From contig JAKBMK010000025.1 in assembly GCA_021831595.1 (NCBI GenBank), forward strand, positions 63,114 to 127,113: DNA of 64,000 nt, given 5' to 3'. Numbering within the stretch: position 1 is the stretch's first letter; every line of letters starts with the position of its first letter. The DNA is from a bacterium (GTDB lineage: Bacteria; Patescibacteriota; Minisyncoccia; Phycocordibacterales; UBA9973). Positions 1-64,000 of this stretch are shown here, piece after piece. The notes under the pieces are model-generated. The model saw only the letters and a program-made list of their open reading frames with translations. It was not told where the DNA came from and made no database searches. A program made the translations under genes and the position numbers.

Positions 1-1
1 G

Positions 2-700
2 GTGCACTTGTCTCTAGGAACTGTAGTACATGGCACTATCGAATATATCTTGAATAATAAAGGCTTACCAAGTGAAAAAGAGATTAAAGAAGAGATCAAA
101 TTACAATTTGAGAAGGAAGGGGTATCAGAAGAAAATGAATTGAAGAAATTGAGCACTGATGCATATCTCGCTGTGAAGAATTGGATAGATAACTATTATT
201 CTCATTTAGAGAAAGAATACAAATCAGAACGCTCTGTCTCATTTATTGACAGGAAGAATTTCCCAAATTTGCAAATGTACGGCAAGATTGACCTTACAGA
301 ATATCTTCCAAACGGCGAAATCTATGTGACTGATTTTAAGACGGGTTCTGTCAAAACAAAAGGAGTCATAGAAAAAATAAATGAAGAAGGCAAGATGTCC
401 GATTTGATGCGCCAGCTCGCAATGTACTCGTACCTCCTGAAGGGGGAAAGGGATGATATAAAGGTGACAAATTCTCGACTACTTTTTTTGGAATCAGAGA
501 CTGGGGACAAGAATGCGATGTACAAGACGAGAGTGGGAGACGAACAAATAGACTTACTCAAGAAAGATATCAAGGAATATGATGAATCTCTATCTTCTGG
601 ATCTTTCATAGAGAGAAAATGTAACTTTAAACCTTATGGCAGTGGTTCTAGAGAATGTGAATATTGCCAAATGGCGAAGAGACTCTTCAATAGTAATTAA
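2..700 (+). CDS. 5'-truncated ORF (continues upstream of window); RecB-family PD-(D/E)XK nuclease domain with C-terminal Cys cluster (Cas4/AddB-nuclease-like)
   Basis: Motifs GKIDLTEY / VTDFKTG (D..D/ExK) and QLAMYSYLL (QxxxY), plus C-terminal CNFKPYGSGSRECEYC cysteines typical of the Fe-S cluster in Cas4/AddB nuclease domains. No CRISPR array in the window. Confidence 0.45.
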   Translation: MHLSLGTVVHGTIEYILNNKGLPSEKEIKEEIKLQFEKEGVSEENELKKLSTDAYLAVKNWIDNYYSHLEKEYKSERSVSFIDRKNFPNLQMYGKIDLTEYLPNGEIYVTDFKTGSVKTKGVIEKINEEGKMSDLMRQLAMYSYLLKGERDDIKVTNSRLLFLESETGDKNAMYKTRVGDEQIDLLKKDIKEYDESLSSGSFIERKCNFKPYGSGSRECEYCQMAKRLFNSN

Positions 701-735
701 TTTGAAAAAAGGCATGAAAATGCTATATTCTATAT

Positions 736-1446
736 ATGGAAAATAACGAAAAAGGCAATTTGCATCCGCTTACTCTTATAATGAATGAGGCTGTTTCTAT
801 ATTTAAAGATTTCGGTTTTGTTGTTGAATCTGGTCCTGAAATGGAAGATGACTGGCACAATTTCGGTGCTCTGAATTTCCCGGATGATCACCCAGCTCGC
901 GACATGCAAGACACCTTTTTCATTAAAGGGCAGAAGGGAAAGGTTCTACGCACTCACACTTCGAATACTCAAGTAAGATTTATGGAGAAGCTAGTTGCTA
1001 TTGGTGGCAAACCTCCATTTGCTATTGTTGTACCAGGGAAAGTTTTCCGTAATGAGTCTACAGACACAGGGCATGAAATGCAGTTCTATCAACTTGAAGG
1101 ATTAATGATTGGTGAGGATATTTCTGTTGCCAATATGAAAGGTGTATTGCTTGAATTTTTCAAAAGATTTTTCGAAGGAGAAAATGTGGATATCAGACTT
1201 CGCCCAAGCTTCTTTCCATTCGTTGAGCCTGGATTTGAAATTGATTTGAAGAGAGGAGATAAGTGGATAGAACTTCTTGGAGCTGGAATGGTTCACCCCA
1301 ATGTCTTAGAGAATTGTGGAATCGATAGTAAAAAATACCAAGGATTTGCTTTTGGTATGGGGCTAGACCGTTTGATGAATATGAAGCTTCATACACCCGA
1401 TGTCAGGCTTTCTTATCAAGGAGATCTAAGACTTAATCAATTTTAG
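736..1446 (+). CDS. pheS: phenylalanine--tRNA ligase alpha subunit, catalytic core only; N-terminal ~100 aa of canonical PheS absent
   Basis: HPLT..FGF.V..GPE.EDDWHNFGALNFPDDHPARDMQDTFF, FRNE...THEMQFYQLEG, FPFVEP, GFAFGMGLDRL motifs. Only 35 bp upstream before the previous gene. Confidence 0.9.
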   Translation: MENNEKGNLHPLTLIMNEAVSIFKDFGFVVESGPEMEDDWHNFGALNFPDDHPARDMQDTFFIKGQKGKVLRTHTSNTQVRFMEKLVAIGGKPPFAIVVPGKVFRNESTDTGHEMQFYQLEGLMIGEDISVANMKGVLLEFFKRFFEGENVDIRLRPSFFPFVEPGFEIDLKRGDKWIELLGAGMVHPNVLENCGIDSKKYQGFAFGMGLDRLMNMKLHTPDVRLSYQGDLRLNQF

Positions 1447-1451
1447 GAGGA

Positions 1452-1538
1452 ATGAATCCCGTACGAAATAACGGGAATGAAATTATAAACTTAATAATTC
1501 TTTCTGAAAAAATAATGAGAGAATTTCGTACGGGATGA
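1452..1538 (+). CDS. 28-codon SD-led small ORF between pheS and pheT (MNPVRNNGNEIINLIILSEKIMREFRTG); its TGA overlaps the pheT ATG (ATGA)
   Basis: AGGAGG at 1445-1450 sits 1 nt before ATG 1452. The frame stays open to TGA 1536-1538, which overlaps the pheT start. Its two ends are encoded by the arms of a 14-bp inverted repeat. Confidence 0.25.
   Translation: MNPVRNNGNEIINLIILSEKIMREFRTG
1456..1536 (+). repeat. perfect 14-bp inverted repeat (ATCCCGTACGAAAT / ATTTCGTACGGGAT) with ~53-nt loop spanning the pheS-pheT junction; 3' arm ends at the pheT start codon
   Basis: Direct reading: 1456-1469 is the reverse complement of 1523-1536. Confidence 0.6.
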
Positions 1539-3316
1539 AAATTTCTTATAACTGGTTACAAAAATATTTTAAAGATAAACTTCCATCTCCAGAGGAAGTT
1601 GCTTCTGGTATAATTTTTCATTCATTTGAAGTTGAAGAGGTGAACGTAATGGGGAATGACACTATTTTTGAAATAAAAATTTTACCTGATAGAGCCCATG
1701 ATTGTCTTTCTCATTTTGGAATTGCCAAGGAGCTCTCTGTAATTTTCAGTAAACAAATGATTGTGGATGAGCCAACCAATATTATCGTTTGCCCCAAATC
1801 AGATTTGGAAATAGAAGTCAAAGATGCAAAGTGTCGTCGTTATATGGGGAGAGTTGTAAAGAATGTGAAAGTCTCTCCATCGCCAGAGTGGCTTCGCCAA
1901 GCACTCGTTTCTATCGGTCAGAAGTCTATCAACAATATAGTTGATGCGACGAACTATGTGATGTTCGATCTAGGCAACCCTATCCATGCTTTTGATCTAG
2001 ATAAGCTTGCCAGTCATAAAATCATTGTAGATAAAGCATTAAATGGCGAGAAATTGACCTTGCTAGATGATAGAGATGTGATCCTCGATGAATCAATCCT
2101 TACAATTCGTGATGAGACAGAAGCTCTAGTTGTCGCTGGAGTTAAGGGAGGCAAGAAGGCAGAGGTTGATAATAATACTAAAAATATAATGATCGAAGTA
2201 GCGAACTTTGAACCAGTTTCTACTCGCAAGGCAGCTCAAAAGCTTTCTATCTTTACTGATTCAGCCAAAAGATTCGAGAACGAAATTCATCCAAAATTAG
2301 CAGAGATAGCAATGGATAAAATCACAAAATTAATTCTTGAAATTGGAGGAGGGGAGGTGTGTGAAGTCGTAGATATTTATAACAATAAGCAAGAAGAATC
2401 CAAGTTAATTAACTTCAGTAGAGATTATATAGAGAAAATGCTAGGCATAGATATATCTTCTACTGTTATTGATGATATTTTAAACCGATTTGGTTATGAA
2501 TACAAAAATGAAAATGGTAATTATGAAGTGAAGATACCCCTACTTCGGTTTGATCTGAGTGGTCCACATGATATGGCCGAGGAGATAGGGCGAATCTATG
2601 GTTATGATAAAATCACTCCAGTTTTGCCTCATGAGGATTTCAATATAAATGAAGATGAGACTTGGTACAACATAAATCTAGCGAAAAGATATTTGGCTAG
2701 TCTTGGCTACAAAGAAGTGATGACTTACACTTTCGTCGACAAAGGGGAAGTAGAGCTCATGGCTTCTGCTTCTGACAAAAACTTTTTACGCACGAATTTG
2801 CTAGATGGAGTAAAGAAATCTTTTGAAATGAATAAACTTAACATGCCTCTCTTGGATTTGAAAGAGTTGAAAATTTTTGAAATCGGAAGTATTTTCTTGC
2901 ATGATGGAGAAGTTATGAATGTTTGCTTTATGAACAAAAAAGAATCTAAAGAAATGAGTCTTCTAGAATTTGTGAAAACAATCCCTTCAGATTTTTCTTC
3001 TGGAGAAATAAAAAATAATTCCAAAAATTATTTCAAAATGTGGTCTAACTATCCATTCATCTCTCGCGATATCGCCGTCTGGGTACCAGTAGAGGAAGGC
3101 AAAGAAAAATTAAAAAATATTTTAAAGGAGAATGGGACAGAGCTGCTAGTGAAGGAACCATATCTTTTCGATGAGTTCACAAAAGAAGGAAGAACTTCGT
3201 ATGCCTATCGTTTAGTCTTCCAATCATATGAAAAAACTTTGACAGATGAAGAGGTAAATCCTATCATGAATAAAATTACAGAAAAAATTTCATCACTAGG
3301 TTGGGAGGTGAGATAA
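1535..3316 (+). CDS. pheT: phenylalanine--tRNA ligase beta subunit (short form, 593 aa)
   Basis: N-terminus MKISYNWLQKYF is typical of PheT. B3/4 and B5-like regions and a C-terminal anticodon-binding region are present. Follows pheS. Confidence 0.9.
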   Translation: MKISYNWLQKYFKDKLPSPEEVASGIIFHSFEVEEVNVMGNDTIFEIKILPDRAHDCLSHFGIAKELSVIFSKQMIVDEPTNIIVCPKSDLEIEVKDAKCRRYMGRVVKNVKVSPSPEWLRQALVSIGQKSINNIVDATNYVMFDLGNPIHAFDLDKLASHKIIVDKALNGEKLTLLDDRDVILDESILTIRDETEALVVAGVKGGKKAEVDNNTKNIMIEVANFEPVSTRKAAQKLSIFTDSAKRFENEIHPKLAEIAMDKITKLILEIGGGEVCEVVDIYNNKQEESKLINFSRDYIEKMLGIDISSTVIDDILNRFGYEYKNENGNYEVKIPLLRFDLSGPHDMAEEIGRIYGYDKITPVLPHEDFNINEDETWYNINLAKRYLASLGYKEVMTYTFVDKGEVELMASASDKNFLRTNLLDGVKKSFEMNKLNMPLLDLKELKIFEIGSIFLHDGEVMNVCFMNKKESKEMSLLEFVKTIPSDFSSGEIKNNSKNYFKMWSNYPFISRDIAVWVPVEEGKEKLKNILKENGTELLVKEPYLFDEFTKEGRTSYAYRLVFQSYEKTLTDEEVNPIMNKITEKISSLGWEVR

Positions 3317-3463
3317 TATCCTTTATTTATAAGGCTAAAATTCCTTTTTAAACACTAGCTTAAAGAGGAATTTTTTGATATAATTAAAGGAGAATTGCCC
3401 ATTTATATAGGGGGCATTTATCATTGTTTAATTTAAGCATTATTATTAATTTCCAAATCAAAA

Positions 3464-5566
3464 ATGGCTAAAAAAGAAGAAGTAAAAAAGGTTAAAAAGG
3501 ATAGTTATGGAGCCGAGCAAATTTCCGTTTTAGAAGGGCTTGAGCCTGTCAGACGTCGTCCCGGCATGTATATCGGATCAACTGGCATAGATGGACTTCA
3601 TCATTTGATTTGGGAAATTTTTGATAACTCTCGCGATGAAGCGATGGGAGGATTCTGTGATCATATCGAAGTTACACTCTTGCCAGACAATTCTGTTCGA
3701 GTGGTAGACAATGGACGTGGTATTCCTGTTGATATACACCCAAAGACAAAAGTTTCTGCGCTTGAGACAGTTATGACGACTCTACACGCTGGAGGAAAAT
3801 TCGGAGGGGATGATAGTGGTTATAAAGTTTCAGGAGGACTTCATGGAGTTGGAGCTTCAGTCGTGAACGCCCTTTCTATCTATACCAAAGCCGAGGTTCA
3901 TAAAGATGGAGGTAAATATGTTCAAGAATATTCTCAGGGTAAGAGAAAAGCCGCTGTTAAGAAAGTAAGTAGTACGAAGAATCATGGAACGATTATATCT
4001 TTTCAACCAGATGAAGAAATTTTCAAGCAGGTTAGATTTGATCCTGATACAGTTATTGCTCATCTACGTCAACAGGCTTATTTAGTGAAAGGTCTTCGTA
4101 TTGATATTATCGACGCCCGCGAATGGGATCCGATAACAGGAGGCAAGGGCAAAAGTAGTGACTATGAAAATGCTTTTTGGTTCTCTGAACTCGAGTTGGA
4201 AGTTCCTTCAACAACATTTTATTTTGAAGGAGGACTGGTATCTCTCGTAAAGTTTTATAATAAATCTGAGAAGCCAATACACTCTACTGTATTTTATGTA
4301 GAGAAAGAGATAGACCAAGTTGGAGTTGAAGTGGCCTTGCAATATGTCGATGGTATTAATGGTGATATCATTCCTTTTGCAAACAATATTCACAATCCAG
4401 AAGGAGGTACTCATGTCACAGGATTCAAAACAGCGCTCACCAGAATACTCAATACCTATGGTAAGAAGAACAATCTGATCAAAGAAGCCGATGGAGGATT
4501 CACAGGAGATGATGTCCTAGAAGGACTCACGGCTGTGGTGTCTGTGAAGCTTCGTGAAATTCAATTCGAAGGTCAGACGAAAGCTAAGCTTGGATCAACG
4601 GAAGCTCAAGGTGCAGTTGCAACTGTCTTCGGAGATGCATTTAATGCTTTCTTGGAAGAGAATCCAGATGAAGCTAAAGCTATAATAAGTAAATCTCTTC
4701 TTGCTCTGCGAGCTCGTAAAGCTGCTAAAGCTGCGAAGGATTCCATATTGCGTAAAGGTGCTCTTGAAGGTATGACTCTTCCTGGAAAGCTTGCAGACTG
4801 CCAAGTCAAAGATGCTGAAAGTGGAGAACTCTTCATTGTGGAGGGAGATTCTGCTGGAGGTACTGCTAAAATGGGACGCGACAGAAAGACTCAAGCGATC
4901 TTGCCTCTTCGAGGTAAAATACTCAATGTCGAGAGAGCTCGTCTTGATAGAATGCTAGGATCTGAACAGATCAAGAACTTGGTGATAGCCATGGGTACAT
5001 CGATCGGAGATACTTTTGATATAAATAAAATGCGCTATCACAAAATAATTCTTGCGACAGATGCCGATGTGGACGGAGCGCATATCCGTACTCTTATACT
5101 CACTCTTATGTATCGTTATTTCAGACCAGTATTGGATGCAGGCTATGTCTATATCGCTCAGCCACCACTATTTAAAATAAAGAAAGGTAAAGAAATTTTG
5201 TACGCATATACAGACGAAGAGAGAGATAAAATTTTAGGTAAAGATGCACCTTCTCTCGAAGAATTGCTAGTAGAGTCTGCTAATGAAGAAGGAGGGCAAG
5301 AAGAACCAGAGGAAGAGGAAGAAGAAAATCCAAAAGCAAAGAAAACTCAAAAGATTCACGTCCAGAGATACAAGGGTCTCGGAGAAATGAATGCCGAAGA
5401 ACTCTGGGAGACAACCATGGATCCAGGCAGAAGAATTTTGAAACAAGTTTCTGTTGTGGATGCTGAAGATGCCAATAAAGTATTCGATATGCTTATGGGC
5501 TCGGAAGTTCCTCCTCGTAAATCATTCATCCAATCTCACGCCAAAATGGCAAATCTAGATATATAA
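3464..5566 (+). CDS. gyrB: DNA gyrase subunit B
   Basis: GHKL ATPase motifs (LHHLIWEIFDNSRDEA, GLHGVGASVVNALS), Toprim (EGDSAGG), C-terminal QRYKGLGEM, acidic insert EEEEEE. Confidence 0.95.
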   Translation: MAKKEEVKKVKKDSYGAEQISVLEGLEPVRRRPGMYIGSTGIDGLHHLIWEIFDNSRDEAMGGFCDHIEVTLLPDNSVRVVDNGRGIPVDIHPKTKVSALETVMTTLHAGGKFGGDDSGYKVSGGLHGVGASVVNALSIYTKAEVHKDGGKYVQEYSQGKRKAAVKKVSSTKNHGTIISFQPDEEIFKQVRFDPDTVIAHLRQQAYLVKGLRIDIIDAREWDPITGGKGKSSDYENAFWFSELELEVPSTTFYFEGGLVSLVKFYNKSEKPIHSTVFYVEKEIDQVGVEVALQYVDGINGDIIPFANNIHNPEGGTHVTGFKTALTRILNTYGKKNNLIKEADGGFTGDDVLEGLTAVVSVKLREIQFEGQTKAKLGSTEAQGAVATVFGDAFNAFLEENPDEAKAIISKSLLALRARKAAKAAKDSILRKGALEGMTLPGKLADCQVKDAESGELFIVEGDSAGGTAKMGRDRKTQAILPLRGKILNVERARLDRMLGSEQIKNLVIAMGTSIGDTFDINKMRYHKIILATDADVDGAHIRTLILTLMYRYFRPVLDAGYVYIAQPPLFKIKKGKEILYAYTDEERDKILGKDAPSLEELLVESANEEGGQEEPEEEEEENPKAKKTQKIHVQRYKGLGEMNAEELWETTMDPGRRILKQVSVVDAEDANKVFDMLMGSEVPPRKSFIQSHAKMANLDI

Positions 5567-5570
5567 TATA

Positions 5571-5608
5571 AACAAAATCTCCTTATTAATAATAAGGAGA
5601 TTTTGTTT
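5571..5608 (+). terminator. rho-independent terminator hairpin after gyrB
   Basis: aaacaaaatctcctta..taaggagattttgttt perfect stem followed by T-rich run. Confidence 0.6.
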
Positions 5609-5668
5609 ATGGTAGACAATTTTATTTAAACGGAGTACGATGAATAATAAATTTTAAACTTACAAGGT

Positions 5669-6106
5669 ATGATTTATAACGAAAAACCAAAAAACTTTTC
5701 TCCGGAAATAGAGGTAGTTGCTTGCTTGATGGAATTTAATGGAAAATTTGTTTTATTACATCGCCAAGACAACAAAATACACGGAGATAAGTGGGGTCAA
5801 CCTGCAGGGAAAGTAGATCTTTCAGATGCTGATATTTTCGATGCAATGACAAGAGAATTGAGAGAAGAAACGGGGATAGAAATAAAAAAAGAAGATTTAT
5901 CTTTCTATAAAACATTTTTTGTTTCTCATCCAGATAGAAATTTCCTTTATCATTATTTTGTTCTACATCTAAAGAGAAAGCCCAAAATTATTCTCTCAGA
6001 CAAAGAGCATAAAGATTTTTCCTGGAAAACCCCACTTGAAGCCTTAGAAATGCCACTTATACAAGATGAGGATCATTGCATAAAGCACTATTACGGTCTT
6101 AAATAA
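5669..6106 (+). CDS. Nudix hydrolase
   Basis: Nudix box GKVDLSDADIFDAMTRELREETGIEI (REx2EExGI). Confidence 0.8.
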   Translation: MIYNEKPKNFSPEIEVVACLMEFNGKFVLLHRQDNKIHGDKWGQPAGKVDLSDADIFDAMTRELREETGIEIKKEDLSFYKTFFVSHPDRNFLYHYFVLHLKRKPKIILSDKEHKDFSWKTPLEALEMPLIQDEDHCIKHYYGLK

Positions 6107-6142
6107 AAAATCCCCGCACACATTGAACGCGGGGATTTTTAT
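6105..6142. terminator. bidirectional terminator hairpin between convergent Nudix gene and thrS
   Basis: atccccgcacacattgaacgcggggat stem flanked by A-run and T-run. Confidence 0.6.
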
Positions 6143-6145
6143 TTA

Positions 6146-7885
6146 TTAATTTAGAATCCTTTCTTTAATTTCTTTTTGAAGTTTATTTAGGAATGCTTCG
6201 ACTGTTATTCCTTCGAGTTTCTCAGTGCGGCCTTCGACGGTTATAACACCTGATTCTTTTTCTTTATCGCCAATAACTATTACATAAGGCACCTTGCTCA
6301 TCTTGGCATTTCTTATTCTCTTGCCCAGAGATTCATTTGAGTCATCTAAGCCGGCTCTTATATTTATTTCTTTTAGAGATTCATATACAGAATTTGCATA
6401 TTCTTTCTGATGTTCGGAGATCGGCAACACGACGACTTGAACAGGAGAAAGCCAGAGAGGGAAATTACCCGAAGTGTGTTCTATGAGAATAGATAAGAAT
6501 CTTTCTATCGATCCCATAATAGCGGCATGGATCATCACAATTCTCTCTTTTTCTCCCTTTTCATTCATACAAGTGAGATCAAATCTTTCTGGCATATTCA
6601 TATCAAGTTGGATTGTGGCTACTTGCCATTCTCTACCTAGAGCGTCATTTGCCATAAAGTCGAGCTTTGGACCATAGAAAGCAGCTTCGCCTATGCCGTC
6701 ATATGTTGGTACGTTTTTGCTTTCTGCTATTTCTGTTAGCATTTTCTCTGCAAAACTCCATCTTTCCTGGTCTCCTAAATATTTTTCTATATGCTCGGGG
6801 TCGTGTTTTGATATTCTTACTTTTAATTCAAATCCAAAACTCTTATAGAACCCCTCGACAATTTCCCAAATATTTAAGAACTCTTTCTTTGCATCACTCA
6901 TTCTGCAGAAAACATGTGCATCATCTTGAGCGAAAGCTCTAACTCTTGAAAGTCCAGATAATTCACCGGATTGTTCGTCTCTGTAGCAAGTAGTAGTGTT
7001 GGCATATCTTTGTGGTAACTCTTTGTAACTCCACATTTTGCGATCATAGATCTGAGTGTGATGAGGACAATTCATTGGCTTCATCGCGAACTCATGTCCT
7101 TCACGTGTTGTAATGCGGAATAAATCATCTTTGTATTTTTCCCAATGACCACTTTTCTCATATAAATCTTTTTTAGTGATATGAGGAATTTCTACTTTTT
7201 GGTATCCTTTCATTTGACGGAATGACCATACATAATCGTCTAGCAAGTGTCTAACTAAAGTTCCTTTTGGAGTCCAAAGAGGAAGACCTGGTCCTACAAG
7301 TTCAGAAAATGTGAATAAATCTAATTCTAACCCAAGTTTCTTGTGATCTCTTTTCTTGGCTTCTTCTTGCATTTTTATATATGAATCAAGCTCATCTTTT
7401 GTTTCAAAAGCAAGTCCATATACACGTGTAAGCATTTTGTTCTTCTCGTCTCCACGCCAATAGGCTCCGGCAATACGTTCAATCTTCCAAGAACCATCCT
7501 TCACATCCTTCATATTTTTGATATGTCCGCCACGGCAAAGATCAGCAAAGTTACCAGATCTATAGACTGTAATTTCTTCTCCTTTTTCAACTATTCCATC
7601 TATTAATTCTTCTTTATAAGTATTTCCAGCAAACATAGAAAGAGCTTCTTCTTTTGAAAGAACTTCTTTTTCAAAAGAGGTCCAAGTCTTCATGAGTTCC
7701 TTCATCTTTTTTTCAATCTTTTCTATGTCGGCATCAGTGATTTTACCCTTAACATCTACATCGTAGTAAAAGCCGTTATCAATAGCCGGACCAAGAGTGA
7801 TCTGTGATCCAGGGTAAAGTTCTAGTATAGATGCTCCTAAGAGGTGAGCTAGAGAGTGACGGATATGTTCTAATTTATTTTCCAT
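6146..7885 (-). CDS. thrS: threonine--tRNA ligase (lacks N-terminal TGS/editing region; 579 aa)
   Basis: HIRHSLAHLLG (second additional domain), class II motifs, C-terminal anticodon-binding domain. A T-box leader upstream carries a plausible Thr ACC specifier. Confidence 0.95.
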   Translation of the reverse strand: MENKLEHIRHSLAHLLGASILELYPGSQITLGPAIDNGFYYDVDVKGKITDADIEKIEKKMKELMKTWTSFEKEVLSKEEALSMFAGNTYKEELIDGIVEKGEEITVYRSGNFADLCRGGHIKNMKDVKDGSWKIERIAGAYWRGDEKNKMLTRVYGLAFETKDELDSYIKMQEEAKKRDHKKLGLELDLFTFSELVGPGLPLWTPKGTLVRHLLDDYVWSFRQMKGYQKVEIPHITKKDLYEKSGHWEKYKDDLFRITTREGHEFAMKPMNCPHHTQIYDRKMWSYKELPQRYANTTTCYRDEQSGELSGLSRVRAFAQDDAHVFCRMSDAKKEFLNIWEIVEGFYKSFGFELKVRISKHDPEHIEKYLGDQERWSFAEKMLTEIAESKNVPTYDGIGEAAFYGPKLDFMANDALGREWQVATIQLDMNMPERFDLTCMNEKGEKERIVMIHAAIMGSIERFLSILIEHTSGNFPLWLSPVQVVVLPISEHQKEYANSVYESLKEINIRAGLDDSNESLGKRIRNAKMSKVPYVIVIGDKEKESGVITVEGRTEKLEGITVEAFLNKLQKEIKERILN

Positions 7886-7899
7886 ATATTTTTAAAAAT

Positions 7900-8100
7900 T
7901 ATTATTGATAAAATAAAATCGCCCCGACAAAAAATGAAAAATTCATTTCTTGTCGGGGCGAGTCTAATCGCGGTTCCACCCAACTTTGTGCTTTATTTAT
8001 AGATTAGCCGTTAGGTCCCGAAGGGGATTGTGGTTGGTAGCCACAACAATCTCTATAGGTACAATAGTACAATGTATAGATTCAAATAGCAATATTTGAC
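7900..8100 (-). ncRNA. T-box riboswitch leader of thrS (putative Thr specifier ACC), with terminator/antiterminator
   Basis: On the minus strand: GTTGGG-[TGGAACC]-GCG-attagact-CGC-CCCGAC forms a canonical antiterminator. The 7-nt bulge contains the T-box UGGN, where N=A matches the U discriminator of the tRNA-Thr in this window. The CCCCGAC strand is also the 5' arm of terminator cgccccgacaag..ttgtcggggcg plus U-tract, immediately before the thrS ATG. Upstream hairpin attgtgg-CTACCAA-ccacaat shows ACC followed by A. Confidence 0.75.
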
Positions 8101-8179
8101 AAAATAGTTTATTTATTATATTATTTGGCTGAAATTTATTGCTAAAATCATAAGATAACCCAAAAGGAGGGGGTTAAAA

Positions 8180-8725
8180 ATGTCAGTTTTAAAGTACATA
8201 AGGACCCGGGAGGAGATGGGGAAATATATAGAATCCCTACAAAAAAATGGTCCTGTAAGTGTGCGCCTCGTAGGAGGTACATCTAAAAATGGCAAAAATG
8301 CGGCTTTTGTTATTTTCAAGTTGAAGTTTTTAAATGAATATTATTTATTAGTTATTCCATACAATGATACATATCATTTGAAAGAAGAAGTGGAACTAAT
8401 TGATGAATATGAATCACCCAGAGAAACTGCTGCTCGTGAATTCTTCGAAGAAGTTGGGATTAGAATCAGATCCGATTCTAAATCTCTTAAACTTTTCGAT
8501 ATGATACGAGTCAGAAGTAATTTGAAAAAAGGGGCAATTCATAAAAAATATTTCTTTAGATACATAGAAGAGATTCCTGATTTTTGGGATTATTCAGTTC
8601 TCTTTGAAGAAAGAGAGGATGAAACCCAAACGCCGTTTTTTATAAAGGAATCACTGATCTCTGAATTTCTATATAAAGAGCACTATAAAGCTTTTAAAAG
8701 AAATTGGCGAAAAAGATTTAATTAA
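8180..8725 (+). CDS. hypothetical protein with degenerate Nudix box (ETAAREFFEEVGI)
   Basis: Strong SD AAAGGAGGGGG before the ATG. REFFEEVGI matches REx2EExGu of the Nudix box. Followed by terminator hairpin aaaccccgaa..ttcggggttt. Confidence 0.5.
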   Translation: MSVLKYIRTREEMGKYIESLQKNGPVSVRLVGGTSKNGKNAAFVIFKLKFLNEYYLLVIPYNDTYHLKEEVELIDEYESPRETAAREFFEEVGIRIRSDSKSLKLFDMIRVRSNLKKGAIHKKYFFRYIEEIPDFWDYSVLFEEREDETQTPFFIKESLISEFLYKEHYKAFKRNWRKRFN

Positions 8726-8757
8726 ACCCCGAAGCATGTATATGGTTTCGGGGTTTC

Positions 8758-8785
8758 TTGCTTTTTGGGCAAAAATCGGTATACT
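8758..8785 (+). promoter_or_regulatory. sigma70-like promoter TTGCTT-16-TATACT, -10 ends 7 nt before the rpmF ATG (leaderless candidate)
   Basis: Hexamers read directly. They lie downstream of the preceding terminator hairpin, inside the first part of the ORF-track call 8736. Confidence 0.45.
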
Positions 8786-8792
8786 ATTCAAT

Positions 8793-9008
8793 ATGGTAAT
8801 ACGAATGAGACATACACGAGCCCACACAGGGAATCGTCGATCACATCATGCTTTAAAAGCAAAGACTTTTGCGGTTTGTGCTAATTGTGCGCAACCAAAA
8901 GAGACTCATGTAGTTTGCAAAAACTGTGGCTTTTATCGTGGCCGTAAGGTAGTCGATGTGGTTAATAAAGTTGAAAAGAAACAAGCAAAGAAAAAAAGTG
9001 GTAAGTAG
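8793..9008 (+). CDS. rpmF: 50S ribosomal protein L32
   Basis: MRHTRAHTGNRRSHHALK...CANCAQPKETHVVCKNCGFYRGRKV zinc-ribbon L32 signature. Start moved to ATG 8793 because 8736-8760 is a terminator hairpin and a promoter lies at 8758-8785. Confidence 0.85.
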   Translation: MVIRMRHTRAHTGNRRSHHALKAKTFAVCANCAQPKETHVVCKNCGFYRGRKVVDVVNKVEKKQAKKKSGK

Positions 9009-9074
9009 TAAGCAGTAGGTAGTAAGGTTTAGGTCTTGCTACTTCCTACGTATTTCTTACACATAATTATAATT

Positions 9075-9980
9075 ATGGCAAATAGGCACCTTTCACGTTC
9101 AATTGTTCTTCAGACACTCTTTGAGTGGGATTTTGGAGTAGAAAAAGACACTAAGTCTGAAGACATGTTAGCTCGAAATATAGAAGAATTTGGACCAGGT
9201 CTTGATGACTCGCATTTTATGAGCGAGTTATTTTTAGGTGTTACAAAGAAGAAAGCGATTATCGATGAGATTATAGAGAAAGCTGCACCAGATTGGCCTA
9301 TCGATAAGATTTCTGCTATTGATAGAAATATTCTTCGTCTAGGATTGTACGAACTTCTTTTTGGAGATAGAGAGCAGGTGCCTCCTAAGGTTGCTATCAA
9401 TGAAGCTATAGAACTCGCCAAAAGTTTCGGCGGAGAGAATTCTAGCCGTTTTATAAACGGAGTACTCGGTGGTGTCTATAAAGAAATAGGTGAACCAGGC
9501 AAAGACGATGTAAGTTCTCATAAAAAGCATAAACATTTTGAAACAGATCCATCCAAGTTTCCAATAGAAAAGAAAGCCGGAGCCGTCGTATATGCAAAAC
9601 ATGACGGTGATATATATTTTGCTTTTGTTCATGATGTTTTTGGTTATTGGACCCTCTCAAAAGGTAGTATAGAAGATGGAGAAAATGAAGAGCAAGGCGC
9701 AGTACGTGAAATAAAAGAAGAAATGGGGGTTGATATAAAAATCAAAGAACTTCTTGGGCGTAGTGAATACATAGCAACGCACCCAGAGAATGGAAAGATC
9801 CGCAAGCAAGTAGTATTCTTCTTGGGAGAGACACAATATGGAGATTTGGTACTTGAAAAGGGTAGTGGTGGTCTTGATGACGCAAAGTGGTTTAAGATGG
9901 AAGAAGTTGCAGGACTCAAAATGTACGATAATATGGTGCCACTTCTCACAAAAGCTGTAGAAATTTTAACAAAAGAATAG
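9075..9980 (+). CDS. nusB: NusB (N-terminal) fused to a Nudix hydrolase domain (C-terminal)
   Basis: N-terminus: DRNILRLGLYELLF..VPPKVAINEAIELAKSFGGENSSRFINGVLGGV (NusB). C-terminus: GSIEDGENEEQGAVREIKEEMGVDI (perfect Gx5Ex7REUxEExGU). The ORF-track start 9036 is a TTG; ATG 9075 is preferred. Confidence 0.8.
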   Translation: MANRHLSRSIVLQTLFEWDFGVEKDTKSEDMLARNIEEFGPGLDDSHFMSELFLGVTKKKAIIDEIIEKAAPDWPIDKISAIDRNILRLGLYELLFGDREQVPPKVAINEAIELAKSFGGENSSRFINGVLGGVYKEIGEPGKDDVSSHKKHKHFETDPSKFPIEKKAGAVVYAKHDGDIYFAFVHDVFGYWTLSKGSIEDGENEEQGAVREIKEEMGVDIKIKELLGRSEYIATHPENGKIRKQVVFFLGETQYGDLVLEKGSGGLDDAKWFKMEEVAGLKMYDNMVPLLTKAVEILTKE

Positions 9981-10000
9981 TATAAGTTCTCACAAATTTT

Positions 10001-10696
10001 ATGATTGATTTTTCCTTATTTGAAAAAAAGACAAATATAGTTTTCAAAGATAAGAAGCTCTTAGAACAAGCTTTTATTCATCGTTCATATATAAATGAAA
10101 GTAGTGGCACCAAATTATCCCATAATGAGCGCTTAGAATTTTTGGGTGATGCAGTTTTAGAGCTCGTTGTTACGGATCATTTATATGGCAAATACCCTGA
10201 TCGTGACGAAGGTGAATTGACGGCCTATAGATCTGCTCTTGTGAACGCTGTGATTATCGGTGAAGTAGCTCTTGCTCTCGGAATGAATGATTATCTATTG
10301 TTATCGAAAGGTGAAGCAAAAGATATAGGCAAAGCTCGCAGCTATATATTGGCAAATACTTACGAAGCTTATGTAGGAGCAGTTTATTTAGACCAAGGAT
10401 ATAATGTTGCTCGTGATTTTATAGCAGAGTCTCTCTTTGGAAAGATAGATGGTATTGTAAAGCAAAAATTGTGGAGAGATGCAAAAAGTTTGGTTCAAGA
10501 AAAATCTCAAGAATATATAAATATTACACCCTCGTATAAGGTTATCAATGAAGCAGGTCCTGATCACGACAAGAATTTCACAGTTGGAATATTCTTTGGG
10601 GGAGACTTGATAGCAGAAGGTAAGGGTCACAGTAAGCAAGAAGCCGAACAATCTGCTGCGCGAAAAGCATTAGAAGTTAAAGAGTGGCTTGATTAA
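10001..10696 (+). CDS. rnc: ribonuclease III
   Basis: ERLEFLGDAVLELVVTDHLY RNase III signature plus C-terminal dsRBD. Confidence 0.9.
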   Translation: MIDFSLFEKKTNIVFKDKKLLEQAFIHRSYINESSGTKLSHNERLEFLGDAVLELVVTDHLYGKYPDRDEGELTAYRSALVNAVIIGEVALALGMNDYLLLSKGEAKDIGKARSYILANTYEAYVGAVYLDQGYNVARDFIAESLFGKIDGIVKQKLWRDAKSLVQEKSQEYINITPSYKVINEAGPDHDKNFTVGIFFGGDLIAEGKGHSKQEAEQSAARKALEVKEWLD

Positions 10697-12976
10697 ATGA
10701 CACTTAAATCTATAGAACTTATTGGTTTTAAATCATTTGGGAAGAAGAGCCCTCTAACTTTTTCAACACCTATAACTTGTATTGTGGGTCCAAACGGATC
10801 TGGAAAATCAAACATTGTAGAAGCTATTCGCTTCGTACTTGGAGAACAGTCTATGAAATCTCTTCGCGGAAAAGGTGGAGTGGATTTAATATTCAAAGGT
10901 TCAAAAAGTTTAGCGACTTCTAATAGAGCCGGAGTAATTATAACTTTTGATAATAGTAATAAAATATTTTCTTTTACCAATAGTGGTGTAGGAGTATCTC
11001 TCGACTATGATGAAGTTTCTATTGGACGTGAAGTATTTTCTGATGGGGCAAATCGTTATAGTATCAATGGGACAGAAGTTAGATTGAAGGATGTTATAGA
11101 TCTGCTTGCTTCGGTTAACATTGGTAGCTCGGGCCATCACATAATTTCCCAAGGGGAAGCTGATCGAGTTCTTAATGCTTCGAATAAAGACCGTCGAGGT
11201 ATGATTGAAGATGCTTTAGGACTTAAGATATATCAATACAGAATAAAAGAGTCTGAGAGAAAATTAGAGAAAACAATATTGAACATGAAAGAAGTTCAGG
11301 CTCTTCGTCGTGAAATAGCTCCACATCTATCATTCCTTAAGAAACAGGTTGAGAAGGTAGAGAAAGCTCGAGCAATGCGAGAGGACTTGAGAGATTTGTA
11401 CAAAACATATTTTAGTGGAGAGGCTACTTATATAGAGAAAGAGACTAGCCGCATTGGTGAATTAAGAGGGGAACTAGATAAAAAAGCTTTGTATTTGGAT
11501 GATAAGATAAAAGAATCAGAAAGTTTGAAAAATATAGATTATACAGAAAGTGAAAACGTAAAACAGATTAGAGAAAAAGAGAGTGAGATACATGAACTTC
11601 GTAGCAAGAAGGATAGCCTCGCTCGTTCCCTAGGACGTATCGAAGGTATAATCGAAGGGATTGAGAGGCAATATGCAAAAATTCCAGAAGTTAAAGAAAA
11701 AATAATAAAAGAATCAGAATGGAAGTCTCTTGTAGAAGACTTGGAATCTAAAATTAATGAAGCTATTAATTTTGAAGACTTACAAAGTGTCAAAAATATT
11801 TTGATAAACATCAAGGAAAAGCTTGGATCTTTTCTTCATAGCGGAACGGAGAGTGAATTTGAAAAGCCAAAGCTAGAAGATAATACAGAATATCTAGAGA
11901 TGGGAAAGGAAAAAGATAATATAATTTTAGAAATAAATAAAGTAAAATCTCAAGAAGAAGAGGTTCAAAATGCAATAAATATTTTGAAAGAAAAAGAAAA
12001 GGAAGGGGAATCATTATTGCGTGATAATGAACGTATGCACTATGAACTCTTGAGGGAGAGGAATGATGTCACTTCCTCTATACATACTCTTACTTTCCAA
12101 GAAGAAAAGTTAATGGCAATTAAGACAGCTTTTGAAATGGAACTTGCAGAAGGAGCAGTTCTAATAGGTAGAGATGTTGTAGCTTTTGCTCAAATTAGAG
12201 TAGAGGAAGAAGTTATCAGAAGTACCCAAGAAGAAATTCGTAGAAAAATTGAGCGCATAAAGATTAAATTAGAAGATGCCGGAGCATCAAATTCTTCTGA
12301 GATAATGAAAGAATATGATGACACAATGGAACGCGATGTTTTCCTTGGAAGAGAACTGGAAGATCTAAATAAGAGTATTGATTCACTTCGAATCCTTATA
12401 CAAGAGTTGAAAGAAACTTTAGATAAAGAATTTAAGAGTGGAGTTGAAAAAATAAACAAACAATTCCAGGAATTTTTTGCTTTGATGTTTGGTGGAGGTG
12501 GTGCTTTCCTTACTATTACTATGGAACACAAGAAGCCAAAAAAGAATGACGAGAAGGTAGGAGAAGAAGATATGGATGAAGAAGATGAGGAAGACGAAGA
12601 TAATAGCGAGCTTGGGTTTGAACGCGGAATTGAAATCAACGTCAATCTTCCTCAGAAGAAGGTGAAAGATTTGCATATGCTATCCGGAGGGGAGAGGTCA
12701 CTCACTTCTATTGCTCTTCTCTTTGCTGTCTCACAAGTAAATCCTCCTCCATTCCTAGTTCTCGATGAGACAGATGCCGCACTCGACGAAGCGAACTCTC
12801 GTAAATACGGTAATATGCTCGAGAATCTATCAAAATATTCACAACTTATCGTTGTCACGCACAATCGCGAGACAATGTCTCGAGCCCAAGTGCTTTATGG
12901 AGTCACAATGAGTGCCGAAGGGGCTTCTAAGCTTCTCTCCATACGTCTCGAAGACGCTACTTCTTACGCCAAATAA
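10697..12976 (+). CDS. smc: SMC-family ATPase (reduced, 759 aa; heads plus coiled coil, no recognisable hinge)
   Basis: N-terminal FKSF..GPNGSGKSNIVEAIRFVLG Walker A. C-terminal LSGGERSLTSIALLFA signature, LVLDETDAALD Walker B, FGGGGA motif. Sits immediately after rnc as in the rnc-smc operon. Confidence 0.7.
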   Translation: MTLKSIELIGFKSFGKKSPLTFSTPITCIVGPNGSGKSNIVEAIRFVLGEQSMKSLRGKGGVDLIFKGSKSLATSNRAGVIITFDNSNKIFSFTNSGVGVSLDYDEVSIGREVFSDGANRYSINGTEVRLKDVIDLLASVNIGSSGHHIISQGEADRVLNASNKDRRGMIEDALGLKIYQYRIKESERKLEKTILNMKEVQALRREIAPHLSFLKKQVEKVEKARAMREDLRDLYKTYFSGEATYIEKETSRIGELRGELDKKALYLDDKIKESESLKNIDYTESENVKQIREKESEIHELRSKKDSLARSLGRIEGIIEGIERQYAKIPEVKEKIIKESEWKSLVEDLESKINEAINFEDLQSVKNILINIKEKLGSFLHSGTESEFEKPKLEDNTEYLEMGKEKDNIILEINKVKSQEEEVQNAINILKEKEKEGESLLRDNERMHYELLRERNDVTSSIHTLTFQEEKLMAIKTAFEMELAEGAVLIGRDVVAFAQIRVEEEVIRSTQEEIRRKIERIKIKLEDAGASNSSEIMKEYDDTMERDVFLGRELEDLNKSIDSLRILIQELKETLDKEFKSGVEKINKQFQEFFALMFGGGGAFLTITMEHKKPKKNDEKVGEEDMDEEDEEDEDNSELGFERGIEINVNLPQKKVKDLHMLSGGERSLTSIALLFAVSQVNPPPFLVLDETDAALDEANSRKYGNMLENLSKYSQLIVVTHNRETMSRAQVLYGVTMSAEGASKLLSIRLEDATSYAK

Positions 12977-12978
12977 CC

Positions 12979-13001
12979 AGATAGGGGTTCAACCCCTATC
13001 T
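12979..13001 (+). terminator. palindromic hairpin AGATAGGGG-ttcaa-CCCCTATCT after smc (member of a 2-copy family, see 17358-17384)
   Basis: Read directly: 9-bp stem, 5-nt loop, followed by an A/T run. Confidence 0.5.
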
Positions 13002-13033
13002 AGAAAATTTTTATAATAGAAAGGTTATTTTTA

Positions 13034-13062
13034 TTGACTTTTATGTATTTTTATGATATAAT
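13034..13062 (+). promoter_or_regulatory. consensus sigma70 promoter TTGACT-17-TATAAT
   Basis: Exact hexamers with 17-nt spacer, ~55 nt upstream of the 13117 ORF. Confidence 0.55.
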
Positions 13063-13116
13063 ATGGCAAATTTAGATGCAAAATAAAAAAATTAAATCTA
13101 TAAAATAAATTTTAAA

Positions 13117-13590
13117 TTGGCAGTCATGAAAAAAATTATTTTGTTATTTGTTTTTATGGTTTTTTCTTTAACCTTCACTCGCGCACAACATGGTTATTAT
13201 AAATTTGACCAGAGAGCTACTTATGTCAGTGGCTTTGATGGCAAAAAACCACTGAAGAAGGATACAATGGTAGAAGTTACAGAAGTGTTCTCGAATGGTA
13301 TAAGAACTATTTCTGAACCATATCAGGCTTATAAAGGTGAGACTGAAAAAACTTTTTTGAAAAGAATTCATACAAAAGATTCTCTTGCTATAAGCAAAAA
13401 ACTTTCTGTTATGGATTCTCTTATAAAAGAAGTTTATGAGGAGGATCGCCTGGCTAAAAAAGTCAAAGAAAAAAAGGCCTTGGAGGGTACAGAAAATGTA
13501 TTGGTAGGTGCGGCTATAGTTTTCCTACTAATGTTCATTTTTGCATTAGCAGAAATTGTTCATCGTTTGATGAACCGTGGAAAGAAATAG
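13117..13590 (+). CDS. hypothetical secreted/membrane-anchored protein (N-terminal signal peptide, C-terminal TM helix)
   Basis: MKKIILLFVFMVFSLTFTRA signal-like N-terminus. C-terminal hydrophobic LVGAAIVFLLMFIFALAEIV then RLMNRGKK. Confidence 0.45.
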   Translation: MAVMKKIILLFVFMVFSLTFTRAQHGYYKFDQRATYVSGFDGKKPLKKDTMVEVTEVFSNGIRTISEPYQAYKGETEKTFLKRIHTKDSLAISKKLSVMDSLIKEVYEEDRLAKKVKEKKALEGTENVLVGAAIVFLLMFIFALAEIVHRLMNRGKK

Positions 13591-13623
13591 AAAAAGCCCG
13601 TGGAATAATCCGCGGGCCTCTTT

Positions 13624-14505
13624 TTATTCTGCTAAGAATTCAGTTATTGTTTGATTGTTTTTTAAAATTTGTTTTGCATTATCTATCCCTACATATCGAT
13701 AATGCCAAGGTTCATATATGTAGCCTGTGATATCTGTTTTATCTTTAGGATAACTCTCTATAAAACCATAATCACTAGCATGTTCCTCGAGCCATTTGGC
13801 TTCCTCTGTGTAGTTGAAAGCTCTGTCAGCACTTGAAAAGTTTATAGACTCGCCAGATAGATCAACCGCCGTACCGAGCTGGTGCTCTGAGTACCCAGGT
13901 TTTGCAATTGATAAATTTGCATCCGAATTTCCATTATCTGTTGCTGTTTGTAGAAGACCTGTCTGATAATCAAAGGTTCTAAAGGCAGAAGTAACTTTTA
14001 TTATATGCCCATCTATCTTTGCTTGCGAGAGCATTGCCTCGAGGTTTTCTAGTGTATCATGAGTAAGACAAATATTAGTTCGAGCACTATAAATATTTGG
14101 TATTTTTTCTAAGCCTTTTGGTATATATGTTGTGTCGGGCAAACTTATATTTTGACCCAAGTTAAAGAGCCACATATCATCATACTCTTTTTCTGAAGTA
14201 AGACAGGAAAATGGAATGACTTTTTTCTTTGGAGGATCTTCGTCTTTCTTTTCTGCTAAAGGAGTAATATCTTTTGTATTTTGGTCTTCTTGAATTATGT
14301 TTAAGTTCTGAGGATTTTGTTCTATGGGCCTGCTTGGCTCAAAACTTATTATTTTACCCTCTTCAGGATATACAACTTCCACCACAGAGGCTTTCCCCTG
14401 AGTTGAATTTAATTTTGAAAACTTTCTATCAAGAAGAGAACCACTGAACAACAAAGCAGTTGAAATTAAAATTACAGCAAATATGTAGAATTTTTTGGAA
14501 GGCAT
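13624..14505 (-). CDS. M15-family D-Ala-D-Ala carboxypeptidase (VanY-like), membrane-anchored
   Basis: SAFRTFDYQ...SEHQLGTAVDL...EPWHYRYVG matches the VanY/M15B zinc-peptidase signature. N-terminal TM. Confidence 0.7.
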   Translation of the reverse strand: MPSKKFYIFAVILISTALLFSGSLLDRKFSKLNSTQGKASVVEVVYPEEGKIISFEPSRPIEQNPQNLNIIQEDQNTKDITPLAEKKDEDPPKKKVIPFSCLTSEKEYDDMWLFNLGQNISLPDTTYIPKGLEKIPNIYSARTNICLTHDTLENLEAMLSQAKIDGHIIKVTSAFRTFDYQTGLLQTATDNGNSDANLSIAKPGYSEHQLGTAVDLSGESINFSSADRAFNYTEEAKWLEEHASDYGFIESYPKDKTDITGYIYEPWHYRYVGIDNAKQILKNNQTITEFLAE

Positions 14506-14506
14506 A

Positions 14507-15325
14507 TTATTCTATAATATCTTTTGGATCAATGAAGGTATAACCTTTTTCTTCTATAGCAGTTAGTAGTCCATCTAGATTAGCGACAGACCAAGGGTGT
14601 TCGTGTATGAGTAAGATAGATCCAGAATGTAGATTTAGAATTGCATTATTTATAAAAACGTCTTTTTCTATAGTAGATTTCTCCCAATCTTTAGCGGCAC
14701 CAGACCAATCCATAAAAATCATTCCATCTTCTTTGACTAGTTTTCTCACATAAGGATTACTTTCTCCATAAGGAGCTCGGAAAAATAATGGGGGAGTTTT
14801 TGTGAGATTTTTTATTAATTCTGTGTTTCTGTTTATTTCTTTTTCTATTGTAACTACATCCTTTTGTTTTTTAAGATCTATGTGACTCCAAGTATGGTTA
14901 CCAATCGCAAAACCTTCTTTGTATGTTTCTTCTATGACTCCTTTGTTGTGTTTTTCATTTATACCATTTATAAAAAATATCGCCTTGGCATTATGTTTGT
15001 TTAATATATCCAATATTTCTTTTGTTCTTTTGCTAGGACCATCATCGATGGTAAGTAATACAGCCTTTTGTTGATTCTTTGCGTCTATAGGAGTGACTAG
15101 GTCTCTATTTATAATTTTATATTTTGTAGAAATAGAACTATTGCTGTTTATAAAATTATCTTGTGGAGCCACTATTACACTGTCTTTTATGACAAATTCT
15201 TTATCTTCAACTATCAAAGGGACACCATTTAGTTTAGGTGCTTCTGTCTTCCTATAGAGAAAAACATAAGTGATTACTGTCATAATCAAGAATATTAATA
15301 TGGCCAACAGCTTTTTATTCTTCAT
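14507..15325 (-). CDS. polysaccharide deacetylase (NodB-homology, PgdA-like), membrane-anchored
   Basis: LTIDDGP, FFINGIN, GNHTWSH motifs. N-terminal TM. Confidence 0.85.
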   Translation of the reverse strand: MKNKKLLAILIFLIMTVITYVFLYRKTEAPKLNGVPLIVEDKEFVIKDSVIVAPQDNFINSNSSISTKYKIINRDLVTPIDAKNQQKAVLLTIDDGPSKRTKEILDILNKHNAKAIFFINGINEKHNKGVIEETYKEGFAIGNHTWSHIDLKKQKDVVTIEKEINRNTELIKNLTKTPPLFFRAPYGESNPYVRKLVKEDGMIFMDWSGAAKDWEKSTIEKDVFINNAILNLHSGSILLIHEHPWSVANLDGLLTAIEEKGYTFIDPKDIIE

Positions 15326-15334
15326 AAATAGAAT

Positions 15335-17347
15335 TTATATTATTTCGTAATCGATAGTTTTCTTGTTCATATCGGCTCCTTTTACTTTGAATTTCACCTT
15401 ATCTCCTAGGGTATACTTCTTGTGCGTCTTCTGGCCTTTTATACTCATAAATTTTTTATCAAATACATAATAATCATTTTTCATATCACGCATTCTGACC
15501 ATTCCTTCACATTTAGTTACTTTATCTTCTATATACAAACCCCATTCAGTAACTCCTGTAATTATACCCTCATAATTCTGGCCGACTCTTTTCGACATGT
15601 ATTCTACCTGTTTGTATTTGATTGAAGCTCTTTCTGCTTCGGCTGCTTCCTTTTCTTGGTTTGAAGCTTCTATACTCATATGTTCATATTCAAACCATTT
15701 TTCTTTAGGTATTGCTTTATCGGCAAGGAATTCTTTGAGGAGTCTATGAACTATAACATCAGGATATCTTCTGATTGGTGAAGTAAAATGTGTATAGAAT
15801 TTAAATCCAAGACCGTAATGGCCTATATTCTTTGTGGAGTAAATAGCCTTGGCCATTGTGCGAATTATTGCGGTATGGACTGTATCACGAAGGGGATTAT
15901 GCTCGAGCTTGCCGATAAGATCATTGATTTCCTCTGATGGTATGATACCGTCTTTAAGCTTCAAATGATATCCAAGTTTTTTTAAAAAGCTGGCTAAGTC
16001 ACTCATTTTATCTTTATTTGGAAGATCGTGAATTCTATACAAGAAGACTCCCTGGATTCCTTTCTTTTTACTGGACATGAATTCTGCGACGCGACGATTG
16101 GCAAGAAGCATGAATTCCTCTACAAGTTTATTCGTATCTCCACGAGTTTTAGTGTAAACAGAGACAGGGACACCCTTGTCATCTAATTTAAATTTTACTT
16201 CATCTTGTTCAAGGATTATAGCTCCTTCATCAAATCTTTTCTTCATTAACTTTTTGGCTATTAAATTCAAAGTATGAAGTTCTTGGTAGAAAGTGCCCTT
16301 TTTGTTATCTAAAATTTCTTGGGCATTTTCATAAGTAAATCTTTTGTTGGAGTTTATAACAGTTTCTCCGAACCACTCTTTGTGTATTTTGCCATCATGA
16401 TCAAGTTCAAATATGGCAGAAAAGGTAAGTCTATCAACTCCTTCATTTAGGCTACAAAGTCCATTGGAAAGTTCTTCTGGAAGCATTGGTATAGTACGGT
16501 CTACAAGGTAGACGGAAGTACCTCTACTTTGGGCTTCATCGTCGAGAGCTGTATGGAGTTTTACATAATGAGAGACATCTGCAATATGTACACCAATTTC
16601 AAAATGACCATTTGGAAGTTTTACAAACGATATAGCATCATCGAAGTCTTTTGCATCTATTGGGTCAATAGTGAAAGTTGTAACACTTCTCATATCTCGA
16701 CGGTTTTTCAAATCAGATTCTATAATTCCTATTTTTGCAATTTCTTTAGCTTCATTCTCTACGAGGGTAGGGAATAGAGCTGAGAATCCTTTTTCCAAAG
16801 CGATAGCTTCCATTTCAGCATTGTGTTCCATTGGTTGACCCAAAACTCTCTCTACTTTACCTATTGGTGCTTTCTTGGCATCTTTCCAGTCTGTGATAAC
16901 CACAAATATCTTTTGTCCGATTTTTGCTCCATTTAATTTATTCTCTGGTATCACGATATCGGCGTACATGCGGAGATCGCTAGGGATGAGGAAGTATGTA
17001 TCATTTTCTTTTTCTAAGATTCCGGCATATCCTTTTTTCGAACGGCGAAGAATTTCTACAACTTCACCAGTTTGTACTCCTCCTGATCTTTTAGGATGAA
17101 GAACAATCTTAACAGTGTCACCGTGGCAGGCAGTACGAAGGAAGCTATGGTCTATCTCTATTGGGTCATCTTGACCTTTGGTTCGGACACTACCAAAACC
17201 TTTATGAGATATGGTAATAATCCCTTCAATGAACCTATTTTGTTCTTTGCTCTTATGTTTTTGACCCCTATTATGAAAATGCCTTTTCTTACTATTCTGT
17301 TGGTATTTCTTCTTATTTTTCACAATGTCAGTATAGCACAAATACAT
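15335..17347 (-). CDS. rnr: ribonuclease R
   Basis: RNB domain (HIADVSHYV, ...DRTIPMLPE), cold-shock/OB N-terminal region, C-terminal S1 domain, basic N-terminus. Confidence 0.9.
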   Translation of the reverse strand: MYLCYTDIVKNKKKYQQNSKKRHFHNRGQKHKSKEQNRFIEGIITISHKGFGSVRTKGQDDPIEIDHSFLRTACHGDTVKIVLHPKRSGGVQTGEVVEILRRSKKGYAGILEKENDTYFLIPSDLRMYADIVIPENKLNGAKIGQKIFVVITDWKDAKKAPIGKVERVLGQPMEHNAEMEAIALEKGFSALFPTLVENEAKEIAKIGIIESDLKNRRDMRSVTTFTIDPIDAKDFDDAISFVKLPNGHFEIGVHIADVSHYVKLHTALDDEAQSRGTSVYLVDRTIPMLPEELSNGLCSLNEGVDRLTFSAIFELDHDGKIHKEWFGETVINSNKRFTYENAQEILDNKKGTFYQELHTLNLIAKKLMKKRFDEGAIILEQDEVKFKLDDKGVPVSVYTKTRGDTNKLVEEFMLLANRRVAEFMSSKKKGIQGVFLYRIHDLPNKDKMSDLASFLKKLGYHLKLKDGIIPSEEINDLIGKLEHNPLRDTVHTAIIRTMAKAIYSTKNIGHYGLGFKFYTHFTSPIRRYPDVIVHRLLKEFLADKAIPKEKWFEYEHMSIEASNQEKEAAEAERASIKYKQVEYMSKRVGQNYEGIITGVTEWGLYIEDKVTKCEGMVRMRDMKNDYYVFDKKFMSIKGQKTHKKYTLGDKVKFKVKGADMNKKTIDYEII

Positions 17348-17357
17348 AAATAGTCTT

Positions 17358-17384
17358 CTAGATAGAGGTTAAGCCTCTATCTAG
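17358..17384. repeat. palindromic hairpin CTAGATAGAGG-ttaag-CCTCTATCTAG in the rnr/rpsP divergent region; related to 12979-13001 with compensatory stem changes
   Basis: Direct reading. Differs from copy 1 by G->A and C->T changes that keep the stem paired. Confidence 0.5.
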
Positions 17385-17431
17385 TGATTCTATTGATTAA
17401 TAAACATATATATGTTAGTATGCTTTTACAT

Positions 17432-17737
17432 ATGTTAAAGATAAGATTACAAAGAATAGGGCGCAAGAATGATCCAGCTTTTCGCGTACTTTTGACAGAT
17501 TCTAAAAACTCTGCAAAAAGTGGAAAGTTCAAGGAAATTCTAGGCTCATATAATTTAAAGAAAGGAGAAGTTTTATTCAAAGCTGATCGCATTAAATACT
17601 GGATGAGTAATGGAGCACAAGCTTCAGATACAGTTCATAACTTTTTGGTTAGTCAGAAATTGATAGAAGGAAAGAAGAAGAATGTATTATCAAAGAAGTC
17701 TAAGACTGTAGCTCGTAAAGAACTTAAAAAAGCGTAA
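17432..17737 (+). CDS. rpsP: 30S ribosomal protein S16
   Basis: MLKIRLQRIGRKNDPAFRVLLTDSKNSAKSGKFKEILGSYN matches S16. Start placed at ATG 17432, inside ORF-track call 17384. Confidence 0.9.
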   Translation: MLKIRLQRIGRKNDPAFRVLLTDSKNSAKSGKFKEILGSYNLKKGEVLFKADRIKYWMSNGAQASDTVHNFLVSQKLIEGKKKNVLSKKSKTVARKELKKA

Positions 17738-17740
17738 ATA

Positions 17741-17775
17741 AAAATGCCCCGCAGGCTTCGCCTGCGGGGCATTTT
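17741..17775 (+). terminator. rho-independent terminator after rpsP
   Basis: aaaatgccccgcaggcttcgcctgcggggcatttt. Confidence 0.65.
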
Positions 17776-17869
17776 CCTTGTTGCACTTAAAAAGCAAAAT
17801 ATGATATATTATAAGGAATAGTGTAGTCGGTACACTAGAATATTAAGATTAATTACTAAATACTATTAT

Positions 17870-18229
17870 ATGGCAGACGACAAAGCATTTCTAGAATATA
17901 TTGTTAAGGCATTGGTTGATAATCCAAACGATGTGAAGATTGATAGAACTGTAGACGAAATGGGCGTTCTTATTACAATGACAGTAAACAGTGCAGATAT
18001 GGGTAAAATAATTGGCCGTCAAGGCAACACAGCTAAAGCTATCCGTACACTACTACGCGTTATTGGTATGAAGAATAATGCTCGCGTAAATCTAAAGATC
18101 AATGAACCAGAAGGTGGCAGAATTATGCCTGAACATACAGAAAGAGCAGAAGCTCCTGTTTCAACAATGTCAGCAAGTGAAGCATCAAAGTCAGTAGATG
18201 CAGCACTCGAGGACCTTAAAGGTATCTAA
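17870..18229 (+). CDS. khpA: KH-domain RNA-binding protein (KhpA/YlqC-like) with C-terminal extension
   Basis: IVKALVDNPNDVKI...MGKIIGRQGNTAKAIRTLL matches UPF0109/KhpA. Position between rpsP and trmD. Confidence 0.8.
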   Translation: MADDKAFLEYIVKALVDNPNDVKIDRTVDEMGVLITMTVNSADMGKIIGRQGNTAKAIRTLLRVIGMKNNARVNLKINEPEGGRIMPEHTERAEAPVSTMSASEASKSVDAALEDLKGI

Positions 18230-18304
18230 ATAAAACAAACAAAACGACCCCATCTGTTTGGGGTCTTTTTGTTTGTTTTACGGAATTCATGGTATAGTAA
18301 TTTT

Positions 18305-18997
18305 ATGAAATTTCATGTAATTACACTTTTCCCTGAAATGTTCGACTCTTATTTGAAAGAGTCTATTTTGGGTCGCGCCATAAAAGAGAAGAAGATCTCT
18401 GTCTCTTTTGTAAACCCTCGTAAATTTGTGACTGGTAAGTATAGGAAAGTTTGGCCAGATGGAAATGTTTCCGCTCAAGTAGACGAACGTCCTTATGCTG
18501 GGGGTCCTGGAATGGTGATGATGGCTGAGCCGATAATCAGAGCAGTAGAATCTGTATCCAAAAAACTTTCCAAAAGTAAAAAAGCAAAAATTCTCACAAT
18601 AAATTTTGTTCCTTCTGCCGAAAAGTTTACTACTGAAGTTGCCAAGAAGATTTCAAAGAAATATACAGACATAATTTTAATTTGCGGACGTTACGAAGGT
18701 ATCGATGCTAGGGTAGATAAAATTCTTAAAACTACGAAATATTCAGTAGGGGATTATGTGCTGACTGGAGGGGAAATTCCAGCAATGATTTTGATAGATT
18801 CTACATCTCGACAAATCGAAGGGGTCCTTGGCAATTTTGACTCTCGCGAAGAAGAACGAGTCTCTAGTAGCGAAGTCTACACCCGTCCAGAAGTCTTAAT
18901 TCACAACAAAAAGAAGTATAAAGTCCCTGCTGTCCTTCTCTCTGGGGATCATAAGAAAATAGAGGAATGGAAAGAATTGACAAAAAAGGCAAAATAG
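18305..18997 (+). CDS. trmD: tRNA (guanine37-N1)-methyltransferase
   Basis: MKFHVITLFPEMF N-terminus and SPOUT-fold motifs. Start at ATG 18305, after terminator hairpin 18233-18280. Confidence 0.9.
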   Translation: MKFHVITLFPEMFDSYLKESILGRAIKEKKISVSFVNPRKFVTGKYRKVWPDGNVSAQVDERPYAGGPGMVMMAEPIIRAVESVSKKLSKSKKAKILTINFVPSAEKFTTEVAKKISKKYTDIILICGRYEGIDARVDKILKTTKYSVGDYVLTGGEIPAMILIDSTSRQIEGVLGNFDSREEERVSSSEVYTRPEVLIHNKKKYKVPAVLLSGDHKKIEEWKELTKKAK

Positions 18998-19119
18998 TAT
19001 AGGATAAGGCCCAGATTGAATAGATTGAGTTATGGCAAATCAATCCTCGTTTACTAATGTTTTAGCATAAAAAAGTGTTAAAAAATATCATTGCCAGTAA
19101 TTATAAATAAAAATTAATA

Positions 19120-19156
19120 CCGTGGTTTGGTCACCTCGGGATTTTTCTGTTTTTTA
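19120..19156 (+). terminator. possible attenuator hairpin (ccgtgg..cctcgg) plus T-run in the rpoB leader
   Basis: Imperfect 6-bp stem followed by gatttttctgtttttt, ~20 nt upstream of rpoB ATG. Confidence 0.3.
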
Positions 19157-19174
19157 GTGTTTTTATATTTTATT

Positions 19175-22100
19175 ATGAAAAAATCAGATACAGTTGTGAA
19201 GAAGTATTTCTCGCATTACAAGAAGCCGTTAGTAGAGTTTCCAAATCTAATCGAAGATCAATTGAATTCATTCAATTGGTTGGTAGAAAAAGGTATCAAA
19301 GAAGTTTTCAAAGAATTTTCTCCGATAAATGATTACTCAGAGAAAAAGTTTCAACTTGATTTTACTTCCTTCTCTCTTGGAGAACCAAAATTCGATGAAG
19401 AATATACCAAGCTCAACAAGCTTACTTACGAAGGACCACTAAAGGCCCGTGTTAAGCTCTTGAACAAGAGTATTGGAACTTCTAAAGAACAGGAAATATT
19501 TATGGCAGATGTACCGCTCATGACCAAGCACGGTACTTTTATCATAAATGGTGTTGAACGTGTTATCGTTGCTCAGCTTACTCGTTCATTCGGAGTATTT
19601 TTCACAGAGCAAGAAATGAAAGGCAAGCGTTATTTTGGAGCAAAGATAATTCCAGCTCGTGGTGTATGGATAGAAGTTGAGTCAGACACAGATGGTGCTG
19701 TATATGTACGTATCGACAAGAAACGCAAATTCTCTGTTGCTTCACTTCTACGCGTACTTGGACTTACTACAGATGAAGCCATGCTTAAAGCTTTTGGAGA
19801 CAATGAAGAAATATTGAAAGTTATCAAGACTTCTATAGAGAAAGATCCAGCTAAAAGTCTGCAGGATTCATACATAGAAATATACAAGCGTCTCCGTGAC
19901 GGCGATCTAGCTACTTCTGAAAATGCTAAGGAATTTATGAATATTTTGCTTTCAGAAGAGAGATATGACCTTTCTCCAGTTGGAAGATTCCGTTTCAATA
20001 AGCGTTTCGATAAGAATATGGATGAGAAAGAAATGGAACGTCGTACTATTTCAGTAGACGATGTTGTAACCATTGTAAAGAACATAATTGATCTAAATAA
20101 TGACCCTCATGCTAAAGGCGATGATATCGATCACTTGGGTCAACGCCGTGTTAGATATGTCGGAGAAATGTTCCAACAAAAAATCCGCACAGGTATGGCT
20201 CAGATCAAGAGAAATGTCCAAGACCGTATGTCGACAATAGATGTCGGTACGACAATGCCTATCCAGATAATAAACCAGCGACCACTTCAGGCTCGTATCA
20301 AGGAATTCTTCACTGCGAACCAGCTTTCTCAATTCATGAACCAAGAAAACGTAATGGCAGAAGTAGAGCACCTACGTATTCTCTCTGCTCTTGGTCCTGG
20401 AGGACTTACTCGTGAAAGAGCAGGTCTTGAAGTTCGTGACGTACACACTTCTCACTATGGAAGAGTTTGTCCTATACATACACCGGAAGGTCCAAACATT
20501 GGTCTTATTCTCCACTTATCAACTTATGCCAAAATAAACGAGTTTGGAATTATCGAGACTCCATATGTGAAAGTAAAGAACGGAAAGATTACAGGTGAAG
20601 TTGTATATATGAATGCTCTTGAAGAAGAGAGATACAATATTGCTCATGCTGGAACCGACTATGATGAGAATGGAAATATCAAAGAAGAAAAAGTAGAAGC
20701 TAGATTAAAGACAAAGCCTGGAATGGTTTCAAAAAATGAAGTTGACTTCATTGATGTAGCTACAAACCAAGCTTTCTCAGTGGCGACTTCTATGATTCCT
20801 TTCCTAGAACACGATGATGCTCACAGAACACTCATGGGAAGTAACATGCAGAAACAAGCACTTCCTTGTATTATTCCAGAAATACCACTTGTATCTACTG
20901 GTATGGAAGAACTTGCAAGTAAAGATTCTGGACGTTTAATTTTGTCAGAAGTATCAGGTGTCGTTTCCTATGTAGATGCAAAGAAAATATCAGTTAAAGA
21001 TGATAAAGGGAAAGAGCACCACTATCCACTCATTACTTTCTCTCGTACGAACAACTTCTCTATATTCCATCAACGCCCATCAGTTTCTCTTGGAGACAAA
21101 ATAAAGAAGGGTCAAGTATTGGCAGATACAAGTACAACAGACCATGGGCAAATATCACTAGGTCAGAATGCCTTGGTAGCATTTATGTCATGGGGTGGAG
21201 CAAACTACGAAGATGCGATTATTCTTTCTGAGAGATTGGTCAAAGATAGTAAATTTACAAGTATTTATGTTACTGAATTTATCTGCAATGTTCGTGATAC
21301 AAAGCTAGGTCCAGAGATAACAACTCGCGATATACCAAACGTTGGTGAGAATAAACTTAAAGATTTGGATGAGGATGGTATTATCGTTGTCGGAGCAGAA
21401 GTCACTGAAAATGATATATTGGTAGGTAAAATTACACCAAAAGGTGAGACAGAACTTACTCCAGAAGAAAGATTGCTTCGTTCTATCTTTACCGAAAAAG
21501 CTCGTGATGTGAAGGATACATCACTACGTCTTGAACATGGTAAGAAGGGTAGAGTTGTCGGTGTGAAGATATTCTCACGCGATCAAGGTCACAATCTAGA
21601 ATCAGGAATTATAAAGAAAATTATTGTTGAGATTGCACAGATTAGAAACATTTCAGTAGGAGACAAGCTTGCTGGACGTCACGGTAACAAAGGTGTTATC
21701 TCTGTTATCTTACCTGAAGAAGAAATGCCATTCATGGCCGATGGTACACCTGTAGATATTATTCTTACTCCACTTGGAGTTCCATCTCGTATGAACTTGG
21801 GACAGATTCTAGAAATGCATCTAGGTTATGCTGCTCACACACTTGGCTATCAAGCTATTGTACCTACCTTCTCTGGAGCAACAGTTCCAGAAATTAAAGC
21901 TGAACTTGTAAAAGCAGGAATGCCAGAATCAGGAAAGGTTACTCTATATGATGGACGAACAGGAGATGCTTTCGAGCAAGATATTGCTATTGGATACATG
22001 TATATGTTGAAACTTCACCACATGGTGGAAGACAAACTTCACATGCGTTCTATCGGTCCTTACTCACTTATTACTCAACAGCCACTCGGAGGTAAAGCTC

Positions 22101-22345
22101 AAGGTGGAGGTCAGAGATTCGGAGAAATGGAGGTCTGGGCTCTCGAAGGTCATGGTGCTGCTTACTCTCTACGTGAAATGCTTACAATCAAGTCTGATGA
22201 TATTATGGGTCGTTCACAGACATTCGACGCTATTATCAAGGGCAAACCAATCGGTGAACCAAATATTCCTGCTTCATTTAATGTTCTATTAAATTACTTG
22301 CGTGGATTATCTCTTGATGTGGATCTTAAAAAGTCGAAAGAATAA
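19175..22345 (+). CDS. rpoB: DNA-directed RNA polymerase subunit beta
   Basis: Conserved beta-subunit blocks throughout (GPGGLTRERAG, HYGRVCPIHTPEG, NMQKQALP, GRHGNKGV, EMEVWALE). Start at ATG 19175 (MKKSDTVV). Confidence 0.95.
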   Translation: MKKSDTVVKKYFSHYKKPLVEFPNLIEDQLNSFNWLVEKGIKEVFKEFSPINDYSEKKFQLDFTSFSLGEPKFDEEYTKLNKLTYEGPLKARVKLLNKSIGTSKEQEIFMADVPLMTKHGTFIINGVERVIVAQLTRSFGVFFTEQEMKGKRYFGAKIIPARGVWIEVESDTDGAVYVRIDKKRKFSVASLLRVLGLTTDEAMLKAFGDNEEILKVIKTSIEKDPAKSLQDSYIEIYKRLRDGDLATSENAKEFMNILLSEERYDLSPVGRFRFNKRFDKNMDEKEMERRTISVDDVVTIVKNIIDLNNDPHAKGDDIDHLGQRRVRYVGEMFQQKIRTGMAQIKRNVQDRMSTIDVGTTMPIQIINQRPLQARIKEFFTANQLSQFMNQENVMAEVEHLRILSALGPGGLTRERAGLEVRDVHTSHYGRVCPIHTPEGPNIGLILHLSTYAKINEFGIIETPYVKVKNGKITGEVVYMNALEEERYNIAHAGTDYDENGNIKEEKVEARLKTKPGMVSKNEVDFIDVATNQAFSVATSMIPFLEHDDAHRTLMGSNMQKQALPCIIPEIPLVSTGMEELASKDSGRLILSEVSGVVSYVDAKKISVKDDKGKEHHYPLITFSRTNNFSIFHQRPSVSLGDKIKKGQVLADTSTTDHGQISLGQNALVAFMSWGGANYEDAIILSERLVKDSKFTSIYVTEFICNVRDTKLGPEITTRDIPNVGENKLKDLDEDGIIVVGAEVTENDILVGKITPKGETELTPEERLLRSIFTEKARDVKDTSLRLEHGKKGRVVGVKIFSRDQGHNLESGIIKKIIVEIAQIRNISVGDKLAGRHGNKGVISVILPEEEMPFMADGTPVDIILTPLGVPSRMNLGQILEMHLGYAAHTLGYQAIVPTFSGATVPEIKAELVKAGMPESGKVTLYDGRTGDAFEQDIAIGYMYMLKLHHMVEDKLHMRSIGPYSLITQQPLGGKAQGGGQRFGEMEVWALEGHGAAYSLREMLTIKSDDIMGRSQTFDAIIKGKPIGEPNIPASFNVLLNYLRGLSLDVDLKKSKE

Positions 22346-22377
22346 TTAATCATAATATCAAAATCTAAAAAATATAT

Positions 22378-25300
22378 ATGAAAATAATAGATACAACAGA
22401 TTTCGACTCAATAACACTCAAACTAGCTAGTCCTGAGAGAATTAAAGAGTGGTCATATGGAGAAGTTACAAAACCTGAAACAATAAACTATCGTACAGGT
22501 CGCTCTGAAAGAAGTGGTTTGTTCGACGAAAGAATATTCGGTCCAGAAAAGGATTATGAATGTTACTGTGGAAAATACAGAAGAATTCGTTATAAAGATA
22601 TTGTCTGTGAGAAATGTGGAGTGGAAGTTACTCGCTCTATAGTTCGTCGCGACAGAATGGGGCACATTGAGCTAGCTTCTCCTGTATCACACATCTGGTT
22701 CCTACGTGGAGTTCCGTCTCGCATGTCTACACTCCTAAATATTTCAGTTTCAGATTTAGAAAAAGTTATTTACTTTGCTGGTTATATAATCATAAAAGTA
22801 TCAGCTGAAGAAAAGGAAACTATTACCAAGAATCTAGAAAGTGAATTTAAATCAAAAATTAAAAGTGCTGCTAGTGAAGAAGAAAAAGAAAAGCTAAAAG
22901 AATTACTTCTAAATACAAAGAGAGAAATAGCTGAAATCGTTCCAGGAAAAGTTCTAAATGAAATAGCATATCATCACTTTGGACTTAAATATGGAAGTTG
23001 TTTTGAAGCTAGTATCGGAGCAGAGGCTATCTACACTATCTTTAAGAACTTAGATTTGGAAAAGATTAAAGATGAAACGGCCGCAATGCTTCCAAAGGCT
23101 TCCAGTATTGATAAAGAGAAATTGGAGAAGAGAATGTCTCTCATTCGTTCTATGATACACTCAGGAATTCGTCCGGAATGGATGTTCCTTACAGCTATCC
23201 CAGTTATTCCTCCAGCACTTCGTCCTATGGTGGCTCTTGATGGTGGACGTCATGCTACATCAGATCTAAACGACCTATATCGCCGTGTTATTAATCGTAA
23301 CAATCGTTTGAAGAAACTTAAAGAGATAGGAGCTCCAGATGTAATTCTCCGTAACGAAAAAAGAATTCTGCAAGAAGCTGTAGATGCTCTTATAGACAAC
23401 TCAATCGCAAAACAAAATGATTCTCAAGCTACTTCTGCTTCTCAGAAGCGTGCTCTTAAATCACTTTCAGATAACCTAAAATCAAAACAAGGTTTGTTCC
23501 GTCAAAACTTGCTTGGTAAGCGTGTGGACTATTCAGGACGTTCAGTTATCGTTGTAGGACCTGGTCTTAAACTTAATCAGTGTGGTTTACCAAAACACAT
23601 GGCTCTTGAGCTCTTCCGTCCTTTCGTGATTTCAAAAATTCTTGAGACAGAACTTGCTTTCAACATCCGTGGTGCTAATAGACTTATAGAAGAAGGGGTG
23701 CCTGAAGTTTGGGCAATTCTCGAAGAAGTAATTCGTGGTAAATACGTTCTCTTAAACCGTGCTCCTACTCTTCACAGATTAGGTATTCAAGCTTTCAATC
23801 CTATTCTTATTGAAGGACATGCTATTCAAGTACACCCACTTGTTTGTGCAGGATTCAACGCTGACTTCGACGGTGACCAGATGGCTGTATATGTACCACT
23901 AGGAGACATGGCGCAAACAGAAGCTCGCGAATACATGGCTTCAAACAAGAACTTGCTCAAGCCTCAAGACGGTTCTCCTATCGTAATGCCAAAGATGGAT
24001 ATTGTTCTCGGTTGTTACTGGATGACAAAGTCTGTTGATGGTGAAAGAGGTGAGGGTATGGCCTTCTCAAGTCCAAACCAAGCTATCACAGCTTTTGACT
24101 TGGGTATAATTACTTTCCGCGCAAAGATTAAAGTTCTAGGTACTGATAAGGCTCGCTATTCTCGTTTTGAAAATAAGCCATTTGAAACGACAGTTGGAAG
24201 ACTTTTCTTCAACACTATTTTCCCGGATGATTTCCCATACTTAAATGAAGAAATTACAATCAAGCGTATGTCTCTTCTTGTAGATGAGCTTATAGTTCAC
24301 TATGGTATTGATGCGACACCAAAATTCCTAGATAAAATTAAAGATTTCGGTTATCAGTATGCTACTTATTCTGGAGTAACTTGGGGTATAGACAACTTGA
24401 AAGTTCCAGAAGGTAAGAAAGAAATTGTTGCTAAATTTAGAAAAGAAGAAGAAGTTGTTCGTGGCCAATTCGCTGATGGACTTCTATCTGAAGATGAACA
24501 ATATCAAAAAGTTATAGAGATATGGGAACATGCCAAGAAAGAAATTGAAAAGGAAATTCCTGCAACTCTTGATCCAAAAGGTTCAACTTACGACCTTATA
24601 ACATCTGGTGCTCGTGGAAGTATGGGATCTCTAATACAGATGTGTGGAATGAAAGGACTCATTGTGAATACATCAGGAGCAACTCTAGATTTCCCAATTA
24701 TTCCTTCATATATCGAAGGCCTCTCACCACTCGAATACTTCATTACAACTCACGGTTCACGTAAAGGTGCTGCCGATACGGCCCTAAACACAGCGAAGGC
24801 AGGTTATCTTACACGTCGTCTAGTAGACGTCGCTCAAGACGTTGTTGTGACAGAAGAAGATTGTGGTACTAAGAATGGAAAGAAAATCGTTGCAGTCGAA
24901 AATGCTTTTGCCAAGTATATCCACGGCCGAGTATTGCTCGCAGATATAAAAGATACTGATGGAACAGTTGTTTACAAAAAAGGAACTCTTATAATGAAAG
25001 AAGACGCAAGACGTCTAGAGAAAATGGGTATCAAAGAAGCTTTAGTTCGTACACCTCTTTCTTGTGAGACAACACATGGAATCTGTCGAGTATGTTATGG
25101 ACTAGATTTGGGAAGAAACTGTATGGTAGAGCTAGGTCAAGCTGTCGGTATTATTGCAGCGCAAGCTATCGGTGAGCCAGGAACACAGCTTACACTTCGT
25201 ACTTTCCACGCCGGTGGAGTCGCTACTGTCGACATTACTACAGGTCTACCTCGTGTTGAAGAAATTTTTGAAAGAAGAATTCCAAAGAATCCTGCAATTA

Positions 25301-25998
25301 TTTCACAAACTGATGGAGAAGTTATTGATATAACCGACAATGGAAAAGAAAAGATAGTTAAAGTTCTCTCTGATTCAAAATCAGATGGAAAGAAGAACGA
25401 AATGGAATATATAGTTGCCAATCGTCGTCAGCCTGTGGTTAAAATAGGATCACATGTTAAGAAAGGAGAATTAATAACTGATGGTTCTGCTGATATTAAC
25501 GAAATTGTTAAATATGGAGGTAAAGATATGGCAGAGGAATACATTGTAGATGAGATCAATAAGGTTTATGACCTACAAAGTGCTTCAATCTCACGTAAAC
25601 ATATTGAAATAATTATTCGTCAAATGTTCTCAAGAAAGAGAATTAAAGATGCAGGTGATACTACATTCTCTCCAGGAGAAATAGTAGAAAATATTGAACT
25701 TATAGAAGAGAACAAGCGTCTCGAGGAAGAAGGAGGTGGAACAGGAGCTACAGCAGGAACTATCGTTCTTGGTATTACCGAAGTATCTCTCACAACAAAG
25801 AGTTGGTTATCAGCTGCTTCCTTCCAAAACACAAATCGTGTCTTGATAAATAATGCTATACGTGGAGGAGTAGATAATCTAAGAGGGCTAAAAGAAAATG
25901 TTATCATCGGAGGTTTGATACCAGCTGGAACAGGTTTCGGTGTAGAACGTCCAACAAAAGAAGAGGAAGAAGTGAACGAAGAAAGTAGTGTTGCTTAA
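22378..25998 (+). CDS. rpoC: DNA-directed RNA polymerase subunit beta'
   Basis: Zn-finger [31 protein letters not shown] catalytic motif, bridge helix, trigger loop. Confidence 0.95.
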
Positions 25999-26069
25999 CA
26001 ACCGGCATTAGTAATTAGGCTTTGGATCACACCTAAAGCCTAATATACTAGGGCTTAAAATCTAATAAT

Positions 26070-27827
26070 ATGTCATCATCAGTTCCGAAAATCAAAGAAA
26101 GGCTTTCTATTGTTGATGTAATCTCTTCATATATCCAAGTAGAACAATCAGGAAAGAATTTCAAAGCTAGGTGTCCATTTCATAATGAGAAAACACCATC
26201 TTTTTTCGTATCACCTGATAGAGGTACATACTATTGTTTTGGTTGTGGAGAAAAAGGCGACATTTTTTCTTTTGTTGAAAAATTTGAAGGGACTGATTTT
26301 ATGGGAGCACTCAAGTTACTAGCTGAAAGAGCTGGAGTTAAACTTGAATATGAAAAGGGCGATAAGGATAAAGACAAGAAGGAACTATATTTTGAAATAT
26401 TAGAAGAAGCTACAAAATTTTTCGAAATTAATTTTGAGAAAGATCCAAAGCCGCGTGCATATTTACTCTCTAGGGGTTTAAATGATACTAGTATAAAGAA
26501 TTTTCGTATAGGATTTGTCAGAGATGAATGGAGATCAACCTCTGATTATTTACTAGGCAAGGGTTATAAAGTTGAAGACTTGGAAGCAGTTGGGCTTGTG
26601 AAGAGAACAGAAAAAGGAACATATGATAGATTCCGTTCTCGTATAATGTTTCCTATAAGTGACTCTAGTGGTAGAATTATCGCTTTCTCTGGAAGAATAT
26701 TTGGCAAAGAAGATGCAGCCGAAGCGAAATATCTTAATTCTCCAGATACAATACTTTTTAATAAATCAAATGTTTTATTTGGTATAGATAAAGCTAAAAC
26801 TTCAATAAGAACTAGAGGATACAGTATTGTAGTTGAAGGACAGATGGATTTGATACTTTCTCATCAGATTGGTTTTACTAATACTGTTGCAGTTTCGGGT
26901 ACAGCTTTTACTGACAATGTTGTTGATAGTGAATCAAAAATAAACAACCTAGGGCTTATCAGACGTCTATCTCCAAATATTATTTTTGCTTATGATGGAG
27001 ATTCGGCTGGAATTCGTGCTGCCAGCCGTTCATCTATGATCGCTCTCTCACTAGACATGCAAGTAAAGATTGCTGTCCTACCAGAAGGGAAAGATCCAGC
27101 TGATACTATAATGGAAAATAATGATGCCTGGAAAGAAATAATAAAGAATGCGAAAGATACAATAACTTTTCATGTAGATAGAATTTGTCAGAATACAAGT
27201 GATATAAGACAAAGAGGAAAACAAGTTCGAGATATTATTTTTCCATTCTTAATGGTTATAAAAAGTTCAATAGATAAATCTTCATATATTTCTCTTATTC
27301 ATTCCAAGACTGGAATTCCTTCTAGTGCCATAATTGAAGATTTTGAAGTGTATGAGAAAACTCATCAAGTGAGTATTGGTAATGAAATGAATGTAAACAA
27401 TTTAGATAAGAAAAAAGATATAATTTCTAGACGAGAACATTTAGAAAAGAGATTATTTGGAATTATATTCTGGCAAGAAAAAGGAAATTTAGGTATTGAT
27501 ATAAACAATGCATATAAAATATTAGAAGAAAAGATAGGGAAGGAGACATTCCTGAAAATATGTGAAGTTCATGAACCCTGGAAAGATGCTCTCGCACAAG
27601 AGGCCGAAATGTGGTATGGTAACAGAATAAAAGATATCCCTAGGGATTTAGAGGAAATGATGCTTTCTTTAGAGGAAGAAATTCTAAATGAACGTTTAAT
27701 TTTATTATTAGATAAAATAAATCAGAGGGGGGATATGGTTGAAAATTTTGACCCTGGTCCAATCCTTAAAGATTATCAGAAAACAGTCGAACGTATAGAA
27801 GAAATAAAAGGATATAGATTTAAATAA
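26070..27827 (+). CDS. dnaG: DNA primase
   Basis: Zinc ribbon [30 protein letters not shown]. Toprim (VVEGQMD...YDGDSAG). Confidence 0.9.
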
Positions 27828-27831
27828 TTTT

Positions 27832-29169
27832 ATGATAAAAAAACTTAAACAAAAAACAAAAAAGATTGTATTGAAAAAGAAAGCTGTTGTGAAAAAAGCA
27901 GTTAAAAAATCTGTAGCTAAAAAGCCAGTTAAGAAAGCTCTCAAGATGAAAAAAATTGCTAAAAAAACTACCAAGAAGGTGATAAAAAAAGTGGCAAAAA
28001 AGATAACTAAAAACAATAAGAGTAAGGCTAAAAAGGTAGTTTCCAAACCAAAAGTAAGACGAATGTCTGCTTCTAAGAAAGAGCAACTAGAAAAGAAACA
28101 ATTAGATCAAGAAGCAAAGTCTCTACAAATGATAGAGAAGGGTAAGAAGAGAGGCTTTGTGACGTATGATGAAATAATAAAAGAATTTCCTGATATAGAA
28201 ACAGATATACTTTTCCTCGACGAATTATATGAGCGTTTTGCTGTCGCTGGAATCGATGTTCTAGAAGGTGGTAATTTGCTCGATGTGACTGGAGATGTAG
28301 AGAAATTAGCTCTCAAATATAGTAAAGATGCCAAGACCTATGATTCTATTCAAATGTATTTGAAGGAGATAGGTCAGTATCCTCTAATTGCTGCAAATGA
28401 AGAGAGGGATTTGGCAAAGAGAATTGAGAAGGGGGATGTCGAAGCCAAGAATCTTCTTGCTCGTGCAAACTTGCGTTTGGTTGTCTCTATTGCTAAAAAA
28501 TATGTAGGGAGAAGTTCTGATTTAACACTACTTGATCTGATACAAGAAGGTAATTTAGGTTTGTTTAAGGCTGTTGAAAAATTTGACTGGACAAAAGGAT
28601 ATAAGTTTTCAACTTATGCTACCTGGTGGATTCGCCAATCAATCACTCGTGCTCTAGCCGACCAGTCTCGAACAATTCGTATCCCTGTTCACATGGTAGA
28701 AACTATTTCTAAATATAAACAAGTAGTACGTCGTCTTTCTCAAGATTTGGGACGTGAACCGTTAGTAGAAGAGATTGCAATGGAAATGAATTTGGAAGTA
28801 GAGAAAATCCATGTTATCGAGCAGATTAATCAGGAAACCGTCTCTCTAGAGCAACCAATAGGAGATGATGACGATAAGTCAACAAGAGGAGAATTCATTC
28901 CGGATGACAAGATTCTTCGTCCAGATCAAGACTCTTCTCGTAGAATTCTGTCTGATCAAATTAAAGAAGTACTCGATACTCTATCTCCAAAGGAAAGAAA
29001 AATATTGGAACTTCGTTATGGTCTTACAGATGGAGTGCAACACACTCTTGAAGAAGTAGGACAAGATTTTGGGGTCACTCGTGAGCGTATTCGTCAGATT
29101 GAAGCCAAGGTCCATGAGAAGCTTCGTAATAATGAAAAGATAGCGAGATTAAAGAATTATTTTGATTAA
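27832..29169 (+). CDS. rpoD: RNA polymerase sigma-70 factor with ~95-aa lysine-rich histone-H1-like N-terminal tract
   Basis: Regions 1.2-4.2 conserved ([54 protein letters not shown]). N-terminus [23 protein letters not shown]... Classic dnaG-rpoD order. Confidence 0.9.
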
Positions 29170-29216
29170 ACTAAAATAATAAAACACCCACATTGTGGGT
29201 GTTTTATTATTTTAGT
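29170..29216. terminator. bidirectional terminator between rpoD and convergent dsbA-like gene
   Basis: aaaacacccacattgtgggtgtttt stem with flanking A/T runs. Confidence 0.6.
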
Positions 29217-29218
29217 TT

Positions 29219-29941
29219 TTATAGATTGCTTGCTGGAGGTGTTGGTTTTGGATCCATAAGTCCAAATACTAGTTCTATGTATTTCCAGAATGCATCATTT
29301 CCTTTAAGTTTTGCAACACATTCAGATGCGACTAGCTTGTCCATTGAACCAGCATGTATAGGCCAGTGGCGGTACATCCAAGCAACTTGTCCATTTGATT
29401 CATCTACAACTTGCTTCATAGTTGTCTGGAAAGCTTTACAGTAAGGACATTCTAAATCTGAATATTCTATGACTACAACTGGAGCATTAGCATCTCCGTA
29501 TACATGATCTCCTTCTTCACTTAATACAACTTCACCTTTATAAGGAGCTGTAACCTTACCAGAGGCAACTTCAGAAATTGTTTTCTTTACCTGATCGATA
29601 GGGTAGGCTCCTTTAATCTCAGATTTAGAACCATTCTTTCCAATTACAATAGCGTAAGGGGTTCCTCTTTCTTCTGGCTTAAGAGCTTTCATTGCACTCT
29701 CTACACTTGCTGTTATTTTTGCTTGTAATGCTGTCTTGTCTGTACCAGAGACACAGGCATCAAAGTCTGCCTTTTTGACTCCTACTTGTTCAGACAAAGT
29801 TTTGTCTTTGTTACTTTCTGTTTTATTTTTACTTAAACCACTTCCTCCTCCGTTAGTTATTAATATACCTAACATGATAATAAATCCTGCAACTATTATA
29901 GCTGTAGGTGTGTTAATACTTAATTTTTTATCGTTTTCCAT
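29219..29941 (-). CDS. DsbA/BdbD-family thiol:disulfide oxidoreductase, N-terminally membrane-anchored
   Basis: CPYC active site (DLECPYCKAF), thioredoxin fold, N-terminal TM helix. Confidence 0.75.
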   Translation of the reverse strand: MENDKKLSINTPTAIIVAGFIIMLGILITNGGGSGLSKNKTESNKDKTLSEQVGVKKADFDACVSGTDKTALQAKITASVESAMKALKPEERGTPYAIVIGKNGSKSEIKGAYPIDQVKKTISEVASGKVTAPYKGEVVLSEEGDHVYGDANAPVVVIEYSDLECPYCKAFQTTMKQVVDESNGQVAWMYRHWPIHAGSMDKLVASECVAKLKGNDAFWKYIELVFGLMDPKPTPPASNL

Positions 29942-29987
29942 TCGCTTATTATATCACATTATCAAATTAAGCAAGTAAAATTTCATA

Positions 29988-30016
29988 TTGAAATGATTGG
30001 GTATTTGTGATATAAT
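29988..30016 (+). promoter_or_regulatory. sigma70 promoter TTGAAA-17-TGaTATAAT (extended -10) ending 10 nt before the GT2 ATG
   Basis: Hexamers and TG element read directly. ORF-track ATG 29997 lies inside the spacer, so it is unlikely to be the real start. Confidence 0.5.
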
Positions 30017-30026
30017 GCTTGTGTTT

Positions 30027-31301
30027 ATGGAGCAGGTATATAGTGTGATATTTTATGGGTTTGCTTTCGTCTCTGTCTACGTACAGGTGTTTTTTTTATT
30101 GACATTTTTTGATAAACGTCGCCATATATCATGGAGCCCTAAGGAAATAGAACTAAAAAGATATCCTACTATAACCATTGCTGTCCCTTGTTATAACGAA
30201 GAGAAGACTATAACAAAGACAATGGAATCACTCCTTGCTCTCGATTATCCTAAAGATAAATTGACTCTAATCATAGTAGATGATGGAAGTACCGATAATA
30301 CTTGGGAACTTGTTAAGACATTTGATAATGGTAGTAATGTACTTGCATTTCGTAAGGAGAATGGAGGAAAACATACAGCAGTGAATTTCGCTCTTGAAAA
30401 GAGTACTGCTGAATTCTTTGGATGTCTTGACGCTGATTCTTTTGTAGATAATCAGGCAATGAAAAGAATCATGAGGTATTTTGAAAATGATCCGAGAAAT
30501 ATGGCTGTCATACCTTCAGTTCTTAGTTATAATCCCAAGAATATGATTCAAAAAGCACAGAAAGTTGAATATGATATGGGAGTTTATATAAAGAAAATGT
30601 TGGGTCTCATTGGTGGAATCCAGGTTACTCCAGGGCCTCTATCAACATTTAGGAAAAAAGTCTTTGATGATTTGGGGCCATACAGGAAAGCTCATAATAC
30701 TGAAGATCAAGAAATAGCTCTTCGAATGCAGGAACATGGGTACAAGATAGATTATTGTCCTGATGCTTATATCTATACAAATACACCAAATTCTGTGGTT
30801 AAGCTTTACAGACAAAGACTAAGATGGATTTATGGTTTTATTAAAAATTTAGTTGATTACCGTCATTTATTGTTTAGGAAGAAATATGGTACAGTAGCCT
30901 TGTTTACTTTACCAACAGGAATGATCTCTATCTTTGGTATATTGTTTATGTTTTTTACTGTTATCTATAATCTTCTAAGAGTTATATACGAAAAGACTAT
31001 CCAGATAAATACTATAGGATTTCATAATTTCTTTAGCTTGAATTATAAGTTTGATTGGTTCTTTATAGATACTAGGGCAATGTTGTTCTTATCTATTATT
31101 TTGTATATACTAGTCATTACATCGGTATTGTTAGGCAGAAAGATGTCAACAGGAAAGGCTAATTTTACCGTTTCAATTATTTATTTTATTATTATTTATA
31201 GTATTGTAGCGCCGTTTTGGATGCTTAGAGCAATATTTAATTCTCTAATTTCCAAAGAATCTAGTTGGACATTTGAACGACGAGTTACAACAAGCAATTA
31301 A
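30027..31301 (+). CDS. processive family-2 glycosyltransferase (membrane-integrated synthase with QRLRW motif; PgaC/IcaA/NodC/cellulose-synthase-like)
   Basis: DDGSTD, DAD (DxD), QRLRW motifs. TM helices at both ends. Start set to ATG 30027 (MEQVYS) from promoter placement; the ORF-track alternative is 29997. Confidence 0.8.
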   Translation: MEQVYSVIFYGFAFVSVYVQVFFLLTFFDKRRHISWSPKEIELKRYPTITIAVPCYNEEKTITKTMESLLALDYPKDKLTLIIVDDGSTDNTWELVKTFDNGSNVLAFRKENGGKHTAVNFALEKSTAEFFGCLDADSFVDNQAMKRIMRYFENDPRNMAVIPSVLSYNPKNMIQKAQKVEYDMGVYIKKMLGLIGGIQVTPGPLSTFRKKVFDDLGPYRKAHNTEDQEIALRMQEHGYKIDYCPDAYIYTNTPNSVVKLYRQRLRWIYGFIKNLVDYRHLLFRKKYGTVALFTLPTGMISIFGILFMFFTVIYNLLRVIYEKTIQINTIGFHNFFSLNYKFDWFFIDTRAMLFLSIILYILVITSVLLGRKMSTGKANFTVSIIYFIIIYSIVAPFWMLRAIFNSLISKESSWTFERRVTTSN

Positions 31302-31305
31302 TTAT

Positions 31306-32040
31306 ATGCATCAACACGAACCCAATGATTGGAAAAAATATGTGATCGTATTGTTTATAACAGCAACTCTTTTTGCTATAGGAATTTGGACTTCTAGTTA
31401 TTTTACTAATAAAAAAATGACAGAACTTAAATCAATTGAAGATAAAATATCTCTAGACCTAATGTCTTCAGAAACTCAATTTTCTTTGCTTCAAGAATTA
31501 TCATGTAAAGATATCTCAAATACGGTATTGTCTTCAGAGCTCAATTCTCTTGCAGAAAAGATTTCTTATAGTGAAGGCAATCTAGGAAATGACAATAGTA
31601 ATGTTGTAAGCCTCAAGAGATATTATTCTCTTCTAGAAATTAAAGATTATCTCTTAATGAAAAAAATAACTGAGAGATGTGGAGAAAAATCAATATTCGT
31701 CCTTTACTTCTATAAAAATGAGAAGTGTGATGATTGTACCAAGCAGGGATATGTCTTAACCTCTCTTCGTGAAAAATATCCAAACCTAAGAGTTTATTCC
31801 TTTGATTATAATCTAGATCTTTCGGCTATACGGGCTATGACTTCTATATATAAAGTTCCAGATGATTTACCAGCTATTGTTATAAACGGAAAGGTTCATA
31901 GTGGTTTCCAAAGTATTGAAGATATAGAAAAAACGTTTCCTGAGCTTGAAGCAATGAGAAAAGAAGAAGAGGCTGCTGCTAAAAAGGCTGCTACAACTAA
32001 GACAAAGACCTCTACTCCAGTAGGTACGACAAATAATTAA
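31306..32040 (+). CDS. membrane-anchored thioredoxin-like protein (CDDC active-site motif) with Thr/Lys-rich C-terminal tail
   Basis: N-terminal TM (YVIVLFITATLFAIGIW). IFVLYFYKNEKCDDCTK ... PAIVINGKVHSGFQSIEDIE matches the thioredoxin-fold layout. Start moved to ATG 31306 to avoid overlap with the GT2 gene. Confidence 0.5.
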   Translation: MHQHEPNDWKKYVIVLFITATLFAIGIWTSSYFTNKKMTELKSIEDKISLDLMSSETQFSLLQELSCKDISNTVLSSELNSLAEKISYSEGNLGNDNSNVVSLKRYYSLLEIKDYLLMKKITERCGEKSIFVLYFYKNEKCDDCTKQGYVLTSLREKYPNLRVYSFDYNLDLSAIRAMTSIYKVPDDLPAIVINGKVHSGFQSIEDIEKTFPELEAMRKEEEAAAKKAATTKTKTSTPVGTTNN

Positions 32041-32092
32041 TTGAGGACAGACTTGGCCCGACGGCCTCCATCTTTCAAGTCTGAGTGCCCAT

Positions 32093-32128
32093 AAAACAAT
32101 ACCACCCTGTATAGGGTGGTATTGTTTT
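32093..32128. terminator. 14-bp-stem bidirectional terminator hairpin
   Basis: aaaacaataccaccctgtatagggtggtattgtttt. Confidence 0.65.
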
Positions 32129-32129
32129 A

Positions 32130-32205
32130 TGGAGCCGCTTCTCAGACTTGAACTGAGGACCTTCGCTTTACAAAAGCGTTGCTCTACCAACTGAGCTAAA
32201 GCGGC
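32130..32205 (-). tRNA. tRNA-Thr (anticodon UGU), CCA encoded
   Basis: Minus-strand GCCGCTTTAGCTCAGTTGGTAGAGCAACGCTTTTGTAAAGCGAAGGTCCTCAGTTCAAGTCTGAGAAGCGGCTCCA. Cloverleaf folds, anticodon loop TTTGTAA, discriminator U. Confidence 0.85.
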
Positions 32206-32265
32206 GTATGCTTTTTGTTTACCAAACAGCCAAAGCGGCGTGTTTATAATGCTATACTAGCATTT

Positions 32266-32739
32266 TTAAACGATTTTATCAACTTCTTCTTGTTTGATCT
32301 CGCTCTCTGCATTTTCTGTCATTTGTGCTTCTATTTTCTCTTCATGTTCTTGCTTTATTTTCTCTTTAACCTTTTTTATCTTTATTTTTGATTCCATTAC
32401 AGCTCTTTCCACAAAAGATATTTTTCTTGGGTCAGTTACATTATTTTCCTTTTTACTAAAGAGTTTATTTAACTTAGGTAATTTGTTCTGTATTAACGTT
32501 TTCAATTTTGTGATTGTTGTGAACCATAATTTCACAACAGACAAAACTATCCATTGCACGATATGCTTTGTAGTATAGAGAATTATTTTCTCTACATATC
32601 TGAAGGATAGTTTTGGTGTGAAAGCTTTAACTTCTTCTTTTACTACTAGTCTATTGGTTCTTATCTCCCAAGCACGATACATTAGCATGCCAAAGGCTGC
32701 TATTATTGTTACTAGAAAGATAATAATAGATATAGTCAT
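32266..32739 (-). CDS. hypothetical membrane protein with charged C-terminal coiled region
   Basis: N-terminal TM helices. C-terminal KKVKEKIKQEHEEKIEAQMTENAESEIKQEE. Confidence 0.4.
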   Translation of the reverse strand: MTISIIIFLVTIIAAFGMLMYRAWEIRTNRLVVKEEVKAFTPKLSFRYVEKIILYTTKHIVQWIVLSVVKLWFTTITKLKTLIQNKLPKLNKLFSKKENNVTDPRKISFVERAVMESKIKIKKVKEKIKQEHEEKIEAQMTENAESEIKQEEVDKIV

Positions 32740-32742
32740 AAT

Positions 32743-33525
32743 TTAGCGAATTGATTCTGAAACAGAACTTACAAAAGTAGCCCCTTTTTCTTTCAATAGA
32801 TTTCCTACTGTAACATCAGGGTTCTTAATAAAAGCTTGATCCATAAGAGTTTGTTCTTTGAAGTATGTAGAAATCTTACCGTCTAGCATTTTCTTTTTAA
32901 TCTCTTCTGGCTTGTCTGACTCTGCTACCTCTTTCTCGAAAACTTCAACAACTTTAGATTTGTCATCTTCTGTAATATCATCTGCTTTTATGAAAGCAGG
33001 CTTCATAGCTGCTATATGCATTGCTATGTCCTTTGCGAGTTCCGATGTTCCTCCTTTGAGAGACACTATAACAGCACTTTTACTACCATGAACATAACTT
33101 CCCAAAACTTCTCCTTCAACTATTTCAACTTTTCCTAATTCAATCTTCTCACCAACTTTTTGAACTATAGGATTTATCATGTCGAGAGATTTTGCTTTCA
33201 TGGCCTCTACTCCTTCTTTCACAGCCAAATCTGCTAGTCCATTTGCTAACGTTACGAAATCTTCATTTCTTGCTACGAAGTCAGTTTCTGAATGTAGAGT
33301 TACGAGCAAGCATTTACCTGCCATTTCTCTGACGACAATTATTCCGTCCTGGGCATTTCTGTCGGCTTTTTTCATAGCGATACTACTTGATTTCTTTTTC
33401 AATATAACAAGAGCCTTTTCCATGTCTCCATCGGCTTCTTCTAATGCATTTTTACATTGCATTACAGATACTCCTGTACCATCTCTTAACTCTTTAACTA
33501 ATTCTGCAGTTATTTTAATAGACAT
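32743..33525 (-). CDS. tsf: elongation factor Ts
   Basis: MSIKITAELVKELRDGTGVSVMQCKNALEEADGDMEKA UBA-like N-terminus. Downstream of rpsB. Confidence 0.95.
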   Translation of the reverse strand: MSIKITAELVKELRDGTGVSVMQCKNALEEADGDMEKALVILKKKSSSIAMKKADRNAQDGIIVVREMAGKCLLVTLHSETDFVARNEDFVTLANGLADLAVKEGVEAMKAKSLDMINPIVQKVGEKIELGKVEIVEGEVLGSYVHGSKSAVIVSLKGGTSELAKDIAMHIAAMKPAFIKADDITEDDKSKVVEVFEKEVAESDKPEEIKKKMLDGKISTYFKEQTLMDQAFIKNPDVTVGNLLKEKGATFVSSVSESIR

Positions 33526-33580
33526 AATTTACTATAGATTGGCCAATTGGCCTTAATTAATAAATAATTCAAAACTACTT

Positions 33581-34279
33581 TTATTTCTTTTCGCCCACGA
33601 TGCCTTTGTTGTAAGCACTTTTTATCTGAGAAAGGAAGAAGCTGATACTAGATACAGATGCATCGTTAGCAACAATAGGGAAGTCTGCTTTTTTCATATT
33701 GCAGTCTGTATTCATAAGGGCGATAACTGGTAAGTTCATCTTGTGAGCTTCTGTAACAGCGATATGTTCTTTCTTTGGATCAACAACGAAAATAGCATCA
33801 GGAGTACGAGTAATACCAGTAAGACCCTGGAAGTTCTTTGTCATGTCATTCATTTCACGGTCTATTAATAATTTTTCTTTCTTAGTATATTTATCAAGAC
33901 CTCCTTTTTCTTTTTGTTCACGTAATTCAAGAAGTTTAACAATGCGCTTCTTTATTTCAGGGAAGTTTGTAAGAGATCCTCCAACCCAACGCTCAGAAAC
34001 ATAAGGCATGTTTAGGGCCAAGGCGGTTTCAATTATTTGTTGTTTAGCTTCAGCTTTTGTTCCTACGAAAAGAATAATCTTTCCGGCAGCGGCAAGAGAA
34101 GTAACTTTCTCCATAGCTTTTTCAAAAAGCATGTGAGTTTTTTCTGTATTTATAATATCTACGCCATTCTTTGTCGCAAAGATATAAGGAGTAGTAGATG
34201 GGTGACGGCGACTTTTTGAGTACCCGTAATGAGTACCATTAGCAAACATTTCTTCTATAACACTGTTTTGTATATTCAT
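33581..34279 (-). CDS. rpsB: 30S ribosomal protein S2
   Basis: FANGTHYGYSKSRRHP...LNMPYVSERWVGG S2 signature. Confidence 0.95.
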   Translation of the reverse strand: MNIQNSVIEEMFANGTHYGYSKSRRHPSTTPYIFATKNGVDIINTEKTHMLFEKAMEKVTSLAAAGKIILFVGTKAEAKQQIIETALALNMPYVSERWVGGSLTNFPEIKKRIVKLLELREQKEKGGLDKYTKKEKLLIDREMNDMTKNFQGLTGITRTPDAIFVVDPKKEHIAVTEAHKMNLPVIALMNTDCNMKKADFPIVANDASVSSISFFLSQIKSAYNKGIVGEKK

Positions 34280-34507
34280 ACTATATTTTGTCTTTGATTT
34301 CGTCTCAGACTTTATGATTAATTATAATACTATCCGTTTTTAAGCATTCCAGCTTGCCCCGCTTTTTAGCGCGACTCACGACTACCATAGTAGGGTGAAT
34401 TTACAAGGGTCTTTTGAGTCTTTTAAACAAAAAAGCTCCTCACGGAAAGTACTCGTATAATACCAGAAAAACCATTATTTTGCAACCTGTAAGAATCACC
34501 TTATTTT

Positions 34508-34536
34508 TTGACCTTATGCTTATTTTAGAGTAGTAT
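34508..34536 (+). promoter_or_regulatory. promoter TTGACC-17-TAGTAT ending 6 nt before the proS ATG (leaderless candidate)
   Basis: Hexamers read directly. Confidence 0.4.
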
Positions 34537-34542
34537 GTGGGT

Positions 34543-35805
34543 ATGAAGCAATCAAAACTATTTACTAAAACAAAGAAAGAAAGTCCAGCAGATGAAGTCT
34601 CTCTGAACGCTGAACTTCTTATAAGAGCTGGATTTATAAGTAAGGAAATGGCCGGGGTGTACTCGTATCTGCCACTTGGTCTACGAGTAGTAAAGAAGAT
34701 AGAAAATATTATAAGAGAAGAGATGGACAATATTGGTGGTACAGAAATGAGAACCAGTGTTTTCCAAACCAAGGAAGTTTGGGAGAAATCAAACAGATGG
34801 GACGATGAGGTTGTAGATGTCTGGTTTAAAACGAAATTAAAAAATGGCGGAGAGATTGGTCTGTCTTTTACTAACGAAGAAGCTTACTCAGATATTCTAA
34901 AGCAATACATAAATTCCTACAAAGACCTTCCTGTCTATCCTTATGATTTTAAAAGTATTTTTAGAAATGAAACGAGAAGTAAGTCTGGAATTTTGAGAGG
35001 TAGAGAGTTCTACTGGAAAGCTTTATATTCTTTTTCAAGAGATGAATCAGAACATAATGAGTTTTATGAAAAAGCAAAACAAGCATATAAAAATATCTTT
35101 CAAAAGGTGGGTATTGGGCATTTAACTTATATGACCTTTGCTTCTGGTGGAAGTTTCTCGAAATTTTCCCATGAATTCCAAACTATTACAGGGGCGGGGG
35201 AAGACCTTATTTATGTTGATCCAAATAAAGGCATTGCTATAAACAAAGAGGTTTATAATGATGAGGTTATAGAAAGTTTGGGGCTTAAAAAGGAAGATTT
35301 GGTTGAGAATAAAGCCGTCGAAGTAGGAAATATCTTTTCATTAGGTACAAAATTCTCAGCGCCGTTTGATTTGAAGTATAAAGATGAAAATGGGGAGGAG
35401 AAATTAGTCATAATGGGTAGCTATGGTATAGGTTTGGGTAGATTGATGGGTACTGTAGTAGAAGTATTATCTGACGATAAAGGTATAATCTGGCCAGAAA
35501 GTATTGCCCCATTTAAAGTTCATCTGTTAGTACTAGGAAGCGATGAAAATATTAAAAATAGTGCAGAGGATCTCTATAACAATCTGAAAGAAAAAGGGAT
35601 AGAAGTACTGTTTGATGATCGGGCTGACCTAAGTGCAGGGGAGAAATTTGCTGATTCTGATCTTATTGGTATACCTTATAGAGTTGTTGTTTCGAAGAGA
35701 AGTTTGGCAGATGGTGGTTTTGAAATGAAAAAAAGAACAGAACAGAATGGAAAAATTATTACAAAAGAAAAATTAATAGATGTTCTATTGGAAACTAATC
35801 GTTAG
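34543..35805 (+). CDS. proS: proline--tRNA ligase (short form without INS editing domain)
   Basis: N-terminal LLIRAGFISKEMAGVYSYLPLGLRVVKKIENIIREEM is the ProRS signature. Class II motifs and anticodon-binding domain present. ATG 34543 preferred over GTG 34537. Confidence 0.9.
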   Translation: MKQSKLFTKTKKESPADEVSLNAELLIRAGFISKEMAGVYSYLPLGLRVVKKIENIIREEMDNIGGTEMRTSVFQTKEVWEKSNRWDDEVVDVWFKTKLKNGGEIGLSFTNEEAYSDILKQYINSYKDLPVYPYDFKSIFRNETRSKSGILRGREFYWKALYSFSRDESEHNEFYEKAKQAYKNIFQKVGIGHLTYMTFASGGSFSKFSHEFQTITGAGEDLIYVDPNKGIAINKEVYNDEVIESLGLKKEDLVENKAVEVGNIFSLGTKFSAPFDLKYKDENGEEKLVIMGSYGIGLGRLMGTVVEVLSDDKGIIWPESIAPFKVHLLVLGSDENIKNSAEDLYNNLKEKGIEVLFDDRADLSAGEKFADSDLIGIPYRVVVSKRSLADGGFEMKKRTEQNGKIITKEKLIDVLLETNR

Positions 35806-35825
35806 AACCTAATCACCAACTCAAG

Positions 35826-36872
35826 ATGTTTAAAAAATTCTACCAAATGTTTTCTAATGATATCGGTATCGATCTAGGCACAGCCAACACGCTGGTATAT
35901 TTGAAGGGTCACGGTATTGTTATAAACGAGCCCTCAGTGGTAGTGGTAAATCAAAAGACAGGTCAGATTATTGCTGTTGGAGCAGAAGCTAAACAAATGC
36001 TTGGACGTACGCCAGGGCATGTCCGTGCAGTTCGTCCAATTGTAGACGGAGTTATCTCGGACTTTGAAGTTACAGAAGAAATGCTTGCTTATCTAATAAA
36101 TAAAGCAGAAAAAATTTCGAAAAAGTTTATTCGACCTCGTGTTGTCGTAGGGGTGCCTACTGGAATTACAAATGTCGAGATTCGTGCTGTCGAAGATGCT
36201 GCCCGTTCAGCTGGAGCTCGCGAAGTTTATATTATCGAGGAACCAATGTCTGCGGCAATTGGTATTCGTCTCCCTGTGAATGATGCTGTCGGTTCTGTGA
36301 TTGTAGACATAGGGGGAGGAACGACAGACGTAGCAGTCATTTCTCTTTCAGGTGTTGTAAGATCAAAAAATTTAAAGATTGCTGGAGATCTACTAAATAC
36401 AGATATTATTAATTATATGAAGGATGAGTTTAAATTACTTATCGGAGAGAGAACAGCTGAAAATGTAAAAATAGCGATAGGAAGTGTTGCTGAAGGGGAA
36501 TCTATGGAGGCTGAGGTAAGGGGCCGAGACTTAGTCACAGGTCTTCCTCGTCAGGTTATAGTAACTGATTCAGATATAAGAGAAGCTATTCTACCTTCAA
36601 TTTTAAGCCTGGTGGATGGCGTCAAAGAGGTTCTAGAAACTACACCACCAGAACTTCTCTCTGATATTATGCATAGAGGTTTAGTTCTATCAGGTGGAGG
36701 AGCGATGATAAGGGGTCTCGATGTTTTATTGAAAAATACCTTGAAAATCCCTATTTATATAGCCGAAGATCCTCTAACGGCTGTTGCTAGAGGTACTGGA
36801 GTTCTACTCGATGATTTTGATACTTATAAAGAAGTTTTATTAAATACAGATGATTCATCAGTTCCGAGATAA
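35826..36872 (+). CDS. mreB: rod shape-determining protein MreB
   Basis: IGIDLGTANTLVY, actin-fold phosphate 1/2 motifs. Confidence 0.95.
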   Translation: MFKKFYQMFSNDIGIDLGTANTLVYLKGHGIVINEPSVVVVNQKTGQIIAVGAEAKQMLGRTPGHVRAVRPIVDGVISDFEVTEEMLAYLINKAEKISKKFIRPRVVVGVPTGITNVEIRAVEDAARSAGAREVYIIEEPMSAAIGIRLPVNDAVGSVIVDIGGGTTDVAVISLSGVVRSKNLKIAGDLLNTDIINYMKDEFKLLIGERTAENVKIAIGSVAEGESMEAEVRGRDLVTGLPRQVIVTDSDIREAILPSILSLVDGVKEVLETTPPELLSDIMHRGLVLSGGGAMIRGLDVLLKNTLKIPIYIAEDPLTAVARGTGVLLDDFDTYKEVLLNTDDSSVPR

Positions 36873-37647
36873 AAACCAAATAGCTAAAAGAAAAAGATTA
36901 ATAAAAAATATTATTTTATTAATGACTTTTTTGTTGCTTGCTCTGTTGGGGGTATATACATATTTTAGTGGAGCAATTCATTTTTTGGGTAGACCTTTTT
37001 GGAAAGCTAAAACCACTGTTGTAAATAATATAGGAGCTATTGGATATGTCGTTCGCACCAAGACTTCTGTCTATAAAGAAAACGAAAATCTTTTGAAGGA
37101 GAATACTGATCTTAAAACTTCCATGATAGATTATCAAGTTCTCAAGAATGAAAATATAGCACTCAAAGAATCCTTGGGGCGAATACAACCGAATACTGAT
37201 ATGATCCTATCAAATATTTTGACGAAGCCTGCTTATTCACCATACGATACAATTATTATTGATGTTGGTAAGGATAATAATATAGTAGTCGGAGATCAAG
37301 TTTATAGTAATGTTATTACTCCTATTGGAGAAGTAAGTGCTGTCTATGACAATACTTCTTTGGTTGTTTTGTATTCAAACCCAGGGAAAACGACGGAAGC
37401 CATAATTAGCAATAATAATACAAGCGTAGAACTTGTGGGCCGTGGGGGTGGAAACTTTGAGATGACTATTCCTATAGACTTACCTTTTGAAAAAGGAGCT
37501 CTTGTTTTGTTGCCAAATCTACAATCTGAAGTTGTTGCAATAATGCAAGATGTTATTTCTTCACCGAATGATCCTGTAAAGAAGGTCCTTCTAAGTTCAC
37601 CTATAAATGTACAAAGTCTCAAATGGGTTTTTGTTAAAAGGAATTAA
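36850..37647 (+). CDS. mreC: rod shape-determining protein MreC
   Basis: N-terminal TM, coiled coil, C-terminal beta-rich domain. Follows and overlaps mreB. Confidence 0.7.
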   Translation: MIHQFRDKNQIAKRKRLIKNIILLMTFLLLALLGVYTYFSGAIHFLGRPFWKAKTTVVNNIGAIGYVVRTKTSVYKENENLLKENTDLKTSMIDYQVLKNENIALKESLGRIQPNTDMILSNILTKPAYSPYDTIIIDVGKDNNIVVGDQVYSNVITPIGEVSAVYDNTSLVVLYSNPGKTTEAIISNNNTSVELVGRGGGNFEMTIPIDLPFEKGALVLLPNLQSEVVAIMQDVISSPNDPVKKVLLSSPINVQSLKWVFVKRN

Positions 37648-38868
37648 ATGAAGAAAGCAATTGATTTTAAAATTGAAAAGAAATTAGAAGGGTATTTGGG
37701 TAGAGCTGGAATTCTAAAGACATCACACGGAGAAATACTTACTCCGTCTTTTGTTGTTGTGGGAACTAAAGGGACAGTTAAGTCGCTTACTCCAGAGCAA
37801 TTAAAAGATCTCGGTACTCCTGTTGTGCTTGCAAATACTTATCATCTTTATTTGCAACCTGGTGATGAACTTGTACGTGACGCTGGAGGACTTCACAAAT
37901 TCATGAATTGGGATGGGCCTATGATGACTGACTCTGGAGGATTCCAAGTTTTCTCTTTAGGAGTGGCTTATGGGAAGGAACTTTCAAAAGTGGTTTCTGT
38001 GACAGATCCGAGCCTACTTATACCTGAGAGATCAACAGTAGAAGATGGGGTGCCTAGGCTTGCAACAATCGGAAATGATGGAGTGTCCTTCCGTTCTCAT
38101 ATAGATGGGTCTCTCCATTATATAACCCCAGAAAAATCTATAGAAATACAACACAACCTGGGAGCTGATATAATTTTTGCTTTTGATGAATGTACTTCTC
38201 CTACTGAGAACGATAGATATCAAGAAGAAGCACTTTCACGTACGCACGCTTGGGCCAAGAGAAGCTTGATTAAGCATAAAGAATTGGAAGAAAATAAAAC
38301 AGAATTTCCTCAAGCTCTATTTGGTATTGTTCAAGGTGGACGCAAAGAAGAACTTCGAAGAAAGTCAGCACAAGTGATAGGAGCAATGGATTTTGATGGG
38401 TTTGGTATTGGCGGTTCTTTTGCTAAGGAGGACATGTCGAGTGCTGTGAAGTGGGTAAACGAAGAGCTCCCAGAAGGAAAGCCCCGACATTTGCTTGGTA
38501 TTGGTGAGCCAGAAGATTTATTCTCTGGAGTAGAAAACGGTGTAGATCTTTTTGATTGTGTAGGTCCTACTCGCATTGCCCGCAATGGAACACTTTTTAC
38601 AAAGAGTGGTAAAATAAATATATTAAATGCAAAATTTGTAAATGATTTTAATAATATAGAAAAAGATTGTGGTTGCTATACATGCAAGAATTACACAAAA
38701 GCATATCTCTCACATTTATTCAGAGCCAAGGAGATGCTCGGAGCAACTCTCTCTTCTATTCACAATGTTTATTTTATAACTGAGCTTGTAAAGAAAATGC
38801 GTCAGGCTATAATAGATGGTACTTTTGAAGAATATAAAAAAGAATTTTTCCATGAATACAAAAAATAA
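37648..38868 (+). CDS. tgt: queuine tRNA-ribosyltransferase
   Basis: LANTYHLYLQPG, DSGGFQ, Zn site CGCYTCKNYTKAYLSHL. Confidence 0.9.
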   Translation: MKKAIDFKIEKKLEGYLGRAGILKTSHGEILTPSFVVVGTKGTVKSLTPEQLKDLGTPVVLANTYHLYLQPGDELVRDAGGLHKFMNWDGPMMTDSGGFQVFSLGVAYGKELSKVVSVTDPSLLIPERSTVEDGVPRLATIGNDGVSFRSHIDGSLHYITPEKSIEIQHNLGADIIFAFDECTSPTENDRYQEEALSRTHAWAKRSLIKHKELEENKTEFPQALFGIVQGGRKEELRRKSAQVIGAMDFDGFGIGGSFAKEDMSSAVKWVNEELPEGKPRHLLGIGEPEDLFSGVENGVDLFDCVGPTRIARNGTLFTKSGKINILNAKFVNDFNNIEKDCGCYTCKNYTKAYLSHLFRAKEMLGATLSSIHNVYFITELVKKMRQAIIDGTFEEYKKEFFHEYKK

Positions 38869-40969
38869 AGTATTTAAATTAAAGAGCAATTATAAGCCTG
38901 GTGGTGATCAACCAAAGGCAATTTCACAGTTGATAGAAGGGCTTGGGAAGGGGATGAAGAAACAAACCCTTCTAGGTGCAACTGGTACTGGGAAAACTTT
39001 TACTATTGCCAATGTCATAGCAGAGTGGGATAGACCAACTCTTGTTATTGCTCATAACAAAACTCTCGCTGCTCAACTTGCTCAAGAATTTCGTGAATTT
39101 TTTCCTGATGCGGCTGTTCACTACTTTGTTTCTTATTATGATTACTACCAACCAGAAGCGTATATGCCTGTGACAGATACATATATAGAAAAAGATGCAC
39201 AAATAAACAAAGAAATAGATAGACTTCGTCATGCGACGACACAATCTCTTTTAACTCGCCCTGATGTGATTATTGTGGCTTCTGTATCTTGTATATATGG
39301 ACTTGGAAGTCCAGAGGAATATGAAAAAGTGAATTTGAAATTAGAAATTGGGTCTAAAATCGAAAGGACTGATCTAATGAGAAAATTACTCGAGATTCAT
39401 TTTGAAAGAACTAATTCAGATCTAAATCCTGGAACCTTTCGGTCTATTGGAGATAGAGTTGAAGTCATGCCAATATCTGAGACTTTTGTCTATCAAATAG
39501 AATTTGAGAAAGGTAAAATATCTAAAATTTTAAAAGTAGATCCTGTGTCAGCTCATGTTTTGAAAGAAGAGAATAGCATTTTTCTTTTTCCATCAAAACA
39601 TTTTATTACAGACGAAGAGAATGTTAAAAGAGCTTTGAAAAATATTAAGTTAGAACTTGCAGGGCAGTTAAAGAAGTTTGAAAAGGAAGGCAAGCTGCTA
39701 GAAGCAGAGAGAATAAAAAGGCGAACGAATTATGACTTGGCAATGATTAAAGAAGTTGGGTATTGTAATGGGATAGAAAATTATTCTAGACAGTTTTCGG
39801 GAAAGAAAGAAGGAGAGGCCCCAGATACTCTATTGTCTTATTTTAAAGAAGATTTTCTTACTATTATCGATGAATCTCATGTGACACTACCACAGCTAGG
39901 CGGAATGTACGCCGGAGATGCTTCAAGAAAAAATACTTTGGTAGAATTTGGTTTTCGTCTTCCTTCTGCGAAGGATAATCGTCCTCTAAAATATAATGAA
40001 TTTGAAGAGAGGATTGGGGATGTTATTTATGTTTCTGCCACACCAAGCGAATTAGAAAGAAGTACTAGCGATCAGATAGTCGAGCAAATAATTCGTCCGA
40101 CTGGATTGATAGACCCAGAGATTTTAGTTAAGCCAGTATCTGTACAGAATACGTATCCTGGTCAGATTGAAGATTTTATAAAAGAAGCGGATAGAGTTAT
40201 CAAGAAAGGTTTCCGTGCTATTGCGACAACTCTGACAAAGAAAATGGCCGAAGATTTAACTTTATTCCTAAAAGAGAAAGGATATAAGGCCGAATATCTT
40301 CATAGTGATATCAAAACAATTGAAAGAATTCAGATACTAACTGCCTTTCGAAAAGGAGACTTTGATATTCTAATTGGAGTTAATTTGCTTCGAGAGGGTC
40401 TTGATCTCCCCGAGCTTGCATTGATCGGAATTCTTGATGCAGACAAGGAAGGATTCTTGCGTTCTACTACATCTCTTATTCAGATTATAGGACGTGCAGC
40501 TCGTAACGTAGAAGGACGAGTTGTTTTGTATGCTGATAATATTACAGGGTCTCTTGAAAGCGCTATAAATGAAACAACAAGAAGAAGAGATATACAGATA
40601 GCTTATAACAAGAAACATGGTATTACTCCAGCTACTATAATTAAAAAGATTAAAGATATCACAGAGGAACTTGAAAACAAACATGAAAAAGCTGTAAATG
40701 CTGAACTTGATTTAGATGTGGAATTATTCAAGAAGGTGTTTAGTAAGAGCAAGAGTAATCGTGGAAAAGGGGAGAGAGAGTCTATCAAGAATCTACTTCT
40801 TTCAGACGAAGATAGAAATAAAAATGTTTATGAGAAAATAATTAAAATAAAAGAAAAGGAAATGAATAAGGCGGTCAAAGAGTTGGACTTCGAATCAGCT
40901 GCTATCATCCGAGATGAAATTATTGTATTAAAAAACAAAATGGATAATATGAATAAAGATAAAAAATAA
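38852..40969 (+). CDS. uvrB: excinuclease ABC subunit B
   Basis: GDQPKAI, GATGTGKTFT Walker A, helicase motifs, C-terminal UVR domain (ESAAIIRDEIIVLK). Start at ATG 38852, overlapping tgt by 17 nt. Confidence 0.95.
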   Translation: MNTKNKVFKLKSNYKPGGDQPKAISQLIEGLGKGMKKQTLLGATGTGKTFTIANVIAEWDRPTLVIAHNKTLAAQLAQEFREFFPDAAVHYFVSYYDYYQPEAYMPVTDTYIEKDAQINKEIDRLRHATTQSLLTRPDVIIVASVSCIYGLGSPEEYEKVNLKLEIGSKIERTDLMRKLLEIHFERTNSDLNPGTFRSIGDRVEVMPISETFVYQIEFEKGKISKILKVDPVSAHVLKEENSIFLFPSKHFITDEENVKRALKNIKLELAGQLKKFEKEGKLLEAERIKRRTNYDLAMIKEVGYCNGIENYSRQFSGKKEGEAPDTLLSYFKEDFLTIIDESHVTLPQLGGMYAGDASRKNTLVEFGFRLPSAKDNRPLKYNEFEERIGDVIYVSATPSELERSTSDQIVEQIIRPTGLIDPEILVKPVSVQNTYPGQIEDFIKEADRVIKKGFRAIATTLTKKMAEDLTLFLKEKGYKAEYLHSDIKTIERIQILTAFRKGDFDILIGVNLLREGLDLPELALIGILDADKEGFLRSTTSLIQIIGRAARNVEGRVVLYADNITGSLESAINETTRRRDIQIAYNKKHGITPATIIKKIKDITEELENKHEKAVNAELDLDVELFKKVFSKSKSNRGKGERESIKNLLLSDEDRNKNVYEKIIKIKEKEMNKAVKELDFESAAIIRDEIIVLKNKMDNMNKDKK

Positions 40970-41244
40970 AAAAAGCCCAGCGCGAAGCATAGGCCTTTTC
41001 GTGAGTGATAGAAACTAAGAAAGGATTAGAAAATTAATCTCTATCTATTTTGAGAAAAACCGTACAGAACGGAATTGAGGCACCAGGCTGCCAACTAACC
41101 AGTTTGGACCTTGTCTCAATTAATTCGTTGTTATATTAGCTTAAATTATCATATTTGTCAAATGTGCCGTTTAGTGTTAGAATTAAGACAGTTAAATATA
41201 GATATACACCCCCTATGGCAAATGGGAGGTGTGAAATTTGTTAT

Positions 41245-43926
41245 ATGAGCAAAATCGATAAAAATCAAAGCAAAATAGTCATAAAAGGAGCTAGAACACA
41301 CAATCTGAAAAACATAAATGTGGAAATGCCTCGAAATAAAATGATAAGTATCACCGGAATGTCTGGTTCTGGGAAGTCTTCTTTGGCATTTGATACTATC
41401 TTTGCAGAAGGACAGAGACGCTATGTAGAAAGTCTTTCGGCTTATGCTCGTCAATTCCTTAATCAAATGCCAAAGCCTGATATAGATGAAATCTCGGGTC
41501 TTTCTCCGGCTATATCTATCGATCAGAAATCAAGATCAAACAATCCTCGCTCGACGGTTGCCACCATCACCGAGATATATGACTATCTTCGTGTTCTTTA
41601 TGCACGAGTGGGTCATCCACATTGTCCACTTTGTGGAGAAGAAATAAAAAAATTATCAAATGACGAGATACTTCATTTTGCAATAGACAAGATAAAAAAT
41701 TTTCAGAAGGATACAAAAAAGAAAAAAGTTATGGGGGTTGAATGGAATGAAGCTCCTATCTCAATCCTTTCACCTGTTGTTCGGGGCAGAAAGGGTGAAT
41801 ACTATCAACTTCTATATGATTTACTCAATAAAGGTTTTGCACAAGTAAGACTCGATGGTGAAATAAAGAAATTGAGAGAAAGAATAGATATAGCAAAAAC
41901 CAAAACTCATAATATTGAAGTAGTGGTTGATACTTTTGCCATACATGAATTTAAAGACAACGAAAAAGATTCTTACTCACGACTCGCAGAGAGTGTCGAG
42001 AGGGCACTCCTTGAATCCGATGGTCTAGTTATCATAAAAGTAGATGAAGATGAATATCTTATGTCTTCAAAGTTCTCATGTGCCAATGATGGATTTGCTT
42101 TCCCTGAGATAGAGCCTAGGCTTTTCTCTTTCAATTCTCCATATGGAGCATGTCCAACATGTAATGGTTTGGGTACTAAATACTTTGGAGGAGAAGAAGT
42201 TTGCGAAGATTGTAAGGGCCTCCGTCTTCGAACCGAGGCACTCCATGTATATCTTGGTAGTGATAAAAAAAGTATCGTTTCGCAGAAATATGCGAATTCT
42301 TCGCGCTTTACCCTAAAGGGCTCCGACGCGACTCAGAATTCGCATATTTCTGCTTCGCTTAATATTGTAGACGTTACAAAACTTTCTATATCTGATGTTG
42401 CGGATTATTTTATTCAATTAGAATTAACTGAACAAGAAAAAGAAATATCAAAAGTGGTAATTAGGGAGATAGAATCACGTATTCAATTTCTACTTAACGT
42501 AGGATTAGACTATTTGTCTTTAGATAGAAAGGCAAATACTCTTTCTGGTGGTGAGGCTCAAAGAATCAGGCTTGCTTCTCAGCTGGGGTCTAGACTTGTA
42601 GGAGCCTTGTATGTACTCGACGAACCGACAATAGGATTGCATCAGAGAGATAATGATAAACTTATAAAAACACTAGAAGATTTGAGGGATTTGGGGAATA
42701 CCATCATTGTTGTAGAACACGATGAGGATACTATATATGCCTCTGATTATATTGTTGATATAGGTCCCAAGGCTGGTGTTCACGGAGGAGAGGTCATTGT
42801 TTCTGGGTATCTAGATGAATTACTAGATGCTCCGACAAATGCTTCAAAATCTAGAACTTTGGCTTATTTGAGAAATGAAACTAGAATTGAAATTCCAGAA
42901 AAAAGGAGAACTAATGATAAAGGAAGTCTAAAAATAATTGGAGGGAAAATTTTTAATATTGATAATCTCAATGCTGAAGTGCCGCTTGGTAAACTTGTAA
43001 CCATCACTGGAGTATCTGGTTCTGGTAAAAGTTCTTTTATGTATGAAATTTTACACAAGAATTTACAAGCTAGATATGAGAGGAAATTTCGAACAGCTAA
43101 AACTTTTAACTGTGCATCTTTTACTGGTACTGAATATTTATCTCGTGTGGTCTTGATAGATCAGTCTCCAATAGGTAGGACTCCTCGTTCAAATATTGCT
43201 ACTTATGTAGGAGCATTTACTCATATAAGAGATTTATTCGCTTTAAGTGATGAAGCACGGCTAAAAGGATGGAAGTCTAATAGATTCTCTTTTAATGTGA
43301 AAGGGGGACGTTGCGAGGCCTGTGAAGGTAACGGAGAGGTGGCAGTTGAGATGCACTTCTTGCCGACGGTCTATGTGACTTGTGATGTCTGTAATGGAAA
43401 GAGATTTGATAAAGAGACATTGACTGTAAAATATAAAAAGAAAAACATATATGATGTCTTGCAGATGACAATAGAAGAAGGCTTGAAATTTTTTGAAGAT
43501 ATTCCTGCTATTTACGACAGAATGAAAACTCTAATGGATGTCGGCCTTGGCTATGTGAAGCTTGGTCAATCTGCGACGACACTCTCTGGAGGTGAAGCTC
43601 AGCGTGTAAAAATTTCAACAGAACTTTATAAACCATACTGGGAAAAGACTATTTATCTACTAGATGAACCAACGGTTGGATTGCACTATGATGATGTGGC
43701 CAAGCTTCTCGATGTTCTCAATAGACTTGTAGACAAAGGGAATAGTGTAGTGGTTATTGAACACAACATGGATATTATTAAATGTTCTGACCACATTATT
43801 GATATAGGACCTGAAGGTGGGCTTGGTGGTGGAAAAATTGTAGCAAAGGGAACCCCTGAAGAGATAGCAAATACACCTGGAAGTTATACTGGGAAATATC
43901 TTAAAAAGGTTTTGAAGAAGAAATAA
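41245..43926 (+). CDS. uvrA: excinuclease ABC subunit A
   Basis: [12 protein letters not shown], two ABC modules ([12 protein letters not shown]; LSGGEAQR x2), zinc fingers. SD GGAGGTG 14 nt upstream of ATG 41245. Confidence 0.95.
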
Positions 43927-43928
43927 AA

Positions 43929-43966
43929 AAGAAGCTTCCAGTTTAATCCAAAAGCTTCTCTTTTCC
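43929..43966. terminator. terminator hairpin after uvrA (agaagctt..aagcttct + T-run)
   Basis: Direct reading. Confidence 0.55.
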
Positions 43967-43982
43967 TTTCTTTTTGATGTTA

Positions 43983-44288
43983 CTACGCAGCAAACGCTTC
44001 TTTTACAGAAGAGATAACCTTTTTAGCAATTTCACTTGCCTCGTCGATTTTATCTTCCAGCTTCTTTTCAAAGTAAAGCTTGTTTAATTCACAGATACCT
44101 CTCTCTGTGAATATGCTCTTTACTAAATCTTCAGGTTTTTTAATAAAATAAAAACCCTCGGATTCATCAAAGAACAAATCAAAGAAATGTTTGTTGATGA
44201 TCACCTTTTTTGAAACTCCCAATAGAGTTTTTAGGAAATTGTAGGCACCAGTTTTTGAATAGGCACCACTCGTCTGTGTGTCAATCAT
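43983..44288 (-). CDS. hypothetical protein (101 aa) antisense-oriented between uvrA and uvrC
   Basis: Open frame with no recognisable motif: acidic, no TM. Confidence 0.35.
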   Translation of the reverse strand: MIDTQTSGAYSKTGAYNFLKTLLGVSKKVIINKHFFDLFFDESEGFYFIKKPEDLVKSIFTERGICELNKLYFEKKLEDKIDEASEIAKKVISSVKEAFAA

Positions 44289-44350
44289 AAGCTCGATTTT
44301 TAATTGTTTAGTATTTGTACAAATATCATTTTTAATCTAATATAAACTAT

Positions 44351-45541
44351 ATGAATAGTCAACAGCTAAAAAAGATAGGCTTACCAGACAAGCCGGGTGT
44401 TTATTTCTTCAAAATGGGAGAAAAGATACTTTATATAGGTAAAGCCACATCGCTTCGTGACAGAGTAAGGAGCTATTTCTCTAAGGATCTTATAAGTACT
44501 CGTGGTCCTGCTGTTTTGGATATGACTGTTAAGTCAGATAATATTGATTGGCAAGAAACAGATAGCGTTCTCGAAGCTTTAATATTAGAAGCTAATCTCA
44601 TAAAGAAATATAAACCCAAATATAATACAAAAGAGAAAGATAATAAAAGCTTTAATTATGTTTGCACTAATAAAGAAACCCCGGCTAAGGTTTTAATTGT
44701 TCGGGGTAGGAATTTAGATAAAAGTTTATATAAAAATATTTTTGGACCTTTTCCAAATGGAGCACTTTTAAAAGATGCGATGAAAATAATCAGAAGAATT
44801 TTCCCATATTTTGATAATGATTCGAATAAAAAAAATAATAGAGAATTTTACAAACAGATAGGGCTTGTTCCTAAGGATGAGTATAATGAAAATATAAAAA
44901 ATATTAAACTTCTTTTTAGTGGTAAGAAGAAAAGTATAATTAAAAATCTTAAGATTAGAATGACGGCATTTTCAAAATCAAAAGATTTTGAAAATGCCGC
45001 TAGAATTCGAGACCAGATTTTTGCGCTTGATCATATTAATGATGTATCTCTCATAAAAGATGATTTATTAGAAGATAAAAATTCTAAATTAGAATCTAGC
45101 AGAATTGAAGCTTATGACATAGCTCATATGGGAGGCAAAAATATGGTGGGAGTTATGACTGTGGTTCTCAATGGAGAAGTAAATAAGAATGAATATAGGA
45201 AATTTATAATACGTACACAAGATAATGCCAATGATACGGGTGCACTCGAAGAGATTCTTTCTCGTCGTCTAAGACATACAGAATGGGGATTACCTAGCTT
45301 GATTGTGGTAGATGGTAGTACTGCTCAGGTGGGTATTGCGAAGAGAGTTCTTGATCGCTATCAATTTGATATACCGATAGTCGGAGTTGTAAAAGATGAA
45401 CGTCATAAGCCGAAGGCGATAATAGGAGATGAGAAAACAATAAAGACATACAAAAAGTATATTTTACTTGCTAATAATGAGGCCCATAGATTTGCGATAA
45501 CATTCCATAAACGAAAGAGAAGTAAAAGCTTTTTAAAATAA
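44351..45541 (+). CDS. uvrC: excinuclease ABC subunit C (short form lacking C-terminal HhH domain)
   Basis: GIY-YIG (GVYFFKMGEKILYIGKATSLRDRVRSY), UvrBC-interaction motif (AARIRDQIFALDHI), RNase H-like endonuclease region (YDIAHMGG...DEAHRFAITFH). Confidence 0.85.
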   Translation: MNSQQLKKIGLPDKPGVYFFKMGEKILYIGKATSLRDRVRSYFSKDLISTRGPAVLDMTVKSDNIDWQETDSVLEALILEANLIKKYKPKYNTKEKDNKSFNYVCTNKETPAKVLIVRGRNLDKSLYKNIFGPFPNGALLKDAMKIIRRIFPYFDNDSNKKNNREFYKQIGLVPKDEYNENIKNIKLLFSGKKKSIIKNLKIRMTAFSKSKDFENAARIRDQIFALDHINDVSLIKDDLLEDKNSKLESSRIEAYDIAHMGGKNMVGVMTVVLNGEVNKNEYRKFIIRTQDNANDTGALEEILSRRLRHTEWGLPSLIVVDGSTAQVGIAKRVLDRYQFDIPIVGVVKDERHKPKAIIGDEKTIKTYKKYILLANNEAHRFAITFHKRKRSKSFLK

Positions 45542-45566
45542 TTATTACTTGGTATAATGCACAGAT

Positions 45567-46565
45567 ATGATAAAAGTAGGGGTAATCCGTGGGGGAACAA
45601 GCTCTGAATATGAAGTATCTCTTAAAACGGGAGCCAATGTTCTTTCTCATTTAAGAGGAGATAAATTGAACAAAACTTATAAAGCTATCGATATATTTAT
45701 AGATAAAGAAGGTACCTGGCATATAAATGGCAAGCCAGTATCTATAGAGCAAGTATTTCATTCCGTCGATGTTATATTTAATGCACTTCATGGGGATTTT
45801 GGCGAGGACGGCAAGGTTCAGCAAATACTTGACCAATGGAAGATTCCTTATACTGGTTCTGGAGCTTTTGCTTCAGCTCTCGGATACAACAAAGTTTTAG
45901 CTAAAGAGCAATTCACTTCTTTGGGAGTAAAAACGCCCGGCCATATAGTAGTTCCTAAGTATGAAGAAGAAGCTGGTGTAGACATGGAATCTTATGCAAA
46001 GAAGATTGCAAAAGAGATTCATTCCAAGCTTGCTCCGTCTTGGATAGCCAAGCCTCTTTCTGGTGGTTCTTCTGTTGGTATGAAAATGTGTAAAACATAT
46101 CCAGAGTTAATTAGCGCCTTTTTAGAAGGAGTTAATAGAGAAGTTGATGTTCTTGTAGAAGAGATGATAGAAGGGAAAGAAGCAACGGTAGGAGTAGTTG
46201 ATAATTTCAGAGGCAAGAAAGTATACGTATTGCCTTCAACTGAAATACAACTTCCAAAAGGAAAAGATTTTTTTGATTATGAAGCAAAATATGTTTCAGC
46301 TGAATATATTTGCCCTGGTAATTTTTCAAGAAAAGAAAAAGAAGAGTTAGAAAAGTTGGCGACTCTAATACATGAAGGTCTTAGTCTTAGTCACTATTCT
46401 CGAAGTGATTTTATTATTCATCCAAAAAAGGGGATATATGCGCTAGAAGTGAATACGTTGCCTGGTTTGACTGATCATTCTCTTATCCCTAAGATGCTTC
46501 ATGCGGTGGGATCTGATGTTCCTACTTTTATAGATCATATAATTAAGCTTGCTTTAAAAAAATAA
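45567..46565 (+). CDS. ddl: D-alanine--D-alanine ligase
   Basis: ATP-grasp. N-terminal VGVIRGGTSSEYEVSL, HGDFGEDGKVQQILD, C-terminal EVNTLPGLT. Confidence 0.9.
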   Translation: MIKVGVIRGGTSSEYEVSLKTGANVLSHLRGDKLNKTYKAIDIFIDKEGTWHINGKPVSIEQVFHSVDVIFNALHGDFGEDGKVQQILDQWKIPYTGSGAFASALGYNKVLAKEQFTSLGVKTPGHIVVPKYEEEAGVDMESYAKKIAKEIHSKLAPSWIAKPLSGGSSVGMKMCKTYPELISAFLEGVNREVDVLVEEMIEGKEATVGVVDNFRGKKVYVLPSTEIQLPKGKDFFDYEAKYVSAEYICPGNFSRKEKEELEKLATLIHEGLSLSHYSRSDFIIHPKKGIYALEVNTLPGLTDHSLIPKMLHAVGSDVPTFIDHIIKLALKK

Positions 46566-46567
46566 AT

Positions 46568-47407
46568 ATGAAAATCTCAATCCTAGGTCATGGTGTTTTT
46601 GGTTCTGCTATTGCTTCACGTTTGGTTTTAAATAAACATACAATTATAAAAGAAAAAATAAAAGATAGTGATGCGATTTTGGTTTCTGTACCTTCTTATG
46701 CTGTAGTTGGGGTACTTACGTCTCATAAAGACGAAATTACAGATCAAAGAATAATTATTTGCTCAAAAGGTTTTGATAAGGATGGTGGTTTGTTTTCGTA
46801 TGCACTAGAGAAAGAATTTCCTAATAATAAAATATACTTTTTGTATGGTCCGACTTTGGCAGAAGAGTTAAGAGCTGGGGTCTTTTCTGTAATGGTACTA
46901 GCTGGAGGCGAAGGAAAAGAAAAATTGAAAGAAGAAATAGAACTCGAAAATCTACGCATTCAATTATCTGAAGATATAGTAGGAGTCCAAGTAGGGGCTG
47001 CTCTCAAGAATACTGTAGGTATATTCGTAGGACTTGTAGAAGGAGCGGGTTATGGAGAAAACACACAAGGTTTTGTTTATTCTAAAGGATTACAAGAAAT
47101 ACAAAAAATAGGCATATATATGGGGGCAAAGCCTGAAACATTTTTAGGATTTACTTGTGCTGGTGATTTATTCTTGCGATCACGAAGCCGTATGTTGGGG
47201 ATTGAGATAGGGAAGGGTAGATCTTTTGATGAGGTTTCTAAGGAAATGACATATCCTAAAGAAGGTATTTCATCTCTAAATAATATACTCAAAATGGCCA
47301 ATACTTTGGAGGGTGTTGATTTGAGATTTTTTAGATTAATACATGCAGTTGTATTTGAAGGCATGTCCGTTCATGATGCGGTTAGAAAATTGGCCGAAAT
47401 AATCTAA
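46568..47407 (+). CDS. gpsA: NAD(P)H-dependent glycerol-3-phosphate dehydrogenase (short form)
   Basis: N-terminal GHGVFG dinucleotide fold, GPTLAEEL, GAALKNTVGIFVGLVEG. Confidence 0.7.
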   Translation: MKISILGHGVFGSAIASRLVLNKHTIIKEKIKDSDAILVSVPSYAVVGVLTSHKDEITDQRIIICSKGFDKDGGLFSYALEKEFPNNKIYFLYGPTLAEELRAGVFSVMVLAGGEGKEKLKEEIELENLRIQLSEDIVGVQVGAALKNTVGIFVGLVEGAGYGENTQGFVYSKGLQEIQKIGIYMGAKPETFLGFTCAGDLFLRSRSRMLGIEIGKGRSFDEVSKEMTYPKEGISSLNNILKMANTLEGVDLRFFRLIHAVVFEGMSVHDAVRKLAEII

Positions 47408-47409
47408 TC

Positions 47410-48057
47410 TTATTTTTTACGGAATAAATCTATTATATAAAAGACGTAACGAGTGCCATTTTTTGAGAGGTTGAACAATATCGCAAGAGTGAAGAGCACA
47501 ATGGCAAGATTGATACTTATAAATGAGACGAAGATAGCAAGTATAGCAGAAATGATAGGGAAGATGACATGCATAAGAGCGTGTTCGTTTTCAGTTTTGG
47601 TGAAAGGTGTATTCTCAATAGTTTGGGATTTTATAGCATATCTACGCATTGCAAAAAGAGAAAATCCAATAAGAATAATATTCAATGCGAAAACCACAAC
47701 AGCTGTTTCTGAATAAATGTAAGTTCCTAGAAAATGAGAAGAGAATGGTACAAGTCCAACTAGAAAGAAAAATATACCATTTAAATTTGCAAAGCTAGTA
47801 TCGATGTTTTTGACTAAAACAGAGGCAATAAAATGATGGCTTCTCCAGTATGTAAAAATGAGAGAGAAGCTTAGTAGGTAACTTAAGAAAAGAGGATATA
47901 TGTTAATCAGGGAATTTATTAAAACTCTTTCAGATATTATCCCCGCATATTCTGGAACTCGTATTTCAAAAACGAGAATGGTCATAACTATAGCAAAAAT
48001 GCTATCTGCTAACTGATCTAATCTAAATTGTTTCATCATATGTATATATTCTATCAT
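47410..48057 (-). CDS. TMEM175/DUF1211-family membrane protein (putative K+ channel homolog)
   Basis: FRLDQLADSIFAIVMTILVFEI matches the RxxxFSDGVFAIAITLLVLEI signature, with a downstream YWRSHH motif. Six hydrophobic segments. Confidence 0.65.
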   Translation of the reverse strand: MIEYIHMMKQFRLDQLADSIFAIVMTILVFEIRVPEYAGIISERVLINSLINIYPLFLSYLLSFSLIFTYWRSHHFIASVLVKNIDTSFANLNGIFFFLVGLVPFSSHFLGTYIYSETAVVVFALNIILIGFSLFAMRRYAIKSQTIENTPFTKTENEHALMHVIFPIISAILAIFVSFISINLAIVLFTLAILFNLSKNGTRYVFYIIDLFRKK

Positions 48058-48435
48058 ATTAGCTGTTTAAACAAAATGAAAAGCCTGTATTTGTAACAGG
48101 CTTTCAAGATAATAGTACGAAGATAATAATTAAATTATCTAAGGTATAGTACAAGGTATCTTAAAAGCTAATCCTCCGTTATCAAGATAATCATGGATTA
48201 TCATAATTATCATCTTTGGTGATAGCTTAAGACTAGGACAACATTCTCAGTCGTCATACCAGGGCAAATTAGTTTAATGGAACTCCGGGCAGGATACCAG
48301 TTAAAACTTCTTTTGTTTCGGATGTGTCTGGGTATCCAACAGGAGCCCAATCATGTATATGCATAAATATCAAAATTGATTTCCTCTACCTTATCATAAT
48401 GATTATTTTAAGGCAAGGAATGGTATTCCATGTCT

Positions 48436-49017
48436 TTATTTGAAGATTTCTTCTATAAGTTCGGTAAGGTTCTTTTTATTCTTGTTTGAGAATGGGATTA
48501 TTTTGCAATTACCGTGGACCATTTCCTCTAAATCTTTTATCTTTTTGTGATATTCACTTTGGGTTAGTTTATCTGTCTTGTTTGCGACGATTACAAAATC
48601 TTTATCGTGATTTATAAGTTCGTTCAGCATAAGTATATCTTTGTCTGTCATACCAACGTTCGCATCTATTATCATTACTAGTTTTTTCTGAGGGTAGATA
48701 GAGTTGAATAAATATGAGTCTATGAGTTCTCCTATTTTCTCTCGCCCTATGCCAGATGCACGAGCAAAACCGTATCCAGGTAAATCTACAAAGTAATAAG
48801 AATCATTCAAATCGTTTTTAACTAGAAAAATATTTATTTCTTGAGTTCTACCTGGGAATGAACTAGTACGAGAAGAGCTACTCTGAGTGATAGTATTAAT
48901 AAGACTTGATTTGCCGACATTTGAACGTCCAACAAAAGCTATTTGAGGTGTGCCATCACCCAAAATACTGTCGTCTCCAACGAGCCCCTTTATAAACTTG
49001 GTAGAAGTTATTTTCAT
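48436..49017 (-). CDS. engB: ribosome-biogenesis GTPase EngB/YsxC
   Basis: IAFVGRSNVGKSSLIN (G1), DLPGYGFA (G3), NKTDK (G4). Confidence 0.9.
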   Translation of the reverse strand: MKITSTKFIKGLVGDDSILGDGTPQIAFVGRSNVGKSSLINTITQSSSSRTSSFPGRTQEINIFLVKNDLNDSYYFVDLPGYGFARASGIGREKIGELIDSYLFNSIYPQKKLVMIIDANVGMTDKDILMLNELINHDKDFVIVANKTDKLTQSEYHKKIKDLEEMVHGNCKIIPFSNKNKKNLTELIEEIFK

Positions 49018-49025
49018 TTAATTTG

Positions 49026-49099
49026 TGGACCCTACAGGACTCGAACCTGCCACCTCCTCATTGCAAATGAGGCGCTCTAGCCAGATGAGCTAAGGGCCC
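49026..49099 (-). tRNA. tRNA-Ala (anticodon UGC), no encoded CCA
   Basis: GGGCCCTTAGCTCATCTGGCTAGAGCGCCTCATTTGCAATGAGGAGGTGGCAGGTTCGAGTCCTGTAGGGTCCA. G3:U70 identity pair present. Confidence 0.9.
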
Positions 49100-49151
49100 G
49101 GCTAAACACCTCTATATATTACCTTATTTTTTATTTTTTGCAACTCTTATT

Positions 49152-50597
49152 TTAAAACAAAGAATAAATGGCGGCGATAGCAGTAACTCCCATAAATATA
49201 GTTGTGACCCATCCGATAATATTGCTAATGCGTGAATTTTTGTAGTGGCCCATTATTTTATGGTTACTACTTATATGGACAATGAAGATAAGAATTACAG
49301 GAGCGACTATTCCATTTGCTATAGCAGAATATATTAGAGCCTTTATAGGATCAATACCTATAAGATTTATGAGTATCCCTATAATAACTGAAATTGCGAT
49401 GATACCATAGAAAGCTCTTGCTTCTTTGAGTTTGTGATAAAGACCTTCTTTCCATCCGAAACTTTCAGATATAGCATATGAAGCTGATCCAGCGAGGACG
49501 GGGATAGCAAGCATACCTGTGCCTATAATACCAATAGCAAAGAGTGTGGTGGCCCAACGGCCTGCAAATGGAGCAAGAGCGAGAGCCGCATCATTGGCCG
49601 TCCCTATATTTGTAATTCCATTTTTAAATAGAACACTTGAACAGACAGCTATAATGAAGAACATTACGAGATTTGAAAGAAACATTCCTGTCCAGACATC
49701 TTTTCTCATTTGTTTTATTTCCATAGGGTTTGTTCCTCTTCTTTGGTGTACAGTTTTTTTACCTTCTTTAATTTCTTCTTCTACTTCTTGTGATGTCTGC
49801 CAGAAGAATAAGTAAGGGGAGATAGTTGTTCCCAAGATTCCAGTAATTAGAAGTATTTGAGTTTTAGAAAAAGTTATATCGGGAATGATCAAACTTTTTG
49901 CTAAGCTAGACCAGTCCATGTTAATTATCAAACCAGTAATAATGTATGAGAAGAGAGATATGACTAACCACTTCAGATACTTACTATATTCTTGATATGG
50001 TACGAATATTTGCAAAACTAAACCTAAGATACCGAACCCTATAACAAGGGTAAAGAATGGAAAAGATGGGATTATAAGTTGTAATTCTTTTGCCATAGCA
50101 CCTAAGTCTGCTCCTATGTTTAAAGTATTGGCTGTGAATAAGAGTATTGTACAGATATATAATATTTTTCTTGAGTATAAATGTTTTATATTAGCGGCAA
50201 GTCCTTTACCTGTAACGAGGGCTATACGAGCACACATTTCCTGGATGACTGCCATAAGAGGGAAAGTCCAAGCCGCGAGCCATATCAGAGAATTACCATA
50301 CTGGGCTCCTGTTTGTGAGTATGTGGCTATGCCAGAAGGATCATCGTCTGCAGCCCCTGTCACAAGACCTGGCCCTAGCTTCTCTATATATTCTTCTCCT
50401 TCTCTTATATATTTTTCACCTTTTTCAAGTAGAGATTCTTTTTTCTCTATTAGTTTTTCTTCCTCTTCTAATAGTGTTTCTTTCTGATCTATTAGTTTTT
50501 CTTCTTGTTTAATTACCGATTCTTTTTCTTCGATTAATTTCTTCTCTTCTATTAAAGTTTCCTGTAGGTCTTTTGGACTTATTGGTTTTTTTGTCAT
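49152..50597 (-). CDS. mntH: Nramp-family divalent metal transporter (MntH-like) with repetitive acidic coiled N-terminal extension
   Basis: GPGLVTGAADDDPSGIATYSQTGAQYG (Nramp TM1 DPGN-type motif) and about 11 TM segments. N-terminal ~70 aa EEKKLIEEKESVIKQEEKLIDQKETLLEEEEKLIEKKESLLEKGEKYIREGEEYIEK. Confidence 0.75.
   Translation of the reverse strand: MTKKPISPKDLQETLIEEKKLIEEKESVIKQEEKLIDQKETLLEEEEKLIEKKESLLEKGEKYIREGEEYIEKLGPGLVTGAADDDPSGIATYSQTGAQYGNSLIWLAAWTFPLMAVIQEMCARIALVTGKGLAANIKHLYSRKILYICTILLFTANTLNIGADLGAMAKELQLIIPSFPFFTLVIGFGILGLVLQIFVPYQEYSKYLKWLVISLFSYIITGLIINMDWSSLAKSLIIPDITFSKTQILLITGILGTTISPYLFFWQTSQEVEEEIKEGKKTVHQRRGTNPMEIKQMRKDVWTGMFLSNLVMFFIIAVCSSVLFKNGITNIGTANDAALALAPFAGRWATTLFAIGIIGTGMLAIPVLAGSASYAISESFGWKEGLYHKLKEARAFYGIIAISVIIGILINLIGIDPIKALIYSAIANGIVAPVILIFIVHISSNHKIMGHYKNSRISNIIGWVTTIFMGVTAIAAIYSLF
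50395..50597 (-). repeat. imperfect ~36-bp tandem repeats encoding the EEKxLIExKES heptad/dodecad repeats of the Nramp N-terminus
   Basis: Plus-strand ctattagtttttcttc(c/t)t.. units seen 4-5 times. Confidence 0.5.
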
Positions 50598-50687
50598 ACA
50601 GACACATTATAACTCGTAGCTATTTTTTAACAAAATTATAGGGGTTATAATTTTTGTTTTAATTTGATACAATAATGAAGTATCTCT

Positions 50688-52070
50688 ATGGCACTAAACA
50701 AACCAAACAAAATTCAAATAATCAAATATGCTCCGCCACCACCAGATCTCCCAACTCTGGGTCGTGTTGATCCGAGCGATGTTGTTTTTATCGGGCGTAC
50801 TAATTATGTAGCTTCTCTTGAAGAGAAGAGATTTGTCTTTGGTATCAAGCGTATAGATCGTAGGCGCCACATGTATATAATAGGCAAGTCTGGTATAGGC
50901 AAGTCTAAACTTCAAGAATTAATGATTCGCCAAGATATCGCTTATGGTCATGGTGTTTGCGTTATAGACCCTCATGGAGAACTCATAGAAGATATATTGA
51001 ATTTTATTCCAGAAGACAGGATTAACGATGTTTGTATAATAGACCCAGGAGATGTTGAATATCCTTCATCTTTTAATTTACTATCAAATATAGACTCAAC
51101 GTTCAAGCATCAGCTAACACAAGGACTCATAGAAGTTTTACGAAAACAGTTTGGTTCAAACTGGACCCCGCGATTGGAACACGTTTTCCGTTTTACCGTA
51201 TTAGCCTTACTCGACTATCCTGATGCTACTATGCGTGGAATGATTTCTATGCTTACTGATCGTAATTATCGTCAGAAGGTAGTGGAATATATAGAGGACG
51301 ATATGGTCAAGAGATTCTGGGCTGTCGAATTCGCTGATTGGTCTGAGAAATTTGATACTGATGCAATTATCCCTTTGGTCAACAAGCTTGGGCAGTTCCT
51401 TTCTGATCCGATGCTTCGAAATATTTTTGGACAAAAAGAAAACAAAATAGATTTAGAAAAAATAATGAATGAACAAAAAATTCTTTTAATTAATCTTTCG
51501 AAAGGGAAGATTGGCGAGGAGAATTCTTCTTTCCTTGGATCAATGATTCTAACAAAGATAAAACAAGCAGGAATGGCTCGTGCTAAAAGTGAATCTAAAG
51601 ATCTTGTGGATTTCTATCTATATATAGATGAATTCCACAATATAGTGACCGATACTTTTGAAAATATTTTATTAGAAGCTCGTAAATACGGGATCAATCT
51701 TATTATTGCTCACCAGTACATGGCACAACTTCTACCTAAAATTCAACAATCAGTACTTGGGAATGTGGGCTCGATAGTCACATTTAGAGTTGGAGGGGAT
51801 GATGCCACAAAACTAAAACCAGAGTTTGCTCCAGTTTTTGATGTCAAAGACATGATTAATCTTGGTGTAGGTGAATTTTATCTGAAGATGACAATAGACG
51901 GAGAAAGCTATGATCCATTCTCTGGTGAGACTCTTCGTGTTCTTCCTGCAACTCATCCTTCTTATAAAGATAAAGTAGTAGCAGCCTCACGTAGCAAATA
52001 TTCTATAAAAGCAGAAGAAGCCACTAGATTAATCGCCGAAGAAGAATCTAATAGTATCAAGAATTCTTAG
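50688..52070 (+). CDS. soluble FtsK/HerA-superfamily P-loop ATPase, type-IV coupling protein (TraD/VirD4/TraG)-like, paralog 1
   Basis: Walker A IIGKSGIGKS, VIDPHGEL, Walker B YLYIDEFHN, ARKYGINLIIAHQYMAQL (resembles T4CP R-YG---Q----QL). No N-terminal TM. Confidence 0.55.
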   Translation: MALNKPNKIQIIKYAPPPPDLPTLGRVDPSDVVFIGRTNYVASLEEKRFVFGIKRIDRRRHMYIIGKSGIGKSKLQELMIRQDIAYGHGVCVIDPHGELIEDILNFIPEDRINDVCIIDPGDVEYPSSFNLLSNIDSTFKHQLTQGLIEVLRKQFGSNWTPRLEHVFRFTVLALLDYPDATMRGMISMLTDRNYRQKVVEYIEDDMVKRFWAVEFADWSEKFDTDAIIPLVNKLGQFLSDPMLRNIFGQKENKIDLEKIMNEQKILLINLSKGKIGEENSSFLGSMILTKIKQAGMARAKSESKDLVDFYLYIDEFHNIVTDTFENILLEARKYGINLIIAHQYMAQLLPKIQQSVLGNVGSIVTFRVGGDDATKLKPEFAPVFDVKDMINLGVGEFYLKMTIDGESYDPFSGETLRVLPATHPSYKDKVVAASRSKYSIKAEEATRLIAEEESNSIKNS

Positions 52071-52199
52071 ATATATTTTAATATTTGAGGAAATAAAAAT
52101 TTATTGAGCTTAAGTCTCTCTTTGGCTTTTCTATTTACAAAACGGCTAAAGATAGTAGAATTATGGGGTAGGTCGTTTAATTAATTTTCTCATATATTT

Positions 52200-52505
52200 A
52201 TGGTATTTATATACACAACATGTGAAAATATGGACGAAGCAAAGAAGCTTGGAAGCCTTATTATTGGTAAGAAAATAGCGGCTTGTGTTGACTTTTGGCC
52301 TATCTCATCTTGCTATAACTGGAAAGGGGGTCTTCAGTGTGTAGAACAAGCGATGCTTTTAATTACCACCTTTGAGGCTAAACTAGAAGATGTGAATCAG
52401 ATTATTTCTGAGAATCATACTTATAGTGTTCCTCTTATTGCTGGCGTTGACGTTCGTCGTATAAATCATCCATATAAGGAGTGGATGATGAAGGAGATTA
52501 TATAA
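52200..52505 (+). CDS. cutA: divalent-cation tolerance protein CutA
   Basis: MVFIYTTCEN..EAKKLGSLIIGKKIAACVDFWPISSCYNWKGGLQ...LLITTFEAKLEDVNQIISENHTYSVPLIAG matches the CutA1 family. Confidence 0.75.
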   Translation: MVFIYTTCENMDEAKKLGSLIIGKKIAACVDFWPISSCYNWKGGLQCVEQAMLLITTFEAKLEDVNQIISENHTYSVPLIAGVDVRRINHPYKEWMMKEII

Positions 52506-52506
52506 T

Positions 52507-52923
52507 ATGAATTCAAAAAAAATTTTAATCTTTGGAGTATTTGATGGTATACACGAAGGTCACAACCATTTCATAAACGAAGCAAAAACACATGGCAATC
52601 ATCTTGTGGCTATTGTCGCACGTGATAGTATTGTAGAAAAAATCAAAGGCAAAGTTCCAGTAGAAAATGAAGTTGAACGAATCAAAAATCTTTTAGAAAA
52701 TAAAGAGGTTGATTTAGTGCTATTAGGTGATGCAGAATTGGGCACTTATAATGTACTGAGGGAAGTAGCACCAGATCTTATATTTCTAGGTTATGACCAG
52801 AATGAACTACATAAAGATTTGAAAAATAAAATGAAAAGTGGATATTTAAAAGAAGTAGAGATAAAAGTAGGAGCTCCTTATAAGGGAGATGAATTACATT
52901 CTTCAATTTTAAACAAAAAATAA
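52507..52923 (+). CDS. cytidylyltransferase-fold nucleotidyltransferase, archaeal-type FAD synthetase (RibL)-like
   Basis: GVFDGIHEGH (HxGH), AIVARDSIVEKIKGK, LIFLGYDQNE resemble RibL/TagD-family motifs. Confidence 0.55.
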   Translation: MNSKKILIFGVFDGIHEGHNHFINEAKTHGNHLVAIVARDSIVEKIKGKVPVENEVERIKNLLENKEVDLVLLGDAELGTYNVLREVAPDLIFLGYDQNELHKDLKNKMKSGYLKEVEIKVGAPYKGDELHSSILNKK

Positions 52924-52949
52924 CAGGGCCAATGCTAGCCCTGTATTTT

Positions 52950-53423
52950 TTATTCTCGCCATTTACGCAGTAATGGAATTATCGTAATAGAGGTTATGAT
53001 AACCTCGCTCAGAGAATAGCCAACTTCTGGCCAGCTCCAATCTTTTGCGTCACAAGTTGCAATAATACTAGCAGCTAGAAAAAATGAGTATCCTACTAAA
53101 TTATATTTTGCAACAGGATTCAGAAATGTTTTTATTGCTAAGTAAATTCCCACTATAGATTCAGATACAACTCCTAAAACTACAGCTTCGTAGGGGCCTT
53201 CTATGACCCAAGCTCCACCACTTATCATGATGAGGATGATTATCATAACCTCCAACCATTTTAAGGTGTTTCTTTTTTGATATAGAAGAATGATAAACAT
53301 CAAGAATGAGCAGATAGCAGACCCGAATAATATTTGATATCCACCACCACCCTTTTTCAAACTAGCTTCTATCGTAGCAAACATGAGAATTGTATCTAAT
53401 AGGAAATACAAGAACCATGTCAA
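52950..53423 (-). CDS. hypothetical polytopic membrane protein (about 5 TM)
   Basis: Hydrophobic segments only. Confidence 0.4.
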   Translation of the reverse strand: MTWFLYFLLDTILMFATIEASLKKGGGGYQILFGSAICSFLMFIILLYQKRNTLKWLEVMIIILIMISGGAWVIEGPYEAVVLGVVSESIVGIYLAIKTFLNPVAKYNLVGYSFFLAASIIATCDAKDWSWPEVGYSLSEVIITSITIIPLLRKWRE

Positions 53424-53659
53424 AGCTACCTGGCTTTCATCATTCTTTGTTTTAAGAATTCCTTTGATAAGGAATCCAAAAGAAGTAATTGTCAGTCAGA
53501 AAATAGTCCAGTCAACTAATGACATTTCTAAAATTGTTTTCATGGTACAAAATTTAATGATTATTCATATAAACGATAATCCTATAAGTATAGATTGTCA
53601 ATATTATAGTATTTAACCCTTTTTTATTTGAAAGATTTAGGGTACAATAGGATTAATAT

Positions 53660-55747
53660 ATGGAAAATGAAATTCCACACAATAGGGACATAACTTATTT
53701 TGCTAAGACGAACTTTCGTAGTAGTAATGCTATTTTTGGCATAAAAAGAAAGGACCGCCGCCAGCATATGTATGTTCTCGGGAAATCAGGTACTGGTAAA
53801 TCTGTACTTCTCTCTAACCTTATTGTTCAAAATATTCAAAATGGAGAAGGTGTCTGTGTTGTTGACCCGCACGGTGAACTTGTAGAAGAAATTCTTCATC
53901 TTATTCCTGATCATAGAGCTAAAGATGTTATCTACTTTAATCCAGCCGATACAGACTTTCATATTGGGTTCAATGTTATTCAACTCGATGATCCAAAGTA
54001 CAAACACTTGGTGGCTTCAGGCCTCATGGGAATCTTTACAAAGATTTGGGCTAACGCTTGGAGTTCTCGTATGGAGTACATTTTGAACAACGCTATTCTT
54101 GCCTTGCTTGATACACCAGGGACGACTCTTCTAGGAATCCCTCGTCTTCTTGTCGACAAGGATTATCGTCAGATGATAATAGGTAACTTGAAGGATCCTG
54201 TGGTCAAAGCTTTCTGGGTACATGAGTATGAGCAATGGCGTGAGCAATTCAGAAATGAAGCTATCGCTCCTATTCAGAACAAGGTTGGTCAATTCCTTTC
54301 AACTTCTATTATTCGTAATGTTGTTGGTCAACCAAAATCCACCATTGATATCTTCAAAATAATGAACGAAGGAAAAATTTTCCTTGTGAATGTTTCAAAA
54401 GGACGTATTGGTGAGGATAACTCTGCACTTCTTGGAGGTATGATTATTACGAAGATTCAGCTTGCTGCCATGGAACGTGTGCGTATACCTGAAGAAGAAA
54501 GAAAAGACTTTTATCTATATGTCGACGAATTCCAAAATTTTGCAACTGACTCTTTTGCCAATATTCTTTCTGAAGCTCGAAAGTATCGTCTGAACCTTAC
54601 TGTTGCTCACCAGTACACAGCTCAGCTTGAAAACAAAGATGGTTCTAAAGTTCGCGATGCTGTCTTTGGTAACGTGGGGACAATGATTATATTCAGGGTT
54701 GGAGCTGATGATGCAGATTTCTTGGAAAAAGAATTTGAACCGGAATTTATGGCTCAGGATTTAGTTAATTTGCCGAACTACAATGTCTATCTAAAACTTA
54801 TGATTGATGGTGTAACTAGTCGACCTTTTTCTGCTATTACTTTGCCGCCAATAAAAGTTGATGCGACTTCGGGCGTGAAAGATAAAATTATCGAATCATC
54901 TCGTAAGCTTTATACTCGTTCTAGAAAAGAAGTAGAGGATGATATTGCCAAATGGAGTGGAATGCTTCAAATAGGAGAGGGCGAAGCTAAATACAAGGCT
55001 GATTGTTCTAACTGTAAGAAAAGTACGATGGTTCCTTTTGAACCAAAAGATGGTCGTCCTGTCTATTGCAAAGAATGTATGTTTAAAATCAAGAATGGTG
55101 AATTGAAGCCTGAAAGTGGATTTATCGCTTCGCGATCTTCTCGCCAAGAAGAAAAAGCTTCTACTGCACCACTTGCAGCTCTTGGTATTGAATTTGGAGT
55201 TACAGATAATGATTTTAGAATCTCAAAAAATCACGATCAAGTTAAATCTTCCAACGGTAACCACAATCACAATCATAATAGTCATAACCACAATAACCAT
55301 TCTGTAAAAAATGACAAGAAACATGCAGGCCCCTCACCACTTCTCAAGGGATTACTTGAAAAGATAGGTATAAACAACAGGGGAAGTATTTCGACAGATA
55401 AGATAGAGGCAAAGGAAGTAAAGAAAGAAGTTCCAGCTCCTATCTCTCTTTCTTCTCTTAAAAAAGATACACATGATAATCATAAAGTTGATCATACAAT
55501 TCCAACAAAAGAAGCTTCAGATGAGAAGAAAGCTTCATTGAAAGATTTACTTACAAAAACAGCGCATAATCATAATCATGAGATTAAAGAAGAAAAAACT
55601 CCAATAGTTAAAACCGAAGAGAAGGACCCTGAATCAAAAGTTATTACACCACAGGAACCAGATACAAAAACCAATACTGATTCTTGGCAAAAGCATAAAA
55701 CAAAGAAAGAAGTTCCTGAGGATGTACTCCGTAAAGTCTTAGAATAA
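53660..55747 (+). CDS. FtsK/HerA-superfamily ATPase paralog 2 (T4CP-like) with C-terminal CxxC..CxxC zinc ribbon and His/Lys-rich low-complexity tail
   Basis: Same motif set as 50688 (VLGKSGTGKS, VVDPHGEL, YLYVDEFQN, ARKYRLNLTVAHQYTAQL). Then CSNCKKSTMVPFEPKDGRPVYCKECMF and NGNHNHNHNSHNHNNH / HNHNHE tracts. Confidence 0.55.
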   Translation: MENEIPHNRDITYFAKTNFRSSNAIFGIKRKDRRQHMYVLGKSGTGKSVLLSNLIVQNIQNGEGVCVVDPHGELVEEILHLIPDHRAKDVIYFNPADTDFHIGFNVIQLDDPKYKHLVASGLMGIFTKIWANAWSSRMEYILNNAILALLDTPGTTLLGIPRLLVDKDYRQMIIGNLKDPVVKAFWVHEYEQWREQFRNEAIAPIQNKVGQFLSTSIIRNVVGQPKSTIDIFKIMNEGKIFLVNVSKGRIGEDNSALLGGMIITKIQLAAMERVRIPEEERKDFYLYVDEFQNFATDSFANILSEARKYRLNLTVAHQYTAQLENKDGSKVRDAVFGNVGTMIIFRVGADDADFLEKEFEPEFMAQDLVNLPNYNVYLKLMIDGVTSRPFSAITLPPIKVDATSGVKDKIIESSRKLYTRSRKEVEDDIAKWSGMLQIGEGEAKYKADCSNCKKSTMVPFEPKDGRPVYCKECMFKIKNGELKPESGFIASRSSRQEEKASTAPLAALGIEFGVTDNDFRISKNHDQVKSSNGNHNHNHNSHNHNNHSVKNDKKHAGPSPLLKGLLEKIGINNRGSISTDKIEAKEVKKEVPAPISLSSLKKDTHDNHKVDHTIPTKEASDEKKASLKDLLTKTAHNHNHEIKEEKTPIVKTEEKDPESKVITPQEPDTKTNTDSWQKHKTKKEVPEDVLRKVLE

Positions 55748-55751
55748 TTTT

Positions 55752-57191
55752 ATGATTAACTTTTTTAAAAAACACTTTTATATTTTCACTATAATTGTGT
55801 TTTTTATTTTTGGAGTTTTTAGATTTGCTAATGCGGAGGTGGTTTTTAGCGAAATCGCATGGATGGGTAATTCTGAAAATATAAATGCTGAGTGGTTTGA
55901 GATATATAATAATGGAGAATCTGAAATTGATTTATCAGATTGGTCAATTTCTGGGCTTTTATCTTTTGAAATTCCTTCTGGAAAAACTATCCCTGCTGGC
56001 AAATATTTTATTTTTGGTAGACAGCCAGTAAGTGGGGTTTATACTTATATACCAAATTTTACACCTGATTTAATATATAAAGGAGCACTCAGTAACTCTG
56101 GAGGAACTTTAAACTTAAATGATAAAAATGGCAATCAAAAAAGTAGTGTAACTTATGATGGCAAAATAGGCGATAATGAAACAAAGGAAACGATGCAGTG
56201 GGATGGTAGCAAGTGGTTTACTGCTTCGCCAACTCCAGGAGGAGGAAGTATTTCTAATAATACCGAAAAAGTACAAGATAATAATATTGGTGCAGAGAAT
56301 AATACTTCAAACATATCAACTTCAAGTTCCAGCAATGAAAAATCTCAAGTAGAATATAAAATAGCTACCAAAATTATTTCTCCGAAAATAGTTACTGCTG
56401 GAGTGCCTTTTGATGTGGATCATAATACTACAGGGCTCAAGAAAGAGAAGATAATTTTAGGAAAATTTATTTGGAACTTTGGAGATGGTAGACAAAAACA
56501 ATTATCGGTATCAGATCCATTTATTTATGTTTACGATTATCCAGGAGAATATGTTTTAACTCTTTCGTATTATGATTCTAATTTTGATACAAAACCAGAT
56601 GCGACGGATAGAGTGACGATAAAGGTCGTTCCTTCAGGGGTTGTTATAAGTTCAGTGGGGACATCTTCAGACCCGTATGTAGAAGTAGAAAATAAATCTG
56701 GGTATGAGATGCTACTTTCTGGGTGGGTATTAAAGGGAAGTGCACATTCTTTCGTTGTCCCAGATGGTATGATTCTTCTTCCAAACAAGAAATTAAAATT
56801 GTCTCCCAAAATTACTGGTTTTGACTTTAATGATTTGAATTTTATTGAGATTGTAGATCAACAAGGGCAAGTATTTACAACTTATCCAAACAAGAAGACA
56901 AATATCTATAGATATTCTGAAAATAAAAATATAGATGAGAACGTAATTAAAAGTAATTATATAGAAAATAAGGAGATAAAAGAAGGGAAGGAAATTATAA
57001 ACTTGAATGATCTTTCAGCTAGTGTTGGTGGAGCAGATAGTGGTTTATACAATAAAACTTTAATATACTTTGGCCTTGCAGGAATAATAATAATTGGGGT
57101 CTTAAGCATAATTTTCATTCGCAAGAAAACTGATTACCCAGACTATATCGAGAAAGAAATTTCTGTGGGTGATATGACGATTATAGAATAA
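55752..57191 (+). CDS. secreted, C-terminally membrane-anchored protein with two lamin-tail domains (LTD) flanking a PKD-like domain
   Basis: Signal peptide. EIAWMGNSENINAEWFEIYNNGESEIDLSDWSI...SNSGG (LTD). WNFGDGRQ...YVYDYPGEYVLTLSYYD (PKD-like). Second LTD (YVEVENKSGYEMLLSGWVLKG). C-terminal TM IIIIGVLSIIFIRKK. Confidence 0.6.
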   Translation: MINFFKKHFYIFTIIVFFIFGVFRFANAEVVFSEIAWMGNSENINAEWFEIYNNGESEIDLSDWSISGLLSFEIPSGKTIPAGKYFIFGRQPVSGVYTYIPNFTPDLIYKGALSNSGGTLNLNDKNGNQKSSVTYDGKIGDNETKETMQWDGSKWFTASPTPGGGSISNNTEKVQDNNIGAENNTSNISTSSSSNEKSQVEYKIATKIISPKIVTAGVPFDVDHNTTGLKKEKIILGKFIWNFGDGRQKQLSVSDPFIYVYDYPGEYVLTLSYYDSNFDTKPDATDRVTIKVVPSGVVISSVGTSSDPYVEVENKSGYEMLLSGWVLKGSAHSFVVPDGMILLPNKKLKLSPKITGFDFNDLNFIEIVDQQGQVFTTYPNKKTNIYRYSENKNIDENVIKSNYIENKEIKEGKEIINLNDLSASVGGADSGLYNKTLIYFGLAGIIIIGVLSIIFIRKKTDYPDYIEKEISVGDMTIIE

Positions 57192-57209
57192 TCTGCTATA
57201 CTCAAGAAC

Positions 57210-57980
57210 ATGAATAATAAGAATAAAAAAGATACTTCATGGAATAGTGTGGCGAGCTGGTATGATGAATTGCTTAAGGAGGACGATAGCTATCAAGCAA
57301 AAGTTGTACTTCCAAATTTGCTTCGTGTGCTTGATTTAAAAAAAGGGGAGAAAGTTTACGATCTTGCTTGTGGGCAAGGATACTTCGCAAATGTTTTTGC
57401 GCATATGGGAGCAGAAGTTACTGCTTCTGATCTTTCTAAGAATCTTATAGAAACTGCAAAGAAAAATTCAAAAGAGAAAGTTAATTTCTATATAACTCCT
57501 GCACATAGAGCGCAATTCTTGAAAGATAATACTATTGATACTATTGTGATTGTTTTGGCGGTTCAAAACATAGAGAATGTAAATGAAGTACTAGTAGAAT
57601 GTAAAAGAGTATTGAAAAAGGAAGGAAGGATAGTTCTGGTACTTAATCATCCAGCATTTAGAATTCCGCAAGCAAGCGATTGGTACTTTGCAGATGGGGT
57701 GCAGTCTCGTATTATCAGCCAGTATCTTTCTCCTTCAAAGATTTATATAGACATGACTCCAGGAGAGAAGAATCCAAAGAAAAAGATAAAAACAATTTCT
57801 TTCCATCGTTCACTTCAGGACTATATGAAAGTCTTTTCCAAGAATGGATTTGCTATTACACGTCTCGAAGAGTGGATTTCGCACAAGCAAAGCGGTGCAG
57901 GTCCCAGACAGCTTGCCGAAGACAAAGCCCGCAAAGAAATACCAATGTTTATGTGTGTGGAAATTAAAAAATTAGGATAA
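57210..57980 (+). CDS. class I SAM-dependent methyltransferase
   Basis: VYDLACGQGYF (motif I), acidic residue, VIVLAVQNI. Confidence 0.8.
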   Translation: MNNKNKKDTSWNSVASWYDELLKEDDSYQAKVVLPNLLRVLDLKKGEKVYDLACGQGYFANVFAHMGAEVTASDLSKNLIETAKKNSKEKVNFYITPAHRAQFLKDNTIDTIVIVLAVQNIENVNEVLVECKRVLKKEGRIVLVLNHPAFRIPQASDWYFADGVQSRIISQYLSPSKIYIDMTPGEKNPKKKIKTISFHRSLQDYMKVFSKNGFAITRLEEWISHKQSGAGPRQLAEDKARKEIPMFMCVEIKKLG

Positions 57981-58553
57981 TTTTTCTAGTGCTTTTGGAA
58001 TTTTGTTGAAATCTTTTATGAGAGTTTCTCTCATTCCGCCATTATATAAAGCAGCAGCTGGATGATAGAGAGGGAGAAAGGCTTGCTTTTTCTCAAGTTC
58101 GGGGATATTTTTTAAAAGTAATTTTCCGTGTATCTCGGAAATTTTTTCCGTAGGGAAGAATCTCGTCATAGAATGTCTGCCTAGAAAGACGATTAATTTG
58201 GGGTTTATTATTTTGAGTTCATTTATGAGCCACTCATTACAATCTTCCTTTTCTTTTGGCTCTGGATCGCGATTGTTTGGCGGGCGGTATTTTACAATGT
58301 TTGTGATGTATATATCTTCACGCTTTCGTCCTATTCCTTCGAGCATTTCGTTTAAAAATTTACCTGCTGCACCGATAAAAGGCTTGCCTCCCGCGTCTTC
58401 ATTTTTGCCTGGGGCTTCGCCAATGAAGACTATCTCTGCTTCGGCATTTCCATCACCAAAAACTGCTTGTTTTGCTGTCTTGCGAAGTTCACACTGGCAA
58501 TTCTCTTGCCAATACTTATTAAGCTCATCCAATTGTTCTCTTTTTGAAGCCAT
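57972..58553 (-). CDS. uracil-DNA glycosylase, family 4
   Basis: GEAPGKNEDAGGKPFIGAAGKFL, HPAAALYN motif, Cys residues for an Fe-S cluster. Confidence 0.85.
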   Translation of the reverse strand: MASKREQLDELNKYWQENCQCELRKTAKQAVFGDGNAEAEIVFIGEAPGKNEDAGGKPFIGAAGKFLNEMLEGIGRKREDIYITNIVKYRPPNNRDPEPKEKEDCNEWLINELKIINPKLIVFLGRHSMTRFFPTEKISEIHGKLLLKNIPELEKKQAFLPLYHPAAALYNGGMRETLIKDFNKIPKALEKLS

Positions 58554-58598
58554 TTGATTATTATAGTACAGAATTCTACTATTTGGTATAATCAGATT

Positions 58599-58835
58599 AT
58601 GAAAAAATATATTACAGAAATTGTTGGATGGTATGGAGTTGTAGCAATATTATCTGCATATGCTTTGATGAGTTTAGGTATTTTATCTTCTCATAATATC
58701 TATTATCAATTATTAAACTTATCTGGGGCATTAGGTATTGTTTATGATTCATTTAAAGACAAGGATTATCAACCAGTTGTTCTAAACATTATCTGGGCTG
58801 TGATTGCACTAATAGCAATAGTTAATATTATATAA
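58599..58835 (+). CDS. small 2-TM membrane protein
   Basis: Hydrophobic. Start uncertain: ORF-track 58554 versus MKKYI at 58599. Confidence 0.3.
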   Translation: MKKYITEIVGWYGVVAILSAYALMSLGILSSHNIYYQLLNLSGALGIVYDSFKDKDYQPVVLNIIWAVIALIAIVNII

Positions 58836-58842
58836 ATGATAC

Positions 58843-59406
58843 ATGGAAACAAAATATAAAAGTTCAAAATTTGCTACATATTCTCAATATATTGCTGCAC
58901 CAATAATAGTAGGAACTCTTTTATATTATTTATATCTACTTTTTATAGGAGTAAATCTCACAGAAGAAGAATTATTCTTTTTCCCATTTTGGTTTTGGGC
59001 TTCAATCGTGGTAATTATAAATTCTATTAAATTAAGATATGTAAATATAACAGAAAATAATATTTTAATGAAATCTTTGTTAGAGAAAGAGATTCTTTTG
59101 TATAAAGACATAGAATGGATTAATCAAAACATTTTTGGTTCAAACTGGTATATCATTACTATAAAATATAAGGATATTAAAAAAGGAAAATCAAAAATTA
59201 TCTTTGTTTTTCCTGAAATGTATATAGCAAGAGAAAACCTTTCTTTTTATAAAGAGCTTAATATGACAAAATACATAAGAGAGCAAATACTCAAAGTAAA
59301 TACATCTTATCGGGTAGAGGACGAGCCTTCTCGCTGGTATTTAACTAAGTGGATATTTTTATCTTTTTTGCCATTTATTATTATTTCATTTCTGTTAATT
59401 GTTTAA
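58843..59406 (+). CDS. membrane protein with bacterial PH-like (YdbS/DUF304-like) region
   Basis: Two N-terminal TM, a soluble beta-rich segment, C-terminal TM. Confidence 0.35.
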   Translation: METKYKSSKFATYSQYIAAPIIVGTLLYYLYLLFIGVNLTEEELFFFPFWFWASIVVIINSIKLRYVNITENNILMKSLLEKEILLYKDIEWINQNIFGSNWYIITIKYKDIKKGKSKIIFVFPEMYIARENLSFYKELNMTKYIREQILKVNTSYRVEDEPSRWYLTKWIFLSFLPFIIISFLLIV

Positions 59407-59453
59407 ACGAAAAACTGCACAAGCAAGACCTGTGCAGTTTTTAATTTGGGTAG

Positions 59454-60971
59454 CTATTTCAATATTTTTATATCTGCTCCAATTTTGTTTAGACGTTCGG
59501 CGATTTCTTCATATCCGCGATTGATCATGTAGACATTGCGAAGGATAGAAGTACCATTTGCTCCGAGCATGCCAATAAGAATTATCATGGCCGGACGGAG
59601 AGCTGGAGGGCAGACAACTTGAGCTGGCTTTAATGTTGTGCCGCCCTGGATATAAACTCTGTGTGGGTCGGCGAGGGTGATGCTTGCTCCTAAACGATTA
59701 AGCTCGGTAAAATATATTGCACGATTCTCATATACCCAGTCATGGATCATTGTCTGACCTTTAGCTTTTATGGCGATAGGTACGAAGAACGGAAGATTAT
59801 CCATATTTATACCAGGATATGGGAGAGCATGAATTTTATCTTCTAATGCTGTGAGTTTTGATGGGAGGATTTTGATATCCACTAGGTTTGTCCTACCATT
59901 ATATGATTTGTAGATTTTAGATAATTTATATTTAAGTCCCATTCTCTTCAATTTTTCAAGTTCTAGTGAAAGGAAGTCGATAGGCGAGCGGGTAATAGTG
60001 AGCTCTGAGTCTGTAGTTATAGCAGCCGATATGAACATCATAGATTCGATAGGGTCCTCACTATTCGTATACTCAACATCTATATTGATATCTTTCACTC
60101 CATGGATGATAAGTGTACTTGTGCCTATACCATCAATTTTCACACCAAGCTTTTCAAGGAAAAAGCAGATTTCTTGCACCATGTAGTTGGCACTTGCAAA
60201 TCTGATAGTTGTTGTGTCGTTTATTCTTGCTACTGCAGTGAGTATATTTTCGCAGGCTGTATCTCCAGCTTCGTACATGACAATGTCAGCTCCCTTTAAT
60301 TTTTTACTTTCTATTTGATAGGCACTATTTGTTGTTTTGATCTTTACCCCTAAATCCTCTAGTGCATAAGTATGAGCAGAAATAGTACGCTTACCAAGCT
60401 TACACCCAGAAGCATGAGGGATCGAAAATGAAGGCAAGAGATGAATAAGTGGGCCAATAAGCATTATGACTGAGCGGGTCTTGATTGCAGATTCGACATT
60501 TATCTTATCCATTTTAAACTCTTTAGGTGGAGTTATTATCAAAGAGTTTTTATCAATCCACTTCACAGAAACGCCGATACTTTCTATTATTTCTATGACT
60601 CTGTTTACTTCTTCGATACGAGCGATACCATGGAGAGTTGTCTTGCCACGATTGAGCAGGGAAGCGCATAGGAGTCCTACTGCTCCATTTTTAGAGAAGT
60701 TGGTGGCTATACTTCCATGCAATTTCTTGCCACCATTTATCTGGAAATCGATGGAATTATTTATTGATACTATCTGGTGTTCGAGCACTTCACTTATCTT
60801 GCTTAATATCTCAGTACTGAAATTCTGTTCACCTTTCTCCATTCTTGCGACAGCTGATTGCGACGTCTCAAGTGCCTTAGCGAAAGAGTCTTGGGTCATT
60901 CCTCTGCGTTCACGAAGTTCCTTTATAAAAATACCTATTTTTTGTTGATCTGTTTGTTTCATACTAGTCAT
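59454..60971 (-). CDS. murA: XRE-family HTH domain fused to UDP-N-acetylglucosamine 1-carboxyvinyltransferase (MurA)
   Basis: Residues 1-70: LRERRGMTQDSFAKALETSQSAVARMEKGEQN (HTH_XRE). Remainder aligns along full-length MurA (INGGKKLHGSIATNFSKNGAVGLL..., Cys loop HASGCKLGKRTISAH, C-terminal NRGYEEIAERLNKIGADI). Confidence 0.85.
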   Translation of the reverse strand: MTSMKQTDQQKIGIFIKELRERRGMTQDSFAKALETSQSAVARMEKGEQNFSTEILSKISEVLEHQIVSINNSIDFQINGGKKLHGSIATNFSKNGAVGLLCASLLNRGKTTLHGIARIEEVNRVIEIIESIGVSVKWIDKNSLIITPPKEFKMDKINVESAIKTRSVIMLIGPLIHLLPSFSIPHASGCKLGKRTISAHTYALEDLGVKIKTTNSAYQIESKKLKGADIVMYEAGDTACENILTAVARINDTTTIRFASANYMVQEICFFLEKLGVKIDGIGTSTLIIHGVKDINIDVEYTNSEDPIESMMFISAAITTDSELTITRSPIDFLSLELEKLKRMGLKYKLSKIYKSYNGRTNLVDIKILPSKLTALEDKIHALPYPGINMDNLPFFVPIAIKAKGQTMIHDWVYENRAIYFTELNRLGASITLADPHRVYIQGGTTLKPAQVVCPPALRPAMIILIGMLGANGTSILRNVYMINRGYEEIAERLNKIGADIKILK

Positions 60972-60973
60972 TA

Positions 60974-60991
60974 TATATCATATATGATATA
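60974..60991. promoter_or_regulatory. perfect 18-bp palindrome TATATCATATATGATATA in the 33-bp murA/murB divergent spacer; overlaps murB -10 TATAAT (60988-60993)
   Basis: Sequence equals its own reverse complement. It sits 3 bp from the murA start and 14 bp from the murB start. Confidence 0.6.
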
Positions 60992-61004
60992 ATAGCAAAT
61001 AGTT

Positions 61005-62024
61005 ATGGAAATAAAGGAATATATAAATATAAAGCCATTTTCGAGCCTTAAAGTAGGCGGGCAGTTTCGATATTTTTCTGTTATATCTAAAATAGAAGAT
61101 TTAAAAGAAGCTATTAATTTTGCCAAAGAGAAAAATGTAAAAATTTTTGTTCTTGGTGGAGGTTCAAACATTGTCTTTTCAGATGGAATTATAGATGTGC
61201 TAGCTCTCAAAATTGAGATGAAAGGTTTCGCAGTAGTTTTAGAGAGTGATGGCTATACAGATATCAAAGTTGGTGCTGGAGAAATTTGGGATGAAGTTGT
61301 TTCTCGTACGGTAGATATGGGTTTATCAGGGATAGAATCGTTATCCGCAATTCCTGGAACAGTTGGGGCAAGTCCAGTGCAGAATATCGGAGCATATGGG
61401 TCTGAAATTAAAGACACAGTAACAGAAGTAGAAGTCTACGAAATTACAACAGGTAAGATTTTTAATATTGAAAACAAAGATTGTAGATTTGGCTACAGAG
61501 ATAGTGTTTTCAAGAATGAAGCTAGGGGTAGATACATCATAGCGAATGTTATCTATAGATTGACCAAATCAAATCCATCTATACCCAAGTATCCAGATGT
61601 TTTAAAATACTTTGAAGAAAGAGAAATATATGGCCCCACATTGTCTCAAATTAGAGAAGCTATCATTTTTATACGCAGAAACAAACTTCCAAATCCAAAT
61701 GAAATTCCAAACGTTGGTTCATTCTTCAAGAATCCAATAGTTCAGAATGGAGTTGCAGATAATATTAAAAGAGATTTTCCTAATGCAAAATTCTTCGCGC
61801 TAGATGATGGGTTTACCAAGGTTCCAGCTGGTTGGCTCATAGAGAATGCAGGGCTTAAAGGCAAGGTCTTTGGCAACGTCTCTGTTTATGACAAGAATGC
61901 TTTAGTCTTAGTAAACAGTGGAGAAGCAACAAGCGAGGATGTAGTAAATGCTCGTAATGAAATAGTAAAAGTAGTGAAAGAAAAATTTGGCATTACGCTT
62001 GAACAAGAGCCAGAGATTGTATAA
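61005..62024 (+). CDS. murB: UDP-N-acetylenolpyruvoylglucosamine reductase
   Basis: FAD-binding VLGGGSNIVF, C-terminal MurB motifs. Confidence 0.9.
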   Translation: MEIKEYINIKPFSSLKVGGQFRYFSVISKIEDLKEAINFAKEKNVKIFVLGGGSNIVFSDGIIDVLALKIEMKGFAVVLESDGYTDIKVGAGEIWDEVVSRTVDMGLSGIESLSAIPGTVGASPVQNIGAYGSEIKDTVTEVEVYEITTGKIFNIENKDCRFGYRDSVFKNEARGRYIIANVIYRLTKSNPSIPKYPDVLKYFEEREIYGPTLSQIREAIIFIRRNKLPNPNEIPNVGSFFKNPIVQNGVADNIKRDFPNAKFFALDDGFTKVPAGWLIENAGLKGKVFGNVSVYDKNALVLVNSGEATSEDVVNARNEIVKVVKEKFGITLEQEPEIV

Positions 62025-62061
62025 TTGATTTTATGTGAATTTCTAGTATACTTGTTCTATT

Positions 62062-62142
62062 GCCGGGGTGGCGTAATGGTAGCCGCGCTCGACTCAAAAT
62101 CGAGTCTCGCAAGAGGTGGAAGTTCAAGTCTTCTCCCCGGCA
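62062..62142 (+). tRNA. tRNA-Leu (anticodon CAA), long variable arm, no encoded CCA
   Basis: GCCGGGGTGGCGTAATGGTAGCCGCGCTCGACTCAAAATCGAGTCTCGCAAGAGGTGGAAGTTCAAGTCTTCTCCCCGGCA. Confidence 0.9.
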
Positions 62143-62145
62143 CAG

Positions 62146-63276
62146 ATGAATAATTCGCTTTCATATATAGAAATCTCAAAAGAGAATTTGATGCACAATA
62201 TCAAGCAATTTAAGGGTTTGCTTAAGAAGGATACAAAAGTAGCAGCTGTTATCAAGGCCAATGCTTATGGCCACGGCGATAAAGAAGTGGCTAAAATAGC
62301 TAGTCCTTATGTGGATTATTTTCAAGTAGATAGTATAGAAGAAGCAAAGAGGGTACGAAGTGTCAGTAAAAAATCAATACTTATATTTGGATATACAAAT
62401 CAAGATGGCATAAGGCAGGCAATAAAACTCAATGCTATTCTTTCTGGTTTTGATCTTGTGCACTTGCTTCTGATAAATCACGTAGCAGGGTCTTTGAAAA
62501 AGAAAGTGAAGGTTCACCTGGCTATAGATTCTTATTTGGGGAGAGAAGGAGTAATGCCTTCACAAGTAGAGAATATAATTAAAGAAATAAAAAATCTGAA
62601 GAATATTATTCTTGATGGAGTGTATTCACACTTTGCGAACATTGAAGATACGATGAATACGACTCACGCTAACAGGCAGATAGATACATACCATAAATGC
62701 GTCGAAATATTCAGAACAAATGGATACAAGAATATAAATACTCACATATCTGCAACTTCTGGAATTCTTGTGTATGAAAAAGGGGAGAATCTGCACAGCA
62801 TCGTTCGTCTTGGTATTGGGCTCTATGGTATGTGGCCAAGTGAACACCTAGAGTATTTGAATAAAAAGAAAATAAATTTGAAACCAGTTCTAAAGTGGGT
62901 GACTCACATCGCTCAGGTAAAGATTATTCCTGCCAATCATCCTATTGGCTATGGACTTACATATATAACAAAGAAAAACACGAAGATTGCTGTAGTACCG
63001 CAAGGGTACTTTGACGGACTAACTCGTACAATGTCGAATAACGGCGAATTCCTTATAAAGGGAAAGAAAGCTAAAATACTTGGCAGAGTCGCGATGAATA
63101 TGACGGTTGTAGACGTCTCAAATATCAAAGATGTAATACCAGGAGATGAAGTGGTGATAATCGGAGCCCAAGGTAAGATTCAAATAACCGCCGAAGATGT
63201 AGCCAAAAAGATGGATACTATAAACTACGAGGTAACTACCAAGATTAGTGCGCTGCTCCCTAGGATTATTGCTTAA
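62146..63276 (+). CDS. alr: alanine racemase
   Basis: AVIKANAYGHG PLP-lysine motif, C-terminal MNMTVVDVS. Start at ATG 62146, after the tRNA; ORF-track 62116 overlaps the tRNA. Confidence 0.9.
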   Translation: MNNSLSYIEISKENLMHNIKQFKGLLKKDTKVAAVIKANAYGHGDKEVAKIASPYVDYFQVDSIEEAKRVRSVSKKSILIFGYTNQDGIRQAIKLNAILSGFDLVHLLLINHVAGSLKKKVKVHLAIDSYLGREGVMPSQVENIIKEIKNLKNIILDGVYSHFANIEDTMNTTHANRQIDTYHKCVEIFRTNGYKNINTHISATSGILVYEKGENLHSIVRLGIGLYGMWPSEHLEYLNKKKINLKPVLKWVTHIAQVKIIPANHPIGYGLTYITKKNTKIAVVPQGYFDGLTRTMSNNGEFLIKGKKAKILGRVAMNMTVVDVSNIKDVIPGDEVVIIGAQGKIQITAEDVAKKMDTINYEVTTKISALLPRIIA

Positions 63277-63303
63277 ATTATAAAAATATGTTATATATAA
63301 AGC

Positions 63304-63462
63304 ATGTCACAAGATAGACTTTTCAAATTGGGCTGTACTAAATGCAAGCGCATTAACTACTGGTCAAGCAAAAACAAGAAACTCGTCACTAAGAAGATCG
63401 AGCTTAAAAAGTATTGCAAATGGTGCAAAATTAACACTAAACACAAAGAAATGAAAAAATAA
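63304..63462 (+). CDS. rpmG: 50S ribosomal protein L33 (52 aa; below ORF-track size cut-off)
   Basis: MSQDRLFKLGCTKCKRINYWSSKNKKLVTKKIELKKYCKWCKINTKHKEMKK has the C-x2-C...C-x2-C L33 zinc-ribbon pattern. Terminator follows. Confidence 0.8.
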   Translation: MSQDRLFKLGCTKCKRINYWSSKNKKLVTKKIELKKYCKWCKINTKHKEMKK

Positions 63463-63492
63463 AAAATCCCCTCTGGGGATTTTTTATTTTTT
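63463..63492 (+). terminator. terminator aaaaaatcccctctggggatttttt
   Basis: Direct reading. Confidence 0.6.
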
Positions 63493-63514
63493 ATGCTATA
63501 GTGTCTACGTTATT

Positions 63515-63585
63515 GGGCGATTAGTTTAGTGGTAGAACAACGGTCTCCAAAACCGTTGGTGGGGGTTCGATTCCTCCATCGCCCG
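63515..63585 (+). tRNA. tRNA-Trp (anticodon CCA), no encoded 3' CCA
   Basis: GGGCGATTAGTTTAGTGGTAGAACAACGGTCTCCAAAACCGTTGGTGGGGGTTCGATTCCTCCATCGCCCG. Confidence 0.9.
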
Positions 63586-63588
63586 CAT

Positions 63589-64000
63589 TTATTTCAAAAA
63601 GTCTTTTACTTGCTTTAAAGCGAATGCTTTTTCGTGGATTTCGAGAGGGTTAATCCATATGGTGGCTTTATCTCTTTTGAACCATGTCTTCTGGCGTTTA
63701 GCGAAATGCCAAATCTCAGTATTTAATTTTTCTATCATTTCTTCTTTGCTTAATTTATTTTGTAAATGGAGTGAGACGTATCGATACTCGAGTCCGAACG
63801 CTTCAAGCCTCTTCCATGAGACTTTTTCTTTTTCATGTAAGTCCTTTATTTCTTTTATCATCCCTTTCTTTATACGAGCAGATAGGCGAGTCTTAATTCT
63901 CTCTTTTAGAATTTCAGGAGGTAGCTCTAGTCCGATTTTTAAAACTTCTAATTTATTATTACCGGCAACATTTTCTGCAGGTGCAGAAAATGTTGCCGTA
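63589..64000 (-). CDS. miaA: tRNA dimethylallyltransferase, C-terminal part (gene continues beyond window end)
   Basis: WHFAKRQKTWFKRD matches MiaA YAKRQxTWFR. Frame stays open upstream of ORF-track M 63861 to position 64000 (...GLELPPEILKERIKTRLSARIKKGMIKE). Confidence 0.7.
   Translation of the reverse strand, partial: TATFSAPAENVAGNNKLEVLKIGLELPPEILKERIKTRLSARIKKGMIKEIKDLHEKEKVSWKRLEAFGLEYRYVSLHLQNKLSKEEMIEKLNTEIWHFAKRQKTWFKRDKATIWINPLEIHEKAFALKQVKDFLK

What the first reader, a model, noticed from the sequence alone, without database searches (positions are those of the whole stretch)
50688..57191. Accessory-looking block: two paralogous soluble T4CP-like ATPases bracketing cutA and a RibL-like gene, followed by an LTD surface protein
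ORFs 50688-52070 and 53660-55747 are paralogs with a FtsK/HerA-superfamily P-loop, VxDPHGE, hhhhDEF and R-KYG-NL--AHQY--QL motifs. These are reminiscent of conjugative coupling proteins (TraD/VirD4/TraG), but both lack the N-terminal membrane anchor. They flank cutA, a RibL-like cytidylyltransferase, and a reverse-strand 5-TM protein. They are immediately followed by a signal-peptide, C-terminally anchored LTD-PKD-LTD surface protein. In an otherwise housekeeping window this is the one block that looks like a dedicated machine, possibly a DNA/protein translocation or surface-interaction system without a canonical T4SS scaffold. No VirB4, VirB6 or relaxase is present in the window.
Basis: partly seen in the sequence, partly recalled or inferred. 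Interest (0 to 1): 0.65.

Follow-up and report, generated by a model that had tools for sequence, protein, structure and literature searches.

The report
Core split coupling-protein ATPases of Patescibacteria
The two ATPases are real, but they are near-universal, extremely conserved core genes of ultrasmall Patescibacteria (already catalogued as orphan type IV coupling-protein homologues), not an accessory machine, and their usual membrane partner (DUF8128) is missing from this window.

Summary
ORFs 50688-52070 (A, 460 aa) and 53660-55747 (B, 695 aa) are paralogues (46% identity) with intact Walker motifs and no transmembrane segment. They pass Pfam thresholds for T4CP domains, and the model of A folds like TrwB, Cagbeta and HerA.

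- The block is not accessory. Composition and synteny match the housekeeping flanks, and A and B are more conserved than Ddl, MurB or UDG.
- cutA, the nucleotidyltransferase gene, the 5-TM ORF and the LTD protein are not conserved neighbours (0-2 of 80 loci across Patescibacteria).

The pair is therefore a split, membrane-docked coupling-protein-type motor. In this lineage it is duplicated and separated from its anchor. Orthologues of both are listed as 'T4CP, not near virB4' in a 2025 survey. The substrate and any dependence on a T4SS are unknown.

The parts
50688..52070 (+). ATPase-A: 460-aa T4CP-like P-loop ATPase with no TM segment. It belongs to a distinct paralogue clade.
   Evidence: ORF. 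Pfam PF10412, PF01935, PF02534 and PF12696 are all above their cut-offs. Orthologues are 81-91% identical. AF2 model: pLDDT 76, pTM 0.80. Foldseek: TrwB E 2e-11, then Cagbeta, HerA and DotL. The A-type forms a clade of 10 sequences in an NJ tree.
50724..50753 (+). N-terminal K-Y-A-P-P-P-P-D-L-P peptide of ATPase-A. It is the same motif that ends DUF8128 (KKxxPPxNLP) and that sits at the junction of fused DUF8128-ATPase proteins.
   Evidence: A-type N-termini and 61 DUF8128 C-termini are compared. The junction of fused protein P0270 is shown. The Embleya T4CP junction is aligned by hhalign.
50883..50906 (+). Walker A of ATPase-A (GKSGIGKS).
   Evidence: Read from the sequence. These columns are invariant in alignment A1.
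51612..51635 (+). Walker B of ATPase-A (FYLYIDEF).
   Evidence: Read from the sequence. D314, E315 and F316 are invariant in A1.
53660..55747 (+). ATPase-B: 695-aa T4CP-like ATPase (aa 1-440), then a zinc finger and a disordered K/E/S/N/H-rich tail. It is the near-universal Patescibacteria orthologue.
   Evidence: More than 8000 homologues were found, and the best 120 are 72-85% identical over the full length. All 80 species-level loci are at least 57% identical on the best aligned segment. Orthologues KKP60588.1 and KKQ44685.1 are listed as 'T4CP, t4cp2, VirB4 proximity No' in PMC12102498 Table S3.
53780..53803 (+). Walker A of ATPase-B (GKSGTGKS).
   Evidence: Read from the sequence. These columns are invariant in A2.
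54509..54532 (+). Walker B of ATPase-B (FYLYVDEF).
   Evidence: Read from the sequence. D289 and E290 are invariant in A2.
54992..55087 (+). CxxC-x17-CxxC treble-clef zinc finger in the tail of ATPase-B.
   Evidence: PF23477 at 48 bits and TIGR04272 at 50 bits, both above their cut-offs. The finger is present in roughly 50 of the 80 B-type orthologues and in none of the A-type.
55709..55744 (+). Conserved C-terminal peptide EVPEDVLRKVLE at the end of the disordered tail of ATPase-B. It looks like a short docking motif.
   Evidence: Seen in the consensus of A1 and in the C-termini of L004-L009 orthologues. Other lineages carry different conserved terminal motifs.
52200..52505 (+). cutA. A bystander, not part of the system.
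   Evidence: PF03091 at 85 bits. A homologue lies within 10 kb of the ATPase in only 1 of 80 loci, L017, where it sits directly upstream of B.
52507..52923 (+). Small cytidylyl/adenylyltransferase-like gene. RibL identity is not established. A bystander.
   Evidence: PF01467 and TIGR00125 are above their cut-offs, but FAD_syn is below its cut-off. A homologue is present in 1 of 80 loci, L016. A terminator-like hairpin lies at 52923-52944.
52950..53423 (-). 5-TM ORF on the reverse strand. A variable slot and a bystander.
   Evidence: It has 5 hydrophobic segments and no Pfam, NCBIfam or PADLOC hit. It occurs in 0 of 80 loci. L001 has an unrelated secreted protein at this position.
55752..57191 (+). 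LTD-PKD-LTD surface protein, probably co-transcribed with ATPase-B (4-bp gap). It evolves fast and is a bystander.
   Evidence: Pfam LTD at 80 bits in two stretches. It is 57% identical in L001. Homologues occur in 2 of 80 loci, directly downstream of B only in L068.

Best explanation
A and B are the Patescibacteria versions of the type IV coupling-protein (VirD4/TrwB-type) ring ATPase. They are core genes of the lineage, not an accessory island.

Across the phylum this ATPase is the motor half of a two-part protein. The other half is DUF8128. DUF8128 has an N-terminal membrane helix, a cytoplasmic domain with the fold of the N-terminal domain of VirB4, and a flexible tail ending in KKxxPPxNLP. 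DUF8128 is encoded immediately upstream of the ATPase, usually within a few bases, or is fused to it. The same fused architecture is the coupling protein of an actinobacterial conjugative T4SS cluster.

Inferred mechanism: DUF8128 tethers a presumed hexameric ATPase ring to the cytoplasmic membrane. The ring uses ATP to recruit or feed a macromolecular substrate (nucleic acid or protein) into a membrane channel. The most plausible channel is the lineage's VirB4/TrsD/VirB3/VirB6 T4SS, encoded elsewhere. The zinc finger and the disordered tail with its terminal peptide in B would act as a substrate or adaptor-binding module.

In the lineage of this window the ATPase has duplicated. Clade A keeps the PPxxLP junction peptide in cis. 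Clade B has the zinc-finger tail. Both copies now lie away from HTH-DUF8128-SecDF.

cutA, the nucleotidyltransferase gene, the 5-TM ORF and the LTD protein are unrelated neighbours.

Shown here: family assignment, fold, core status, the DUF8128 linkage and fusion, and non-conservation of the neighbours. Inferred: ring assembly, membrane docking, substrate, and T4SS dependence.
For: Family and fold:
- Pfam T4CP domains are above their cut-offs in both proteins.
- The best PDB sequence hit is TrwB, E 5.6e-5.
- Foldseek with the AF2 model of A gives TrwB at E 2e-11 (TM 0.52-0.59), then Cagbeta, DotL and HerA.

Core status:
- The region is syntenic with its housekeeping flanks.
- A is 88.7% identical in L001, against 56-87% for the other genes of the region apart from CutA at 89%.
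- B is 57-65% identical where Ddl, UDG, MurB and EngB are 27-38%.
- T4CP homologues occur in 2,918 of 3,035 Patescibacteria genomes, against VirB4 in 2,417.
- No close relatives were found on plasmids (all below 40% identity) or viral contigs (9 hits, at most 45%).

Partner:
- DUF8128 (PF26449) is directly upstream in 61 of 80 genome loci, with a median gap of 9 bp.
- In the reciprocal scan seeded with DUF8128, 52 of 80 metagenome loci have the ATPase immediately downstream, and about 7 more have it after inserted genes.
- Roughly 60 of the 150 best cluster representatives are DUF8128-ATPase fusions. P0270 is an example.
- The N-terminal 400 aa of the Embleya plasmid 812-aa T4CP align to DUF8128 by hhalign (probability 91.6%, E 8e-7, 302 columns). 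That gene sits between a VirB4-like ATPase, PrgI, and Replic_Relax and SLT/NlpC-P60 genes.

Published listing: orthologues of B (KKP60588.1, KKQ44685.1), and the presumed A orthologues 6 genes away, are listed as T4CP hits not near virB4.
Against: - No DUF8128, HTH or SecDF gene is present in the 64-kb window or in the 10 kb upstream, even at relaxed thresholds. So docking through DUF8128 is unproven for this organism.
- The closest relatives, L001 and L004-L009, also lack it nearby.
- The ATPases are almost never next to virB4 (148 of 5,713). They are more widespread than VirB4. The t4cp of Southlakia was reported as non-essential while the T4SS genes were essential. All three points argue against a simple T4SS coupling role.
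- It is not known whether the Southlakia t4cp gene belongs to this family.
- Scores against curated NCBIfam T4CP equivalogs are far below their cut-offs: 53-55 bits against 250-650.
- The DUF8128-VirB4 similarity is structural only. A sequence search of PDB found nothing. The aligned region of TrwK was not printed, so 'N-terminal domain' is inferred from the absence of any RecA-type ATPase among the hits.
- Nothing here identifies the substrate.
Confidence: 0.6

Rival explanations
1. Exapted housekeeping translocase. The DUF8128-ATPase module no longer serves a T4SS. It is an autonomous, phylum-wide membrane motor for nucleic acid, for example import or handling of host-derived DNA or RNA, or an FtsK-like chromosome function. 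The upstream HTH protein and the zinc-finger tail would bind nucleic acid.
For: - T4CP homologues are in 96% of genomes against 80% for VirB4, and only 148 of 5,713 lie near virB4. The authors of PMC12102498 themselves say exaptation cannot be ruled out.
- The gene order SecD-SecF-HTH-DUF8128-ATPase-MnmA-AlaRS is conserved in the core genome.
- Sequence conservation far exceeds that of housekeeping enzymes.
- The finger is present in roughly 50 of the 80 B-type orthologues.
- The adjacent protein carries Sigma70_r4 and HARE-HTH DNA-binding domains.
- Patescibacteria depend on host nucleic acids, and the uptake route is unknown.
Against: - There is no direct evidence for any substrate.
- The closest non-CPR relative with the same architecture is a bona fide conjugative T4CP.
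- Genomes carrying the pair usually also carry a T4SS.
- Conserved gene order in tiny genomes is weak evidence of function.
Confidence: 0.3
2. A, B, cutA, the RibL-like gene, the 5-TM protein and the LTD surface protein together form an accessory translocation or surface-interaction machine.
For: - B and the LTD gene are 4 bp apart on the same strand.
- The arrangement is kept in another Nomurabacteria genome.
- CutA or the transferase gene sits directly upstream of B in L017 and L016. An LTD protein follows B in L068.
Against: - In the 80 loci the neighbours occur as follows: CutA 1, transferase 1, 5-TM 0, LTD 2, Nramp 0.
- The close-relative synteny extends equally over the unrelated housekeeping flanks.
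- The 5-TM slot is occupied by an unrelated gene in L001.
- The LTD protein is only 57% identical where A is 89%.
- A terminator-like hairpin separates the cutA unit from the rest.
- Composition is not atypical.
Confidence: 0.04
3. HerA-type helicase or anti-phage defence ATPase, of the kind seen in HerA-NurA, HerA-Sir2, HerA-DUF4297 or MADS systems.
For: - PF01935 (DUF87/HerA) is above its cut-off.
- HerA structures are among the top Foldseek hits.
- There are weak PADLOC hits to mad8 (43-60 bits) and HerA.
Against: - No nuclease, Sir2 or methylase partner appears among the conserved neighbours.
- The genes are core, near-universal and highly conserved, unlike defence genes.
- T4CP-specific domains (TrwB_AAD_bind, TraG-D_C) are matched, and the partner is VirB4-like.
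Confidence: 0.03

Closest known systems
Type IV coupling proteins (TrwB of R388, VirD4, TraD/TraG, Cagbeta, DotL)
   Same: The P-loop nucleotide-binding domain carries an inserted all-helical domain. The Walker A, Walker B and RKY...AHQ...QL motifs are present. Pfam PF10412, PF02534 and PF12696 are matched above their cut-offs. The best structural matches have TM 0.5-0.6.
   Different: Identity is only 12-15%, and scores are far below curated NCBIfam cut-offs. The polypeptide has no N-terminal TM domain. The genes are not next to virB4 or a relaxase. They are chromosomal core genes in about 96% of one phylum. B has a zinc finger and a long disordered tail.
Actinobacterial conjugative T4CP with a DUF8128-like N-terminal half (Embleya sp. 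NBC_00896 plasmid, WP_331738717.1, 812 aa)
   Same: The motor domain is 33% identical. Its N-terminal 400 aa are homologous to DUF8128, including the ...PPxxIP junction. This is the same two-module architecture seen in the fused CPR proteins.
   Different: It is one polypeptide. It is embedded in a T4SS cluster with a VirB4-like ATPase, PrgI, Replic_Relax and a cell-wall hydrolase, on a plasmid. In the window the motor is alone and duplicated.
VirB4/TrwK, and the split TrsD + VirB4 arrangement of Patescibacteria T4SS
   Different: The motor domain matches T4CP profiles, not the VirB4 profiles PF19044 or PF03135. The locus differs from the virB4 cluster. No sequence similarity between DUF8128 and VirB4 is detectable.
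HerA / FtsK-SpoIIIE translocases
   Same: They share the same ASCE P-loop superfamily and a presumed hexameric ring. HerA is among the top fold hits.
   Different: No FtsK_SpoIIIE Pfam hit was found. There is no NurA-type partner, no FtsK gamma domain and no multi-pass N-terminal membrane domain.

Membership tests
Type IV coupling protein (VirD4/TraD/TraG/TrwB) | Nucleotide-binding domain recognised by T4CP family profiles, with intact Walker A and B motifs | tested here: met
   PF10412, PF02534 and PF12696 are above their gathering scores in both proteins, and the motifs are intact. Curated NCBIfam equivalog cut-offs are not reached: 53-55 bits against 250-650.
Type IV coupling protein (VirD4/TraD/TraG/TrwB) | TrwB-like fold with an all-alpha domain inserted in the NBD | tested here: met
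   The AF2 model of A has a helical block at aa 137-261 between the core strands. Foldseek gives TrwB at E 2e-11 over 420 aligned columns, TM 0.52-0.59.
Type IV coupling protein (VirD4/TraD/TraG/TrwB) | N-terminal transmembrane domain in the same polypeptide | tested here: not met
   There is no hydrophobic segment (KD19 maximum 0.89 for A, 1.23 for B). In relatives the anchor is supplied by the separate or fused DUF8128.
Type IV coupling protein (VirD4/TraD/TraG/TrwB) | Genomic association with a T4SS (virB4) and/or a relaxase | tested here: not met
   None is present in the window. None appears among the conserved neighbours in 80 loci. Orthologues are flagged 'VirB4 proximity: No' in PMC12102498 Table S3.
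Type IV coupling protein (VirD4/TraD/TraG/TrwB) | Recruits substrates to a T4SS channel | not testable with these tools
   This needs genetics or biochemistry.
DUF8128-anchored split T4CP module of Patescibacteria (defined here) | A DUF8128 gene immediately upstream of, or fused to, the ATPase | tested here: not met
   The feature is met in 61 of 80 genome loci and 52 of 80 reciprocal loci. It is absent from this window and from the 10 kb upstream. A retains the PPxxLP junction peptide.
DUF8128-anchored split T4CP module of Patescibacteria (defined here) | Orthology of the ATPase domain to the DUF8128-linked ATPases | tested here: met
   B is 57-80% identical (best aligned segment) to the ATPases that follow DUF8128. 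A clusters with the A-type copies that follow DUF8128 in L010, L016 and L017.
HerA (DUF87) helicase | DUF87/HerA central domain | tested here: met
   PF01935 scores 32 and 38 bits against a cut-off of 23.2.
HerA (DUF87) helicase | Conserved nuclease or effector partner (NurA, Sir2, DUF4297) | tested here: not met
   No such family appears among the recurrent neighbours. PADLOC gives only weak superfamily hits.
FtsK/SpoIIIE | FtsK_SpoIIIE motor domain profile (PF01580) | tested here: not met
   PF01580 is not among the Pfam hits at E <= 0.01 for either protein.
VirB4 | VirB4 motor profile (PF19044/PF03135) together with a VirB4 N-terminal domain | tested here: not met
   Neither A nor B hits a VirB4 Pfam profile. 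Only the partner DUF8128, which is absent here, has a VirB4-like fold.

The most novel reading that the evidence does not exclude
DUF8128 plus the T4CP-like ATPase may be a previously undescribed, near-universal and strongly constrained membrane translocation motor of Patescibacteria. It would combine a VirB4-type N-terminal domain with a VirD4-type motor, and could be an evolutionary intermediate between the two T4SS ATPases. It may have been exapted from conjugation to an essential lineage-specific task, such as importing or processing host-derived nucleic acid. The A and B paralogues of Paceibacteria would then be specialised subunits.
Probability: 0.2. Interest if true: 0.8.

Novelty: new variant of a known kind. 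Interest (0 to 1): 0.45.

Why it matters
Patescibacteria make up a large share of bacterial diversity. They live off host cells, and how they move macromolecules across their envelope is largely unknown.

A 2025 survey found about two 'orphan' coupling-protein homologues per genome and could not explain them. This analysis adds four points:
- They are among the most conserved proteins of these genomes.
- They have a dedicated membrane partner, DUF8128, a family that no paper in the searched library mentions.
- The partner has the fold of VirB4.
- The two halves are one protein in a real conjugation system.

This gives a concrete, testable unit for the people who now have genetic tools for these bacteria. 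It also bears on how the two T4SS ATPase families are related.

For the window itself the message is sobering.

Tried and rejected
- Accessory island: rejected. Composition is flat, synteny includes the housekeeping flanks, and there are no close plasmid or viral relatives.
- Functional link to cutA, the transferase gene, the 5-TM ORF, LTD or Nramp: rejected by counts in 80 loci.
- The window ORF 27832-29169 as the HTH partner: rejected. It is RpoD, hit only through sigma region 4.
- DUF8128, HTH, SecDF or c24 hidden in the window: six-frame HMM searches found nothing, including relaxed ones for DUF8128 and HTH.
- Extending the contig: 10 kb upstream shows only housekeeping genes. The downstream look-up failed because that exact protein is not on record.
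- Defence system: only weak superfamily hits in PADLOC.
- Sequence link between DUF8128 and any solved structure: none.
- Literature on DUF8128, and on CPR together with DUF87: nothing.
- Wang et al. 2023 main text does not mention VirD4 or VirB4 by name.
- The Southlakia entry is not in the stored part of Table S3. So I could not tell whether the non-essential t4cp belongs to this family.
- Promoter scan: not above chance.


Full report
**1. What is in the sequence**

- ATPase-A: 50688-52070, 460 aa.
- ATPase-B: 53660-55747, 695 aa.
- They are 46% identical over 426 residues, E 2e-134.
- Both keep the P-loop, the VxDPHGE motif, the Walker B motif FYLY(I/V)DEF and the RKY..NL..AHQY..QL motif.
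- Neither has a hydrophobic segment.

Family and domain results for the block:
- Both ATPases exceed the Pfam gathering scores for TrwB_AAD_bind, DUF87, T4SS-DNA_transf and TraG-D_C.
- B also has a CxxC-x17-CxxC treble-clef finger (PF23477/TIGR04272, aa 445-476), followed by a 215-residue K/E/S/N/H-rich tail.
- cutA is confirmed.
- The 'RibL-like' gene is only a generic cytidylyl/adenylyltransferase.
- The reverse ORF has five hydrophobic segments and matches no family.
- The LTD-PKD-LTD protein has a signal-like N-terminus and a C-terminal anchor.

Pfam scans, precomputed labels for the first ~12 kb, and L001 orthologue labels for MurB and Alr show only housekeeping genes in the rest of the window. 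These include PheST, GyrB, ThrRS, RNase III, SMC, RNase R, RpoB/C, DnaG, RpoD, MreBC, Tgt, UvrABC, Ddl, MurA and MurB. No T4SS, pilus or relaxase gene is present.

**2. Organism and conservation**

Homologue searches place the window in Candidatus Nomurabacteria (Paceibacteria, Patescibacteria/CPR).
- B has more than 8000 scored homologues. The best 120 are 72-85% identical over the full length.
- The best 120 homologues of A are 81-91% identical.

In another Nomurabacteria genome (L001, an 800-kb contig) the whole region is syntenic, housekeeping flanks included. Identities there:
- A is 88.7%, level with CutA and above MurA (87%), UDG (85%), Ddl (77%) and MurB (68%).
- The LTD protein is only 57%.
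- The 5-TM ORF has no counterpart. The slot holds an unrelated secreted protein.

GC content is flat across the block. The block is therefore core genome, not an island.

**3. Is the neighbourhood functional?**

A pattern scan of one genome per GTDB species, made with an alignment of diverse representatives, returned 598 confirmed relatives. The 80 best loci span these groups:
- Paceibacteria: Nomura-, Wolfe-, Giovannoni-, Niyogi-, Nealson-, Harrison- and Wildermuthbacteria.
- ABY1: Uhr-, Falkow-, Kerfeld-, Buchanan- and Moranbacteria.
- Doudnabacteria.

All are at least 57% identical to B on the best aligned segment.

I called ORFs in these loci and compared them with the window's genes. Occurrence within 10 kb:
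- CutA in 1 locus.
- The transferase in 1.
- The 5-TM ORF in 0.
- LTD in 2.
- Nramp in 0.

The few exceptions are lineage-local. CutA lies directly upstream of B in L017, the transferase gene does so in L016, and an LTD protein follows B in L068. In those same distant genomes B is 57-65% identical, while Ddl, UDG, MurB and EngB are 27-38%. The 'machine' reading is not supported.

**4. The real conserved context**

De novo clustering of the neighbours revealed a conserved same-strand order: SecD-SecF-HTH-X-ATPase, often followed by MnmA and AlaRS.
- X is a protein of about 460 aa with an N-terminal membrane helix. It lies directly upstream of the ATPase in 61 of 80 loci. The median gap is 9 bp, and 39 of 61 gaps are 20 bp or less.
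- X is Pfam PF26449, DUF8128. No paper in the library mentions it.
- The HTH protein carries Sigma70_r4 and HARE-HTH domains.

The reciprocal scan, seeded with DUF8128 in metagenome contigs, gave these results for 80 loci:
- 52 have the ATPase immediately downstream.
- About 7 more have it after inserted genes.
- 6 end at the contig edge.
- About 12 have HTH-DUF8128 without the ATPase. Uncoupled arrangements therefore exist.

A search of every 50%-identity cluster representative found 6,671 relatives at E < 1e-30. Among the best 150, roughly 60 carry DUF8128 fused in frame to the N-terminus of the ATPase. P0270 is an example...SKRAAAPTNLPIEG-SEEDLTLFAKTNF.... This is a classical gene-fusion ('Rosetta stone') link.

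**5. Structures**

The AF2 model of A has pLDDT 76 and pTM 0.80.
- Foldseek against PDB gives TrwB first (E 2e-11, TM 0.52-0.59), then Cagbeta, DotL and HerA.
- By sequence, the only PDB relative is TrwB at E 5.6e-5.

The AF2 model of DUF8128 has pLDDT 88.6 and pTM 0.86.
- Foldseek's top 13 hits are all TrwK/VirB4.
- DUF8128 has no P-loop, and no RecA-type ATPase appears among its hits. The match must therefore be to the N-terminal domain of VirB4. This is an inference, because the aligned ranges were not printed.
- There is no sequence-level link to any PDB chain.

**6. Link to genuine conjugation systems**

tblastn against 72,556 plasmids found 336 records, all below 40% identity. One is an 812-aa 'T4SS conjugative DNA transfer family protein' on an Embleya plasmid.
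- Its gene lies next to TrbL-like, PrgI (VirB3), VirB4-like (PF19044), Replic_Relax and SLT/NlpC-P60 genes.
- Its N-terminal 400 residues align with DUF8128 by profile comparison (hhalign probability 91.6%, E 8e-7, 302 columns). The alignment includes the terminal ...VPPARIP motif.

The CPR pair is therefore the split form of a monoderm coupling protein whose anchor half resembles VirB4.

**7. The two paralogues**

- In an NJ tree the A-type copies form a clade of exactly 10 sequences, apart from the 78 B-type.
- The two types lie within 10 kb of each other in 10 of 80 loci.
- Where the anchor is retained (L010, L016, L017) the order is HTH-DUF8128-A-(c24)-B.
- DUF8128 ends in a conserved KKxxPPxNLP peptide. 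A-type proteins begin with K-Y-A-P-P-P-P-D-L-P, which is the same junction peptide in cis. B lacks it.
- Roughly 50 of the 80 B-type proteins carry the zinc finger, and no A-type protein does. Tails end in lineage-specific short conserved peptides, EVPEDVLRKVLE in this lineage.
- The window, the 10 kb upstream of it, and the close relatives L001 and L004-L009 contain no DUF8128, HTH or SecDF near the ATPases. In this lineage the motors have been separated from the anchor, or the anchor has been lost. I could not decide which.

**8. What is already known**

Quiñonero-Coronel et al. 2025 (PMC12102498) reported the following:
- 5,713 VirD4-type T4CP homologues in 2,918 of 3,035 Patescibacteria genomes.
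- Only 148 of them lie near virB4.
- VirB4 is present in 2,417 genomes.
- Exaptation 'cannot be ruled out', because the t4cp of Southlakia was not essential.

Orthologues of B (KKP60588.1, KKQ44685.1), and a second T4CP hit six genes away that I take to be A, are in their Table S3 as 'T4CP, profile t4cp2, ~63% coverage, VirB4 proximity: No'. The same genomes also carry a VirB4 homologue elsewhere, and most also carry TrsD, VirB3 or VirB2.

The ATPases themselves are therefore catalogued. The DUF8128 partner, its VirB4-like fold, the fusions and the conserved SecDF-HTH context were not found in the searched literature.

**9. Verdict**

- The T4CP-like assignment is supported.
- The 'accessory machine' interpretation is not supported.

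Most likely mechanism: a ring ATPase of the coupling-protein type is tethered to the membrane by DUF8128. It feeds or recruits a macromolecular substrate to a membrane channel. The zinc-finger tail of B acts as a binding module. Whether the channel is the lineage's T4SS (my preference, about 0.4 within the model) or the motor has been exapted to a T4SS-independent core function (about 0.3) cannot be settled here.

**Caveats**

- ORFs in the loci were called by my own simple script.
- The 80-locus caps favour sequences most similar to the query.
- Several MAG names ('uncultured Gammaproteobacteria/Saccharibacteria') are unreliable.
- Both structures are predictions.

Noticed in passing
L005:12040-13785, L001:6605-8248, and arrays in L004-L007, L016, L017, L051, L060, L091, L096: A family of ~585-aa cysteine-rich proteins ('c24') has an N-terminal zinc ribbon and many CxxC motifs. 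It has no Pfam, NCBIfam or PADLOC hit. Members occur in tandem arrays of 1-7 copies, wedged between DUF8128 and the ATPases or between A and B. L001 has one between A and cutA. The window has none.
   Followed up: partly
L032:56-1129 and equivalents (for example L079:6232-7281): A conserved ~350-aa protein with Sigma70_r4 and HARE-HTH domains lies directly upstream of DUF8128 in 44 of 80 genome loci. It stays with DUF8128 in about 12 metagenome loci that lack the ATPase downstream. Its role is unknown. The window has no orthologue, only RpoD at 27832-29169.
   Followed up: partly
window 59454-60971 (-): A MurA/EPSP-synthase-family enzyme carries an N-terminal XRE-type HTH_3 domain. This is an unusual fusion, and it is 87% identical in L001.
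   Followed up: no
window 55100-55747 (+), tail of ATPase-B: The disordered tail contains a His/Asn tract (HNHNHNSHNHNNH) and ends in the conserved peptide EVPEDVLRKVLE. Other lineages end in LKPGExIKF(D)-like or L(K/R)EALxxAL-like peptides instead.
   Followed up: partly
window 50688-52070 (+), C-terminus: The window's ATPase-A (460 aa) lacks the acidic C-terminal tail ending in ...EAEPMI that most orthologues (480-510 aa) have. Identical 460-aa copies exist on several contigs, so this is not a sequencing error.
   Followed up: partly
window 52923-52944: A bidirectional terminator-like hairpin (9 pairs, with T-runs on both strands) lies between the convergent nucleotidyltransferase gene and the 5-TM ORF. 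It is the only convincing terminator in the block.
   Followed up: no
window 49152-50597 (-): The Nramp transporter has an N-terminal extension of about 70 residues that is E/K-rich and looks like a coiled coil.
   Followed up: no
window 57210-57980 (+): The class I SAM methyltransferase downstream of the LTD gene is absent at this position in the syntenic L001. This is a local indel between close relatives.
   Followed up: no
L124:3274-9245 compared with window 9036-13590: In metagenome locus L124, HTH-DUF8128 follows NusB-like, RNase III and SMC genes. The window has the same three genes, but a 157-aa ORF with no family hit (13117-13590) follows SMC instead.
   Followed up: partly
PMC12102498 Table S3 (Nomurabacteria genomes): The Nomurabacteria genomes read in Table S3 list one or two further T4CP hits of profile 't4cp1' besides the adjacent or near-adjacent 't4cp2' pair. 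One hit, at 75.45% coverage, recurs in most genomes read, including Woesebacteria, and may be a different conserved ATPase such as FtsK.
   Followed up: no

What the first reader, a model, noticed from the sequence alone, without database searches (positions are those of the whole stretch)
59454..61004. XRE-HTH::MurA fusion, divergent from murB across a 33-bp spacer with a perfect 18-bp palindrome
The first committed enzyme of peptidoglycan synthesis carries an N-terminal XRE-family HTH DNA-binding domain (~70 aa) fused to an otherwise complete MurA with its catalytic Cys loop intact. Its start is 3 bp from TATATCATATATGATATA (60974-60991), a perfect palindrome overlapping the murB -10. A plausible model is that MurA represses or activates its own gene and murB by binding this operator. 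That would couple cell-wall precursor flux directly to transcription, as a moonlighting enzyme-repressor. Alternatively the palindrome is just an AT-rich bidirectional promoter.
Basis: seen in the sequence. Interest (0 to 1): 0.6.

Follow-up and report, generated by a model that had tools for sequence, protein, structure and literature searches.

The report
MurA enzyme fused to its own repressor
The first enzyme of bacterial cell-wall synthesis here carries a DNA-binding domain whose palindromic binding site sits in the shared promoter of its own gene and the next pathway gene. Domain and site occur together across hundreds of genomes, so the enzyme very probably switches its own pathway genes off.

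Summary

**What is in the window**
- The ORF at 59454-60962(-) encodes an XRE-type HTH (Pfam HTH_3, 7.9e-13), a roughly 10-residue flexible linker, and a complete MurA with the Cys loop and every checked catalytic residue.
- The true start is the second ATG, at 60962.
- The palindrome TATATCATATATGATATA (60974-60991) lies in the spacer of a TTGCTA-17-TATAAT promoter. That promoter's -10 ends 7 nt before the ATG, so the mRNA is probably leaderless. The palindrome also overlaps the extended -10 of divergent murB.

**Comparative evidence**
- Among 80 related species, 69 of 70 HTH-bearing loci carry exactly one copy of this palindrome upstream of murA. The 70th locus has only 18 nt of upstream sequence.
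- All 10 loci whose MurA lacks the HTH also lack the palindrome. These 10 loci are scattered across the MurA tree.
- The site persists at 30-52% protein identity, in 64-70% GC genomes (including cultivable Nonomuraea), and in front of stand-alone XRE antitoxins with the same recognition helix.
- Distant fused paralogs have lost the catalytic residues and sit between mur operons, which suggests they act as dedicated regulators.

**Status**
DNA binding, repression and ligand control are inferred, not shown. No paper describing the fusion was found.

The parts
59454..60962 (-). HTH-MurA coding sequence. It gives 502 aa from ATG 60962. The mechanical ORF extends to ATG 60971.
   Evidence: Homologs are 502-504 aa and start MK(K/Q). 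The AF2 model has mean pLDDT 91 and pTM 0.86.
60783..60926 (-). XRE/Cro-C1 type HTH domain (aa 16-63 of the 505-aa ORF). The recognition-helix region TSQSAVARMEKGEQN is at 60822-60866.
   Evidence: Pfam HTH_3 at 7.9e-13. The helix is nearly invariant in fused proteins of 29-91% identity. The nearest solved relatives are dimeric DNA-binding XRE proteins.
59463..60746 (-). MurA catalytic domain (aa 76-503). The catalytic Cys codon is at 60402-60404. Equivalents of K22/N23, R91, R120, D305, R371 and R397 are all present.
   Evidence: NF006873 scores 311.9 bits, above the 297 cutoff. It aligns end to end with solved MurA structures.
60974..60991 (.). 18-bp perfect palindrome, proposed operator of the HTH domain. 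Consensus: TAT[A/C]TCA[T/C]AT[A/G]TGA[T/G]ATA.
   Evidence: Across 70 sites, 12 of 18 positions are invariant and 2 more differ in a single site. The remaining variation is confined to the symmetric pairs 4/15 and 8/11.
60970..60998 (-). murA promoter: -35 TTGCTA (60998-60993), 17-nt spacer holding the operator, -10 TATAAT (60975-60970). The -10 ends 7 nt before ATG 60962, so the mRNA is probably leaderless.
   Evidence: 10 of 12 consensus matches. Conserved geometry: the operator ends 9-15 nt before the ATG in 50 of 70 loci, mode 11.
60965..60993 (+). murB promoter: extended -10 TGATATAAT (60985-60993), whose first seven bases lie in the right half of the operator. A weak -35 TAGTCA lies at 60965-60970.
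   Evidence: In relatives, the murB ATG is 7-13 nt from the operator in 30 of 36 loci.
61005..62024 (+). murB (UDP-N-acetylenolpyruvoylglucosamine reductase), the divergent second target of the operator.
   Evidence: NF000755 scores 357.8 bits against a 277 cutoff. When an insertion separates murA from the operator, the operator stays next to murB.
59412..59440 (-). Intrinsic terminator hairpin plus U-run directly after the murA stop. It makes murA a single-gene unit.
   Evidence: free energy -20.7 kcal/mol, z-score -5.2, 0 of 200 shuffles as stable.
62062..63276 (+). tRNA-Leu(CAA) 62062-62143 and alanine racemase (probable start 62146). These may be co-transcribed with murB from the operator-controlled promoter.
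   Evidence: No terminator-like site lies between murB and the start of alr (scan to 62300). Co-transcription is inferred only.

Best explanation
**What it is.** The gene encodes a bifunctional 'trigger enzyme'. It is a catalytically competent MurA whose N-terminal XRE-type HTH is tethered by a flexible linker of about 10 residues. Two HTH copies bind the 18-bp palindrome.

**How it represses.** The palindrome fills the spacer of the murA promoter and overlaps the -10 elements of both divergent promoters. An occupied operator should therefore block RNA polymerase and repress murA itself and murB, possibly the whole murB-tRNALeu-alr transcript. That would make MurA/MurB synthesis self-limiting. 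Both genes appear to be leaderless or nearly so, so promoter occupancy would be the main control point.

**Likely origin.** The promoter, operator and HTH module probably came from an autoregulated XRE antitoxin gene (Gp49/HigB-type toxin-antitoxin pair) and was fused to the 5' end of murA.

**Related proteins.** In other lineages a duplicate of the fusion lost the catalytic residues and became a dedicated regulator placed between mur operons.

**Shown versus inferred.**
- Shown: domain architecture, intact catalytic motifs, promoter and operator geometry, and the co-occurrence, co-loss and co-variation of HTH and palindrome.
- Inferred: DNA binding, dimeric binding, repression, and any modulation by UDP-GlcNAc, PEP or UDP-MurNAc through the open/closed states of MurA.
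For: 1. **Architecture and catalytic motifs**.
2. **Conservation of the site.** The operator occurs exactly once, upstream of murA, in 69 of 70 HTH-MurA loci from different GTDB species, with no other hit at up to 2 mismatches in the 526 kb of loci except two overlapping low-complexity matches beside the operator in L022 and L045. This holds whether the upstream neighbour is divergent murB or a co-directional tRNA.
3. **Co-loss.** 0 of 10 HTH-less MurA loci have the site or any HTH. These loci fall in at least 5 separate places inside the HTH-bearing clade of a neighbour-joining tree.
4. **Pattern of variation.** Across 70 sites, 12 of 18 positions are invariant and 2 more differ in one site; variation is otherwise confined to symmetric pairs 4/15 and 8/11. 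Recognition helix SQSA[VI]AR goes with T at position 15 (33 of 41). SQSS[IV]PR goes with G (27 of 29). Fisher p = 7e-10, and the same trend appears in 18 metagenome loci.
5. **Same site in distant fusions.** It is in front of L081, L208, L209, L210, L087 and L085 (30-42% identity) and Nonomuraea L084 (52% identity, 70% GC). It also occurs at 64% GC in L162.
6. **Same site with stand-alone proteins.** An exact-motif scan of metagenomes found 18 sites next to HTH-MurA. About 15 more lie next to stand-alone XRE proteins of the same HTH subtype, several of them downstream of Gp49-type toxin genes.
7. **Geometry.** -35/17/-10 with the operator in the spacer, and the -10 ending 7 nt before the ATG.
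8. **Pseudo-enzyme paralogs.** They lack the Cys loop and the R91 and R397 equivalents, keep the HTH and operator, and lie beside canonical murA, murB, ddl and mur-ligase genes.
Against: - There is no experimental evidence of DNA binding.
- From general knowledge, MurA is monomeric in solution. An XRE HTH needs two copies on a palindrome, and nothing here shows how the fusion dimerises. AF2 gives only a monomer with a floppy linker.
- The co-occurrence and co-variation statistics are phylogenetically confounded, and the neighbour-joining tree has no support values.
- The palindrome also contains extended -10-like sequences on both strands, so part of its conservation could reflect promoter function.
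- Only one site was found in 64 kb, so a wider regulon is not supported.
- I could not test whether this is the only murA in the genome.
Confidence: 0.8

Rival explanations
1. Plain autorepressor without metabolite sensing. The HTH binds the operator and sets MurA/MurB levels by simple negative feedback on protein concentration. The catalytic state of the MurA domain does not influence DNA binding.
For: AF2 shows the HTH on a flexible, low-confidence linker with no docked interface to the MurA body. The stand-alone antitoxin relatives autoregulate without any enzyme domain. The HTH was lost repeatedly without loss of murA.
Against: Pseudo-enzyme paralogs keep the whole roughly 430-aa MurA-like fold after losing catalysis. 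That is hard to explain unless the fold contributes to regulation through ligand binding or oligomerisation. This is a sub-case of the best explanation rather than a contradiction of it.
Confidence: 0.35
2. The palindrome is only a compact bidirectional promoter made of two back-to-back extended -10 elements in AT-rich DNA. It is not a protein operator, and the HTH does something else.
For: TGATATAAT-like extended -10 sequences can be read on both strands inside the palindrome. Within the window the shuffle test is weak.
Against: The full palindrome is kept where no divergent gene exists, with a co-directional tRNA upstream. It is kept in 64-70% GC genomes and in toxin-antitoxin operons with the same HTH subtype. 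It disappears with the HTH in 10 of 10 loci. Spacer sequences of sigma-70 promoters are not normally invariant across species whose proteins are 70% identical.
Confidence: 0.04
3. The HTH is a protein-protein interaction or localisation module, as in RodZ, whose XRE-type HTH binds MreB. On this view it tethers MurA to a cell-wall synthesis complex, and another factor binds the palindrome.
For: From general knowledge, RodZ shows that XRE-like HTH domains in cell-wall proteins can bind proteins rather than DNA.
Against: None of the HTH matches is to a RodZ-type model. The best Pfam match is HTH_3, and the nearest solved relatives are DNA-binding XRE repressors and antitoxins. No other regulator gene is conserved next to the site. 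The recognition helix co-varies with the site.
Confidence: 0.03
4. The fusion is an assembly, frameshift or gene-calling artefact that joins a small XRE gene to murA.
For: None found.
Against: The same continuous ORF is present in hundreds of independent assemblies from NCBI, JGI, ENA and Logan, and in isolate genomes of Nonomuraea.
Confidence: 0.01

Closest known systems
Trigger enzymes and enzyme-repressor fusions (BirA biotin ligase/repressor, PutA proline dehydrogenase/repressor, NadR)
   Same: One polypeptide combines a working pathway enzyme with a DNA-binding domain. Its operator sits in the promoter of its own pathway genes.
   Different: The enzyme (MurA, peptidoglycan), the DNA-binding fold (XRE/Cro-C1 HTH) and the operator are all different. 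Ligand control, which is shown for BirA and PutA, is only inferred here. My four literature searches found no description of a MurA example.
XRE-family autorepressors: type II antitoxins of Gp49/HigB-type modules, HipB, PezA, and controller proteins C.AhdI and C.BclI
   Same: The HTH subtype is the same (recognition helix xSQSx[VI]xRxExG). A palindromic operator lies inside the protein's own promoter. Stand-alone members carry the very same 18-bp site.
   Different: There is no toxin partner in the window. The HTH is fused to a 430-aa enzyme instead of a short dimerisation or toxin-binding tail.
Canonical MurA (E. coli and E. cloacae MurA; MurAA/MurAB of Firmicutes)
   Same: It has the full two-domain EPSP-synthase fold and the catalytic Cys loop. 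It also keeps the K22, R120, D305, R371 and R397 equivalents, and it is adjacent to murB.
   Different: It carries an extra N-terminal DNA-binding domain. From general knowledge, known MurA control is post-translational (UDP-MurNAc feedback, ClpCP/ReoM proteolysis), not self-transcriptional. The TIGR01072 equivalog score (301) is below its cutoff (392.7).
Pseudo-enzyme regulators derived from enzymes (HTH-pseudoMurA paralogs P0129, P0131, P0137, P0142, P0145, P0218, P0242 found here)
   Same: They share the HTH, the operator and the position at mur gene promoters.
   Different: They have lost the Cys loop and the PEP-binding arginines, and a separate canonical murA lies next to them in three of the six loci examined (L081, L208, L210). 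The window protein keeps all catalytic residues.

Membership tests
MurA (UDP-GlcNAc 1-carboxyvinyltransferase) | Full-length EPSP-synthase-fold domain scoring above a curated MurA model cutoff | tested here: met
   NF006873 scores 311.9 against a 297 cutoff, and Pfam PF00275 covers positions 2-417 of 417. The stricter equivalog TIGR01072 scores 301, below its 392.7 cutoff.
MurA (UDP-GlcNAc 1-carboxyvinyltransferase) | Catalytic Cys (or Asp) loop plus PEP and UDP-GlcNAc binding residues (E. coli K22, N23, R91, C115, R120, D305, R371, R397) | tested here: met
   The motifs SKN, KTRS, SGCKLGKRT, EDPIE, YENR and ALRP all align with solved MurA structures.
MurA (UDP-GlcNAc 1-carboxyvinyltransferase) | Enolpyruvyl transfer activity; being the cell's only MurA | not testable with these tools
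   There is no second EPSP-synthase homolog in the 64-kb window. The rest of the genome was not available.
XRE / Cro-C1 HTH transcription regulators | HTH_3-type helix-turn-helix domain | tested here: met
   PF01381 at 7.9e-13 over aa 16-63. AF2 predicts four helices with pLDDT 78-89.
XRE / Cro-C1 HTH transcription regulators | Palindromic operator in the regulator's own promoter, conserved together with the regulator | tested here: met
   Present in 69 of 70 loci with the HTH and 0 of 10 without it. The same site is found in distant fusions and in stand-alone relatives.
XRE / Cro-C1 HTH transcription regulators | Sequence-specific DNA binding as a dimer | not testable with these tools
   This needs EMSA, footprinting or a multimer model. 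Only a monomer model could be made.
Trigger enzymes (BirA/PutA-like) | Active enzyme and DNA-binding domain in one chain, with an operator at genes of the same pathway | tested here: met
   The operator is shared by the murA and murB promoters.
Trigger enzymes (BirA/PutA-like) | DNA binding switched by the enzyme's substrate or product | not testable with these tools
   The only hint is the pseudo-enzyme paralogs that retain the fold.
Type II toxin-antitoxin antitoxin (Gp49/HigB-associated XRE) | Adjacent cognate toxin gene in the same operon | tested here: not met
   murA is monocistronic between the promoter and the terminator. Its neighbours are murB and a membrane protein.
RodZ-like HTH (protein-binding) | RodZ-type HTH followed by a transmembrane segment and a periplasmic domain | tested here: not met
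   No RodZ-type model is among the HTH matches. The HTH is followed directly by MurA, and the AF2 model shows a soluble enzyme fold directly after the linker, with no membrane-spanning helix.

The most novel reading that the evidence does not exclude
HTH-MurA is a metabolite-sensing one-component switch. The open-to-closed transition of the MurA domain, driven by UDP-GlcNAc/PEP or the feedback ligand UDP-MurNAc, would control pairing of the HTH domains and hence operator occupancy. Transcription of the first two peptidoglycan genes would then follow precursor flux directly. The catalytically dead paralogs would be UDP-sugar-sensing repressors of whole mur operons. This would be a widespread and so far undescribed transcriptional control layer for cell-wall synthesis in CPR bacteria and some actinomycetes. 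It would also predict a transcriptional response to fosfomycin, which alkylates the sensor Cys.
Probability: 0.35. Interest if true: 0.85.

Novelty: new variant of a known kind. Interest (0 to 1): 0.72.

Why it matters
Transcriptional control of the committed step of peptidoglycan synthesis is poorly understood. From general knowledge, the known MurA control mechanisms are feedback inhibition and regulated proteolysis.

Here the enzyme itself appears to be the transcription factor, and its operator is defined at base resolution. The pairing is conserved in hundreds of genomes of the reduced, mostly uncultured CPR bacteria, which have very few regulators.

The same protein-operator pair exists in cultivable Nonomuraea, so the idea can be tested directly at the bench. 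The catalytically dead paralogs, the repeated losses and the antitoxin-type relatives suggest a stepwise history, from an antitoxin-type HTH through an enzyme fusion to a dedicated regulator.

MurA is the fosfomycin target, so a MurA that senses its own ligand state could link antibiotic action to gene expression.

Tried and rejected
**Literature.** Four full-text searches found nothing on this fusion or on the operator sequence. The queries were: MurA + helix-turn-helix + fusion + Patescibacteria; MurA + XRE + peptidoglycan + CPR; 'trigger enzyme' + MurA; and the 16-mer ATATCATATATGATAT.

**Wider regulon.**
- No second site exists in the 64-kb window at up to 3 mismatches.
- No extra site exists in the 526 kb of related loci at up to 2 mismatches, apart from two overlapping low-complexity matches beside the operator in L022 and L045.
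- In the metagenome scan, 47 of 80 exact matches had no family HTH nearby. I treat them as chance or unrelated, because hundreds of chance matches are expected in AT-rich DNA at that database size (my estimate). I did not annotate them.

**RNA element in the spacer.** Rfam gives only the tRNA.

**Second murA in the window.** None was found.

**HTH hidden as a separate or frameshifted ORF in the HTH-less loci.** tblastn at E up to 10 found nothing, and neither did three-frame translations.

**Synteny test of orthology for the HTH-less loci.** It was uninformative, because the flanking genes are poorly conserved across the whole set.

**Structure.** AF2 shows no docked HTH-MurA interface, only a flexible linker. 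It therefore gives no clue to allostery or dimerisation. I did not run a fold search, since sequence matches to solved MurA structures already cover the whole enzyme domain.
Full report
**1. The observation**

The window between 59300 and 62200 holds an uninterrupted 505-codon ORF on the minus strand, at 59454..60971.
- Pfam places an HTH_3 (Cro/C1, XRE-type) domain at residues 16-63 (E 7.9e-13). It places a full-length EPSP_synthase domain at residues 79-494 (E 3.3e-40).
- NCBIfam assigns the enzyme part to MurA. NF006873 scores 311.9 bits, above its 297 cutoff. The stricter equivalog TIGR01072 scores 301, below its 392.7 cutoff.
- Alignment with solved MurA structures runs end to end. Equivalents of E. 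coli K22/N23 (SKN), R91 (KTRS), C115 and R120 (SGCKLGKRT), D305 (EDPIE), R371 (YENR) and R397 (ALRP) are all present.
- The divergent gene at 61005-62024 is murB (NF000755, 357.8 bits).
- The 18-mer TATATCATATATGATATA is at exactly 60974-60991 and is a perfect palindrome. It is the only match in the 64-kb window even with three mismatches.

Homologs are 502-504 aa and begin MK(K/Q). The first ATG (60971) lies inside the -10 hexamer. The real start is very probably ATG 60962, which is 11 nt from the palindrome. The murB ATG is 13 nt from the other end.

**2. The fusion is real and widespread**

- The identical protein is recorded on four contigs from NCBI, ENA and Logan. The 120 best database clusters (84-100% identity) all carry both HTH and EPSP_synthase domains. 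Where named, they are Candidatus Nomurabacteria, Paceibacteria or Paceibacterota, that is, CPR bacteria.
- A scan of one genome per GTDB species returned 570 relatives. Of the best 80 loci, 70 encode the HTH.
- A search of 50%-identity representatives shows the same architecture down to 30% identity: P0122, P0125, P0129, P0131, P0137, P0142, P0145, P0218 and P0242.
- P0122 stands for a 246-member cluster from isolate genomes of Nonomuraea (Actinomycetota). There it is annotated either as MurA or as 'helix-turn-helix domain-containing protein'.

**3. Anatomy of the spacer**

- On the murA strand the consensus scan finds -35 TTGCTA (60998-60993), a 17-nt spacer and -10 TATAAT (60975-60970). On the murB strand it finds an extended -10, TGATATAAT (60985-60993).
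- The palindrome occupies the murA spacer and overlaps both -10 elements.
- The murA -10 ends 7 nt before ATG 60962. The transcript is therefore predicted to start at or next to the start codon, that is, to be leaderless.
- A strong hairpin with a U-run follows the stop codon (59412-59440, free energy -20.7 kcal/mol, z-score -5.2). murA is thus a one-gene unit.
- Downstream of murB lie tRNA-Leu(CAA) (62062-62143) and alanine racemase, with no terminator-like site between them. They may share the murB promoter.
- Rfam finds no RNA element in the spacer.

**4. Comparative test of the operator idea**

I aligned the upstream regions of the 70 HTH-bearing loci on their start codons.
- The flanking sequence is unrelated between many loci: some have divergent murB upstream, others a co-directional tRNA. 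The block TTGCA(A/T)-TAT[A/C]TCATATATGA[T/G]ATA-(A/T)AAT is nevertheless kept.
- A scan allowing two mismatches finds exactly one site per locus, always upstream of murA, in 69 of 70 loci. The exception, L028, has only 18 nt of upstream sequence. There is no other hit at up to 2 mismatches in the 526 kb of loci, apart from two overlapping low-complexity matches beside the operator in L022 and L045.
- Across the 70 sites, 12 of 18 positions are invariant and 2 more differ in a single site. The remaining variation is confined to positions 4/15 and 8/11, which are symmetry mates. That is the pattern expected for a site read by two identical protein subunits, not for a promoter spacer.
- The operator ends 9-15 nt (mode 11) before the murA ATG in 50 of 70 loci. 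The murB ATG is 7-13 nt from it in 30 of 36 loci.
- Where an insertion has moved murA 109-150 nt away, the site stays next to murB.

**5. Co-loss**

- Ten of the 80 loci encode a MurA of 77-82% identity that starts a few codons before the enzyme domain. It usually starts directly after a tRNA.
- None of the ten has any HTH-like sequence (tblastn at E up to 10). None has a site with three or fewer mismatches.
- In a neighbour-joining tree of the enzyme domain, these ten fall in at least five separate places inside the HTH-bearing clade. The tree has no support values.
- The HTH and the palindrome have therefore been lost together several times, while the enzyme was kept.
- P0125 looks like an intermediate: its Cys loop is intact but its recognition helix is degenerate.

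**6. Deep conservation and GC-rich backgrounds**

The same site precedes fused genes that share only 30-52% identity with the window protein.
- L081: TTGACA-ATATATCATATATGATA-TTAAAT, then 7 nt, then ATG.
- L208: ATATCATATATGATAT, abutting the ATG.
- L209: AATATCAAATATGATATA.
- L210: TATAACATATATGCTATA, with both half-sites changed at the same position.
- L087: ATATCAGATATGATAT.
- L085: a one-mismatch site at the head of a NUDIX-NTP_transferase-HTH-pseudoMurA operon.
- L084 (Nonomuraea, 70% GC): ATCTCATATGTGAGAT lies 13 nt before the ATG and is the only hit in 7.5 kb.
- L162 (a 64% GC metagenome contig): an exact site in front of its HTH-MurA.

An AT-rich palindrome preserved in such backgrounds cannot be a by-product of base composition.

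**7. The site belongs to the HTH, not to murA**

An exact-pattern scan of metagenome contigs gave 80 readable loci.
- Eighteen have the site directly upstream of an HTH-MurA of 52-80% identity.
- A profile built from the fused HTH domains finds a family-type HTH gene downstream of the site in 33 of the 80 loci. About 15 of these are stand-alone proteins of 70-130 aa with the same recognition helix, for example KTSQSAVARMESGKQN in L133.
- Several of them are the second gene of a two-gene operon whose first gene is a Gp49/HigB-type toxin (PF05973, E about 1e-22).
- Autoregulation of toxin-antitoxin operons by the antitoxin's HTH at a palindrome in the promoter is established knowledge.
- The nearest solved relatives of the window HTH are likewise DNA-binding XRE proteins: the designed binder DBP48, a HipB-like Xre antitoxin, C.AhdI, C.BclI and PezA.
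- The remaining 47 loci are most simply chance matches. By my estimate, an 18-mer of this composition is expected hundreds of times in a database of that size. I did not annotate them.

**8. Co-variation**

- Among the 70 species loci, recognition helix SQSA[VI]AR goes with T at operator position 15 in 33 of 41 cases. SQSS[IV]PR goes with G in 27 of 29 cases (Fisher p = 7e-10).
- The symmetric position 4 shifts the same way.
- The 18 metagenome loci show the same trend.
- Relatedness of the sequences inflates this statistic, so I treat it as supportive only.

**9. Pseudo-enzyme paralogs**

- P0129, P0131, P0137, P0142, P0145, P0218 and P0242 keep the HTH with a nearly invariant TSQSA[VI]xR[IM]ExGxQN helix. 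They lack the Cys loop and the R91 and R397 equivalents.
- Their genes sit among peptidoglycan-precursor genes:
  - murB<-murA | HTH-pseudoMurA->ddl->mur ligase (L081);
  - murA<-mur ligase | HTH-pseudoMurA->mur ligase (L208);
  - murB<-murA | HTH-pseudoMurA->mur ligase (L210);
  - murB->relA/spoT->HTH-pseudoMurA (L209).
- The adjacent canonical MurA proteins have the GGC loop.
- These look like dedicated regulators that evolved from the fused enzyme. This argues that the MurA fold itself contributes to regulation, through ligand binding or oligomerisation.

**10. Structure**

AF2 on a 30-sequence alignment gives mean pLDDT 91 and pTM 0.86.
- Residues 5-60 form four helices (pLDDT 78-89).
- Residues 61-71 form a low-confidence linker (pLDDT below 50 at residues 66-69).
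- The rest is a confident MurA fold.

The HTH is thus a folded domain on a flexible tether. No interface that could explain allostery or dimerisation is predicted.

**11. Mechanism and rivals**

The best-supported reading is an enzyme-repressor. Two HTH domains occupy the palindrome, occlude both overlapping promoters, and repress murA itself and murB (perhaps also tRNA-Leu and alr).

- Shown: architecture, intact catalytic motifs, promoter and operator geometry, and the co-occurrence, co-loss and co-variation of HTH and site.
- Inferred: binding, dimerisation, the sign of regulation (from the site's position between -35 and -10), leaderless transcription, and any ligand control.

Rivals:
- A plain concentration-dependent autorepressor without metabolite sensing is a live sub-case.
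- The 'only a bidirectional AT-rich promoter' reading is contradicted by sections 4-7.
- A RodZ-like protein-binding role has no support.
- An artefact is excluded.

**12. Comparison with known systems and novelty**

- Functionally this resembles trigger enzymes such as BirA, PutA and NadR (general knowledge). The DNA-binding part is a member of the XRE family, and the enzyme part is a MurA.
- Four literature searches found no description of an HTH-MurA fusion or of this operator. Databases merely label the protein MurA or 'HTH domain-containing protein'.
- I therefore rate it a new variant of a known kind. It is well supported computationally and experimentally untested, and a cultivable host (Nonomuraea) is available for testing.

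Noticed in passing
window 62062-63276: tRNA-Leu(CAA) lies between murB and alanine racemase. The mechanical ORF 62116.. starts inside the tRNA, so the true alr start is probably ATG 62146, 3 nt after the tRNA. No terminator-like site separates murB, the tRNA and alr, so a cell-wall gene and a tRNA may share one transcript.
   Followed up: partly
window 59412-59440: A strong hairpin with U-runs on both sides lies between the convergent ORF 58843-59406 and murA. It looks like a bidirectional intrinsic terminator.
   Followed up: partly
L021, L025, L031, L034-L036, L039, L041-L044 and others, 20-60 nt upstream of the operator: A perfect or near-perfect DnaA-box sequence (T[TG]ATCCACA) lies just upstream of the murA promoter in 10 of 34 relatives whose upstream neighbour is not murB. 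It is not present in the window. It might link murA expression to DnaA, or it might be a remnant of the murB N-terminal coding sequence, which reads GATATCCACAT.
   Followed up: partly
L081 1624-4503; L208; L210; L209; L085: Catalytically dead HTH-MurA-like paralogs lie between or inside mur/ddl operons. In L081, L208 and L210 a canonical murA lies next to them. They keep the same operator.
   Followed up: yes
L116, L117, L122, L146, L148, L159, L161 (metagenome contigs): Gp49/HigB-type toxin plus XRE antitoxin operons carry the identical 18-bp palindrome between a TTGACA -35 and a TATAAT -10. This toxin-antitoxin family therefore shares its operator with HTH-MurA.
   Followed up: partly
L084 4595-5986 (Nonomuraea sp. 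NEAU-A123): The actinomycete HTH-MurA copy is followed by a phage-type integrase and a small XRE gene. This hints that it is an accessory, possibly horizontally acquired, second murA. At 52% identity it is the closest fused relative recovered outside the Paceibacteria clade.
   Followed up: no
P0125 (529 aa, Logan contig): This is a fused protein with an intact Cys loop but a degenerate recognition helix (GITLEEQLGMEQ instead of TSQSAVARMEKG). It may be a decaying HTH on the way to loss.
   Followed up: no
L067, L076-L080: In most HTH-less relatives, the murA ATG follows the 3' end of a tRNA by 0-10 nt with no recognisable promoter. This suggests co-transcription of murA with the tRNA once the HTH and operator module has been lost.
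   Followed up: no
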